NCBI GenBank assembly: GCA_965230905.1
Contig: OZ246396.1
Location: 690,001-722,000 of the forward strand
Length of the DNA: 32,000 bases
Direction of reading: 5' to 3'
From: Candidatus Saccharimonadota bacterium
GTDB lineage: Bacteria > Patescibacteriota > Gracilibacteria > UBA1369 > 2-02-FULL-48-14
Part shown: positions 1 to 32,000 of the stretch, piece after piece
Layout of the letters: every line of letters starts with the position of its first letter
Position numbering within the stretch: position 1 is the stretch's first letter
The notes under the pieces: generated by a model
Told to the model about the DNA's origin: nothing
Database searches by the model: none
The model's input: the letters and a program-made list of their open reading frames with translations, nothing else
Position numbers and translations under genes: made by a program

Positions 1-777
1 CAGTTTTGGCAGCTCTTCTTCCTTCAGCATTTCACCGCTGTGGTAAGAGGCCACTGCCACTTCGCTGGTTCCAATTAAATACTTTTCATCGCTTTCCATT
101 TCGCCGGTTTCGCTGTTTCGTACGCCGAGCAAGTAAGCTTGTTCTTCACCGCCCGGAAAGTATCCGGTGGCTTCCATCGCCTCGCGGTTCACCATGAGTG
201 GAGGCAGGAAAGGCGTGAAGCCTTTGGCCACAAGTTTGTTGAGCGTGTATTGCAAAATAGCGAGCTCCAGCAGCATGCCCTCGTTCTTTAAAAAGTAGCT
301 GCGGCTGCCGCCAATTTTCACGCCGCGTTCTACATCAATAATATCCAAGTCTTCGCCGAGGGCGATGTGGTCTTTGATTTCAAAATCCCATTTTGGTAGC
401 TCACCCCAGGTGTACATTTCTACGTTTTCGCTGTCATCTTTGCCTTCGGGTGCATCGGGGGAAATCATTCCGGGGGCGCGGAGGAGCAGGGCTTTCCACT
501 CCGTTTCTACTTGAGTGAGCTCTTCGCTGATGCGTTTTTCATCGTCGCCTTGAGCGCGCATTTCTGCGATGGCGGCTTGTTTTTCTTCACCTTGGAGTTT
601 TTGAATTTTGTCAGAGGCTTTGTTTTTTTCTGCACGCATCGCGTCCACTTCCGCTTGGAGGGAACGGCGTTTTTCATCGAGTATGATGAAGGCGTCTACA
701 TCGAATTTAATATGTTTTTTGCGTGCCGCTTCGCGAACGGCGTCGGGGTTTTGGACGATGGTTTTTGGGTCGAGCAT
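1..777 (-). CDS. serS: Seryl-tRNA synthetase, N-terminal 259 codons (the rest lies beyond the window start)
   Basis: This gene is missing from the ORF track because it has no stop inside the window. Reverse-strand translation from the ATG at 777..775 reads MLDPKTIVQNPDAVREAARKKHIKFDVDAFIILDEKRRSLQAEVDAMRAEKNK...WGELPKWDFEIKDHIALGEDLDIIDVERGVKIGGSRSYFLKNEGMLLELAILQY...REAMEATGYFPGGEEQAY...YLIGTSEVAV. That is a long coiled-coil arm followed by a class II synthetase core, which is the SerS layout. Confidence 0.85.
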   Translation of the reverse strand, partial: MLDPKTIVQNPDAVREAARKKHIKFDVDAFIILDEKRRSLQAEVDAMRAEKNKASDKIQKLQGEEKQAAIAEMRAQGDDEKRISEELTQVETEWKALLLRAPGMISPDAPEGKDDSENVEMYTWGELPKWDFEIKDHIALGEDLDIIDVERGVKIGGSRSYFLKNEGMLLELAILQYTLNKLVAKGFTPFLPPLMVNREAMEATGYFPGGEEQAYLLGVRNSETGEMESDEKYLIGTSEVAVASYHSGEMLKEEELPKL

Positions 778-878
778 AAGTTTTTAATAGAGGGCACTGA
801 AGTGCCTGGTGCGCAGAGGATAACGCTAATTCTAAAATTTGCCTAGGAGGGCTGTTTGACGTAAATCACAATTATTTC

Positions 879-908
879 TTGACTCGACACCCTTTATCCT
901 GTAAAAAT
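879..908 (+). promoter_or_regulatory. Sigma-70-like promoter candidate for ORF 932..1399
   Basis: TTGACT (879..884), a 17-nt spacer, then TAAAAA(T) (902..908), about 24 nt upstream of the ATG at 932. Confidence 0.35.
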
Positions 909-931
909 ACTTGAAGTTTATTTTCACTTAG

Positions 932-1399
932 ATGGAAGTCGATATTGAAGCATTGTTCCGTTTACAGAAGGGTTGGGTTGAGCCCAATGCTTTACCTGAA
1001 CAGGACCATTCCGTTCTTTTTTCACAAAAACGATTGTTTAGCTCTATGGCTGCATTCGTTTTGAGTGAGGTGCGTGCTGGCATCCTGTCTGCTTCTGATG
1101 AAATTCCCACTTCGCAAGCTTTGGCCCAGTACTTGAATTCTGTGCAGGCTCACTTCACCCTTGAAAATTGTCTTAAGGTCGCTGCCTTTCATGGTCTAGT
1201 GGGCAGTACTTATAAGACTCCTAAAGATATGGATATCATAACTCACTTGGATTTCCCGGCACCTTTTGCTGTGTTTGGGAGTGCTGGTTTTTGGAATCGC
1301 GTACAAGGTATTAAGCCTGAGGCTTCTTCTTCACTTGAATCACCGGCAAACGTTTCACAAACACTTGCTTTCCCTCAAACAGAATCTGCAACTCAATAG
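932..1399 (+). CDS. Hypothetical protein (155 aa)
   Basis: ORF with natural-looking composition over the first ~115 aa and a promoter-like element upstream. The last ~30 codons are low-complexity and overlap the 3' end of the convergent ORF 1311..1703. No family recognised. Confidence 0.4.
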   Translation: MEVDIEALFRLQKGWVEPNALPEQDHSVLFSQKRLFSSMAAFVLSEVRAGILSASDEIPTSQALAQYLNSVQAHFTLENCLKVAAFHGLVGSTYKTPKDMDIITHLDFPAPFAVFGSAGFWNRVQGIKPEASSSLESPANVSQTLAFPQTESATQ

Positions 1400-1703
1400 G
1401 TTCCCAGCTTTCGATTTTGAGGCCTTGAATGCCCCAAAAATGGGTATGTGATCCGAGTGGTTTTTCCATTTCCTTTTCGATGGTCGATTTGGCGAGCACC
1501 TTGTCTTGCTGCATGAGACTGAAGGTGATGCTGTGCTTTCCTTTTGGGATGAGGATTTTGGAAACCACAAACATTTGAGGATGCACGGCCGGCATTTGTT
1601 CGGACATGATGCGTTCAAAAATTCCGACTAAATTGAGCTTTCCGTCGATGGACATTGAAGCGTAGTCACAGAAGAGTGCGTATTCAATGGGTTGGATTTT
1701 CAT
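1311..1703 (-). CDS. Hypothetical protein (130 aa)
   Basis: The protein looks globular (MKIQPIEYALFCDYASMSIDGKLNLVGIFERI...). Its start overlaps the stop of the upstream ORF in an ATGA junction (1700..1703), which suggests translational coupling. The antisense ORFs look like noise. Confidence 0.65.
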   Translation of the reverse strand: MKIQPIEYALFCDYASMSIDGKLNLVGIFERIMSEQMPAVHPQMFVVSKILIPKGKHSITFSLMQQDKVLAKSTIEKEMEKPLGSHTHFWGIQGLKIESWEPIELQILFEGKQVFVKRLPVIQVKKKPQA

Positions 1704-1945
1704 GCAGCTGCAGTGGTGAAATATTTTTCTACTTGGGCCTCGCTCAAATGAGCGAGTTGGGTTGGAACTTTGGATTGGCGAGAAGGGAAGGTGCGGAGTT
1801 TTTTAAGCTCCTCCTTACTGATCTCCATGGATTCGTGACGCTCTTTGATGGCAGGGGTTTCGCCTTCCGCCTCTTGAGTGACGGCAATGTATACGAGAGT
1901 GAATTTACCGTTGTCCTTCTTCTTTACCGTGCAGAGCCGAACCAT
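1700..1945 (-). CDS. Hypothetical small protein (81 aa)
   Basis: ORF upstream of and overlapping 1311..1703 by 4 nt. Its charged, helical composition is plausible for a real protein. It occupies the position downstream of dnaK where dnaJ is usually found. Confidence 0.5.
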   Translation of the reverse strand: MVRLCTVKKKDNGKFTLVYIAVTQEAEGETPAIKERHESMEISKEELKKLRTFPSRQSKVPTQLAHLSEAQVEKYFTTAAA

Positions 1946-1980
1946 GAGAAAGGGTTAATATAGACTACTGTATAGGATCA

Positions 1981-2007
1981 CCTGGTGCTTGCCAAGGACC
2001 TTTTTTT
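1981..2007 (+). terminator. Intrinsic-terminator-like hairpin plus T7 run, oriented on the + strand
   Basis: CCTGG-tgcttg-CCA(A)GG (1981..1997) is followed by ACC and TTTTTTT (2001..2007). On the minus strand the run is an A-tract upstream of the stem, so it does not look like the dnaK terminator. Confidence 0.35.
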
Positions 2008-2019
2008 GTTTTATAGCCA

Positions 2020-2033
2020 TTTGCCCGGGCAAA
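2020..2033 (-). terminator. Perfect 14-nt palindrome 2 nt after the dnaK stop
   Basis: TTTGCCCGGGCAAA. No U-tract follows on the minus strand, so terminator function is uncertain. Confidence 0.3.
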
Positions 2034-2035
2034 GA

Positions 2036-3937
<1,902 letters not shown>

Positions 3938-3975
3938 ATTGAATGGTTACTTTTTAGTGCGCGCTAAGGCGCGTA

Positions 3976-4002
3976 TTAGCACTCACCATATTAGTGTGCT
4001 AA
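3976..4002. promoter_or_regulatory. CIRCE operator (HrcA binding site) upstream of dnaK
   Basis: TTAGCACTC-ACCATATTA-GTGTGCTAA has one mismatch to the CIRCE consensus TTAGCACTC-N9-GAGTGCTAA. It lies 39 nt upstream of the dnaK ATG, and hrcA is encoded nearby. Confidence 0.85.
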
Positions 4003-4016
4003 GTATTAAGGGTCAA
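3988..4016 (-). promoter_or_regulatory. dnaK promoter overlapped by CIRCE
   Basis: On the minus strand: TTGACC (4016..4011), a 17-nt spacer, then TAATAT (3993..3988). The -10 box lies in the CIRCE spacer and one CIRCE arm lies in the promoter spacer. Confidence 0.5.
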
Positions 4017-4032
4017 GAGAAAAAGGATGGAA

Positions 4033-4060
4033 CTTGCTTAATTTACTATTTAACGTATAG
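4033..4060 (+). promoter_or_regulatory. Promoter candidate for ORF 4084..4971
   Basis: TTGCTT (4033..4038), a 16-nt spacer, then TATAGT (4055..4060). Confidence 0.4.
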
Positions 4061-4083
4061 TCATACTCTTATCACTTCCAGTT

Positions 4084-4971
4084 ATGTCATTACGAACGCT
4101 GGCTCCGCTTGCCCTTGGTACACTTTTAGCTTCTTCTTCGGTGGAGGCGGGGATATCTGAAAAGCCGGGTACCTTTGAGCGTCAGCAGAGTGGGGATTGT
4201 TCCGGGTACCGAACTTTAACTCGTGACATGATTCAGCTGGCCAATGCGCCGGTTGAGGATAGTTTTAAAGACTCTATACAAGCGGAGCTTGTGAAAAGAT
4301 TTCCAGATGGAAATCGACTGCAAATTTATTCGCATCAGGGTGAAATCATTGGGAATGTGGATGGTGCTGATTTTCGGCCGATCGAGTCTGCGGTGTGGAC
4401 TTCTGTTGACACCAGTACCGCTTGCCAAAAGGAGCGTGCAGATTTTAAAAAGCAGGCCGAACTTTTTTTGAGTGAGGCTGTGAGTAAAGCTTCAGTTCCT
4501 GCAACTCCATCTCAAGAGGTCTCTCAAGTGGCACCTGAACCCGTTAGTCCACAAGTTACAGAGTCTAAAAATCCTGCCGCCCGTAAAGCACTGGTAGAAA
4601 TGACTGATATGTTTGGATACGGTCCTTGTAGAGAGGCGCGTCTTTTTTCAGGTGCTTCCATTGTGCAGACGCCGGAAGATGGTAGTTATTGGAAACAAGA
4701 ATTAGCCTTTTTAGCTGGAGGTTTCGAAGTACAAGTGACAGGAGTTACTGATACTTGTCATACAGCTCTTATGACTGCACCTAGTGAATATAGTTCTGCT
4801 GCCTATCAATGGAGTTCTGCTTGCACCTGGGGGTCTAGAAGTATGAAGGGCTTGGATGAAGCTCTGGGCACGCAGGGGACTAGGACTCTCGCGGCGCAAT
4901 GTTTTGATTCTGTGGACAGCAAACGTGCCGTCGTGAAAGACCCCGTTGCTAGTGTGGGCTTCAATTACTGA
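4084..4971 (+). CDS. Secreted hypothetical protein (295 aa), cysteine-containing
   Basis: N-terminal signal peptide MSLRTLAPLALGTLLASSSVEAG. There is a Pro/Ser/Val-rich linker in the middle and several Cys in the C-terminal part. No family recognised. Confidence 0.75.
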   Translation: MSLRTLAPLALGTLLASSSVEAGISEKPGTFERQQSGDCSGYRTLTRDMIQLANAPVEDSFKDSIQAELVKRFPDGNRLQIYSHQGEIIGNVDGADFRPIESAVWTSVDTSTACQKERADFKKQAELFLSEAVSKASVPATPSQEVSQVAPEPVSPQVTESKNPAARKALVEMTDMFGYGPCREARLFSGASIVQTPEDGSYWKQELAFLAGGFEVQVTGVTDTCHTALMTAPSEYSSAAYQWSSACTWGSRSMKGLDEALGTQGTRTLAAQCFDSVDSKRAVVKDPVASVGFNY

Positions 4972-5178
4972 TTTTGCAGTTTTTCAAATAGAAGTTTGCC
5001 TGCGCCAAAATCTTTGCAAACGATTAGCTGTTTGAGGAGGGGTTCCAACTGTTTTCGAACGGGACCATTTTTAGTGAGTTACTTAAGGCGTGATTGTACG
5101 CCAAGCCTTTGTAGGTGCAAGAGAAATTTGCACCAATCGATTTTTAATGTATGATATTTTTTTGCACCATTCTAATCT

Positions 5179-5730
5179 ATGAATAGAACATTAACTGCTG
5201 GATTGCTCGCTTGTGGCATTGCTTTTGAGGCCGGAGCAAAGGGAGTGAAGCAAGGCGACGATATAACGCTTTACACCACTATGGTTCGCGAGATGCTTAT
5301 ATTGACGAATAAAGCGTTGACTGTGGGCTGCCCCGGATTGACTTCAGGCATTGCAAGCAACTTAAAGAGCATCCCTTTCGGGAAAGAGGTTCCGGTTGGA
5401 ATTGAAATTCTGACTCATTATAAAGATCTTTTGAAAAAAGAAATTGTTGGACACACCGTGATAGGATCCGGGGGCATAGAAGAGGCACGCATTGTTTATG
5501 ATATTTCGAATCCGGGAATGCAGTCTTGTTTTCAATTTAGAATTGATATGGTCAATAGTGCCATGAGTGGATTTACGGAAAAGGAGACCTGCAATGTTCA
5601 CGAAGATATTGCGGTTGAGAAGCCACGTTCGGTTTCTGTTTTCGCCTCCTGTGGGCCGCGTGCATTGCCAAATGCCAATTCCGACCGTCACTTTTTTCAT
5701 CATCCTGGCACCACGTCTAGATCGTACTGA
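5179..5730 (+). CDS. Secreted protein or lipoprotein candidate (183 aa)
   Basis: The N-terminus MNRTLTAGLLACGIAFEAG contains a lipobox-like LLAC. There is weak local similarity to the neighbouring 4084 protein (YRTLTRDMIQLAN versus YTTMVREMLILTN). Confidence 0.65.
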   Translation: MNRTLTAGLLACGIAFEAGAKGVKQGDDITLYTTMVREMLILTNKALTVGCPGLTSGIASNLKSIPFGKEVPVGIEILTHYKDLLKKEIVGHTVIGSGGIEEARIVYDISNPGMQSCFQFRIDMVNSAMSGFTEKETCNVHEDIAVEKPRSVSVFASCGPRALPNANSDRHFFHHPGTTSRSY

Positions 5731-5739
5731 CGCCCGCGC

Positions 5740-6222
5740 TTAGCTCCGGCCTACCTGCACTTTCGCGGGGCGAATCGTTTTGCCTTTGAAGGCGTAACCT
5801 TTTTCGAAAATTTGAACTACTTGGCCGGCGGCGCCTTCGCCTTCCATGAGTACTTCGTGTTTATTGGGGTCGGCGGGAATACCGATTTGGTCGATGGATT
5901 CGAGCCCGAGCGCAGCGAGGGCGTTCATTAAATTGCTTTCAATTCCTTGGATGCCTTTTACCCATTCTTCTTCCTCTAAATCTTCGGGGATTATTTCAAA
6001 AGCGCGGGCAAAATTATCGAGCGCGGGGAAGATAGCTTCGAGGAGTCGCATATTGGCGTAGACCTGAATTTCGCCACGTTCTTCTTCGGTGCGGCGTTTG
6101 AAATTCTGCAAATCGGCCATGGCGCGTTTCGCGGTTTCCGTCATCGCCGCGAGCTCGGCTTGTAGGGCTAGCATTGGATCGTCCTGGGTTTGTCCAGCGG
6201 GTGGAGTTGTATCTTCTGTCAT
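5740..6222 (-). CDS. grpE: Nucleotide exchange factor GrpE (160 aa, short form)
   Basis: A coiled-coil N-terminus is followed by the GrpE C-terminal pattern (...NFKRRTEEER..., ...DPNKHEVLMEGEG...YAFKGKTIRPAKVQV). The start overlaps the hrcA stop by 4 nt (ATGA). Confidence 0.9.
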   Translation of the reverse strand: MTEDTTPPAGQTQDDPMLALQAELAAMTETAKRAMADLQNFKRRTEEERGEIQVYANMRLLEAIFPALDNFARAFEIIPEDLEEEEWVKGIQGIESNLMNALAALGLESIDQIGIPADPNKHEVLMEGEGAAGQVVQIFEKGYAFKGKTIRPAKVQVGRS

Positions 6223-6947
6223 AGTTGATTGGTTTCTAAAAGGTTACGAACTTCGGTGAGGATGGAGGAGTTGTACGCGTAGGGCATGCGCTTGGGGCCG
6301 AGGATTCCAATGGCGCCGCGGTAGCCGTCGTAGTCATAGCTTGCAACGATGAGGGAGCAGCTGTCAATTCCTTGCAGAATATTTTCTTCACCGATGAAAA
6401 TTTTGGGTTCTGGGCCAAGTTCTAAATTTCCTAGGCCGGTTAAAAAGTGGTCGCGGTCTTCAATCACTTCCATCACTTGGCTGGCTTTGAGCGGCGATTC
6501 CAAAAATTCCGGCTGGCGGAGCATTTTGGAAAAGCCCATGAAGAAGGTTTTGGTGGAATCGGGAATAGTGGCAAACACCATATTTGGCGTGGCTTGTGAA
6601 AGTAAATTCACCGCATCGTGCACACGTTGTTTGGCGGTTGCGGCGCGACCTTGGTCGCGCAAAGTAGACAGCGTTTTGTGCGCGAGGGCCTTGGCTATTT
6701 CAAAGTCGGCCAGTTCATCCACATAAAAACGGTAGCCTTTATCGGTTGGCACGCGACCAGCCGAGGTATGGGGCTGCATAATGAGCCCCTGGTCTTCCAG
6801 CTCCGCCATATCGTTGCGCACGGTGGCAGGGCTAACTTTAAAATTATAGGTCAAAATGATGGTTTTAGACCCAACGGGCTCCGCCGTCTGTACGAAGTGG
6901 TCAATAATGGCGCTTAAGATCTGGTTTTTTCGATCGTCGGTGTGCAT
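6219..6947 (-). CDS. hrcA: Heat-inducible transcription repressor HrcA (242 aa, unusually short)
   Basis: N-terminal winged helix ILSAIIDHFVQTAEPVGSKTI...SPATVRNDMAELEDQGLIMQPHTSAGRVPTDKGYRFYVDEL. The C-terminal motif IGILGPKRMPYAYNSSIL matches the HrcA C-terminus. The gene order hrcA-grpE also fits. Confidence 0.9.
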   Translation of the reverse strand: MHTDDRKNQILSAIIDHFVQTAEPVGSKTIILTYNFKVSPATVRNDMAELEDQGLIMQPHTSAGRVPTDKGYRFYVDELADFEIAKALAHKTLSTLRDQGRAATAKQRVHDAVNLLSQATPNMVFATIPDSTKTFFMGFSKMLRQPEFLESPLKASQVMEVIEDRDHFLTGLGNLELGPEPKIFIGEENILQGIDSCSLIVASYDYDGYRGAIGILGPKRMPYAYNSSILTEVRNLLETNQL

Positions 6948-6953
6948 ACTTAG

Positions 6954-6982
6954 TTTATAAACGTTCCCGCTTTAAATCTCAA
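6954..6982 (-). promoter_or_regulatory. hrcA promoter, -10 box only 6 nt from the ATG (leaderless candidate)
   Basis: On the minus strand: TTGAGA (6982..6977), a 17-nt spacer, TATAAA (6959..6954), then ctaagt and the ATG (6947). Confidence 0.45.
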
Positions 6983-6990
6983 GTGGGCTC

Positions 6991-7018
6991 TTGCCAGCAG
7001 ATACAATCGTGGTACAAT
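6991..7018 (+). promoter_or_regulatory. Promoter candidate for the large ORF
   Basis: TTGCCA (6991..6996), a 16-nt spacer, then TACAAT (7013..7018). Its position argues for the ATG at 7040 rather than the GTG at 6983 as the start. Confidence 0.45.
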
Positions 7019-7039
7019 TACTTATCTCTTAAACAGGTT

Positions 7040-10000
7040 ATGAACGAAGCCGGACTAGAAGCTGCGGAGTTACTTCTTCAAGAAGGTGCGCTGGCCTTAA
7101 AGCCACGCGCAGAAGAGGGTGTGTCTGATTCTGTTCGGAATCAGACTGGCAGGAGTGTCTTACGTTTGGTTGGTGCGCCACCTACAGCAAAGGAACGTTT
7201 AGATTGCCTCGAGGAGATTGGAAACCCTGCTGACTTTGCTGAACCGGGCAGCGTTTCGTTCCAATTGATGCAAGAAGTCTATGACAATGCTCCTAAAGTG
7301 GCTCGCGAAAAGTTGACGCAGATTTTAGCTAAAGTGGCGCCACTGCACCTTCGCCCGGTGGTGGCGGCTTTGACCAAGGCTATTGAAGAGAAACGGCTTG
7401 ATGGGATGTCTTGGAAGCAGATCACGGATGGAATTAAATTGGAAATTCCGCTCCAAGGGCATGCCATTACGGTTGCGGATATCAACGGGTACACTGCGTG
7501 TTTATTGAAAGGGGAATACCACGAAAAAGTGCAGACGGCCACGGACATAGTTCGTACCTTCAATGAGGTAGCTAAAGCAACGGGTGCGGTTTTGGTGGAA
7601 CCCGTGGAAGGAGATGCGGGGATGTTCCTGACCTTCAATGCGGCTCAGCAGGTAGAGCTGGAATCTGAACTCAAGCGAAAGATTCCGATGAGAATTAAGA
7701 AACTTGAAAAAGAACTTCATGCGGATGGAACCGATAAATATCCGGTGGATCCCGAAACCGGTGAGCGGGTATTTAAGAAAAGTGTGGGAGTGGAAACTTT
7801 GAAGCAGATCCCGGGCGAGTTGAAAATGGTCGTCTATTCAGGAAAAGGGATCGCACAAGGAGCTGTGGTCGTGAGTGGGGAAGCTCGCGATGCTGCCGTT
7901 GAGTATCAGAAAAAAGCGGGTCCTGGGGAAACCCTTAAACAAGACTTGAAGGGATATGACGTAAAAAATCCAGATTGGAATAAGGATCCAGAATTGCCCG
8001 ATACTATCAACGTAGCTGTTAAATTAATTGAGGCACTTTTGAAGGTTAGTCCTTATTCAGCAGCCGCTTTTCAAGACCTCATCCATTCGTCTAAAGATGA
8101 AGGAGCTGAAGTCAGAAGCGCCAAGATGAATGCCTATTATTTGGCGCTTGAACTCAGCCCCGCTCCAGAAGACGATGCGCAAAAAGTGGACGCCTTTTGG
8201 GAGCTCCTGACTCAGGAGGGCACTGGCGATGACCGTATTCGTTTGTTTAAACCGGGTGGAAGTCGAGGTATGCATTTTTGGACGCAAGGAATCACGAGCT
8301 CAAAAGATTTTACGCAGGCCTTTGGGGCTTTCAATCAACGGATCAACCGTTTTGCTACGGAATGTGGACTCACGTTCCGCTTGAGTTTAGGGTACGAAGA
8401 TGCGCTTGAGCTTATTCTACTTCCAGACAGTTTTCAGGTGGATGCCACCGGCCCTTCCATTGTGGCAACGGTTCGTGGAATTGCGGCTTTGGAAGGGAAA
8501 GGGGATGGAAATTGGATCAGTGTGGATCGTAGCGCGGTAACGGCTATGGGTCTGGTTGGAATGGAAATGACCACCATTTATATCAAGGGGACTCCGTATC
8601 AGACGGTGCAAGGTCGCTTGGAGCCGGATGGGAAATGGGAGCTGCGAGAAAGTTTAGTTGGACGCGAAAAACAAGAGGCTGAAATAAATAGCTTTATAGC
8701 CTCCTTGGGTTTGAATGGAGTGGCACTGCGAGTGCATAAGCCTGCAAATGCAAAGGATTCCGGGTATGGAGAATCTGCGTTGCTTCGTGCTGCCGAACGT
8801 GCGGCTTCAGGTAAAGGCATTCAGGTTGTTCAATTGAAAAATAAAGAGACCTTGTTTGATGACCTTGAAGCCCAATTGGGTTATAGCTGTGAGGAACTTA
8901 TTAATAATCCTCAACTCTTAACTCGTCAGGTGCTTTTGACTTTGGATGAAGATTCTTTTAGCCCCGACTTAGCGGCTCGGCTCGACCGCTTCCTCTTTGC
9001 CATGGCGGGCACGCCTCTTGGAATTATTTACACTGGAGCCTATCAGTTCCGTCCAGAGGCCTTTATGGGAGATGCCTACAGCGGGAAAGAGCTCAGCAAA
9101 GACATTGAGGTGGATGCTCTTAGCACTGAAGCTGCTTTGGATCTTATTTTTAAAGCCCGTCCCGATTTGAAACCACAGGATCGTCCACTCATCGCTCAAT
9201 TGCTTGCAGAGTGGGGCAAGCCGCTGGTTCCACGCGCCTTGATTCGTAATTTTGCCCAGGCTTTGTTTGAGCAAGGAGACGGATGGGAACTCAAGCCGGC
9301 CCTATTGGAACAAGCCCATGCCGGAGCCTTGGATTATGCTTTGGAAGCTGCTGGTTTGAATGAAACGGATCGCACGGTTTTGGGTGTGGTTGCCGAAATA
9401 GGGTATGGAGTGCCGCTTGAATTTATACAAAATGTGCTTGGCTTTGATTGCGCTGAAGCGCTCGGTCATTTGCTGGATGAGGCTCATCCTTTCTTGGTAT
9501 TAGAAGGGGGACTTTATTCCGTTCGCGAATCGTCCAGCCGACAGGCACGGCTCTTGGCACGAAAATATCAGCCAGCCGTACATGCAGAACTCCAAAAACG
9601 CGGATTTTTGAGAGAAGATCCCGTTGTGGATGAGCAAAGTTTGGATCGAAGTATGCTTGAGTTGGAACACGCGTTGGCGCACGTTGAATCGTGTAAATCG
9701 CCTCGTACCCTTTTGCTCATGGCGCGCTTGGGACATTACTATTTGAAGGAAAGAAAAAACTTTGGCGCCGCGTACGGCCTGTACCACCGCTTCTTGGAAG
9801 CGTGTGAAGGGCATGAGCTAGATTTGGGCGGACTGCCGGAAGATTTGCTGCATGATTTGGTGTGGGCACTTTTGGAAACGTCGCACGAAAAGGACACGAA
9901 GTGGGCACAGCTTTTAATTAAAGCTCATTCTGAAGTGTCTACCCCTGAACTCATGTGGAGAGAGAAAATGAGGCTGTTGAGGCTTACGCCCAATAAAGAT

Positions 10001-11005
10001 TTAGATGATGTGCCTGAAGGAGATGCTTATAGTGCGATTGTGGCCCAGATCCGTGAGGCTTCTGAACGTTTGAATGCAAAGGGAATCACTCTACATGCTG
10101 AACTTATAAAAGACATTCAGTCTTTAGCTGCTTTCACTAAGTCCGCCCAGATGGCGAGTGAGGCAGATTCTTCGCAGGAAGTCTTGTCTCTTGCCTTTGC
10201 TGGGGCAGCGCTTTCCAGGCTTTCTTGTGCGGCTCGGCAATTGGTGCGGCTGGCAAAACTAGTCGAAAAGAAACTGCCAGAAGAGCTTGAGTTTGCTCGT
10301 GATCTTCGAGCGGCTGGATCTAGTGCTGAGTTCGACACACAAAGACGTTTGCTCTCTTTGGGAATCAATCTAGCTGGCCTGGATGCAACTTCTGGATTGG
10401 ATCAAGAGCTTATGGCAGAAATTCTCCGCTGTCTTTTAGATACTTATAAATACCTAGCGTCCACTCCAAGTGCTGAAGAGATGAATGTGATCAACCGTTA
10501 TCATGATCGTGCTGCTAAATCCTTCTCTAAATTGGAACGGCCCGTTCAGTATGCCGCCCTAGATGCATTTGATGTACAAGCTAATGCATTTGCCTTGCAC
10601 TGGCAAAGAAAATTACCTTTACCAGGAATTTTTCCAGGTGAAATAGAGTCCACGGCAACTAGTGAAGATAAAGCTGTTGTTTGGGAAGTCTTAAGTGATT
10701 TTGAAACAAAAGTACGCGTTCAATTGAATCATGCTATTCGTAATGCGCTTGTGCCGATGCGTCACCGTTTGACGCATCAACTTATGAATTTCATTCAATT
10801 AAAGATGCGCCTTCTCAAAAGAACTTTTCATGAAAATGATCGACAGTTAGTCGAAAGCTTGGATGATGAATATTTATTGCTTGCACAAGATTCTGCGCGT
10901 GTTTGTTTGCTTTTCACCGGAGAGACACAGGATGATTATTATGCATTAGAATGTGCTCCAATTAAGAAAGCCGTGGATCAAATATCCACGGCCTCTCAAG
11001 TTTAA
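7040..11005 (+). CDS. Large (1321 aa) cyclase-like / AAA_16 STAND-like / helical-repeat protein with a degenerate P-loop
   Basis: The long ORF is uninterrupted. An alternative GTG start at 6983 would overlap both divergent promoters. The motifs HAITVADINGYT...EGDAGMFLTF follow the class III cyclase pattern. LVGREKQEAEINSF, then KDSGYGES at the P-loop position, then VLLTLDEDSFSPDLAARLDRFL follow the AAA_16 pattern. The C-terminal ~550 aa are helix-rich. The domain calls come from motif reading only. Confidence 0.9.
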   Translation: MNEAGLEAAELLLQEGALALKPRAEEGVSDSVRNQTGRSVLRLVGAPPTAKERLDCLEEIGNPADFAEPGSVSFQLMQEVYDNAPKVAREKLTQILAKVAPLHLRPVVAALTKAIEEKRLDGMSWKQITDGIKLEIPLQGHAITVADINGYTACLLKGEYHEKVQTATDIVRTFNEVAKATGAVLVEPVEGDAGMFLTFNAAQQVELESELKRKIPMRIKKLEKELHADGTDKYPVDPETGERVFKKSVGVETLKQIPGELKMVVYSGKGIAQGAVVVSGEARDAAVEYQKKAGPGETLKQDLKGYDVKNPDWNKDPELPDTINVAVKLIEALLKVSPYSAAAFQDLIHSSKDEGAEVRSAKMNAYYLALELSPAPEDDAQKVDAFWELLTQEGTGDDRIRLFKPGGSRGMHFWTQGITSSKDFTQAFGAFNQRINRFATECGLTFRLSLGYEDALELILLPDSFQVDATGPSIVATVRGIAALEGKGDGNWISVDRSAVTAMGLVGMEMTTIYIKGTPYQTVQGRLEPDGKWELRESLVGREKQEAEINSFIASLGLNGVALRVHKPANAKDSGYGESALLRAAERAASGKGIQVVQLKNKETLFDDLEAQLGYSCEELINNPQLLTRQVLLTLDEDSFSPDLAARLDRFLFAMAGTPLGIIYTGAYQFRPEAFMGDAYSGKELSKDIEVDALSTEAALDLIFKARPDLKPQDRPLIAQLLAEWGKPLVPRALIRNFAQALFEQGDGWELKPALLEQAHAGALDYALEAAGLNETDRTVLGVVAEIGYGVPLEFIQNVLGFDCAEALGHLLDEAHPFLVLEGGLYSVRESSSRQARLLARKYQPAVHAELQKRGFLREDPVVDEQSLDRSMLELEHALAHVESCKSPRTLLLMARLGHYYLKERKNFGAAYGLYHRFLEACEGHELDLGGLPEDLLHDLVWALLETSHEKDTKWAQLLIKAHSEVSTPELMWREKMRLLRLTPNKDLDDVPEGDAYSAIVAQIREASERLNAKGITLHAELIKDIQSLAAFTKSAQMASEADSSQEVLSLAFAGAALSRLSCAARQLVRLAKLVEKKLPEELEFARDLRAAGSSAEFDTQRRLLSLGINLAGLDATSGLDQELMAEILRCLLDTYKYLASTPSAEEMNVINRYHDRAAKSFSKLERPVQYAALDAFDVQANAFALHWQRKLPLPGIFPGEIESTATSEDKAVVWEVLSDFETKVRVQLNHAIRNALVPMRHRLTHQLMNFIQLKMRLLKRTFHENDRQLVESLDDEYLLLAQDSARVCLLFTGETQDDYYALECAPIKKAVDQISTASQV

Positions 11006-11016
11006 TTGTGCAATTT

Positions 11017-11223
11017 TTAGTTGCGAGTTTCAATCACACCGGTGCTTGTTTCCGTAGGAGCAACGGTTTCTATTGTCTTAGTATTTGTTCGTAGTTTAAA
11101 AATACTGGTTTGAGTATTTGCGCTAACGAACCAGAGCAGACCTACGGCGAGGGCTCCAAGGAGCACACCGGCGATAAGGGCCTTTTTGTCTTTAACCCAG
11201 ACGCGGGCTGATGTTCTTTTCAT
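11017..11223 (-). CDS. Small membrane protein (68 aa)
   Basis: A single TM segment (ALIAGVLLGALAVGLLWFV) follows a basic N-terminus. The gene has its own promoter candidate upstream. Confidence 0.5.
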   Translation of the reverse strand: MKRTSARVWVKDKKALIAGVLLGALAVGLLWFVSANTQTSIFKLRTNTKTIETVAPTETSTGVIETRN

Positions 11224-11258
11224 TTTTATTTTGATTAGAAAATAAAAGAAATCATCTA

Positions 11259-11287
11259 ACTATACCACAAAACGGTTAGTCTGGCAA
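11259..11287 (-). promoter_or_regulatory. Promoter candidate for ORF 11017..11223
   Basis: On the minus strand: TTGCCA (11287..11282), a 17-nt spacer, then TATAGT (11264..11259). Confidence 0.45.
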
Positions 11288-11306
11288 GCGTCATGAGTTG
11301 GAAGCT

Positions 11307-12326
11307 TTATTCTTTCGTCGCCATGTAGGCGGCTAGGTCGATGCAGCGGCAGGAGTAGCCCCATTCGTTGTCGTACCAAGCAAAGACTTTCACCAGGCGG
11401 CCGCCTTGTACCTTGGTTTCGAGTGAGTCGAAGATGCTGGAACGCGCGTCGCCTCGGTAATCGGAAGAGACAAGGGGAAGGTCGGAGTAGCCGAGGAAGC
11501 CTTTAAGCGGTTCTGTTTCGGAAGCTGCTTTCATGGCTGCGTTAACACTTTCAACGGTGGCGTCTTTTTTTACTTGCACGGTGAGGTCTACAATGGAAAC
11601 CACGGCGGTTGGTACGCGCACCGCAATGCCGTTCATCTTACCTTCCAGGGAAGGAATCACCAGGCTGATGGCCTTGGCGGCACCTGTTGAGGTGGGCAGC
11701 ATGTTGAGGGCGGCGGCACGGGCACGGCGCATATCTTTGTGGTCGTTGTCGTGAAGGTTTTGGTCGTTGGTATAAGAGTGAATAGTGGTCATGAGCCCGT
11801 ATTCGATTCCAAAAGTTTCTTCCAAAACCTTGGCCACCGGCGCGAGGCCGTTGGTGGTGCAGCTTCCGTTGGAAACAATAAAATGTTTAGCGGGGTCGTA
11901 TTCGTTTTCGTTCACGCCCATCACAAAAGTGTGGTCGATTTCATCTTTGGCGGGTGCGGAAATCATCACGCGTTTTGCTCCTGCTTTAATGTGTTTGCCG
12001 GCTCCTTCACGGCTGGTGAACGCGCCGGTACATTCAATCACTAGGTCGATGTTCAGGTCTTTCCAAGGCAAAAGCTCTGGGTCGCGGTTTTGTACGAGTT
12101 GCACCACGGTCACGGTACCGTCGGGGCGGGTGATAGTAAGTTTGCCGGCTTCTCCTTTAATGTCCATGGGCAAGGTGCCGTAGCTGGAATCGTACTTTAA
12201 CAGGTGCGCGGTTTGTGCGGGGTCGCCCAAATCGTTCACGGCCACGATATCAATCTTTGGGTTCATTAAATTAGCTCGAAAGACCATGCGTCCAATTCGT
12301 CCAAATCCATTGATGGCAACTCGCAT
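11307..12326 (-). CDS. gap: Glyceraldehyde-3-phosphate dehydrogenase (339 aa)
   Basis: The N-terminal Rossmann motif INGFGRIGR, the active site SNGSCTTNGLAP and the C-terminal WYDNEWGYS are all present. Confidence 0.97.
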   Translation of the reverse strand: MRVAINGFGRIGRMVFRANLMNPKIDIVAVNDLGDPAQTAHLLKYDSSYGTLPMDIKGEAGKLTITRPDGTVTVVQLVQNRDPELLPWKDLNIDLVIECTGAFTSREGAGKHIKAGAKRVMISAPAKDEIDHTFVMGVNENEYDPAKHFIVSNGSCTTNGLAPVAKVLEETFGIEYGLMTTIHSYTNDQNLHDNDHKDMRRARAAALNMLPTSTGAAKAISLVIPSLEGKMNGIAVRVPTAVVSIVDLTVQVKKDATVESVNAAMKAASETEPLKGFLGYSDLPLVSSDYRGDARSSIFDSLETKVQGGRLVKVFAWYDNEWGYSCRCIDLAAYMATKE

Positions 12327-12349
12327 TGGGAAGGGGTTATTCGCGCTTC

Positions 12350-12377
12350 AGTATAATGAAATTTTTTCGGCTTTCAA
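12350..12377 (-). promoter_or_regulatory. gap promoter candidate
   Basis: On the minus strand: TTGAAA (12377..12372), a 16-nt spacer, then TATACT (12355..12350). The ~23-nt leader has no SD. Confidence 0.45.
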
Positions 12378-13640
12378 CTAGTACTCTAGCAATCCCGGCG
12401 TTTCGCCGCGATGTTGTTGGGCAGGGCTCATGTAGTCGGAGAGCAGCCATTTGGTTTCCACGGTTCCGTCGGGGTGAGTGATCAGGTATTTCCACGCGAT
12501 TTGCCCGATGCCCAGCGGCGCGCCCACGCCGGCTTTCACCTCGTCGGTTTGATTGGCGCCGGTGTAAGGACCGTAGAGCTCGGTGCTGCGTCCGTCGTCT
12601 TCGCCATAAAAACGAATCACGGCTTCTTTAAAGCCCTCTTCCTGCGTCACCATGAGCATGTAGTTGGGCGTGTTGTTCACGAATTTAAAGTCCTGTTCGC
12701 CGGGGAAAATAGTTGCGTCGAGTCCATCGCCGAAGTGCTGATAATAGATCACATAGAGGCTGTGGCTGCGGTGCTCGCTGATTTCCAAGCCCGCGTTGAG
12801 TGCGGCGCGGTAAATGGTGGTGGAAACTTGGCAAACTCCGCCGGCGGGAGTGGGCTCCAGCTGCGTTCCTTTAAAAATAGCGGTGGCTTGTTTCCAGCCC
12901 GCGTACTCAATTTCGCCCAAAAATTCTACATAAGAAAACTCGCCGCCCGGAGGAATTAGGATTCCGTTGAACCGTTCGTTGAGCGCCTTTCTAATATTGA
13001 ACTCGCGTTCGGGTGAGGAACCCCAAAATGAGGATTTCCCTTCTGTTAATAGGTCCAGTGGGCCGAGGTCGAGGCCGGTTTGGTTGATGATTTTTCCTTC
13101 TACCTTGCGCAGCACTCCTTGCGTTGTAGTTTCACTGCGGGCGAGGGCGCCGATGATCATTTCTTTCGTGAGTGCGGGCACGAGTTCACGTCCATCTTTA
13201 AGCACGCCTTCCAAAGTCACGCGGCTGGTTTTAGTGGCGTCCGCTTCCAGGAGTGTGATGTCGGTTTCGGGGTCGCGTACGGCTTCGGCCACGGTGCCGA
13301 GCATGTAATCCATGAACTCCGGCGTGAAGCTGAGTTTGCTTTCATCCGCCGTTTGCTCCAGGCTTAAATCTTTGAGTTGCGCGGGGAAGGGGTAAGCTAT
13401 GCCATCCACCTCAATTGTAAAACCTTCGGTGGTGAGCAGGGCGATTAGATTTTGGTGCTCGGCTAAATCTTCGTCTGTAAAAGGGCTTATTTTTGCATCG
13501 GCCGCCAAAATGCTGGCGTATGAGTTGCCCATATCCGACAATGAATAAGAACTCGCCGGACCTTGGCTTAGGATAATAAGGAGGAGAAGGCTTGTGCCTC
13601 CCAAAACAATGCGGGTTTTCATGTGGCGAATAGTGAGCAC
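12378..13640 (-). CDS. VanW-domain protein with N-terminal signal/anchor (420 aa)
   Basis: GGVCQVSTTIYRAALNAGLEISEHRSHS is the VanW core motif. The N-terminal hydrophobic segment is RIVLGGTSLLLLIILS. Confidence 0.85.
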   Translation of the reverse strand: MLTIRHMKTRIVLGGTSLLLLIILSQGPASSYSLSDMGNSYASILAADAKISPFTDEDLAEHQNLIALLTTEGFTIEVDGIAYPFPAQLKDLSLEQTADESKLSFTPEFMDYMLGTVAEAVRDPETDITLLEADATKTSRVTLEGVLKDGRELVPALTKEMIIGALARSETTTQGVLRKVEGKIINQTGLDLGPLDLLTEGKSSFWGSSPEREFNIRKALNERFNGILIPPGGEFSYVEFLGEIEYAGWKQATAIFKGTQLEPTPAGGVCQVSTTIYRAALNAGLEISEHRSHSLYVIYYQHFGDGLDATIFPGEQDFKFVNNTPNYMLMVTQEEGFKEAVIRFYGEDDGRSTELYGPYTGANQTDEVKAGVGAPLGIGQIAWKYLITHPDGTVETKWLLSDYMSPAQQHRGETPGLLEY

Positions 13641-13690
13641 ACCCTAAGATACTTTTGAGTGGGGTGCAAGCTGTTGACACAAAATGAGCG

Positions 13691-13739
13691 ATCCTCCCCG
13701 GGGAGGATTTTTGACCTGTAAAGTCCGGCCCGGGCCGGA
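13691..13739. repeat. Two GC-rich perfect palindromes between the divergent vanW-like and tsaC promoters
   Basis: ATCCTCCCCGGGGAGGAT (13691..13708, 18 nt, followed by TTTT) and TCCGGCCCGGGCCGGA (13724..13739, 16 nt). The second is flanked by ACCTGTAAA at 13714..13722 and 13746..13754. Confidence 0.8.
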
Positions 13740-13775
13740 AGCTTAACCTGTAAATTTATACAATATTCTTGAATG

Positions 13776-13784
13776 TGCTAAACT
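13776..13784 (+). promoter_or_regulatory. Extended -10 element 6 nt upstream of the tsaC ATG (leaderless candidate)
   Basis: TGcTAAACT (13776..13784), then cgccct, then the ATG (13791). Confidence 0.4.
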
Positions 13785-13790
13785 CGCCCT

Positions 13791-14357
13791 ATGAATGATT
13801 TGCTGATGAACGCCGTAAAAACCCTTCACTCAGGAGGCGTGGTGGCCCACGCTACTGAAACTTGCTACGGACTGGCGGCGGATATTTTTCAAAAGAAAGC
13901 CCTGGAACGCCTCTATGCTTTAAAGAAAATGCCGCTGGATAAACCGGTGAGCGTGCTGGTGCGCGACCTGGATGAAGCGCAGCGCTACGGGGAATTTTCT
14001 AGCACGGCTCTGAAGTTGGCGCTCAAATACTGGCCCGGGCCGCTTACTATTATAGTGCCACGCAAGGCGCCGCTTCCGCCGCTGGTCAATTACGGTCACC
14101 CCACGGTGGGATTCCGGGTGAGTTCCAACAAAAAGACGCGTGAACTTTTGGAAGCCTTTGGCGGACCCCTCACTACCACGAGCGCGAATGTGCATGGCCA
14201 GCCCCAGGCTTACTCCGTGCAAGATATGCTGGATCAAAGTCTGGTGCCCGATGCGGTGCTTGATAGCGGACGCATAGGCGACAATCCTCCTTCTACTATA
14301 GTGGAGGTGATCGGAGAGGAGGTGAAAGTGGTGAGGCAGGGAGAGATTAAGCTCTAA
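13791..14357 (+). CDS. tsaC: L-threonylcarbamoyladenylate synthase (YrdC/TsaC family), 188 aa
   Basis: The pattern GGVVAHATETCYGLAAD...KKMPLDKPVSVLV...YWPGPLTIIV...SANVHGQP is typical of YrdC/Sua5 domain proteins. Confidence 0.9.
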   Translation: MNDLLMNAVKTLHSGGVVAHATETCYGLAADIFQKKALERLYALKKMPLDKPVSVLVRDLDEAQRYGEFSSTALKLALKYWPGPLTIIVPRKAPLPPLVNYGHPTVGFRVSSNKKTRELLEAFGGPLTTTSANVHGQPQAYSVQDMLDQSLVPDAVLDSGRIGDNPPSTIVEVIGEEVKVVRQGEIKL

Positions 14358-14385
14358 GTGGAATTAAACGTCTCTTTATGGTATA

Positions 14386-14634
14386 ATGGGGAGATTTAAT
14401 AAACACCTGATGAAGCTCGTCAACCCCTTTAAGAAAAAAGAAACCTTCAGCCGACACTTTGTTACCGTTTTGTTGACGGCCATTGCGGTGGTTTTCTTCT
14501 GGAGAGGCATTTGGGGACTCACGGATAACTTTCTTTTTCCTGAGAATTCAACCTTGAGTTACGTAGTATGTATATTCTTTGGATTGGTGATTCTGTACGT
14601 CGACGATAAGCGGATTTCAGAACTCGACCACTAG
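14386..14634 (+). CDS. Small membrane protein (82 aa; alternative start at 14410)
   Basis: Two predicted TM segments (FVTVLLTAIAVVFFW and LSYVVCIFFGLVILYV). TGgTATAAT at 14379..14387 overlaps the first ATG, so the in-frame ATG at 14410 may be the real start. Confidence 0.55.
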   Translation: MGRFNKHLMKLVNPFKKKETFSRHFVTVLLTAIAVVFFWRGIWGLTDNFLFPENSTLSYVVCIFFGLVILYVDDKRISELDH

Positions 14635-14743
14635 TAGGGGTATGAGTATAGGCTCACCACTACCCGTCGTATTTGCTGTAATTTAGGCCCACCAAATTGA
14701 TTTACTGAGTACATTTATTACGCAACGTAGTCGGCTTAAATGC

Positions 14744-14796
14744 AAGTACTTTTAATTGAAAGTTTTTGACCGCATTTAACAGGTTTAAAAGTACTT
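14744..14796. repeat. Perfect 12-bp inverted repeat with a 29-nt spacer in the rsmH upstream region
   Basis: AAGTACTTTTAA (14744..14755) pairs with TTAAAAGTACTT (14785..14796). Confidence 0.8.
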
Positions 14797-14907
14797 CACC
14801 GGTGCTTCCTCTGTGCAATTTTTGTATCCAGCCTTGACTACATTTTTTATAATATTCTTGACGGTCATTCGCACTAAGCCTAGCGTTGATTCACTTTCCA
14901 CAAAGCT

Positions 14908-15858
14908 GTGCAAGAAACTTATTCAGGGTCGGGAAGTGCTCATCAGTCGGTTCTCCTCCAGGAGTGCCTTGAGTACTTGGCTCTTAGACCCGGAATGATA
15001 GCAGTAGACTGCACGCTTGGACTCGGAGGCCACGCCAGCGAAATCCTTAAAGCCATTGGGCCAAAAGGGTTTCTCTACGCCTTCGAACGTGATGAAAGAA
15101 ACCTTAAGGTTGCTGAAAAGCGCCTGGGGGAGATCGGGAAGAACTTCAAAATCTTCCACGATTCGTTTGGTTCTTTGAAAGATCGGCTCAGGAGGGAAGG
15201 GGTGTCTCACGCAGACGCTATTCTCTTTGATCTTGGACTCTCGTCCCCACATGTGGACGACGCCGGACGTGGTTTTTCTTTCCTAAAAGAAGGCCCGCTC
15301 GACATGCGCTTCGATGCCAGCCAAGGAAGCACCGCCGCCGACCTGCTCAACTCTTCAACCGAGGTGGAGCTGGCCGACATCTTCTACAAATATGGAGAAG
15401 AACGGTTTTCCCGCAAGCTCGCCAGAGCAGTCATACAAGATCGTAAAAAGGAACCTTTCCAATCAACTACGCAGTTCGCGGCCTTCGTGGAGCGCGTGCT
15501 AGGAAGAGGGAAGCCCGGTCATCACCGAGCGACTCAAATCTTTCAAGCCCTTCGCATCGCCGTTAATGAGGAACTTATGGCCCTGGAGCTTGGTCTCAAT
15601 CAAGCGATTGAGCTTTTAGCTCCTCAAGGACGCGTGGTTGTGCTCAGTTACCACTCTCTTGAAGACCGCTTCGTGAAGCAGCTCTTCAAGCAACTCGCCA
15701 CAGACCTCCGCGATCCTACTGATTTATTTGGCCGCAGAGTCCTAAGGTCGAAGAGCCTTTCCCTCCTGAATAAAAAGCCGATCCGGCCTTCCACCACGGA
15801 AGTCCAATCTAATACCCGCGCCCGCAGCGCACTCTTACGCGCCGCGGAAAAACTCTAA
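14908..15858 (+). CDS. rsmH: 16S rRNA (cytosine1402-N4)-methyltransferase RsmH/MraW (316 aa, GTG start)
   Basis: HQSVLLQECLEYL...VDCTLGLGGHASEIL...DLGLSSPHVDDAGRGFSF...DMRFD...ALRIAVNEEL...VLSYHSLEDRFVK match the RsmH motifs. Confidence 0.95.
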   Translation: MQETYSGSGSAHQSVLLQECLEYLALRPGMIAVDCTLGLGGHASEILKAIGPKGFLYAFERDERNLKVAEKRLGEIGKNFKIFHDSFGSLKDRLRREGVSHADAILFDLGLSSPHVDDAGRGFSFLKEGPLDMRFDASQGSTAADLLNSSTEVELADIFYKYGEERFSRKLARAVIQDRKKEPFQSTTQFAAFVERVLGRGKPGHHRATQIFQALRIAVNEELMALELGLNQAIELLAPQGRVVVLSYHSLEDRFVKQLFKQLATDLRDPTDLFGRRVLRSKSLSLLNKKPIRPSTTEVQSNTRARSALLRAAEKL

Positions 15859-15859
15859 T

Positions 15860-16201
15860 ATGTCCAGCCTCTACGCCACATTACAAACTCTCTTTCACCG
15901 CAATGAGAAGCTCAGCTTCATCTCTGTGGGAGGGGTCATTCTTCTATCGCTTGTCGGCATGGGAATCGTCTCTTTGACCTCCCTGAACGACAAGGCCATG
16001 AAGGGTTACCTGCTCAACAAGCTGGAGAATGAACGTCAGGAACTCGTTTCTGATGGAGAGATCACCGAAATGCTCACGCTCAAAGCCCGTGCCATGGAAA
16101 CAGTTCATCTGCAAAGCACTCATATGGTTAAACCTGAAAACATCACCTACGTCATGCCAGTGAGCGTCGTTGCTCAAAACCAAGAGTCTGCGTTTGATTA
16201 A
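15860..16201 (+). CDS. FtsL-like bitopic division protein candidate (113 aa)
   Basis: The gene starts 1 nt after rsmH, which is the canonical ftsL position. It has a single TM segment (ISVGGVILLSLVGMGIVSL) followed by a short coiled-coil-like region. There is no sequence-level proof. Confidence 0.45.
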   Translation: MSSLYATLQTLFHRNEKLSFISVGGVILLSLVGMGIVSLTSLNDKAMKGYLLNKLENERQELVSDGEITEMLTLKARAMETVHLQSTHMVKPENITYVMPVSVVAQNQESAFD

Positions 16202-16297
16202 GTGTCTTAGTTAATCTATGAAACCCTAAAGGGGTTAAGGGGAAATCCATAAAGCCTTCCAGTAATGGGGGGTTTTATGTTTAGTAGGCAAAGAGGG

Positions 16298-16326
16298 TTG
16301 ACAGATTGAGTTAAAGAGGTTAATTT
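16298..16326 (+). promoter_or_regulatory. Promoter candidate for ORF 16355..18475
   Basis: TTGACA (16298..16303), a 17-nt spacer, then TAATTT (16321..16326). A small inverted repeat AGAGGT-taatttg-ACCTCT (16315..16333) overlaps the -10 box. Confidence 0.45.
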
Positions 16327-16354
16327 GACCTCTAATTTTTAAACGACTTTTCTT

Positions 16355-18475
16355 ATGTTTCCACCTCTTGGGCCATCTTCTCTTGTACCAACTACTGTAC
16401 CAACTACGCCAGACCAGCGCGTAGATGCCGTTATGGCTCAAGTTCCACCTTTTGAGGAAGCGATTCTAAGGTCGGACTTTGTTCAAGTTTTTGAAGGAAA
16501 AGAAGCCGATCTTGCTCTAAGAGGAGTAGTGCTTCAAGATACTTTGCGTGGCTATATCCGAGAGCTTGCTGCTACAGCAGCTCTGGAGGAAGCCGCTCCA
16601 GGGAGAGAGTCTCTTGATTTAGCGGTAGGAGAATTTGAAAGTGCTCTCGCTGGTTTTTTGGCTCAGCTTCGGGTCAAGTTTGCTTCTGTTCAACAAGGCC
16701 CCATTTCACAGGCTTTAGGGAATGTAAACGTAGGGACCAGTGACTTACAAGCGATTATACTTGAAGCTTTAAGCTATAAGAAGCCGGATGCTCTTATTGA
16801 AGAATATATTGCTGCACTTAAAGCGCCCCACCTTTCATTAATGGCTAAGGCGGGATGCCCAGACTTGCCTGCGCCGGCTCCGCATGATGCTGCAAGTCTC
16901 AAAACTCAGTTAGTGGATTATTTTGTGGCGTCGGCTAAAGAAGCCTATACCATTGCTCGTGAAAAACTTCGTGAATATCTTTTGAATAAGGAGCAGGAAG
17001 CTGAACGTGCAGAGCTGGCAGCACATGCTTTAAAACGAGTTCCTGGAAAAACAGTAGAACTGATGGATTCAATAATGGTGAATTCACTGGATAGACGTAC
17101 TTATGCGGATCAAGAAAAGGCCTTGTTTATTACGTTTGGATCAGTCCTTAGAGATCTCACTGGAAAGCAATTTGGCCCAAAACTGCAGGCTGAGTTCGGC
17201 GTAGCTCTTGCCGAGGGATTCACTCCACCTGGTAAATTGACCTCACGAATTCGAAACGCCGAGGGATTGATTGATGTTTACCGAGGACAAGCCAGCAATG
17301 GATTTATTAGTATGAAGCTGGCAGAGATCCAATTTGATAAGGAGGAGGCCTTAATGCTTTGTGCTCAAGAATATATCCAATGGGTGAATGGGAAGGCAGC
17401 GCAAATATTCACCATCCCTGAAGAAACCGACCCTTCAGAAGCCGAGCTTTATGATGTAGCTCGAGTAAATGTCGTTGATAAATTCTTTGAAGTTGCTACT
17501 CAGCATGCGGATAAACAATTTGCTAAGGCTTTAAGCTTATTGACGCCTAGCTTGCCCTCCGTAGTTGTTCCTTTGCTGGCTCACCGAGTGCAGGAAACGC
17601 TAGCTCAATTTGTTGATAAGCAGCCCGTTTCTGCGACTTCAGTTCAGGCTCAGTATACGCCAGATATGAATCTTACTACTGACGCAGAAGCGATTGTGGA
17701 TGCATTCTTAGCCAAGGCTCCTCTTTTGCTCGCTAAGTTGGAGAATCCTGCTCAGCTGTATCTGGATTTATTTGCGGCTTTGGTGAGGGAGGGAAAGATG
17801 GATCGTGAGCCTGCAGCACTAGTTGCAAGACAAATAATGGACATGCTCTTCGGAAAACCTGAAGGAAAAAGAGAAACGGTAATGAGCCTTGGGCGATACT
17901 CTTTGACCCGTTCACCTAAAGTTCCTAAGGCACCTAAGGTTCCTCCAGTTCCTCCCGCTCCTAGTAAACCTAAGCCGACTTCTCGTAAGCCGATTTCTAG
18001 AAATTGGCTTGCTGGAGGGCTTGCGGTCGGTTTAGCAGGAGTTGCTGCAGCTGGAGTGGCTTATAATTGGTCCTCTCCTGAGGTAGAGGAAGTTCCCGTT
18101 GAATCTCCAGAGGTTCCCGTGACTCCTACTCAATGGGGATCTTTGAATCCTGAGGCATATCCGACCTTTGAGAATACTACTATGCAGTGGTTTGTGGATT
18201 TATCCAAGCAGAATCCCGAGCAAGATGTCGGCCAAGGGGCCATTGCGATTCAATGTGTGGGTGGAGAAAATAAGGCTAGCTCTACGAGTCCGGCTCAAGC
18301 TCACAGTTTCACGGTACTGAGTGATGCCGTGACCGACGAAGGCACCATCAATTGGATCGTAGAGGGTTGCCAGGTGAAGGGTTTTAAACCTTTTACTCCA
18401 GGTGCCTGCGTTGCTGACGTGTGTGCCCTCAATGAAGGATTCTATGCGGTCGCTTTGACTCCTGAGCAGAACTAA
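16355..18475 (+). CDS. Large bitopic hypothetical protein (706 aa): ~545-aa helical cytoplasmic part, PK-rich linker, one TM, Cys-containing outer domain
   Basis: Long ORF with its own promoter. The TM segment is WLAGGLAVGLAGVAAAGVAY, near residue 560. The C-terminal ~130 aa contain 4 Cys. No family recognised. Confidence 0.85.
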   Translation: MFPPLGPSSLVPTTVPTTPDQRVDAVMAQVPPFEEAILRSDFVQVFEGKEADLALRGVVLQDTLRGYIRELAATAALEEAAPGRESLDLAVGEFESALAGFLAQLRVKFASVQQGPISQALGNVNVGTSDLQAIILEALSYKKPDALIEEYIAALKAPHLSLMAKAGCPDLPAPAPHDAASLKTQLVDYFVASAKEAYTIAREKLREYLLNKEQEAERAELAAHALKRVPGKTVELMDSIMVNSLDRRTYADQEKALFITFGSVLRDLTGKQFGPKLQAEFGVALAEGFTPPGKLTSRIRNAEGLIDVYRGQASNGFISMKLAEIQFDKEEALMLCAQEYIQWVNGKAAQIFTIPEETDPSEAELYDVARVNVVDKFFEVATQHADKQFAKALSLLTPSLPSVVVPLLAHRVQETLAQFVDKQPVSATSVQAQYTPDMNLTTDAEAIVDAFLAKAPLLLAKLENPAQLYLDLFAALVREGKMDREPAALVARQIMDMLFGKPEGKRETVMSLGRYSLTRSPKVPKAPKVPPVPPAPSKPKPTSRKPISRNWLAGGLAVGLAGVAAAGVAYNWSSPEVEEVPVESPEVPVTPTQWGSLNPEAYPTFENTTMQWFVDLSKQNPEQDVGQGAIAIQCVGGENKASSTSPAQAHSFTVLSDAVTDEGTINWIVEGCQVKGFKPFTPGACVADVCALNEGFYAVALTPEQN
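17915..17977 (+). repeat. Seven tandem 9-nt units encoding P-x-x tripeptides (PKV PKA PKV PPV PPA PSK PKP)
   Basis: CCTAAAGTT CCTAAGGCA CCTAAGGTT CCTCCAGTT CCTCCCGCT CCTAGTAAA CCTAAGCCG lies just upstream of the TM-coding segment of ORF 16355..18475. Confidence 0.8.
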
Positions 18476-18508
18476 AGTTATAGTTCGTGAGCCCCTTAAT
18501 TTAAACTT

Positions 18509-19531
18509 ATGGATCTCAACGTTCTTAAACAAACCGCTCAGGCGATGATTGCGCCGGGGAAGGGAATTTTAGCTATTGATGAAAGCACTGGAACCTGTAA
18601 AAAGCGTTTTGAAGCGCTGGGAGTGGAGTGCACGGAGGACACGCGTCGCGAATACCGCGAACTTTTGGTAGACGCGCCGGGAATTGAAGCAACTGTGAGT
18701 GGAATGATTATGTACGATGAAACGCTGCGTCAGTCGACTAAAGACGGACGTCGATTTGTGGATGTTTTGAAGGGGAAGGGAATGATTGCGGGGATTAAAG
18801 TGGACACGGGGGCTAAGGATTTAGCTTTGCACGCGGGCGAGCAGGTGACGGAAGGTTTGGATGGCCTACGGGAACGTTTGATGGAGTACGGCAATCTTGG
18901 TGCGCAGTTTGCAAAGTGGCGCGCGGTGATAAATATTAGCGATGTGCTGCCTTCGGCTGCGTGCGTGAAGGCGAATGCCCATGCGCTCGCGCGTTACGCG
19001 GCGCTGTGCCAGGAAGCGAATATTGTGCCCATGGTGGAACCCGAAATGATCATGGAGGGCGCGCACAGTATGGAACGTTGTTATGAAGTGACCGCGCAGG
19101 TTTTAAAGGGATTGTTTGCTGAGCTTGCGGAACAAGGCGTGGCCCTGGAAGGAACCATTTTGAAAGTGAGCATGGTGCTGGCGGGGAAGGACGCAGCGGT
19201 GCAATCGAGCGAGGGCGACGTGGCGGCGCAAACCGTGAAATGTTTGAAAGAAAATGTGCCAAGCAATATTGCCGGCGTGGTGTTTTTGAGCGGAGGACAG
19301 AGCGACGCAAAATCCACCGTGCACTTGAATTTGATGCATCAACTGGGTGAAGCACTGCCTTGGCCACTGAGCTTTTCGTACGGACGTGGAATTCAACAGC
19401 CGGGCCTAAAGGCATGGGCGGCGAACCGCGTCGACGTGGCGGGTGCGCAAAAACTTTTGGTGCACCGCGCACACATGAACGGCCTCGCGGCGGAAGGAAA
19501 ATATTCCGCAGAAAGTGAAAACATTGCTTAA
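18509..19531 (+). CDS. fba: Fructose-bisphosphate aldolase, class I (eukaryote-type), 340 aa
   Basis: GKGILAIDESTGTCKKRFEALGV...REYRELL...GIKVD.G...EPEM and the Schiff-base lysine region ILKVSMV follow the class I aldolase pattern. Confidence 0.93.
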   Translation: MDLNVLKQTAQAMIAPGKGILAIDESTGTCKKRFEALGVECTEDTRREYRELLVDAPGIEATVSGMIMYDETLRQSTKDGRRFVDVLKGKGMIAGIKVDTGAKDLALHAGEQVTEGLDGLRERLMEYGNLGAQFAKWRAVINISDVLPSAACVKANAHALARYAALCQEANIVPMVEPEMIMEGAHSMERCYEVTAQVLKGLFAELAEQGVALEGTILKVSMVLAGKDAAVQSSEGDVAAQTVKCLKENVPSNIAGVVFLSGGQSDAKSTVHLNLMHQLGEALPWPLSFSYGRGIQQPGLKAWAANRVDVAGAQKLLVHRAHMNGLAAEGKYSAESENIA

Positions 19532-19541
19532 CCCTTTTTCC

Positions 19542-20441
19542 ATGCTTCTCGAATTTCTTCAGAAAAAAAACGTAGACCTTTCGCTCGCGGAAGTGATTGT
19601 GGAATTGGGCCGCGCGGCGGAAGAAATTGCGTCGTCCATTATTCAAGCGAGTACTAAAAAAGCCGGCAGCACCAACGCGTCCGGCGAGGAACAAATCGCC
19701 ATGGATATTTTGGCGAACGATATTTTGGTGCGCACCGTTAGCGGGAATCCGTACATCGGGGGCTACGGCAGTGAAGAAATCGATGGTTTTGAAAAAGGGC
19801 ATGAGGAAGGCATTTATAGCGTGTTCTTTGATCCGCTTGATGGCTCCAGTTTGTTTGACGTGAATTTTTCGGTGGGGACGATTGTGGGGATTTACGCGGG
19901 CAATGAAGTCCTTGGAAAAACTCCGCGCGGCCAAGTGGCCGCGCTGTACACGGTCTATGGTCCGCGCACCACAATGATGCTTACAGTGGGGCAGGGCGTG
20001 CATGAATTTTTGCTCACCGACGCGGGCTGGGAATTGCTGAATGAGGAAGTGCAACTGAGTGGCACTAAGAAATATTTTGCGCCGGGAAATTTGCGTGCGG
20101 CGCAGGAACGCGGAGATTATTTGCAGCTGGTGAATTGGTACATGAGCGAGCAGTACACACTGCGTTACAGCGGCGGAATGGTTCCCGACATCAACCACAT
20201 TTTCAAAAAAGGCAGCGGGATTTTTATGTACCCCGGCATGCCCAGCGCGCCGCAAGGAAAACTCCGGCTGCTCTACGAATGTGGGCCCATGGCATTTTTA
20301 ATGGAGCAAGCGGGCGGTGCGAGCAGTGACGGAACCAAGTCCATAATGGACGTGGAGATTTCCGAGTACCATCAACGCAGTCCAATATTTTTGGGAACCA
20401 AGAATGAAGTCGCGCGATGTGAGAAAGCCTTGAATTCCTAA
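19542..20441 (+). CDS. fbp: Fructose-1,6-bisphosphatase class 1 (299 aa from the ATG at 19542; alternative GTG at 19515 overlaps fba by 17 nt)
   Basis: GSTNASGEEQIAMDILANDIL...VFFDPLDGSSLFDVNFSVGTIVGIY...YSGGMVPDINHIFKKGSGIFMYP...GKLRLLYECGPMAFLMEQAGG match class 1 FBPase motifs. Confidence 0.93.
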   Translation: MLLEFLQKKNVDLSLAEVIVELGRAAEEIASSIIQASTKKAGSTNASGEEQIAMDILANDILVRTVSGNPYIGGYGSEEIDGFEKGHEEGIYSVFFDPLDGSSLFDVNFSVGTIVGIYAGNEVLGKTPRGQVAALYTVYGPRTTMMLTVGQGVHEFLLTDAGWELLNEEVQLSGTKKYFAPGNLRAAQERGDYLQLVNWYMSEQYTLRYSGGMVPDINHIFKKGSGIFMYPGMPSAPQGKLRLLYECGPMAFLMEQAGGASSDGTKSIMDVEISEYHQRSPIFLGTKNEVARCEKALNS

Positions 20442-20453
20442 ACAGACGTACGA

Positions 20454-20523
20454 AGACTGTCTTGGGTCGATTCAGCGGGAGCCTTTATGCTGAATCTCTC
20501 CAAGCAGTCTGAAGGCGTTTTTT
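20454..20523 (+). terminator. Long hairpin with the conserved loop GGGAGCCTTTAT (copy 1), followed by a T6 run; probable fbp terminator
   Basis: AGACTG(T)CTTGG-gtc-GATTCAGC [GGGAGCCTTTAT] GCTGAATC-tct-CCAAG-CAGTCT spans 20454..20510. TTTTTT follows at 20518..20523. The hairpin begins 12 nt after the fbp stop. Confidence 0.5.
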
Positions 20524-20526
20524 CCT

Positions 20527-20552
20527 GTAACTAAAAGCTTTTCCCCTGCGTT
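20527..20552 (+). promoter_or_regulatory. ECF-type promoter candidate upstream of the ECF sigma gene
   Basis: GTAAC (20527..20531), a 17-nt spacer, then CGTT (20549..20552). This resembles the common ECF GGAAC-N16-17-CGTT pattern. The ATG at 20560 would sit at or near the transcription start. Confidence 0.35.
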
Positions 20553-20559
20553 TAAAGTA

Positions 20560-21165
20560 ATGTATGCTGGATTTAGCGCTTTAACTCCACCAATGCCACT
20601 TTCTGCTAACGCCAATTTTGATATTGACGCCTGGGTGCTTGCTGCACAAGAAGGCGATAAGGAGGCTTTTGCTCACCTCTACGATCATTTTTTTGATCCT
20701 ATCTACCGCTATGTCTATTTTAGGGTATCTCCATCAGAAGTGGATGACTTGGTGGAAACTGTTTTTATCAAAGCGTGGATGCATTTGGAGAAATATGAGA
20801 AGCGGGATGTGAACTTTTCGGCTTGGCTCTTTAAGATTGCGCACAACACGGTTATAGATCACCGCCGTTCGCACCGTCCGCTCTTTGAAGTTAAGGAGGA
20901 TATTAGGGACGAATCAGAAAACTCGGCCCCCAAGGAGCTCACGGAAAAAAGCATGCTCTCTAAAACCATTCGCGAGGCCGTAGATGAACTCAAAGAGCCG
21001 TATCGTCAGGTGGTGACCCTAAAGTTCCTTTTGGGGCTTTCCAATGCGGAAATCGCGGAAATCCTGAACGAACGGGAGGGGAATATTCGAGTGATTCAGT
21101 TCCGGGCCCTGAAGGAACTAAAAAATATTCTTAACAAAAGAGGACTGGAGCGGGAAATTTTGTAA
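20560..21165 (+). CDS. ECF-family RNA polymerase sigma factor (201 aa)
   Basis: Region 2 (FAHLYDHFFDPIYRYVYFRV...DDLVETVFIKAWMHLEKY...FSAWLFKIAHNTVIDHRR) and region 4 (PYRQVVTLKFLLGLSNAEIAEILNEREGNIRVIQFRALKELK) are both present. Confidence 0.93.
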   Translation: MYAGFSALTPPMPLSANANFDIDAWVLAAQEGDKEAFAHLYDHFFDPIYRYVYFRVSPSEVDDLVETVFIKAWMHLEKYEKRDVNFSAWLFKIAHNTVIDHRRSHRPLFEVKEDIRDESENSAPKELTEKSMLSKTIREAVDELKEPYRQVVTLKFLLGLSNAEIAEILNEREGNIRVIQFRALKELKNILNKRGLEREIL

Positions 21166-23051
21166 TGAATCCCGTTCTGCCCCGTTCTAGACAGCGGCCA
21201 ATTGCTTATATGGACAATACTCAAATAGAAAACGCAAAAAAACGGATTTGGAGCCGTATGCAATCCAAACTACCTGATCGAGGACTCAGTCCTTATCAGG
21301 TGCTGCTTTCTACCATTAAAAGCGCCTCTTCGCCCACGGTTTCCCGTTTAAAGCGCGTTCAATACAAAGAACATCTTTTGGATATTCTGCCCGACCGGCC
21401 TGAACCGGCTCTGTCGCTTCGACGGGTTTGGGGAGTGGGGTCTTTGGTTGCCGTGCTTTCTTTGATCTTTATGCCTGTTTTGCAAAAAGCTCCCATGGCT
21501 TCTGCTTCTTCGGTGAATACACTCGAAGTGGTGGAGGGTCAGGTGCTGGTGAACGGGCAAGTGGTTAAAGAAAGCGTTGTGATTCAAGAGGGCGATCGCA
21601 TTGAAACCTTGGAAGGTGCTATGGCCCACGTTTACTTTTTGGACGACAGCCGCATGACCTTGGCTCCCCAGACGGTGGTGGACATTGTGGACACCGAAGT
21701 AAACCCTTTGAATAGGGCGGATACTAAGGTAGCGGTTTATCAGGAAAGTGGACGGGCTTGGGTTCAAGTTCTCAATCTTCTCGCCTCCAATGACTCTTAC
21801 TTTTTGGTGACGTTCCCCGATGGGCAAGCGAAGGTTGATAGCCGGGCTAGTTTCGATTTGGAAGTGGGTGAAGAAACCCGCGTTTCGGTGGCGCGCAATT
21901 TGGTGGATCTGAGTTTGAAAGGCGAAGACGAAGTGTCTTATGCCGGAACCTTGGGGCAGGGCGCTGAAATTTTAAACAATGATGGGTTCATAGCCACAGA
22001 AAATATTCCCGCGGAACGTGAAGAAGAATTTTGGTGGGCGTTCAACTACAGCTATGGACGAACCTACGCTCAAGCCCTCGACGATCAGTATAAAGAAGAC
22101 GCTACTTTGCACGCGATGATTCTGCCCACGCATCCCCTCTACTTCCTAAAAACGTTCCGTGAAGACATGCAAGTGTCTTTGGCGTTTACATCGGAAGCGA
22201 AGGAGGAACTGCTCGTACAACAGGTTGAAAACCGTTTAAATGAGGCTCAGATTTTGTTGGCTCAAGGTGAAACTGCAGCAGCGACTGAAGTGCTCAACAC
22301 TTATCACGATACCGTGGAAGAAGCTTTGGAAAACACCGACAATCCTGTGCTGCTCGCTAAATTGGAAGTGACGCAAAAGCAAATGCTCACGGCTCCCGAA
22401 GTGAATGAAAACACGGTGCTTTTGGAAGATCATTTGGCGTCTTCTTCGGCGCTGGTTTCTTCCACTTTGGAAGGGAAGGCAGAGACTAAAATGCTCTCCG
22501 CTTCACAGAAATTGGAACGGGTGCCCGACTTGATTGCCAATGGTGAATTTGACCAGGCTTTGATTGATCTCTCTGCGTACCAAGTGGATTCTTTGTCGAT
22601 ATTAACCGAGCTTGAAAACGTGCCCATGGAACAACGGCAAGAGATGGTGTCTGCGCTGCTCGATCAAAAGTTGAAGGACGTTCAATTGCTCCGCGTGATT
22701 GCCAGCATGCCTGAAACCTCAGCGGCTGTGAGCATCGATACTCAGATGCTGGAACAAATGAGCATGATGGTTTTGTCTCTCAAGGAAATGCAGCTCTCGG
22801 ATCTTTCTACTTTCTTTGAAAGCACCGATTACGATTTGGAGGTTCAATACAGTGTGTACAATCGTTTGAAGGGCGACGTGCAGATTGATGAAGAACTGAG
22901 CCAGCAATTTCAAGATATGGAGGATGAAATTCAAAATTCTAGCAGCGAGCCGGTGATTGAAATTGAAGAAGTGGAGACCGTTGAAGTGGTTCCTGCAGTA
23001 GAAACTACGCCTTCCATTGAAACACCATCTACGGATTCCACTAAGCAGTGA
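21165..23051 (+). CDS. Putative anti-sigma factor: short cytoplasmic N-terminus, one TM, FecR-like domain and a long helical extracytoplasmic domain (628 aa)
   Basis: The start overlaps the sigma gene stop (TAATG). The TM segment is VWGVGSLVAVLSLIFMPVL. A FecR-like beta region (GDRIETLEGAMAHVYFLDDSRMTLAPQTVV) is followed by a helical region starting HPLYFLKTFREDMQVSL. That region resembles the DUF5667-type domain as I remember it. The tail is acidic and low-complexity. Confidence 0.75.
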   Translation: MNPVLPRSRQRPIAYMDNTQIENAKKRIWSRMQSKLPDRGLSPYQVLLSTIKSASSPTVSRLKRVQYKEHLLDILPDRPEPALSLRRVWGVGSLVAVLSLIFMPVLQKAPMASASSVNTLEVVEGQVLVNGQVVKESVVIQEGDRIETLEGAMAHVYFLDDSRMTLAPQTVVDIVDTEVNPLNRADTKVAVYQESGRAWVQVLNLLASNDSYFLVTFPDGQAKVDSRASFDLEVGEETRVSVARNLVDLSLKGEDEVSYAGTLGQGAEILNNDGFIATENIPAEREEEFWWAFNYSYGRTYAQALDDQYKEDATLHAMILPTHPLYFLKTFREDMQVSLAFTSEAKEELLVQQVENRLNEAQILLAQGETAAATEVLNTYHDTVEEALENTDNPVLLAKLEVTQKQMLTAPEVNENTVLLEDHLASSSALVSSTLEGKAETKMLSASQKLERVPDLIANGEFDQALIDLSAYQVDSLSILTELENVPMEQRQEMVSALLDQKLKDVQLLRVIASMPETSAAVSIDTQMLEQMSMMVLSLKEMQLSDLSTFFESTDYDLEVQYSVYNRLKGDVQIDEELSQQFQDMEDEIQNSSSEPVIEIEEVETVEVVPAVETTPSIETPSTDSTKQ

Positions 23052-24143
23052 TCAGTCGCCCATTCCCACAAAGCCCAGGGCTAGGCCAAGGGTTGCAATC
23101 AGAGCACCTACAATCCAAAAACGCATAACCACTTGAGACTCGGGCCAGCCGAGTTGTTCAAAGTGATGGTGCAGAGGGGCGATGAGAAAGACCTTTCGGC
23201 CGAAGCATTTTTTTGACGTGAGTTGAATGATGACGGAGAGCGTTTCAATCACAAAAATAGACGCAATGAAGGGGAGGATGAGTACCGTGTTGGTGAGCAT
23301 CGCAATGACGCCCAGGGTGGCTCCCAAAGCCAGGGCGCCGGTGTCTCCCATATAAAAACGGGCCGGTGGGATATTGAACCAAAGGAAGGCTAGGGTGGCC
23401 CCGCAGATCACGGCACAGAAGGCGGCGAGTATCAAAAGGCCGTGTGCGTAGGCGAGTCCCGCGTAGGCGCCAAAGGCGATGATGATGAGGCCGCCCACGA
23501 GTCCATCGAGACCGTCGGTGAAGTTCACGGCATTTGCCGTTCCAGTGATTATGAAAACAAAGAGAGGGATGTACCAAAAATCTAGTTCAAAGTCGCCCAC
23601 GCCGGGTATGTGGATTTCGTTGTAGCCAAGTTTGTAATAGAACCACCAGCCTCCCATGAGGGCCAGCACGGTGAGCCAAAAGAATTTAGGTTTGATGTTT
23701 AAGCCTTTGCTTTGGCCCCAGCCTTTGATGTTGAAAAGGTCGTCCACCATGCCTAGTACGGCCACGGTTGCCAAGGTGAAAATGGGCAAGTAGGTTTCAC
23801 TTCGGCTGAGCAGCGAATGTTCAAAAATTCCAAAATAAGACAGGGCGCGGGAGAGCACAATGGTCACCAAAACGCTGCCCCAAATGAGTATGCCGCCCAT
23901 GGAGGGAGTGCCGGCTTTTTTTGCATGGAGAGCGTGGTAGAGATCTGCATTTTTTCCGTCGCTGGCCACCGTGCGGATGTTCTTACCCAATTTCCATTTT
24001 CGCAGGAGTCCAATAAAAGGTTCCGCAAATACATAAGCGACTAGGAAGGCCAGAAATCCGGATCCAATAATAAGGATCAGGTGCCGGACGGTGTCGGTGA
24101 TGGGGAAGTAATTACCAAACATAGGCTCTGTAAATCCAATCAA
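23052..24143 (-). CDS. mraY: Phospho-N-acetylmuramoyl-pentapeptide transferase MraY (363 aa; alternative start at 24122)
   Basis: A polytopic membrane protein with MraY motifs: MVDDLFNIKG, NAVNFTDGLDGL, MGDTGALALG and APLHHHFE. Confidence 0.95.
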   Translation of the reverse strand: MIGFTEPMFGNYFPITDTVRHLILIIGSGFLAFLVAYVFAEPFIGLLRKWKLGKNIRTVASDGKNADLYHALHAKKAGTPSMGGILIWGSVLVTIVLSRALSYFGIFEHSLLSRSETYLPIFTLATVAVLGMVDDLFNIKGWGQSKGLNIKPKFFWLTVLALMGGWWFYYKLGYNEIHIPGVGDFELDFWYIPLFVFIITGTANAVNFTDGLDGLVGGLIIIAFGAYAGLAYAHGLLILAAFCAVICGATLAFLWFNIPPARFYMGDTGALALGATLGVIAMLTNTVLILPFIASIFVIETLSVIIQLTSKKCFGRKVFLIAPLHHHFEQLGWPESQVVMRFWIVGALIATLGLALGFVGMGD

Positions 24144-24984
24144 CTAAAGTTTTGGTGTCCGTGAAGCGGCTTTTGCTGCCCAGGATCACCGTTAAAATTT
24201 CATGACCTTCCGGGCTTTCGGCCAGGGCAATTAAACATTCGCCGGCCCCCGGAGTGGTGCCCGTTTTAAATCCTTTAATGCCCAGTTCGCCGATTAAAAT
24301 ATTGGTGTTGCTCAGTTCATGTTGGTCGCCGGTTTCGCTGCTCACGGTCACGCTGCTTTGATTCACAATTTCGCGCACGCTGTCGTCTTTGAGCAGGTGA
24401 GTGGTGAGGGCGGCGAGGTCACGTGCGCTGGAAAAAGCTCCGCTGTTGTCGAGGCCATTGGCGTTTTTATAATGTGTGTCTTCCAGGCCGAGTTTATCGG
24501 CCATGGTGTTCATTTTTGCAATAAAATCTTTTTCGCTGCCGGCGTTGAATTCGGCTAAGGCAAGCGCGGCGTCATTCCCGGAAACAATCAAAAGTCCGTA
24601 CAAAAGATTCCGCACCGTGATTTGTTCACCCGCGTAGATTCCCATGCTGGAACCCGTGGCGCTGGCGGCATTGCTGCTCACGGTCACCACGGCGTTTGGG
24701 TCGTTTTCTTCCAAAACCAGTGCGGCGGTCATGAGTTTGGTGAGGCTGGCGATTGGCACGCGAGTCATAGAATTTTTCTCAAATAAAATCGCCTGGGTTT
24801 CCAAGTCCACGGCCAAAATGGTTTGAGCGGTCATGCTTCCCGGGGACACAAACTCCTCCTGTAGCACCGGTACCGAAGACACAGAGAGCAGCGTTTTATC
24901 GTTAAAAGCCACTTCACTGCCGGCTCCAAAGGACCCAAGGGTCAGACTGCTGGCGAGAAGGAGAGAGAGGAGGCTTTGGAACAT
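24112..24984 (-). CDS. D-alanyl-D-alanine carboxypeptidase (peptidase S11 / PBP5-like), 290 aa from the ATG at 24984
   Basis: SxxK (ASLTK), SGN (VSGND) and KTG (KTGTT) motifs are in the correct order. The start is chosen at MFQSLLSLLLASSLTLGSFGAG (signal peptide), because the 33-codon upstream extension in the ORF track is encoded by the palindromic element at 24995..25117. Confidence 0.9.
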   Translation of the reverse strand: MFQSLLSLLLASSLTLGSFGAGSEVAFNDKTLLSVSSVPVLQEEFVSPGSMTAQTILAVDLETQAILFEKNSMTRVPIASLTKLMTAALVLEENDPNAVVTVSSNAASATGSSMGIYAGEQITVRNLLYGLLIVSGNDAALALAEFNAGSEKDFIAKMNTMADKLGLEDTHYKNANGLDNSGAFSSARDLAALTTHLLKDDSVREIVNQSSVTVSSETGDQHELSNTNILIGELGIKGFKTGTTPGAGECLIALAESPEGHEILTVILGSKSRFTDTKTLVDWIYRAYVW

Positions 24985-24990
24985 GCAGGT

Positions 24991-25018
24991 AGTATAGACG
25001 GGAACTTTAGATTTCCAA
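24991..25018 (-). promoter_or_regulatory. dac promoter candidate embedded in one arm of the long hairpin; -10 box 6 nt from the ATG
   Basis: On the minus strand: TTGGAA (25018..25013), a 16-nt spacer, TATACT (24996..24991), then acctgc and the ATG (24984). Confidence 0.4.
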
Positions 25019-25117
25019 ATAGAATAAGAGCTTTTGTATGCGCTGTTCGCACGGGAGCCTTTATGTGCTCCCAGCGCATACAAAAGCTCTTACTTAAAAA
25101 TCTAAAGTTCCCGTCTA
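24995..25117. repeat. 123-nt near-perfect hairpin/inverted repeat with the conserved loop GGGAGCCTTTAT (copy 2)
   Basis: The 20-nt block TAGACGGGAACTTTAGATTT (24995..25014) pairs with 25098..25117. The 21-nt block TAAGAGCTTTTGTATGCGCTG (25025..25045) pairs with 25072..25092. The closing stem GCAC/GTGC encloses the loop at 25053..25064. There is an asymmetric bulge of 10 versus 5 nt. Confidence 0.9.
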
Positions 25118-25126
25118 ACGGCTATT

Positions 25127-25180
25127 GAGAAGAGGAAGGTGAGGTACATAAGGGCTCCCGTACCGAACCTCCCTCTCCTC
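25127..25180 (-). repeat. Hairpin with the conserved loop GGGAGCCCTTAT (copy 3), starting in the stop codon of the LCP gene
   Basis: On the minus strand: GAGGAGAGGGAGGTTCGGTAC [GGGAGCCCTTAT] GTACCTCACCTTCCTCTTCTC. Stem pairing is 17 of 21, and the 5 closing base pairs are perfect. Confidence 0.8.
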
Positions 25181-26606
25181 AATATATTCCAATATAAAAC
25201 AACTCGTCGTGTTCTTCGTAGAACTCTGCAAAGTCTTCGCCCAGGATGATGATGATTTTAGCTTCAGTGGGGCGGCTCACCGGCTGGTATTCGGCGGGAA
25301 CCGTGCTGGTGATTTCTCCAAAGGTCATGGTGGGCAAGAGTTCCAGCGTGGCGTCATTTCCCTCCACAAGGGAGATGATTTGCGTGTCGCTGGTTTCACG
25401 GTCGAGGGCGTTTCCGTAGCTCACCACGTTGAATCCATAACGTTTTAAATACATTTTGGTGAGTCCGGCGAGGCTGTCCTCTTTGGTTCCGTTCAGCACT
25501 TCAATGGGCACATTTCCCATGGTGATTTCAGGATGGTAGAGGAAGAGTTGAGCAAAGAGTTGGAGCTCTACAAAATTCATTTCGCCGGCGTAGGGGATGA
25601 GGTAGTACGGCTCGTTTTCTTCCCGGGGTGGAGTGTAGAGAAATCCGCCTATAGAAGTTGCGTCGTCGCTGATCACCGCAGAGAATATGGAGTCGCCGGT
25701 GAGACCTTCGGCAAAGTCCACCAAGGAGAGCATTTCATCCAGTTCCATATCGGTTTCAAAATTGGAAGATATAGCCCAGTAGAGGTCTTTGATTTGGCTT
25801 GGACTCGTCAGCATGCCCATGCTCATGGCCTTGTCTTTAATGGCGGAGATCACTTCTTGTTGGCGGCGAGCACGGTCGAAGTCGGAGGTGTTGTGGCGGC
25901 TGCGCACATACTTGAGCGCGGTTTCTCCATCGAGTTTTTGCACCCCCGCTTCCAAATAAAATGGATCGTAGAGATAGTCGGACCCGTCGGGGGCGGGGTA
26001 GGCGTCGTCAATAATGGTTTGTTCTACGTTCACGGTGATTCCGCCGAGCGCATCCACAATGTCCACAAAACCCTGGAAATCTATTTTTGCGTAGTAGTGG
26101 AGTTCCACATCGAAGACTTCCTCAATTTCTCCCCGTAGTTGATCCATGGCATAGAGCGGATCTTCGGTTTCGTCGAGCACATATTCATAAATACTGTTGA
26201 TGCGCGTGCCCCAGCCCACTTCTTCATTCTCCACATAAAAGTCGCGTGGGATGGAAATCATGGAAACGGTGTTGGTGTCGTGATCAATGGAAGCCACCAT
26301 CATGGTGTCCGTGAGGTTTTCGCCGTCGTGGCCTTCACCGCCCACTCCCACAAGGAGGACGTTGGTGTGTCCGTAGGCATCGGTTTCCACTTCCTGGCCC
26401 ACGGCTGAAATGAAAATTTGCTTAACGGAAAAAGGATTGCCATTGGCAATGGCGCCCACCACTCCTTTGAGCGTGAATAAGCCCAAAACAAGTGCCAGCA
26501 GGCTCAAGAAAATATGGCTTTTGATCCATGTCTTGGCTCCCTTGCGGTTTCTACGTGGCTCTTCGTGACGAGGAGTCTGAATAGCTCTGGTTTCGAAAGA
26601 ATTCAT
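25179..26606 (-). CDS. LytR-CpsA-Psr (LCP) family cell-envelope transferase with a C-terminal LytR_C-like domain (475 aa)
   Basis: An N-terminal TM anchor is followed by NVLLVGVGGEGHDGENLTDTMMVASIDHDTNTVSMISIPRDFYV...ALKYVRSRH...SDFDRARRQQEV, which is the LCP core pattern. Confidence 0.92.
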   Translation of the reverse strand: MNSFETRAIQTPRHEEPRRNRKGAKTWIKSHIFLSLLALVLGLFTLKGVVGAIANGNPFSVKQIFISAVGQEVETDAYGHTNVLLVGVGGEGHDGENLTDTMMVASIDHDTNTVSMISIPRDFYVENEEVGWGTRINSIYEYVLDETEDPLYAMDQLRGEIEEVFDVELHYYAKIDFQGFVDIVDALGGITVNVEQTIIDDAYPAPDGSDYLYDPFYLEAGVQKLDGETALKYVRSRHNTSDFDRARRQQEVISAIKDKAMSMGMLTSPSQIKDLYWAISSNFETDMELDEMLSLVDFAEGLTGDSIFSAVISDDATSIGGFLYTPPREENEPYYLIPYAGEMNFVELQLFAQLFLYHPEITMGNVPIEVLNGTKEDSLAGLTKMYLKRYGFNVVSYGNALDRETSDTQIISLVEGNDATLELLPTMTFGEITSTVPAEYQPVSRPTEAKIIIILGEDFAEFYEEHDELFYIGIY

Positions 26607-26636
26607 GCTAATTTACGGCCAAAAAGCTGCTTAGGT

Positions 26637-26664
26637 ATTCTAGTGAAACTGGGGGGAATAGCAA
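26637..26664 (-). promoter_or_regulatory. Promoter candidate for the LCP-dac-mraY operon
   Basis: On the minus strand: TTGCTA (26664..26659), a 16-nt spacer, then TAGAAT (26642..26637). Confidence 0.4.
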
Positions 26665-26717
26665 GTTGGCTCTAAATATTCATCAAAGTGCCAAATATGC
26701 CGAATGCAATCGCACTT

Positions 26718-27116
26718 TTAATTGTTTTGTACTGCTCTGATTGCTGCTTGTGTTGCGCGAACAACTGGACCAATTTCTTTAAATATTTCATCAAGTCTTA
26801 CTCTTTTTGCTTGGATACCTGGGTGTGCAAAGGCAGCTGCGAGTGAAATTATCTCATCGTCGGCAAGCCCCTCTACGGGTTCACGAGCTACCTTATAGAA
26901 TTCAGCTGCGGCTGATACAAGAGCAGTTACTCTTTCTTGATCAAAGTAGGGATTGTTGACTACATGTTCATCCAGCCATCGGAAGACTTGATCTGAATCT
27001 TGTGCATGTGGTGAGAGGAGAGGATTGAGTGCATTGTGTCCGAGAATTAGTTTCGGGTCCTCTAACGCTCCAGCTATGAGCGCAAGACCATCTGCGATTA
27101 AACTTTTGCCTTCCAT
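26718..27116 (-). CDS. Hypothetical protein (132 aa), first gene of the low-G+C island
   Basis: Helical-looking ORF with no recognisable family. Confidence 0.6.
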   Translation of the reverse strand: MEGKSLIADGLALIAGALEDPKLILGHNALNPLLSPHAQDSDQVFRWLDEHVVNNPYFDQERVTALVSAAAEFYKVAREPVEGLADDEIISLAAAFAHPGIQAKRVRLDEIFKEIGPVVRATQAAIRAVQNN

Positions 27117-27203
27117 GCTTATTTGTTACACCCAAAAAGTATACAGATTGTTTTGTTCCATACAATGTCCAAGGCTGTACGATGTTTTTGCTTGTTACAA
27201 TTT

Positions 27204-27223
27204 CGCACTATGCGAATAGTGCG
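27204..27223. repeat. Perfect 8-bp stem with a GCGA tetraloop
   Basis: CGCACTAT-GCGA-ATAGTGCG lies between two minus-strand genes, 28 nt downstream of the stop of 27251..27526. No U-tract follows on the minus strand. Confidence 0.6.
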
Positions 27224-27250
27224 TGTTATGTGATGTATTTTTGCGGCTAT

Positions 27251-27526
27251 TTATTTACCAAACATTCTTACTCTAATTCCTTCAGCTTCTTCTGCAAGTT
27301 TTTGCCATTCTTGTGTATTACTTGGCGGGTTTTTATCAGCCAGGACAGATAGCTGGCAAACAGTGTTAGGATCGAATTCTCCAAACGCTTCTCGAAATTT
27401 CCCCCGTGTCATACCAGTTTTAATGTGGATAAATTCAATACTGTTTGCAGCGGCTACAGCTTCCAGATCTTCTCTGCTTGCAAACCGCCTTGCTGTATCT
27501 GCTAATTGGCGAATTTTATCTAACAT
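27251..27526 (-). CDS. Hypothetical protein (91 aa)
   Basis: ORF with a strong promoter directly upstream. No family recognised. Confidence 0.6.
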   Translation of the reverse strand: MLDKIRQLADTARRFASREDLEAVAAANSIEFIHIKTGMTRGKFREAFGEFDPNTVCQLSVLADKNPPSNTQEWQKLAEEAEGIRVRMFGK

Positions 27527-27534
27527 AGAATACT

Positions 27535-27562
27535 ATATTAGCAAAAACTTGCATTTTGTCAA
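27535..27562 (-). promoter_or_regulatory. Promoter for ORF 27251..27526, -10 box 8 nt from the ATG (leaderless candidate)
   Basis: On the minus strand: TTGACA (27562..27557), a 16-nt spacer, TAATAT (27540..27535), then agtattct and the ATG (27526). Confidence 0.5.
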
Positions 27563-27806
27563 GGTCTGCCGCAAAAATATAGCATATAATTCGTTCATAT
27601 GCTAAACGGCGAGGGCTCGATCTATCATCTTGGCCACATCTCTTAACTTAGTGTTTTTTGACTTGTCGAAAATAGCTATACAGTGAGCTCTCACTGCTTC
27701 GCTGAGATCACTTGGGGTGCCGCTTCATCTTCAGCGACTAGAATTTTGCTGGCCATATTGCAAAGGGTTGGAAAAGTAATGTTTATGCATTTTCTTGGCC
27801 GTCGTC

Positions 27807-27833
27807 CGGAACGTTAGCAGAAGTTGCGCTGAC
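27807..27833. repeat. Left copy of the ~27-nt inverted repeat bracketing ORF 27835..28410
   Basis: CGGAACGTTAGCAGAAGTTGCGCTGAC. The inner 14 nt, GAAGTTGCGCTGAC (27820..27833), are perfectly repeated in reverse complement at 28457..28470. Confidence 0.75.
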
Positions 27834-27834
27834 G

Positions 27835-28410
27835 TTATTCCACTACCTTTACTTGAGCAAAATGTGAATAACAATCTGGAGCTCCTCTGCCTCCAGTGTA
27901 TAGGTATCGTTCGAGCTCGACTGTTATTGGATTTTCAGAGCTAGAATTCAGAATTGTTTCTGATTCTTCTAAGGAATTGGTGTATTTTTGCATGCCGAAT
28001 TCGTTGGAATCATTCATGCGCCATAAAATATCCTCTTCGATACATCCCAATCCAATGCTCGTTTCTCCTACAAAAGAATTTCCTCTTTGCTCCTCGATGT
28101 AATCATCAAGGAATTCATTGTCGGTGTTTAATACATTGAAGAAAGTATATGTATAGATTGGACAATTTTCTTCACAAAAAGCTTCTGGTCTTTCCTCGAA
28201 AGTAAGATAACCATTAACTACAAGTTTGCCGTAGTATGCGTAATTGTCCTCGTCATAGTGAAAGTTGTCTGTTGCTGATTTTTCTTCGTTATCAGCACGA
28301 ATGCTTTCATTGTCATCCAGCAAAGAGGAAATCCTGTTTTCTTGCCAAAAGTAAACCGAAATACCAACCGCGACGCAGACAACGAGAACGATACCTAATT
28401 TGTTATTCAT
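27835..28410 (-). CDS. Membrane-anchored or secreted hypothetical protein (191 aa from the ATG at 28410), low G+C
   Basis: MNNKLGIVLVVCVAVGISVYFW is a signal anchor. An acidic, Asn/Tyr-rich domain with 4 Cys follows. The 29-codon extension in the ORF track (start at 28497) covers the inverted repeat and is probably not coding. Confidence 0.7.
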   Translation of the reverse strand: MNNKLGIVLVVCVAVGISVYFWQENRISSLLDDNESIRADNEEKSATDNFHYDEDNYAYYGKLVVNGYLTFEERPEAFCEENCPIYTYTFFNVLNTDNEFLDDYIEEQRGNSFVGETSIGLGCIEEDILWRMNDSNEFGMQKYTNSLEESETILNSSSENPITVELERYLYTGGRGAPDCYSHFAQVKVVE

Positions 28411-28456
28411 ACTTCGTTTATTAGTTGAATAAATTGTACACAACTGCAAATCAGAA

Positions 28457-28483
28457 GTCAGCGCAACTTCAACTAAGTTTCCG
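28457..28483. repeat. Right copy of the inverted repeat bracketing ORF 27835..28410
   Basis: GTCAGCGCAACTTCAACTAAGTTTCCG is the reverse complement of the left copy with 23 of 27 matches, and the inner 14 nt are perfect. Confidence 0.75.
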
Positions 28484-28525
28484 CTTTTGTTGGCCATATT
28501 TCAATAGCTTTGTCGAAAACTTTCG

Positions 28526-28969
28526 CTATGGCCCAACTTTTCTTTGAAGGTAAAGGCGCGGCTCTCCATCCCCAAAATAATTGTCCTTCCACCCCGTGAT
28601 ACAAAAATCAAAATGTAAATATATCAATATCGCCGGAGTATTCCCCGGATGAACAACTAATGAACAGTTTTTGTTGCCGATTTCATCTAATAGTTTGTTC
28701 ATGGCTAAACTGGCAATACCCTGTCCACGATATTCTGGCATAACGGTAAGGCCGTTGACTAAAACGGCTCCATCGTCTTGGTTTTTATACGAGATAGTAC
28801 CGATGGCTTTATTGCCATTAATAATGGCATATACTTGGCTTTCCCCAATATACTTTTTATAGCCTTCCTCGCCGTCACAAGGTGCGAACATATCACTTGC
28901 TGCACCTTCCTCCAAAGATCGTGCTAGTTCCCAGTCATCAATAGTTATTTTTTTGAATTCAATATCCAT
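28526..28969 (-). CDS. GNAT-family N-acetyltransferase (147 aa from the ATG at 28969)
   Basis: LVNGLTVMPEYRGQGIASLAMNKLLDEI is the acetyl-CoA binding motif (R/Q-x-x-G-x-G/A). The size is typical of GNAT proteins. The start is chosen at MDIEFKKITIDD. Confidence 0.8.
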   Translation of the reverse strand: MDIEFKKITIDDWELARSLEEGAASDMFAPCDGEEGYKKYIGESQVYAIINGNKAIGTISYKNQDDGAVLVNGLTVMPEYRGQGIASLAMNKLLDEIGNKNCSLVVHPGNTPAILIYLHFDFCITGWKDNYFGDGEPRLYLQRKVGP

Positions 28970-29108
28970 ATTTGGGTTCTCAATTTCGTATAGAAAACAG
29001 ATATTAGTAGTATAGGTGAACTTAGTGGAAAAAGCATTGTGCAAAACTTTCGCGAAATTTGCAGCGATTTCAGGAATTTGTCAGGAAAATTCTGTTAGGG
29101 TGATTGTT

Positions 29109-29545
29109 ATGGATGTTTATAAAACTAAGGCGGGGAAGTTAACGGGAACTGATTTTTATGAGGTACGGGCTGCTGCAATGGTGGTTTTTAAGAAAATTAA
29201 ACAGAAGTCTAGAAGACAGCCTTATATTCGATCGTTCTATTTTAAAAAAGATAAAGTTTTTTTGAATTTATTCTGGCAGCATTTATTTGATAAAGAGAAT
29301 TGGAGAGACCGTATGAGGCGACTCCAGTATTTTGAGGCTGCACTTGAATTGATTGAACGTGCCAGTATTAAACCCCAGTCAAAGAATAATCCTAATAAAG
29401 CGAATGAGATTCTCCATCGCTTTACGGGCGTTACAAAAGAAGGCGATTTATTCTTGTACAGATAAAAGAAAGTCTTAATTCTAAGAAGAAATTCCTTATG
29501 TCGATTTTTCCTGGGGATAAAGAAAAAGCCTCCCGCTTTGCGTAG
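29109..29545 (+). pseudogene. Conserved-hypothetical-like ORF with an apparent 1-nt frameshift near its 3' end
   Basis: The intact ORF 29109..29465 ends ...HRFTGVTKEGDLFLYR*. Shifting back 1 nt at 29456 continues for 29 codons plus a stop as VQIKESLNSKKKFLMSIFPGDKEKASRFA*, ending at 29545. From memory, small proteins of this type end ...F.VQIKE...K.F.S.FP. Confidence 0.45.
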
Positions 29546-29610
29546 TGTATAAACTACAGGCCGTTGGCTCTTTCATCCCTATTTTATTCCAAACTATTTC
29601 CTTGTCAATT

Positions 29611-31047
29611 ATGATCCTACCGCTCCTCTCTGCACTCAGTTTTTTTGCCGGCGTGCTGCTGGCTACGTTTAGTGAGGTCGGGGCTGCGCAGTGGGCGTGG
29701 CCGGTGGCGTTGCTGCTGTGTTTTAAAAAGAAAGGCGTGGGGCTTTTGGTGCTGGCGTTTTTGTTCGGCGTATGGCGGATGGATTTTTATGAGGAAAATT
29801 TGGAACAGGGGCAGACTGGGCTTCGCCCAGGAGGCGAGGTGGAATTGGAGGGCGTGATTGTTGCCGAAGTGGACGTGCGCAGCGACCACCAAAAAATCAC
29901 GGTGGAAACGGAGCAGGGGCGTGTGCTGGTGAAGGCGGGTCAGTATGAGGATTTGCACTATGGGGACCGGGTGAAAGTATTGGGGGAATTGGAGCGTCCG
30001 GAGGCGGGGGATTCGTATGCGAATTATTTGTTTCGTTATGGAATTTTGATGAGCATGGACCGGGCGCAGGTGGAAGTTTTGGAGCCGGCTGGGTTTTCGC
30101 TGCGTGGATTTTTGTACGATTTTAAAGAGCGAGTTCAGATGCACATCAACCGGCTGTATTTTGAGCCGGAGGCGAGTTTGGTTTCTGGGCTTTTGCTGGG
30201 CAGCCGCAAGGGAATGAGTGAGGAGCTGACGCGTGATTTTCAAGCGGTGGGGCTCACGCACATTGTTGCGGTTTCCGGTTACAATATTAGCCTCGTGATT
30301 GCATGTATTTTTGCGCTGTTTTCTTTTGTGCCCATGAAACGGCGGGTGATTGTGAGCGTGATTTCGGTGGCGCTGTTTGTTTTGTTTGTGGGCGCGTCCG
30401 CGGCTGCGGTGCGAGCGGGAATAATGGGGAGTCTGGCGATGTGGGGACTCTACACGGGGCGCCGCAGTCAGGCCTTTTTTGCGCTGCTGTGGAGTGCGGT
30501 GGTGATGATACTTTGGAACCCCGCAATTCTGCCTTTTGATATTGGCTTTCAACTTTCCTTTGTGTCCACGCTGGGGCTGTTGGTCTTCACGCCCATGCTC
30601 GAAAAAATCTTTCCGCTCAAGGTGCCTTTTTTGCGCGAAGCCCTCTTACTCACGCTGAGTGCGCAGCTTGCGACCTTTCCATTTATGCTCTTTTATTTTG
30701 GACGGCTTTCCCTCATTTCACCGGTGGCGAATTTGGTGGTGGCTCCGCTGCTTCCATTTTCCATGCTTTTTTCTGGGCTGTCTTTGGTGGGTGGAATGCC
30801 GTTTGCGGTGCTGGCGACGGTGTTCTTAAAAGGAATCATTTTCAGCACGCGCGTGCTCGCCAAAATTCCCTACGCGGATGTGCCGCTGCAAATCGGGCTG
30901 CACGGATTTCTGCTTACTTTGTCTTTGCTTTCTTTTTTGGTCCTAATTTTTTATAAACCCAAATTGGTCCGAGCTTTTCTTCGCGGATCCGGGGAAGTTT
31001 TTTCCAAGGTTCCACGCCCTCAATCACAAAGGCATGAGACACAATGA
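29611..31047 (+). CDS. comEC: ComEC/Rec2-family competence channel protein, short form without a metallo-beta-lactamase domain (478 aa from the ATG at 29611)
   Basis: An N-terminal OB-like region (GEVELEGVIVAEVDVRSDHQKITVE...GDRVKVLGELERP) is followed by the competence domain motif GLTHIVAVSGYNISLV and many TM segments. Confidence 0.88.
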   Translation: MILPLLSALSFFAGVLLATFSEVGAAQWAWPVALLLCFKKKGVGLLVLAFLFGVWRMDFYEENLEQGQTGLRPGGEVELEGVIVAEVDVRSDHQKITVETEQGRVLVKAGQYEDLHYGDRVKVLGELERPEAGDSYANYLFRYGILMSMDRAQVEVLEPAGFSLRGFLYDFKERVQMHINRLYFEPEASLVSGLLLGSRKGMSEELTRDFQAVGLTHIVAVSGYNISLVIACIFALFSFVPMKRRVIVSVISVALFVLFVGASAAAVRAGIMGSLAMWGLYTGRRSQAFFALLWSAVVMILWNPAILPFDIGFQLSFVSTLGLLVFTPMLEKIFPLKVPFLREALLLTLSAQLATFPFMLFYFGRLSLISPVANLVVAPLLPFSMLFSGLSLVGGMPFAVLATVFLKGIIFSTRVLAKIPYADVPLQIGLHGFLLTLSLLSFLVLIFYKPKLVRAFLRGSGEVFSKVPRPQSQRHETQ

Positions 31048-31477
31048 GCGCGCCGGGTTTGAGTTGAGGAATCAAATGATCTTTCATGCGCTTCATGGAG
31101 TGGGTGAGGAGGTAGCAGAAAATTACATCCGCATCGCTGAGGTCTTTTTTCCAAAAGTTTCCGAACTTTAATTTGGCGGAAGTGCGCCACCAAAACAGGC
31201 TGAGGAATTTTGCCCAGACCCACACAAGCGGGGAGAATTCGTAGCCCACGGCATTGGCGCCATAGTCCTTGGCTGCATGGTGAACGAGGCGTCCGTCTCC
31301 ACTGCCCAGGTCGTATACTTTCATGCCAGGTTTGAGGTCCGCTGCTTTGAGCATGCGCTGCACTTGCACCATTTCGGTGGGCACAAAAGGTGCGCCGGCG
31401 ATCATGGCGTAGCAGGTGGGTACAATTAAAACGGCATAGCCAAGTATTTCTAGTAGGGACAAAGTGGGAAGCTGCAT
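30914..31477 (-). CDS. TM-anchored class I SAM-dependent methyltransferase (187 aa)
   Basis: An N-terminal TM segment is followed by GAPFVPT and motif I VYDLGSGDGRLV, then AVGYEFSPLVWVWAK. The order resembles the FAM173 (ATPSCKMT/ANTKMT)-type lysine methyltransferases as I remember them. Confidence 0.8.
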   Translation of the reverse strand: MQLPTLSLLEILGYAVLIVPTCYAMIAGAPFVPTEMVQVQRMLKAADLKPGMKVYDLGSGDGRLVHHAAKDYGANAVGYEFSPLVWVWAKFLSLFWWRTSAKLKFGNFWKKDLSDADVIFCYLLTHSMKRMKDHLIPQLKPGALIVSHAFVIEGVEPWKKLPRIREEKLGPIWVYKKLGPKKKAKTK

Positions 31478-31521
31478 TGCGGCGTAGAAAAAACAGAGCT
31501 AAGATACAGTAAAATTCCGCC

Positions 31522-31638
31522 ATGCACTATCTTATTCTTACCGCCTTAGTGATTGTGGGATTTCCTTATATCCTTACCCTCCTCCACGCATGTTTTTCTT
31601 CAAAAGCAAAACGCTCACGCACAAGCAAACCGCGATGA
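31522..31638 (+). CDS. Possible 38-aa membrane peptide (below the ORF-track cutoff)
   Basis: My translation is MHYLILTALVIVGFPYILTLLHACFSSKAKRSRTSKPR*. Its TGA (31636..31638) overlaps an in-frame ATG (31635) of the next ORF in an ATGA junction. This is speculative. Confidence 0.2.
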   Translation: MHYLILTALVIVGFPYILTLLHACFSSKAKRSRTSKPR

Positions 31639-31994
31639 TTGGCTTTGTGCTCGCCCTTATTTCTGTGCTCACCATGGCACTCATGACGACTGTTTTCCCG
31701 CACTTTGGCGCGTGGCTTAATAACAATGGTGTGTACCAATTGGATCTTTTCCTTTTGATATTTTTTGTCACGATTTTTTTGGCCGTTCAAGGATTGCTGC
31801 TTTTTGGATTCCCCCTTTATTACGCGCAGGACAAAAAGAGCCACATGACCGGCTTTCAGATTTTGCTCTACGCGCTGATGTGGATGATTCTTTTGGTCTT
31901 GGCCGTTGCGCTCATTTTTATTCCTATTAATAAGCAAAAGGCTTATACCTTGGAGGATTTGACGCCGAACGTGGAAGTGGAAACGGAACTTTAA
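31590..31994 (+). CDS. Integral membrane protein (134 aa; alternative start at 31635)
   Basis: Three to four hydrophobic segments (MIGFVLALISVLTMALMTTVF, LDLFLLIFFVTIFLAVQGLLLFGF, ILLYALMWMILLVLAVALIFI). The stop is at 31992..31994. Confidence 0.65.
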   Translation: MFFFKSKTLTHKQTAMIGFVLALISVLTMALMTTVFPHFGAWLNNNGVYQLDLFLLIFFVTIFLAVQGLLLFGFPLYYAQDKKSHMTGFQILLYALMWMILLVLAVALIFIPINKQKAYTLEDLTPNVEVETEL

Positions 31995-32000
31995 GTATAA

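Follow-up and report, generated by a model that had tools for sequence, protein, structure and literature searches.

A large protein of a tiny-genome groundwater bacterium with a predicted tandem class III cyclase head, a lysine-less STAND-like module and divergent alleles swapped between close relatives

The stretch of DNA analysed here (the window, 32,000 nt) comes from a groundwater bacterium with a tiny genome and carries a large gene whose product was recognised by none of the sequence databases searched. As had been claimed, the open frame is real and lies on the + strand, and every string quoted in the earlier note is present in its translation. The frame runs from either a GTG at 6983 or an ATG at 7040 to the stop at 11005. 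The frame is open from the GTG, from which residues were previously counted, but the ATG is likely the translation start, since a promoter-like site falls within the GTG extension, both hexamers of this site and the ATG are conserved in five loci, and the deposited protein has 1321 aa. Residues are numbered from the ATG (numbers counted from the GTG, as in the earlier note, are 19 higher). The features of the locus are as follows.

3976-4002: the only CIRCE operator, upstream of dnaK
6991..7018, + strand: promoter-like site TTGCCA-16 nt-TGgTACAAT (TG-extended TACAAT; 10/12 matches, TG present)
7040..11005, + strand: large gene, 1321 codons plus TAA, 1321 aa; full-length homologues exist
7040..7414, + strand: N-terminal region, residues 1-45 predicted disordered (pLDDT <50), residues 46-125 helical (helices 50-120)
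7049..11077, no strand: cassette replaced relative to the close relative L003
7415..7954, + strand: predicted first cyclase homology domain (CHD1), C1-like, residues ~126-305 (N-half model, Foldseek), carrying D147 and D192
7478-7480, + strand: D147, candidate metal-binding Asp, in CHD1 register with Cya2, CyaB, CyaC and ADCY10 D47
7613-7615, + strand: D192, candidate metal-binding Asp, in CHD1 register with Cya2, CyaB, CyaC and ADCY10 D99
7955..8104, + strand: interdomain helical linker, residues ~306-355 (helices 323-336 and 341-348; 352-359 of low confidence), poorly conserved
8105..8629, + strand: predicted second cyclase homology domain (CHD2), C2-like, residues ~356-530 (N-half model, Foldseek), without metal Asp
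8234-8251, + strand: R399/K404 in CHD2
8441-8476, + strand: D468...V475...R479 in CHD2
8585-8587, + strand: K516 in CHD2
8645..9139, + strand: STAND-like NBD, residues ~536-700 (C-half model, Foldseek), with LVGRE
8753-8779, + strand: degenerate Walker A KDSGYGESA, Glu578 in the place of Lys
8930-8950, + strand: Walker B-like VLLTLDE
9140..9619, + strand: helical and winged-helix domains of the STAND module, residues ~701-860 (C-half model, Foldseek)
9620..11002, + strand: C-terminal all-alpha solenoid, residues ~861-1321 (helices only in the model; Foldseek matches to the TPR-STAND protein 6mfv and to solenoid/TPR proteins)
11017..11223, - strand: conserved convergent small ORF, 68 aa, with one predicted membrane helix and C-terminal (V)IET repeats

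The family of this protein has only about 19 members, its profile matches only 14 proteins among 1.84 billion representatives, and all members that can be placed occur in Candidatus Peribacteria-type gene contexts. Searches of Pfam, NCBIfam, PADLOC and PDB sequences gave zero matches for any family member tested, so that the label of orphan given earlier is deserved at profile level. In Pfam, nothing was found for the large protein even at E<=10 (no NB-ARC, NACHT, AAA_16 or PF00211), and the Guanylate_cyc, AAA_16 and TPR hits that had been expected were absent. The three-module layout first proposed (class III cyclase-like, AAA_16/STAND-like, helical repeats) is supported by structure models rather than by Pfam; these AlphaFold models rest on 9-sequence alignments. 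In nine homologues of 37-75% identity, D147, N149, T152, G191-D192-A193, Q466-G471, I474, V475, V478, R479, G575, G577, S579, A580, V631-L633 and D636 are invariant, which shows that the motif strings quoted earlier are not chance matches. The whole gene has a dN/dS of 0.14-0.15, indicating purifying selection, and omega values of about 0.1 for each CHD and for the NBD argue that it is functional.

The N-terminal region evolves fast (omega 0.22-0.44); the extra stretch of about 160 aa described there, in the earlier numbering, is present and consists of the disordered tail (1-45) and a helical part (~46-125). In the AlphaFold model of the N half (pLDDT 78, pTM 0.78, the five models spanning pLDDT 47 to 78) we found two beta-alpha-beta-beta-alpha-beta domains, each with a full strand and helix set of its own. 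The structure search proposed in the earlier note bore out the cyclase part: the top Foldseek matches were solely class III cyclases (95 at E<=0.001), the best being AC9 (7pdf_A, E 3.5e-12, TM normalised to target 0.60), with human sAC (4oyz) at E 8e-12, about 25 more sAC entries at 1e-9 to 1e-11, and PaPycC (6yii) at E 1.9e-8 over 495 columns. Matches to C1-C2 tandems covered about 490-530 alignment columns with a TM of 0.5-0.6, while single CHDs reached only ~1e-5, and in a viral structure library cyclase-domain proteins ranked first, the earliest GGDEF match coming at E 0.14. CHD2 alone was not detected in a comparison with three bacterial CHDs. We predict from the model that the N half comprises two complete class III cyclase homology domains, superposing on the C1-C2 cores of human sAC and AC9. 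The class III motif with two Asp 45 residues apart, previously read from the letters, holds up well, since every one of the 19 family members, even at about 20% identity, has D147 and GD192. Nearly all of the 19 also retain R479 and K516; at the position of the transition-state Asn of cyclases, nearly every member has Val (V475) and none has Asn, and the base-specifying Lys may correspond to either K404 or R399. In mammalian cyclase, mutation of this Asn lowers kcat 30-100 fold.

Residues 261-300, formerly seen as the second half of the fold, do complete CHD1 in the model, whereas the supposed further half-domain belongs to a full CHD2, and the supposed insertion inside one cyclase domain gives way to two complete domains. 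The first-half motif strings of CHD1 and the second-half strings of CHD2 would, from sequence alone, permit a single cyclase domain broken by a ~250-aa insertion, as in the actinobacterial Rv0386 type. However, with two complete domains modelled, tandem matches over about 510 columns (TM 0.5-0.6) and no C-terminal HTH in the Pfam search or the C-half model, as the earlier note had also remarked, this reading is scarcely credible and is refuted as far as the model is trusted. Since the half-domain is part of a complete second CHD, the arrangement would be a C1-C2 tandem, for which the closest layout is ADCY10 and not the single-domain Rv0386 type.

For the C half (pLDDT 87, pTM 0.83), Foldseek listed STAND/NLR proteins first (6mfv at 7.4e-7, SAMD9 and RPP1) and then AAA+ proteins, as the structure search suggested for the ATPase part was expected to show. 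The AAA_16 claim stands as regards a STAND-like fold, but the P-loop is degenerate, the Walker A Lys being missing in every family member aligned at that motif; nor does the family conserve the second acidic residue of Walker B. We know of no characterised mode of action for a STAND module that lacks this Lys. The helical and winged-helix domains (the latter helix-helix-helix-strand-strand at residues 255-308 of the C-half model) have the lowest omega of the protein, 0.06-0.12. The last ~550 residues, rightly described as helix-rich and repeat-like, end in the all-alpha solenoid, the presumed sensor, which has an omega of ~0.2 (dS saturated over the last 230 codons versus L008) and belongs to the least conserved parts, as do the N-terminal tail and the linker.

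In all 12 loci with flanks the large gene adjoins gap, VanW, tsaC or hrcA, and it is a single-copy core locus of this Peribacteria clade. In the core subfamily it diverges from hrcA, and it converges with gap; distant members adjoin tsaC, not hrcA. When the window was compared with L003, the flanks showed 83-89% nucleotide identity and gap 95% amino acid identity, against 37% for the large protein; inside the cassette only one stretch of ~100 nt was detectable (70%), and the dS of the gene was saturated (3.8) compared with 0.85-1.2 in the flanks. A second, independent replacement separates L001 from L002 and L005 (flanks 88-92% nt, hrcA 97% aa, large protein 43-44% aa). In both cases (flank DNA 83-92% identical, large protein 37-44%) the breakpoints lie at the gene edges, and close relatives exchange old, very divergent alleles as a cassette.

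For full-length sAC (ADCY10), C1 and C2 have been described together with a P-loop-bearing domain predicted to be of the STAND type (PMC12802110). The order of modules along the chain (C1-C2, STAND/P-loop, helical/TPR) is identical in the large protein, the sAC catalytic core is among its best structural matches (~510 columns), and catalytic residues are kept at just one of two pseudo-symmetric sites in both. The hhalign comparison of the family with 20 ADCY10 orthologues (P 9.6e-4, probability 22%, 428 collinear columns) runs from CHD1 to the P-loop, with the Asp, Arg, LxGRxxE and GYGxS in register (D147/D47, D192/D99, G471-V475-R479/G408-N412-R416, the KG of K516, LVGRE/LLGRxKE and GYGES/GYGKS, where E578 meets the Lys). 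However, this similarity is marginal (P ~1e-3), and PF00211, found along with PF13191 in the ADCY10 orthologues, misses the large protein. Moreover, Asn412 of sAC corresponds to Val475, its bicarbonate-site K95 and R176 to P188 and V287, and GYGKS to GYGES, and our protein, which comes from a bacterium, falls short of sAC by about 300 aa and is hypervariable between strains.

Another bacterial chain with two class III cyclase domains in a row is 6yii, which was deposited as an 'adenylyl cyclase-like ATP-binding protein' and treated in later work as the clade A pyrimidine cyclase PaPycC (PMC11224242), so that a divergent tandem cyclase can use an unexpected substrate. PycC, however, is without STAND or solenoid extension and has an adjacent cNMP-receptor effector gene as its partner, whereas the large protein is blank in PADLOC and has no such neighbour. 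The actinobacterial regulators to which it had been likened (Rv0386, Rv1358 and Rv2488c type) carry a class III cyclase, then an AAA_16/STAND NTPase, helical repeats and a LuxR-type HTH; the order of the first three is shared, but with one homodimerising CHD, an intact P-loop and the HTH they differ from a protein that has two CHDs but lacks the Walker A Lys and an HTH, for which sAC offers the nearest layout. STAND NTPases (P. horikoshii STAND-TPR 6mfv, the NLR RPP1, SAMD9) share the NBD, the helical and winged-helix domains and the repeats at the C terminus, although neither the Walker A Lys nor the second acidic residue of Walker B is present here and a tandem cyclase is the fused effector. 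A fast-evolving sensor end and high allelic polymorphism are likewise seen in plant NLR and fungal het genes.

We lean towards reading the large protein as a cytoplasmic, three-module, sensor-gated nucleotide cyclase on the sAC plan with NLR-like diversification. The two CHDs would pack head to tail into a single composite active site, to which CHD1 would give the metal-binding D147 and D192, and CHD2 the Arg R479, the triphosphate Lys K516, the acidic D468 at the base-recognition position and a basic K404 or R399; the degenerate mirror-image site may bind a regulator. The output would most likely be a cyclic nucleotide made from an NTP in a metal-dependent reaction, and with Val in place of the ribose-contacting Asn, turnover may be slow. 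The Lys-less NBD-helical-winged-helix switch would probably hydrolyse no NTP and serve as a scaffold for conformational change or oligomerisation, coupling the cyclase head to the solenoid, which would recognise the input. The cassette exchange of divergent alleles suggests, by analogy with NLR-type receptors, that this input evolves fast. That profiles are blind to either enzymatic module, and that the family-ADCY10 alignment reaches only P ~1e-3, speaks against this reading, as do the small alignments behind the models, the Val at the transition-state position, the uncertain register of the base-specifying Lys, the missing Walker A Lys and the absence of a cNMP-binding receptor or phosphodiesterase gene from the window and related loci.

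It is possible, though unlikely, that the protein acts by binding partners and makes no messenger, its cyclase pair only sensing a nucleotide or metabolite that it binds and its STAND module serving as inert scaffolding. The Val at the transition-state position, the missing Walker A Lys, the unconserved Walker B acidic residue, the silence of all profiles on both domains and the lack of the sAC bicarbonate-binding residues fit this, and we saw no cNMP-binding receptor or phosphodiesterase gene in the window or related loci (the genome has 1.3 Mb). Yet the retention of both Asp throughout the family, and of R479 and K516 in nearly all members, is hard to explain without metal-triphosphate chemistry, the low omega of both CHDs points the same way, and the history of 6yii (PMC11224242) indicates that missing canonical activity can reflect the wrong substrate tried. 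A housekeeping regulator of neighbouring heat-shock/proteostasis (hrcA-grpE-dnaK) or glycolysis (gap) genes is brought to mind by the divergence from hrcA and the convergence with gap, and the dnaK operon of M. tuberculosis is under cAMP control (PMC3938503). This is very improbable: the hrcA/large-gene intergenic region has no CIRCE, distant members adjoin tsaC, gene order in the clade is conserved in general, so that adjacency says little, and cassette-like allele replacement is unexpected for such a regulator.

A dedicated anti-phage function, with an Avs/NLR-like STAND sensor driving a Pycsar-like cyclase effector in abortive infection, would account for the fusion of STAND and repeat sensor to an effector (the fold matches RPP1 and SAMD9), the swapped old alleles and the poorly conserved solenoid, and clade A PycC 6yii has a similar tandem CHD (PMC11224242). 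We nevertheless think it quite unlikely, as PADLOC models match 0/7 members tested, no cNMP-activated effector gene of the PycTM or PycTIR type is adjacent, and all recovered flanked loci share the same housekeeping neighbourhood, with no island. Known STAND receptors depend on nucleotide binding, and loss of the Walker A Lys would be unexpected in one. The 68-aa ORF downstream is too small for a cNMP-binding domain and tracks the flanks rather than the allele, being 85% identical to its L003 counterpart where the large protein is 37% identical.

The long plus-strand ORF of the window can be read from a GTG at 6983 (1340 codons) or from an ATG at 7040 (1321 codons), with the stop at 11005. The ATG is the likely start, since a promoter-like sequence (TTGCCA-16-TGgTACAAT, 6991-7018) lies within the GTG extension, both hexamers and the ATG are kept in five related loci, and the identical deposited protein, titled 'MAG: hypothetical protein, Patescibacteria group bacterium' and encoded on a 1.3-Mb contig, is 1321 aa long. 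Residues are numbered here from this ATG, the numbers of the earlier note being 19 higher. The neighbourhood read from the sequence was borne out, with hrcA-grpE divergent on one side and dnaK beyond; the other flank carries a 68-aa ORF, gap, a VanW-like gene, tsaC and rsmH. In all 12 related loci for which flanks are available, the long gene occupies the same housekeeping neighbourhood. It is divergent from hrcA-grpE and convergent with the small membrane ORF and gap in the core subfamily, and very distant members adjoin tsaC or sit directly against gap. A scan of GTDB genomes found the gene in two MAGs of Candidatus Peribacteria (phylum Peregrinibacteriota) and in no others. No defence genes, mobile elements, tRNA genes or Rfam RNAs were found near the gene, and searches of the entire window for tRNA genes and Rfam matches were empty. 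At one related locus (L002), the homologue P0006 is called as a 76-aa ORF (9777-10007) and a 1228-aa ORF (10001-13687) devoid of the N-terminus, a split that is a frameshift or assembly error at the 5′ end.

The N-terminal half was modelled with AlphaFold2 (residues 1-560, 9-sequence alignment), the best model reaching a pLDDT of 78.3 and a pTM of 0.78; the alignments are shallow and the five models ranged in pLDDT from 47 to 78. In this predicted structure, a disordered tail (residues 1-45) and a helical segment (46-125) are followed by two complete beta-alpha-beta-beta-alpha-beta domains, the cyclase homology domains CHD1 (~126-305) and CHD2 (356-530), with a helical linker between them. With Foldseek, 95 PDB matches were obtained at E<=0.001, all of the 50 listed among them being cyclases or cyclase-like, so that model and search together support the class III cyclase fold that had been proposed from motifs. 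The best matches span ~490-530 alignment columns, that is, both domains of single-chain C1-C2 cores.

Foldseek matches of the N-terminal half
AC9 soluble domain, 7pdf_A: E 3.5e-12, TM normalised to target 0.60
Human soluble adenylyl cyclase (sAC), 4oyz, and about 25 other sAC entries: E 8e-12 down to ~1e-9
Pseudomonas aeruginosa 6yii: E 1.9e-8
Single bacterial CHDs (CyaC, Cya2): E ~1e-5, one domain matched only

When a viral structure library was searched, cyclase-domain proteins came first and GGDEF appeared first at E 0.14. Since both domains are complete in the model and the matches span C1-C2 cores, we describe the region as two tandem CHDs and not, as the earlier note had it, as one cyclase with an insertion plus a further half-domain. 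In their predicted packing, CHD1 and CHD2 resemble the pseudo-heterodimer of sAC and of membrane cyclases.

Residue equivalences rest on secondary-structure register and profile alignments. The two candidate metal-binding Asp pointed out from the sequence, D147 and D192, 45 residues apart, are kept in 19 of 19 family members, D147 and GD192 being universal even though some of these proteins are only about 20% identical. Both align with the Asp of Cya2, CyaB and CyaC and with D47 and D99 of human sAC (ADCY10). Using CHD sequences of Cya2, CyaB and CyaC taken from PDB alignments, hhalign placed CHD1 against these three real CHDs over 142 columns in the expected register, in which D147 and GD192 pair with the metal-binding Asp and the alpha4 helices coincide, at a P of only 0.037; CHD2 was not detected against the same three by hhalign. 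CHD2 has no Asp at the metal positions, as expected of a C2-like domain, and where CHD1 would need the Asn and Arg it has D284 and E288; as in sAC, this leaves a single site of catalytic type, the other being degenerate. Among the 19 members, R479 and the KG of K516 are almost always present. Helix alpha4 keeps the Arg of the N-x-x-x-R pair (R479) and has V475 in place of the transition-state Asn; this position is Val in nearly every one of the 19 members and never Asn. The base-specifying pair of cyclases is Lys/Asp for ATP and Glu/Cys for GTP. D468, three residues before G471, where sAC has T405, is D or E in most members, and mammalian adenylyl cyclases carry an Asp at the matching position. 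The base-facing basic residue is K404 according to the canonical K-x-x-x-D spacing and the internal alignment of CHD1 with CHD2 (hhalign, P 0.11), versus R399 in the ADCY10 alignment.

The C-terminal half (residues 521-1321) gave a predicted structure with a pLDDT of 87.3 and a pTM of 0.83, arranged as follows.

Parts of the C-terminal model
Residues ~536-700: P-loop-NTPase-type alpha/beta core
From there to ~860: helical domain and winged helix
From there to the last residue: helices only

The best Foldseek match was a STAND-TPR protein (6mfv, 7.4e-7), then came SAMD9 (2.8e-5) and the plant NLR RPP1 (7.5e-5), and further down AAA+ proteins such as FtsH, ORC, DnaA and Bcs1. The STAND-like reading suggested beforehand is therefore supported by the structural comparison, in which the module comprises a nucleotide-binding domain (NBD), a helical domain, a winged helix and C-terminal repeats. 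The absence of a recognisable terminal HTH is supported too, as no HTH profile matched and the solenoid at the C-terminus consists of helices right up to its end. The P-loop position that had been pointed out is degenerate: in place of the Walker A consensus GxxxxGK[ST] the protein has KDSGYGES, in which Glu occupies the Lys position (E, T, V or I in all members aligned there) and the first Gly is missing too. In Walker B, D636 is kept in all but one aligned member; the position after it has E in part of the family and A, T, R, Q, S, L, V or G in the rest. Judged from these motifs, the module is a STAND fold whose hydrolytic motifs would have been lost family-wide.

Like full-length sAC, the long protein carries C1, C2, a P-loop/STAND module and a helical region in this order on one chain, according to the models and Foldseek; ADCY10 orthologues are annotated with PF00211 plus PF13191. 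The ADCY10 query has one mismatch to PDB 4oya over residues 1-469, where the two were compared. When the 19-member family profile was compared by hhalign with a profile of 20 vertebrate ADCY10 orthologues, we obtained a P of 9.6e-4 and a probability of 22% over 428 collinear columns, spanning 124-592 of the family and 26-546 of sAC, i.e. through the P-loop; against the single human ADCY10 sequence, P was 0.17.

Residues of the long protein and their partners in the ADCY10 alignment
D147: D47
D192: D99
G471-x-x-I474-V475-x-x-x-R479: G408-x-x-V411-N412-x-x-x-R416
K516 in 'IKG': 'MKG'
LVGRE: LLGRxKE
GYGES: GYGKS

Unlike in sAC, the positions of the bicarbonate ligands K95 and R176 are taken by P188 (invariant) and V287 (variable), and bicarbonate control is thus not expected. 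For mammalian sAC, no regulator specific to the full-length form has been found (PMC12802110), which leaves its STAND region without a known function; the bacterial protein, a compact analogue whose P-loop is 'dead' by nature, offers a tractable comparison. The co-purification of Hsp70 with overexpressed full-length sAC was considered as a link to dnaK and rejected, since its authors attribute it to overexpression.

At the sequence level the protein is indeed the orphan it had been called. Searches of Pfam, NCBIfam, PADLOC and PDB sequences with the protein and its relatives gave nothing meaningful even at E<=10, and PDB sequence and profile searches with the family were empty. The cyclase and STAND assignments found no echo in Pfam at E<=10, where PF00211 (Guanylate_cyc) had zero matches in the long protein, nine close and eight distant members, and the STAND NTPase profiles (AAA_16, NB-ARC, NACHT) did not match the family. 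By comparison, human ADCY10 itself (sequence checked against PDB 4oya over residues 1-469) is only sub-threshold for NB-ARC and AAA_16. Eight full-length homologues with 37-75% identity were found among 5.8 billion proteins. A profile of these yielded zero additional members in a word-indexed database, an exhaustive HMMER search of 1.84 billion representatives brought 14 proteins matching the family profile, and two JGI metagenome scans (C-terminal, then N-terminal patterns) no further loci, so that about 19 full-length members are known. The motif strings from which the domains had been recognised are conserved and not accidental, as D147, N149, T152, G191-D192-A193, Q466-G471, I474, V475, V478 and R479, along with G575, G577, S579, A580, V631-L633 and D636, are invariant in nine close sequences. 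Membership by sequence profile fails for every family tested, but fold, domain order and most catalytic positions agree; we therefore class the protein as a new, very divergent cyclase-STAND variant and assign it to none of PF00211, AAA_16 and the ADCY10 family. This class III cyclase-STAND family was missed by every profile library tested and revealed only by structure prediction, so cyclic-nucleotide signalling in candidate-phyla bacteria may be under-counted; a literature search for cyclases in Peregrinibacteria found nothing.

The long gene diverges among related loci far more than the genes beside it.

Protein identity of related loci relative to the window
L006/L008: hrcA 98.8%; gap 96.2%; long protein 78% (residues 1-726) and 69% (727-1319)
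L003: hrcA n/a; gap 95.0%; long protein 37%
L013: hrcA 88.8%; gap 83.5%; long protein 39%
L015: hrcA 87.2%; gap 76.8%; long protein 49%
L001: hrcA 78.1%; gap 77.7%; long protein 53%

The DNA of the window and of L003 is 89% identical over 6456-7048 and 83% identical over 11078-13656, and between these stretches (7049-11077) there is no alignment except about 100 nt at 70%. The flanking products are well kept (gap 95.0%, tsaC 93.6%, VanW 84%, small downstream ORF 85%) in comparison with the 37% of the long protein. By the Nei-Gojobori method, the long gene has a dN of 0.65 and a dS saturated at 3.8, versus a dN of 0.03-0.10 and a dS of 0.7-1.2 in the flanks. This arrangement occurs on contigs from two samples (L003, L004) and is thus not an assembly artefact. 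The same picture emerges when L001 is compared with L002 and L005: the flanks are 88-92% identical in DNA and HrcA 97% in protein, whereas the long proteins are 43-44% identical and no DNA similarity extends across the gene. The Peribacteria MAG (L006/L008) carries the same allele class as the window, and the two genes align collinearly at 78-83% nt; dN/dS between them is 0.14-0.15, versus 0.016-0.084 for hrcA, grpE, gap and VanW. In this comparison, both CHDs and the NBD have an omega of ~0.1 and the helical/winged-helix part one of 0.06-0.12; values are higher in the solenoid (about 0.2) and in the N-terminal tail (0.22-0.44). At the protein level, identity is highest in CHD2 and the NBD in most comparisons and usually lowest in the N-terminal tail, linker and solenoid. 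In short, the gene is functional and under constraint, and its old, deeply divergent alleles are exchanged among close relatives, with breakpoints at the gene edges.

Over the last ~230 codons (window ~10310-11002), synonymous divergence from L008 is saturated (pS 0.78), compared with a dS of about 0.9-1.1 in the rest of the gene, and may point to one more recombination breakpoint, within the C-terminal solenoid. The hrcA of L015 is nearer to the window (87%) than to L001 (76%), and its gap is nearer to L001 (83%) than to the window (77%); with flanks as mosaic as these, recombination seems frequent across the whole region.

Given the predicted fold, the universal metal Asp, the retention of the Arg and of the Lys and the tight constraint under which both CHDs evolve, we favour the view that metal-triphosphate chemistry is real in this protein. 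Its candidate activity would most likely be the cyclisation of a nucleotide at one composite site, probably at a modest rate because the transition-state Asn is missing. The STAND module, which to all appearances cannot hydrolyse NTP in the usual way, would most likely connect the solenoid to the cyclase head as a relay that works by conformational change or oligomerisation. Proteins of the Rv0386 type have one CHD, an intact P-loop and a LuxR-type HTH. The actinobacterial layout of this type, to which the protein had been likened, does not fit two CHDs and the lack of an HTH profile match. The structural match 6yii, in which two cyclase domains follow one another, is the clade A Pycsar pyrimidine cyclase PaPycC (PMC11224242). 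No PycC-type PADLOC match stood above noise in the members tested, and no cNMP-receptor effector (PycTM or PycTIR) lies beside the long gene, its neighbours being hrcA, the 68-aa membrane ORF, gap and VanW.

A 4-kb gene is expensive to keep in a 1.3-Mb genome. This one is under purifying selection, yet between strains with 95-97% identity in the flanking genes it is exchanged for versions of 37-44% identity. Such turnover is typically seen in genes of recognition and immunity; for a cyclase we found no description of it. Alleles that turn over like cassettes, together with a sensor end that ranks among the most variable regions, recall recognition genes such as NLRs, so that an immune-like role, or one in recognising a partner, must be taken seriously; arguments against it are that the locus is core and single-copy, that no effector is adjacent and that PADLOC finds nothing. 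A heat-shock link is weak, since the only CIRCE, the HrcA operator, lies upstream of dnaK (3976-4002) and distant members do not adjoin hrcA; control of the long gene by HrcA was rejected, there being no CIRCE upstream of it. It is tempting, although we think it rather unlikely in this full form, to see in the protein a new type of NLR-like receptor in bacteria, in which a STAND protein encoded by a single-copy core gene would have given up NTP hydrolysis and taken a sAC-like tandem cyclase as effector, and ancient allele classes would be maintained by balancing or frequency-dependent selection and cassette-swapped among closely related Peribacteria. In a lineage of episymbionts with minimal genomes, it would detect some fast-evolving factor of a phage or of a host or partner, and its reply would be a nucleotide second messenger, perhaps a non-canonical one.

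The CIRCE upstream of dnaK is near-perfect (TTAGCACTC-N9-GTGTGCTAA, 1 mismatch, 0 expected by chance) and lies just upstream of the gene (2036-3937, minus strand). As the window has none upstream of hrcA-grpE or of the long gene, dnaK appears to be the HrcA-controlled unit here. The dnaK-grpE gap is a second variable spot (window 4084-5730; L001 3258-4163; L006 703-2694), in which the window has two ORFs with N-terminal signal peptides and no family match.

ORFs in the dnaK-grpE gap of the window
4084-4971, plus strand: 295-aa ORF with signal peptide
5179-5730, plus strand: 183-aa ORF with signal peptide

Relatives carry in this gap an unrelated gene of ~300 aa on the opposite strand, with a lipoprotein-like signal and a GFSMGG motif (BLASTP between window and relatives, E 0.84). 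Elsewhere in the window, a 706-aa ORF downstream of rsmH (16355-18475, plus strand) has no Pfam or NCBIfam match, and L001 has at its position a 739-aa ORF likewise devoid of Pfam matches. GC content falls to 0.39-0.41 over 27001-29000, versus about 0.48-0.52 elsewhere in the window, and this stretch holds a 220-aa ORF (27835-28497, minus strand) with no Pfam match.

The small ORF convergent with the long gene (11017-11223, minus strand) is present in nearly all related loci, with 64-82 aa across relatives, and the 3′ ends of the two genes overlap in several of them. Its product has one hydrophobic helix, C-terminal (V)IET repeats and no family match. We considered it as a specificity partner of the long gene and rejected it, since it tracks the flanks and not the allele, staying 85% identical to L003 where the long gene is replaced. 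HrcA (6219-6947, minus strand) has 242 aa versus a 338-position model, the best stretch covering only model positions 1-128; that of all relatives has 241-244 aa, and the shortened HrcA looks typical of the clade.

Follow-up and report, generated by a model that had tools for sequence, protein, structure and literature searches.

The stretch of DNA considered here, which comprises 32,000 nucleotides and is called the window below, belongs to a 1.3-Mb groundwater MAG of a Peribacteria-type lineage (Patescibacteria/CPR), an uncultivated group whose members related to the source genome are labelled Peribacteria, Peregrinibacteria or Gracilibacteria. The string GGGAGCCYTTAT, which the first-pass annotation had described as the loop of three hairpins, is indeed found exactly three times in the window and always at a hairpin tip, at 20477-20488 (+), 25053-25064 (+) and 25148-25159 (-). 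The neighbours of these hairpins are core genes, namely aldolase, FBPase, an ECF sigma/anti-sigma pair, an MraY-like transferase, an S11 carboxypeptidase and LCP. The features discussed are the following:

19542..20441, + strand: fbp (class 1 fructose-bisphosphatase), whose 3' end (three codons and the stop) falls within the left base of copy 1
20430..20510, + strand: copy 1, a short-form "A-type" element; hairpin 20454-20510, loop 20477-20488
24112..24984, - strand: gene for a D-Ala-D-Ala carboxypeptidase (S11), located downstream of the doublet formed by copies 2 and 3
24995..25117, + strand: copy 2 (w2), a hairpin element of 123 nt; loop 25053-25064
24997..25178, no strand assigned: insertion of 182 nt with respect to three syntenic relatives, consisting of the head-to-head doublet of copy 2 and copy 3
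25122..25185, - strand: copy 3 (w3), a hairpin element; loop GGGAGCCCTTAT at 25159-25148
25179..26606, - strand: LytR-CpsA-Psr (LCP) gene, with the doublet adjoining its stop codon

A search of the window for GGGAGCCYTTAT allowing one mismatch returned four matches against 0.34 expected, a number reached by no shuffle. The three hairpins also fold more stably than shuffled sequence, with z values of -4.4 for copy 1, -12.5 for copy 2 and -6.5 for copy 3, and a scan of the window with the full covariance model retrieved these three copies only. Copy 1 has its hairpin after the fbp stop codon, as originally described, and a left base, TTGAATTCCTAAACAG, that reaches over the final codons and TAA stop of that gene; the copy lacks the outer right arm present at loci L003, L102 and L122. 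In copy 2 the perfect blocks reported earlier are real, an outer one of 20 bp and an inner one of 21 bp, and they are accompanied by an internal loop TTC/TCC and a closing helix GCAC/GTGC. The stem of copy 3 takes in the TGA stop codon of LCP, also in agreement with the initial description, together with the last codons. A fourth copy (w4) is found in the same genome 3.5 kb beyond the window, between convergent genes, and shares 24-26 nt with copies at L143, L139 and L140. A T-run follows copy 1 (TTTTTT) and w4 only, beginning in both 5-7 nt past the stem, while the other copies are devoid of a U-tract.

Two further intergenic features were recorded in the source genome. A block of 66 nt at 16216-16283 (+) of the window, ACTATGAAACCCTAAAGGGGTTAAGGGGAAATCCATAAAGCCTTCCAGTAATGGGGGGTTTTATGT, is nearly invariant in L010, L011 and L014, whereas its flanks diverge; it contains two predicted hairpins, has no Rfam match and may represent a small ncRNA or a leader after an ftsL-like ORF. 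Its second hairpin contains CATAAAGCCTTCC, a near-complement of the loop described above, a correspondence that is probably due to chance. Outside the window, at L004 12393-12420, a bidirectional hairpin of the canonical terminator type, AAAAGAGCCGCC-CGAG-GGCGGCTCTTTT, lies between convergent genes; all other strong hairpins in the 52 kb made up of the window, L004 and L007 carry the family loop. In appearance this terminator-like hairpin differs markedly from the family hairpins.

Architecture of the elements and pairing of their arms

Each element is an imperfect palindrome composed of three zones: a base, a variable middle and a conserved tip. In many copies the base carries a GGAATTC-like palindrome on both arms. 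The middle differs from one subfamily to another, with arms that remain complementary. The tip consists of a TY/TC internal loop, a closing helix of 3-8 bp and the sequence GGGAGC...YTTAT; the internal loop, found in all copies, is symmetric, 2x2 and up to 4x4, with TY (usually TC/TT) in its 5' strand and, usually, TC in its 3' strand. The closing helix covaries, occurring as AGTAC/GTACT, GCTAC/GTAGC, GCAC/GTGC, CCAC/GTGG, GATTCAGC/GCTGAATC and AAC/GTT, and its ends are AC..GT or GC..GC in all copies. Single elements measure about 60-150 bp and head-to-head doublets about 180-260 bp. The statement that the three stems are unrelated thus holds in part: the middles do differ, but the internal loop and the ends of the closing helix are common to the three copies, and the stems of copies 1 and 3 have homologues elsewhere.

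A covariance model was built from seven copies and used to align 20 distinct sequences. The proposal of compensating stems was borne out, since 92.1% of the paired cells in this alignment are complementary, compared with 66.1 +/- 2.2% in shuffles; 13 of the 15 pairs change on both sides, and pairing falls to 32-50% when partner columns are slid. The alignment is, by construction, fitted to the structure model, and a palindromic DNA repeat is inherently complementary; thus these values indicate that pairing is maintained, and do not imply that the folded molecule is RNA. Folding of the sense and antisense strands is about equal over 15 copies, the antisense being equal or better in most of them, so that nothing points specifically to RNA, and strand asymmetry of folding was discarded as a distinguishing character owing to its inconsistency across copies.

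The absence of a family assignment was confirmed, as no Rfam 15 model matched the window at its gathering score, and permissive scans of short-form, doublet and long-form loci retrieved generic miRNA-precursor models only, at 9.5-29 bits against cut-offs of 35-150. Known RNA families were rejected on this basis. A SECIS-like recoding hairpin was also rejected, the adjacent stops being TAA, TAG and TGA alike.

The covariance model also identified copies whose "loop" is interrupted by about 42 additional nucleotides, at L140 8945-9070 and L139 790-910, whose tip reads ...CAC GGGAGC, GCUUCGGGAAAGAUGCAUGAUCUUUCCCUCCGCUUCCUCUAGA, UUUAU GUG.... In such long forms an extra hairpin of 34-42 nt, GGGAGCG...GATCATGATC...CTTCC, is placed between GGGAGC and YTTAT, the latter remaining unpaired. 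A third tip type, LF3, with the core TGGGAGCGAAAGAACTCGGATCATGATCCTCGTCCTTTCTTCCTT, was found at L140 (twice), L143, L146 and L148, and also in the source genome at L004 17003-17150, where it is 98% identical over 45 nt to an L140 copy. The long form LF1 and the short forms of w4, L143 and L146 have identical flanks, CTCAGCAC...TTTATGTGCTTC, while LF3 and the B-type short form have common stems, GTGGATTT...AAATCCAC; long and short forms are therefore homologous, and the 12-nt loop corresponds to GGGAGC plus C(Y)TTAT minus the inner hairpin. From this sequence comparison, the 12-nt loop looks like the deletion remnant of a longer conserved tip, an insertion in the opposite direction being a possible alternative.

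Distribution of the copies, with filled and empty sites

The hairpin of copy 1 recurs at L102 and L122, identical over 53-54 nt and located after different genes; at both loci a second hairpin, named B, follows the copy-1-like A hairpin in opposite orientation, and the A+B doublet recurs as a unit in three contexts. The full A copies of L102 and L122 have the outer stem GAATTCCTAAACAG/CTGTTTAGGAATTC, from which it follows that the element in the window includes the fbp stop and the three codons before it. Similarly, the inner 36-37 nt of copy 3 are 94% identical to copies at L139 and L140, which come from another metagenome.

These recurrences bear on the initial view that a selected structure, and not a dispersed repeat, is present: the stem of copy 1 is found at two other loci and that of copy 3 at L139 and L140, and syntenic relatives have none of the three window copies at the corresponding sites. 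By the standard that the first-pass annotation itself had set, the opposite assignment applies, a dispersed repeat family.

Three relatives, with FBPase identities of 80-85%, have the same gene order and a hairpin at neither of the two window places. The spacer between fbp and the sigma factor gene measures 38 nt in L010 and holds no hairpin, and the S11-to-LCP spacer is 194 nt long in the window against 12-32 nt in the relatives. The 182-nt insertion is bordered on one side by the spacer sequence ...GTATA and on the other by the LCP stop codon, which reads tca on the + strand. Alignment of the three empty sites, which provides a single clean junction, revealed no direct repeat at the edges of this insertion that could represent a target-site duplication. 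Just upstream of the S11 start (24984), a sigma-70-like sequence, TTGGAA-16-TATACT, is present at 24991-25018 (-) of the window as a consensus match only; the -35-like TTGGAA of this candidate promoter lies within copy 2 and the -10-like TATACT within the ancestral spacer, so that the insertion may have supplied the S11 promoter.

The reverse situation is found at the junction between murG and a glycosyltransferase gene, which is empty in the source genome, where the two genes overlap at ATGA, and holds a doublet of a short form and LF3 in L143 and L146. Here the antisense LF3 sequence supplies a likely new start and N-terminus of the glycosyltransferase in L143 and L146. The orthologous hairpin region of the two loci is 81% identical (95/117), compared with 61% (77/127) at the four-fold sites of murG; four base pairs of the hairpin have changed on both sides, and one A of the loop is replaced by G (GGGAGCC to GGGGGCC). 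This conservation, together with the compensatory changes, indicates that both pairing and sequence were maintained after insertion, and conservation exceeding that of synonymous sites suggests selection at the level of the host, something not predicted for a purely selfish element. In-frame translation of the insertion was considered and rejected: both species have an open frame, yet homology with the empty-site protein begins only past the insertion. The filled junction is too rearranged to be read for a target-site duplication.

At other sites, w4 and LF3 have empty counterparts in L149. L147 (92% YidC identity) likewise has no element at the LF3 site, whereas L148 (87%) does, so that presence of the element does not track relatedness. 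L149 also contains, at 9840-10652 (-), a gene of the phage-integrase family two genes from ComEC, and this contig has no elements at the two sites compared.

A collection holding one genome per species was scanned with the query ACGGGAGCCYTTATGT, yielding at least 116 stretches with the 16-mer in a listing drawn from genomes other than the source. Among the matches listed, about 108 of 116 come from unrelated taxa, none on a convincing hairpin, and the hairpin-tip motif was restricted to two Peribacteria-type MAGs, CAYHHJ01 and JBAZQU01, the latter being the genome of the syntenic locus L014. Every match in CAYHHJ01 (four contigs) and in JBAZQU01 is a hairpin tip. The metagenome scan added two further hairpin copies, those of L139 and L140, with the same clade picture. 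Phage, plasmid and viral collections contained no similar sequence, and an origin from such elements was rejected on this ground. Overall, about 300 kb of sequence belonging to 5-6 related genomes contains at least 20 copies; five elements occur in 73 kb of the source genome, where four of the five strongest hairpins carry the family loop.

Doublets, gene ends and assembly breaks

Six independent head-to-head doublets were identified: w2/w3, A/B, L139, L140 after dnaE, L136 and L143/L146. Among the doublets examined there is one tandem pair and no tail-to-tail pair. Elements begin from -11 to +8 nt with respect to the upstream stop codon, and starts so close to stop codons are consistent with elements having entered spacers that measure just 4-40 nt in relatives. 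A head-to-head pair looks alike from either strand, hence the first hairpin after a gene always seems to be in "sense". The earlier suggestion that the loop is read in mRNA sense at gene 3' ends has therefore a simpler cause, very short spacers combined with doublets that are alike from both strands. A sense-strand bias at gene 3' ends was accordingly rejected: most "single" copies are halves of symmetric doublets, and the LF3 copy of the source genome is antisense to the gene preceding it. In L102 the doublet lies between divergent gene starts.

Some elements now contribute a stop or start codon to an adjoining gene: fbp owes its stop and last codons to an element, an HhH-GPD gene its 3' end and, in L143/L146, the glycosyltransferase probably its new start and N-terminus.

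Gene calls run through elements at L143 2884-4182 (-), L146 2078-3400 (+) and 24112-25083 (-) of the window. The called lengths are 432/440 aa for the glycosyltransferase, which has 355 aa where the site is empty, and 323 against 290 aa for the S11 peptidase; these extended calls probably represent over-extended N-termini. Short-read contigs also stop inside hairpins of the family, often at the palindrome centre, as observed at the end of L002, at the start of L005 and L092 and at both ends of L148. In L003 3088-3330 (an ERZ1292641 contig, coverage about 4x) fbp and the A hairpin are joined, in place of the sigma factor gene, to hairpin B and a LysM/SLT-like gene; this arrangement reflects either recombination between two A copies or chimeric assembly across the repeat.

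Nature of the family and its possible mobilisation

The three sites are best explained as members of a new, lineage-specific family of small non-coding palindromic mobile repeats, similar to REP/REPINs or MITEs, a reading to which we assign a probability of roughly 0.75. A search of the literature on Peribacteria, on MITEs in CPR and on the motif string found no relevant description.

Three other explanations have to be weighed. Location next to stop codons, strong covariation, the TTTTTT after copy 1, the better folding of copies 1 and 3 on the sense strand, with G-U pairs, and a copy in L143/L146 that is more conserved than four-fold sites and has compensatory changes would all suit host-selected RNA elements at mRNA 3' ends (a terminator, an exonuclease barrier or the site of a loop-binding protein), multiplied because they are useful. 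However, in most of 15 copies the antisense folds equally well or better, doublets are symmetric with one member always antisense, the LF3 of the source genome is antisense to the preceding gene, most copies are without a U-tract, the L102 doublet is found between divergent gene starts, and close relatives do without the elements at the same sites; this makes such a role unlikely as the origin of the family. It is compatible with mobility, and co-option of some copies by the host is possible.

Local origin of the stems, through a short core that nucleates fold-back or template switching and thus copies neighbouring sequence in inverted form with no transposition of the stem, would account for the L139 and L140 palindromes, which exceed homology with perfect outer stems of 12-18 bp of unrelated sequence, for the outer 6-7 bp of w3, which pair with ancestral LCP coding sequence, and for compensatory changes that are all exact. 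It is nevertheless distinctly improbable, since two long stems, each with both of its arms, arrived with the 182-nt insertion in a spacer that measures only 12-32 nt in relatives, so that the arms are not copies of the local flank; moreover, the A and B hairpins are found complete with their stems at loci that are unrelated, and the outer bases have a GGAATTC-like motif across loci. Local fold-back copying may add to the outward growth of the stems. Finally, the loop had been compared to a ribosome-binding site followed by a start codon (GGGAG, 5 nt, AUG), which would open small ORFs or trap ribosomes on the hairpin. The string does resemble an SD plus AUG, the L003 variant AGGAGCC keeps GGAG and the GGGGGCC of L146 retains a G-rich run, but the encoded peptides are unrelated, half of the doublet copies are antisense, and no Shine-Dalgarno sequence was found at about 50 gene starts checked in the source genome, in accordance with the first-pass annotation, which had seen none upstream of the genes. 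In addition, the long forms split the motif, with 34-42 nt between GGGAG and AUG and with GGGAG base-paired, and with this the proposal falls to a very remote standing.

Returning to the mobile repeat family, its elements would have dispersed inside the genomes of a single Peribacteria-type clade of Patescibacteria. Mobilisation would require a single strand in folded form, the tip of which, and perhaps also the base, could be read by a protein acting in trans; several master lineages could persist because the middle only has to pair. By analogy with REP/REPIN-RAYT systems, the mobiliser would be a hairpin-reading transposase acting on single-stranded DNA, the most likely type being an enzyme of the HUH/Y1 kind. 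In addition, the host itself probably retains some of the fixed copies. No transposase domain is present among the genes called in about 73 kb of the source genome (1.307-Mb contig), and no parent IS with matching ends was seen in the sequence examined; the phage, plasmid and viral collections contained no match. The palindrome sometimes exceeds homology and continues into unique flank, as in L139 compared with L140 and in w3, where pairing involves the LCP stop region; this feature is not accounted for by simple cut-and-paste of a unit of fixed extent.

Comparison with known systems reveals both likeness and difference. REP/REPIN-RAYT elements of E. coli and Pseudomonas are also short extragenic imperfect palindromes, single or in inverted doublets that appear to move as a unit; they are clade-specific, have no clear target duplication and presumably use a folded single strand as substrate. 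However, REPs conserve the stem and vary the loop, while the family described here conserves tip and base and varies the middle stem. REPs also have a 5' GTAG, whereas the closing helices here are GTAC, GCAC, CTAC, CAGC and AAC, and the halves of the present doublets fold separately, with unrelated stems. Bacterial MITEs (Correia/NEMIS, RUP, SMAG) are likewise small, non-coding, multi-copy long hairpins next to genes, able to donate promoters or codons, with short forms derived from longer ones by internal deletion; unlike them, the present family has no target-site duplication at one clean junction, and its centre is conserved more than the arms. Rickettsia palindromic elements (RPEs) are palindromic repeats of a reduced genome which can join coding sequence, but they are inserted in frame within genes and translated internally, whereas the elements described here are found at gene ends and have no sequence similarity to RPEs. 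Intrinsic (Rho-independent) terminators resemble the family in the hairpin just past the stop codon and, for copy 1, in the nearby T-run; conversely, the present stems are far longer and not GC-rich, the loop is of 12 nt, an adjacent U-tract is mostly missing and relatives do not have the hairpins at the corresponding sites. Integron attC sites were rejected, because the bases are GGAATTC-like and not GTTRRRY (RYYYAAC...GTTRRRY cores), and the neighbours are core genes in synteny, not cassettes.

More tentatively, the conserved tip (UC/UC internal loop, covarying helix, GGGAGC and unpaired YUUAU) could be the recognition module of a hairpin-specific mobilising or binding protein in Peribacterales, the elements being an active REPIN-like replicator of which some copies were co-opted by the host; this is a possibility that we regard as less probable than its negation. 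The conservation pattern, with tip and base fixed and the stem free, is the reverse of that of classical REPs and would point to a new hairpin-recognising partner protein.

Genomes of CPR/Patescibacteria are tiny and are usually thought to hold few mobile repeats; here, an apparently active palindromic repeat family reshapes gene ends and breaks assemblies at palindrome centres. The elements explain contig breaks in palindromes, possible chimeric joins such as that of L003 and over-extended ORF calls in these MAGs. If the tip is truly such a recognition module, host genes would already have co-opted copies of the element for stop codons, for a start codon and possibly for a promoter.

Follow-up and report, generated by a model that had tools for sequence, protein, structure and literature searches.

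Genomes of the CPR/Patescibacteria are usually described as small, streamlined and repeat-poor. Among the palindromic repeats known from other bacteria, the Correia elements of Neisseria have conserved 26-bp terminal repeats and a real TA duplication. PATE, which are derived from IS200/IS605, consist of two hairpins in the same orientation on one strand and are inserted beside a fixed tetranucleotide. The Rickettsia palindromic elements (RPE) are palindromic repeats of approximately 100-150 nt present in a small, reduced genome, where they are located between genes and also in frame inside genes; they were reportedly described by Ogata et al. in 2000. REP sequences are short, imperfect palindromes of 20-40 bp, one end of which bears an unpaired GTAG or CGTC tag (PMC3733652), and their units are organised as inverted doublets (PMC3116915).

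Here, we analyse a long hairpin located between an LCP gene and the dac gene in a stretch of DNA of 32,000 nt, which is referred to as the window. The window belongs to a 1.307-Mb contig (1,307,106 bp) obtained from a Hainich groundwater metagenome, and the relatives of its MraY place the host in Candidatus Peribacteria/Peregrinibacteria (CPR). Such hairpin elements are described neither in the Peribacteria genome paper nor in the literature searched. Our analysis makes it fairly probable that this hairpin, named copy 2, is a full-length (~120 nt), non-autonomous and non-coding palindrome in the class of REP/REPIN, RPE or MITE-like repeats, and that it belongs to a lineage-restricted family of one Candidatus Peribacteria clade, a group of ultra-small groundwater bacteria.

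Structure of the hairpin and the start of dac

The genes at the hairpin are arranged on the minus strand in the order LCP, dac, mraY, and this order is kept in relatives. The features of the junction between LCP and dac are as follows (L numbers in the text denote the loci compared).

24112-24984, minus strand: dac gene (Peptidase_S11, Pfam E 3.7e-59), 290 aa, true start at ATG 24984
24985-25083, minus strand: spurious 33-codon N-terminal extension of the dac ORF, running through the hairpin
24991-24996, minus strand: -10 hexamer TATACT, whose first two bases form the terminal TA of the hairpin and whose end is 6 nt from the dac ATG
24995-25117, plus strand (the strand whose loop reads GGGAGCCTTTAT): copy 2, A-type two-tier palindromic repeat, from predicted folds, models and orthologues
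24995-25014: outer stem arm on the dac side, 20/20 complementary to 25098-25117; most of the promoter spacer on the minus strand
25013-25018, minus strand: TTGGAA, -35 hexamer of a putative promoter for dac, located within the element across the boundary of internal loop and outer arm
25015-25024, plus strand: segment CCAAATAGAA between outer and inner arm
25025-25092: inner hairpin (arms and apex), with arms 25025-25045 and 25072-25092, 21/21 complementary
25046-25071, plus strand: family apex of copy 2, composed of TTC, GCAC, loop, GTGC and TCC
25046-25048 and 25069-25071, plus strand: TTC and TCC of the apex
25049-25052 and 25065-25068: closing stem, GCAC and GTGC
25053-25064, plus strand: apical loop GGGAGCCTTTAT
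25093-25097, plus strand: CTTAA between the inner arm and the LCP-side outer arm
25098-25117: outer stem arm on the LCP side, pairing with 24995-25014
25179-26606, minus strand: LCP gene with LytR_cpsA_psr and LytR_C domains (Pfam)

The 123-nt hairpin with 45 base pairs that had been predicted for this spacer is confirmed by our analysis. Both arm pairs were recovered by an inverted-repeat search, and the fold lies beyond that of every shuffled sequence: the RNA fold of the minus strand has -77 kcal/mol (z -17.7; 0/200 shuffles as good) and the DNA fold of the plus strand has -45 kcal/mol (z -14.8; no shuffle matched). The inner pairing of GGGAGC with GCTCCC, which had been thought to be exclusive to copy 2, does exist and is used in the minimum-energy fold, but it is partly present in the orthologues as well (GAGAGC in L093 and L092).

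An intrinsic terminator is recognised by a G+C-rich stem of modest length which is followed directly by a U-tract. No intrinsic terminator is present at copy 2, where a T-run is absent 3' of the hairpin on either strand and which the terminator scan does not list. At the foot of its hairpin, an integron attC site carries conserved R''/R' boxes (RYYYAAC...GTTRRRY). We rejected copy 2 as such a site; a lone GTCTAAC (25112-25118, RYYYAAC type) is regarded as a chance occurrence, with no partner box at the other end of the hairpin and none in the other copies. Rfam covariance models gave nothing at the gathering threshold in the window and the related loci, and the sub-threshold matches are generic long-hairpin miRNA models only.

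The original prediction also held that the element supplies or overlaps the promoter of dac. The overlap is upheld, as the -35 hexamer lies inside the element; the whole promoter is not supplied by it, as the -10 hexamer is also present in relatives which lack the element. TTGGAA, a 16-nt spacer and TATACT together give 9 of 12 matches to the consensus and have the geometry of a sigma-70-type promoter (spacing of 16-18 nt, with the -10 some 6-8 nt before the start). The -35 is held by the block TTCCAAAT, common to L093, L087 and L108 and found also in L008 and L092. In every relative examined, with or without the element, a -10-like box ends 6 nt upstream of the dac ATG; it reads TATACT in the window, L008, L092 and L093, TAAACT in L005, L007 and L094, and TATAAT in L103. 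The -10 box is ancestral, because it has the same position before the ATG in relatives without the element, and the element probably contributes the -35.

Since the -10 ends 6 nt before the ATG, the dac mRNA is probably leaderless. In the source region (L096, L099), a Shine-Dalgarno sequence is present in 1 of 41 genes as against 12% at random positions, and TANNNT is found 4-9 nt before the ATG in 15 of 41 genes as against 6% at random positions; the sequence pattern suggests that leaderless mRNAs are widespread in the source organism, and a dac mRNA without a leader would agree with it. A GGGAG-N5-ATG in the loop of the hairpins was considered as a ribosome-binding site and start, and was rejected because the peptides downstream are unrelated and the genome does not use Shine-Dalgarno sequences.

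When ORF 24112..25083 is opened at a TTG, it yields 33 additional codons. That this extension is spurious, as had been proposed, is borne out by the relatives: the N-terminus MFQSL begins from the same ATG in all of them, and the extension has no counterpart at the empty junctions. It is an artefact of the open frame, since the MFQSL start is conserved at ATG 24984. The 323-aa call of dac appears in the ENA annotation only, and two other gene callers (L002-L004) start at ATG 24984.

Copies in the source genome and its relatives

A second copy of the entire 123-nt sequence is absent from the window. The loop motif is present in three intergenic hairpins of the window, against 0.27 expected by chance, and it is a 16-nt apex which recurs. 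Besides copy 2, these hairpins are:

20455-20509, plus strand (loop 20477-20488): copy 1, same-loop hairpin, 54 bits with model R1 and weak (22 bits) with model R2
25123-25184, minus strand (loop 25159 to 25148): copy 3, short A-type hairpin with loop GGGAGCCCTTAT, 74.9 bits with model R1

Copy 1 is located 13 nt past the stop codon of the FBPase gene, and a T-run (20518-20523) comes 8 nt beyond its stem. A side observation concerns the same interval: the window (20442-20559) and L008 lack a gene that several relatives have between FBPase and ECF sigma, and copy 1 is at that spot. This minus-strand gene encodes 381-389 aa without a Pfam match (L101 2877-4102, L103 10970-12202, L094 15893-17062).

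Copies 2 (plus) and 3 (minus) form an inverted doublet. They are 5 nt apart when the paired ends are taken, and not 9 nt as first stated. The LCP stop codon (25181-25179) is located inside the 5' arm of copy 3, and the 3' arm is complementary to the final LCP codons and the stop codon. The loops of the two copies are complementary at 11 of 12 positions inside one transcript, and the two hairpins folded together as RNA reach -115 kcal/mol.

A fourth A-type copy is present on the same contig just outside the window (L001 ~1008-1071, the same as L099 13902-13961). It is situated between the convergent HhH-GPD and DUF4349 genes with T-runs on both sides, and its 5' arm encodes the last 7 codons of HhH-GPD. 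In L094, these two genes overlap and no hairpin is present there. A strict palindrome census, covering 71 kb of the 1.307-Mb contig, revealed one additional long hairpin, which is of a second type (B-type) and lies ~4.6 kb past the window end on the same contig (L099 15003-15109). Its outer stem of 22 bp is near-perfect, and its RNA fold has -52 kcal/mol (z -8.2). Hence the source genome has five copies in 71 kb, all inside ~17 kb, and the other 54 kb inspected have none. Extension of the contig on both sides and at the murG locus gave no further copy.

Among the called genes of these 71 kb, no transposase, reverse transcriptase or integrase domain was found, and neither a RAYT nor a TnpA gene was seen there. 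The 220-aa ORF at 27835-28497 was rejected as a transposase, having no Pfam match and an N-terminal membrane segment. No GC-skew switch was found near the hairpin cluster.

Some observations elsewhere in the window may be recorded separately. The gene content between comEC and the LCP gene (26718-29044) differs among relatives. In the window this interval holds a GNAT acetyltransferase and three ORFs without a Pfam match (220, 91 and 132 aa), in L094 a PemK toxin and eight metabolic genes, and in L092 only one gene, of 216 aa. The 220-aa ORF, whose protein looks membrane-anchored, is bracketed by an inverted repeat of 27 nt (27807-27833 and 28457-28483). A very large ORF at 6983-11005, of 1340 aa by the ORF listing and called as 1321 aa, has no Pfam domain on record.

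Four copies of ~120 nt are located at unrelated loci in related metagenomic genomes. These copies, L085, L086 and L087 (JGI) and L108 (a Logan orthologue), are mutually homologous over ~120 nt and two-tier like copy 2. One architecture is common to all copies of the family: in addition to the long stem there are a small TC/TC internal loop, a closing helix of 4-5 bp and a 12-nt loop, GGGAGCCYTTAT, and the last three make up the nearly invariant apex that marks the family. The closing helix covaries (GTAC/GTAC, GCAC/GTGC, AGC/GCT), and compensatory change is seen in 19 of 35 consensus pairs of a six-copy alignment. The loop is invariant across the seven copies of alignment A2, except for a C in place of T at loop position 8 of copy 3; outside this alignment, L092 and L108 have GGGGGCC at loop position 4. 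The apex of 26-32 nt recurs at no fewer than nine unrelated loci in at least three genomes, and it is the most conserved part among copies, the termini being the least conserved. An exact 20-mer scan of the JGI metagenomes gave only three matches, all three of which are family hairpins. In a 16-mer scan of viral contigs, 0 of 4 matches lay in a hairpin, so that these are taken as chance and viral carriers were rejected; BLAST of the element against phages and plasmids gave no match.

The covariance model of the joint alignment (R2) gives more than 100 bits for L085, L086, L087, L108 and copy 2, the last scoring 125.7 bits. Copies 3 (aligned to model positions 33-94) and 4 are partial members and copy 1 is a weak one. 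Copy 2 also matches the family profile A6 (nhmmer, E 1.5e-28), and its apex scores 80 bits with model R1. Outside the apex, the arms of copy 2 are only 40-55% identical to those of the non-orthologous members. Of the two arms, a leave-out test recovered the left one (E 0.03, the best match in the window) and missed the right one; the left arm carries the block TTCCAAATAG-AATAA, which is common to L087 and L108. Because of this arm identity and of a leave-out test which recovers the left arm alone, full-length membership of copy 2 in the family is graded as probable. A mobile module consisting of the apex only, with unrelated or locally built stems, was rejected, as the homology among L085, L086, L087 and L108 extends from end to end and copy 2 weakly matches them in its left arm.

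Profile searches reveal that a B-type unit adjoins every A-type copy in L085, L086, L087 and L108. Such A+B doublets occur in L085, L086 (two), L087 and L108. The two units are inverted in L085, L087, L108 and the second L086 site, and have the same orientation at the first L086 site. The centre of the B-type consists of GGGAGC, a hairpin of ~40 nt and then GCTTTAC, so that the halves of the A-type loop flank an additional hairpin. L086 4536-4668 is homologous to the B-type hairpin of the source genome (L099 15003-15109), and one L086 copy is an A/B hybrid. Since the B-type flanks repeat the halves of the A-type loop and a hybrid exists, the family is a mosaic of palindromic units with the common unpaired motif GGGAGC/CTTTAT. 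The pair of copies 2 and 3 in the window is laid out like these doublets. A tRNA-Leu(TAG) gene (L086 4841-4924) is located ~50 nt from an A+B doublet in a divergent spacer, with the doublet upstream of the tRNA gene; therefore, members of the family also occur elsewhere than at 3' ends of protein-coding genes.

The original prediction had named further copies and empty sites as its test of mobility, and both were found for this dispersed, non-coding palindrome. The proposed comparison of LCP-dac junctions among relatives gave filled, remnant and empty sites (the spacer is counted between the LCP stop codon and the dac ATG):

Window, 194 nt: filled, copies 2 and 3 complete
L093 (LCP 85% identical), 163 nt: filled, whole orthologue of copy 2; copy 3 reduced to its 5' arm and half the apex, TTCGGTAC
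L092 (LCP 85% identical), 106 nt: filled, no copy 3; copy 2 without the LCP-side outer arm
L008 (79%), 59 nt: remnant, outer stem and -35 only
L094, L095, L103, L005, L006 and L007, 14-35 nt: empty

The orthologous hairpins of L093 and L092 carry different deletions, and the dac-side outer arm of L092 is identical to that of the window though its partner arm is absent. The reverse is seen at murG. In the source genome this gene shares an ATGA overlap with the glycosyltransferase gene that follows it, and a 231-nt A+B doublet is present there in L087 (3951-4182), L108 (2078-2339) and L109 (10811-11037). The doublet comes behind codon 2 of the glycosyltransferase gene, and all 77 of its codons are open in frame, in two lineages. 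The sequence to the right of the L087 hairpin was rejected as an ancestral start of the glycosyltransferase, since this stretch is a B-type unit. Gene callers disagree on the start of this gene downstream of murG.

Origin and possible roles of the hairpins

The arms of the hairpin have changed in pairs. Among the three copy-2 orthologues (window, L093 and L092), 12 pairs differ at both partner positions; the outer stem accounts for 7 of them and the inner stem for 5. As a control, 0 of 500 shuffles reach 12 double changes and slid partners give 0-1. When the window is compared with L093, 7 of the 20 outer pairs have both partners replaced, and both outer stems are still perfect. G-U pairs are tolerated on the transcribed strand, both in copy 3 and in the L093 orthologue of copy 2. 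Perfect stems could result from selection on the transcript or from template switching between the arms, and the compensatory changes and G-U pairs fit RNA selection as well as a DNA mechanism.

The units of the family are long, often two-tier hairpins in which the unpaired GGGAGC/CTTTAT is best conserved, and they tend to form inverted doublets. The A-type unit presents the motif as its 12-nt apical loop and the B-type unit as halves around a ~40-nt hairpin. An ancestor of the window lineage would have acquired the doublet in its short LCP-dac spacer and passed it on vertically. Its arms may have been kept complementary via paired changes, under transcript selection or by arm-to-arm template switching, and deletions would have eroded it in sister lineages. 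In the window lineage the element is proposed to set an outward-facing TTGGAA 16 nt upstream of the resident -10, which would create a sigma-70-like promoter for a leaderless dac mRNA. By the modelled fold (~ -115 kcal/mol), the two hairpins at the 3' end of the LCP transcript would probably insulate or terminate read-through. By analogy with REPIN/RAYT or IS200/IS605-type systems, the family would most likely spread via an enzyme that reads the folded single strand, and the motif might be its recognition determinant.

Against mobility stands the finding that the five copies in 71 kb are clustered in ~17 kb without a transposase-like gene there. No target-site duplication is definable at the copies, and in the sequences compared the centre is more conserved than the ends, which is the reverse of a classical MITE. 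Copy 2 persists across ~15-20% protein divergence, and such a long persistence would make no case for recent movement.

The alternative that survives best, which we regard as unlikely, is that the hairpins are cis-acting RNA elements of the host (3'-end stabilisers, terminators or processing sites), in which the loop binds a protein, an RNase or a kissing partner and which are kept by selection. The invariance of the loop while the stems diverge, the covariation of the closing helix and the long stems and the G-U pairs on the transcribed strand speak for it, as do the location of most copies directly after stop codons, the T-runs after copy 1 and the fourth copy, and the 11/12 complementarity of the loops of copies 2 and 3 in one transcript. 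However, both orientations relative to transcription occur (copy 2 is antisense), one doublet lies in frame within a coding region and another in a divergent spacer ahead of a tRNA gene, close relatives have empty sites, copies in sister lineages have decayed by deletion, and no Rfam family matches.

It is conceivable, at a rather low probability, that GGGAGC/CTTTAT is the recognition site of a candidate hairpin-specific enzyme or RNA-binding factor. The hairpins would then represent a new, apex-recognised mobile or regulatory class, with stems free to vary or rebuilt locally by arm-to-arm copying.

A local origin of each palindrome, with arms formed on the spot by inverted duplication or template switching round a short seed and without movement between loci, is very improbable. 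The perfect arms of 20 and 21 bp point in this direction, and so do the 7 mirrored outer-stem substitutions between the window and L093, the complementarity of the copy 3 3' arm to the last LCP codons and stop, and the dac-side arm of copy 2 that is identical in L092 with its partner arm absent. The recurrence of the same 26-32-nt apex at unrelated loci and the homology of L085, L086, L087 and L108 across the full 120 nt argue against it. Moreover, L093 retains the 5' half of the copy 3 apex, which indicates deletion of a complete hairpin and not one that never formed. Local origin is thus largely refuted as the sole explanation; the perfection of the arms could be due to local copying.

The weakest reading is an IS630/Tc1-mariner-type MITE, for which GACGGG...CCCGTC would be the terminal repeats and TA the target duplication. 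In its favour are the TA at both ends of copy 2, a size typical of a MITE and the existence of further copies and empty sites, but it can be set aside as highly improbable. The dac-side TA belongs to the -10 box TATACT, is present also in L008 and just prolongs the palindrome. TA flanks are missing in L085, L086 and L087, whose termini differ (GAATTCGG..., GGGAATCCGAG...). Conservation of the element is lowest at its termini, and no DDE transposase was seen in the 71 kb of source genome.

If the hairpins are dispersed palindromic repeats, as we favour, their entry into gene junctions would turn 15-nt spacers into structured spacers of 200 nt. The family would give a -35 box to a leaderless cell-wall gene and sit in frame inside another gene, and its members may mislead gene callers into false N-terminal extensions. 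This has a bearing on annotation and operon rewiring in these organisms and on the search for the enzyme which moves or binds the hairpins.

Comparison with known palindromic repeats

Like the Correia elements and other promoter-carrying MITEs, the Peribacteria elements are intergenic hairpins of ~100-150 nt, flanked by TA in the case of copy 2, which can give promoter hexamers to a neighbouring gene and add RNA structure to the transcript upstream. Unlike Correia elements, their termini are poorly conserved and TA flanks are missing from the other copies. With PATE they share a pair of hairpins in each unit, presumably read by an enzyme in folded single-stranded form, and the lack of a target duplication. 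In contrast to PATE, the units are mostly inverted, no conserved flanking tetranucleotide is present and no TnpA gene was found in the 71 kb.

With RPE the elements have in common their size, a small genome and a location between genes and also, in frame, inside genes; the A+B doublet of L087/L108, which leaves the glycosyltransferase frame open behind codon 2, is reminiscent of RPE. The two are not known to be related in sequence, the phylum is different, and doublets and an invariant apex are not features of RPE.

The REP/REPIN/BIME sequences of Proteobacteria, mobilised by RAYT tyrosine transposases, are compared here as described in PMC3116915 and PMC3733652. Measured against these accounts, the Peribacteria units are longer (60-123 nt versus 20-40 nt) and have no unpaired GTAG/CGTC tag; copy 2 does have GACG/CGTC close to its ends, but in paired form, and the other copies lack it. 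The conserved determinant is the unpaired loop or internal-loop motif GGGAGC/CTTTAT and not the stem base, and the copies are few so far, with no RAYT gene seen in the 71 kb of 1.3 Mb inspected. As in the REP systems of the same two accounts, the elements are non-coding palindromes located mostly past coding regions. They are frequently arranged as inverted doublets able to fold in single-stranded DNA or mRNA, form mosaics of unit types with occasional copies within genes, and are lineage-restricted and vertically persistent. In the general sense of an interspersed, MITE-like repeat, the family has homologous copies at unrelated loci and both filled and empty sites among relatives.
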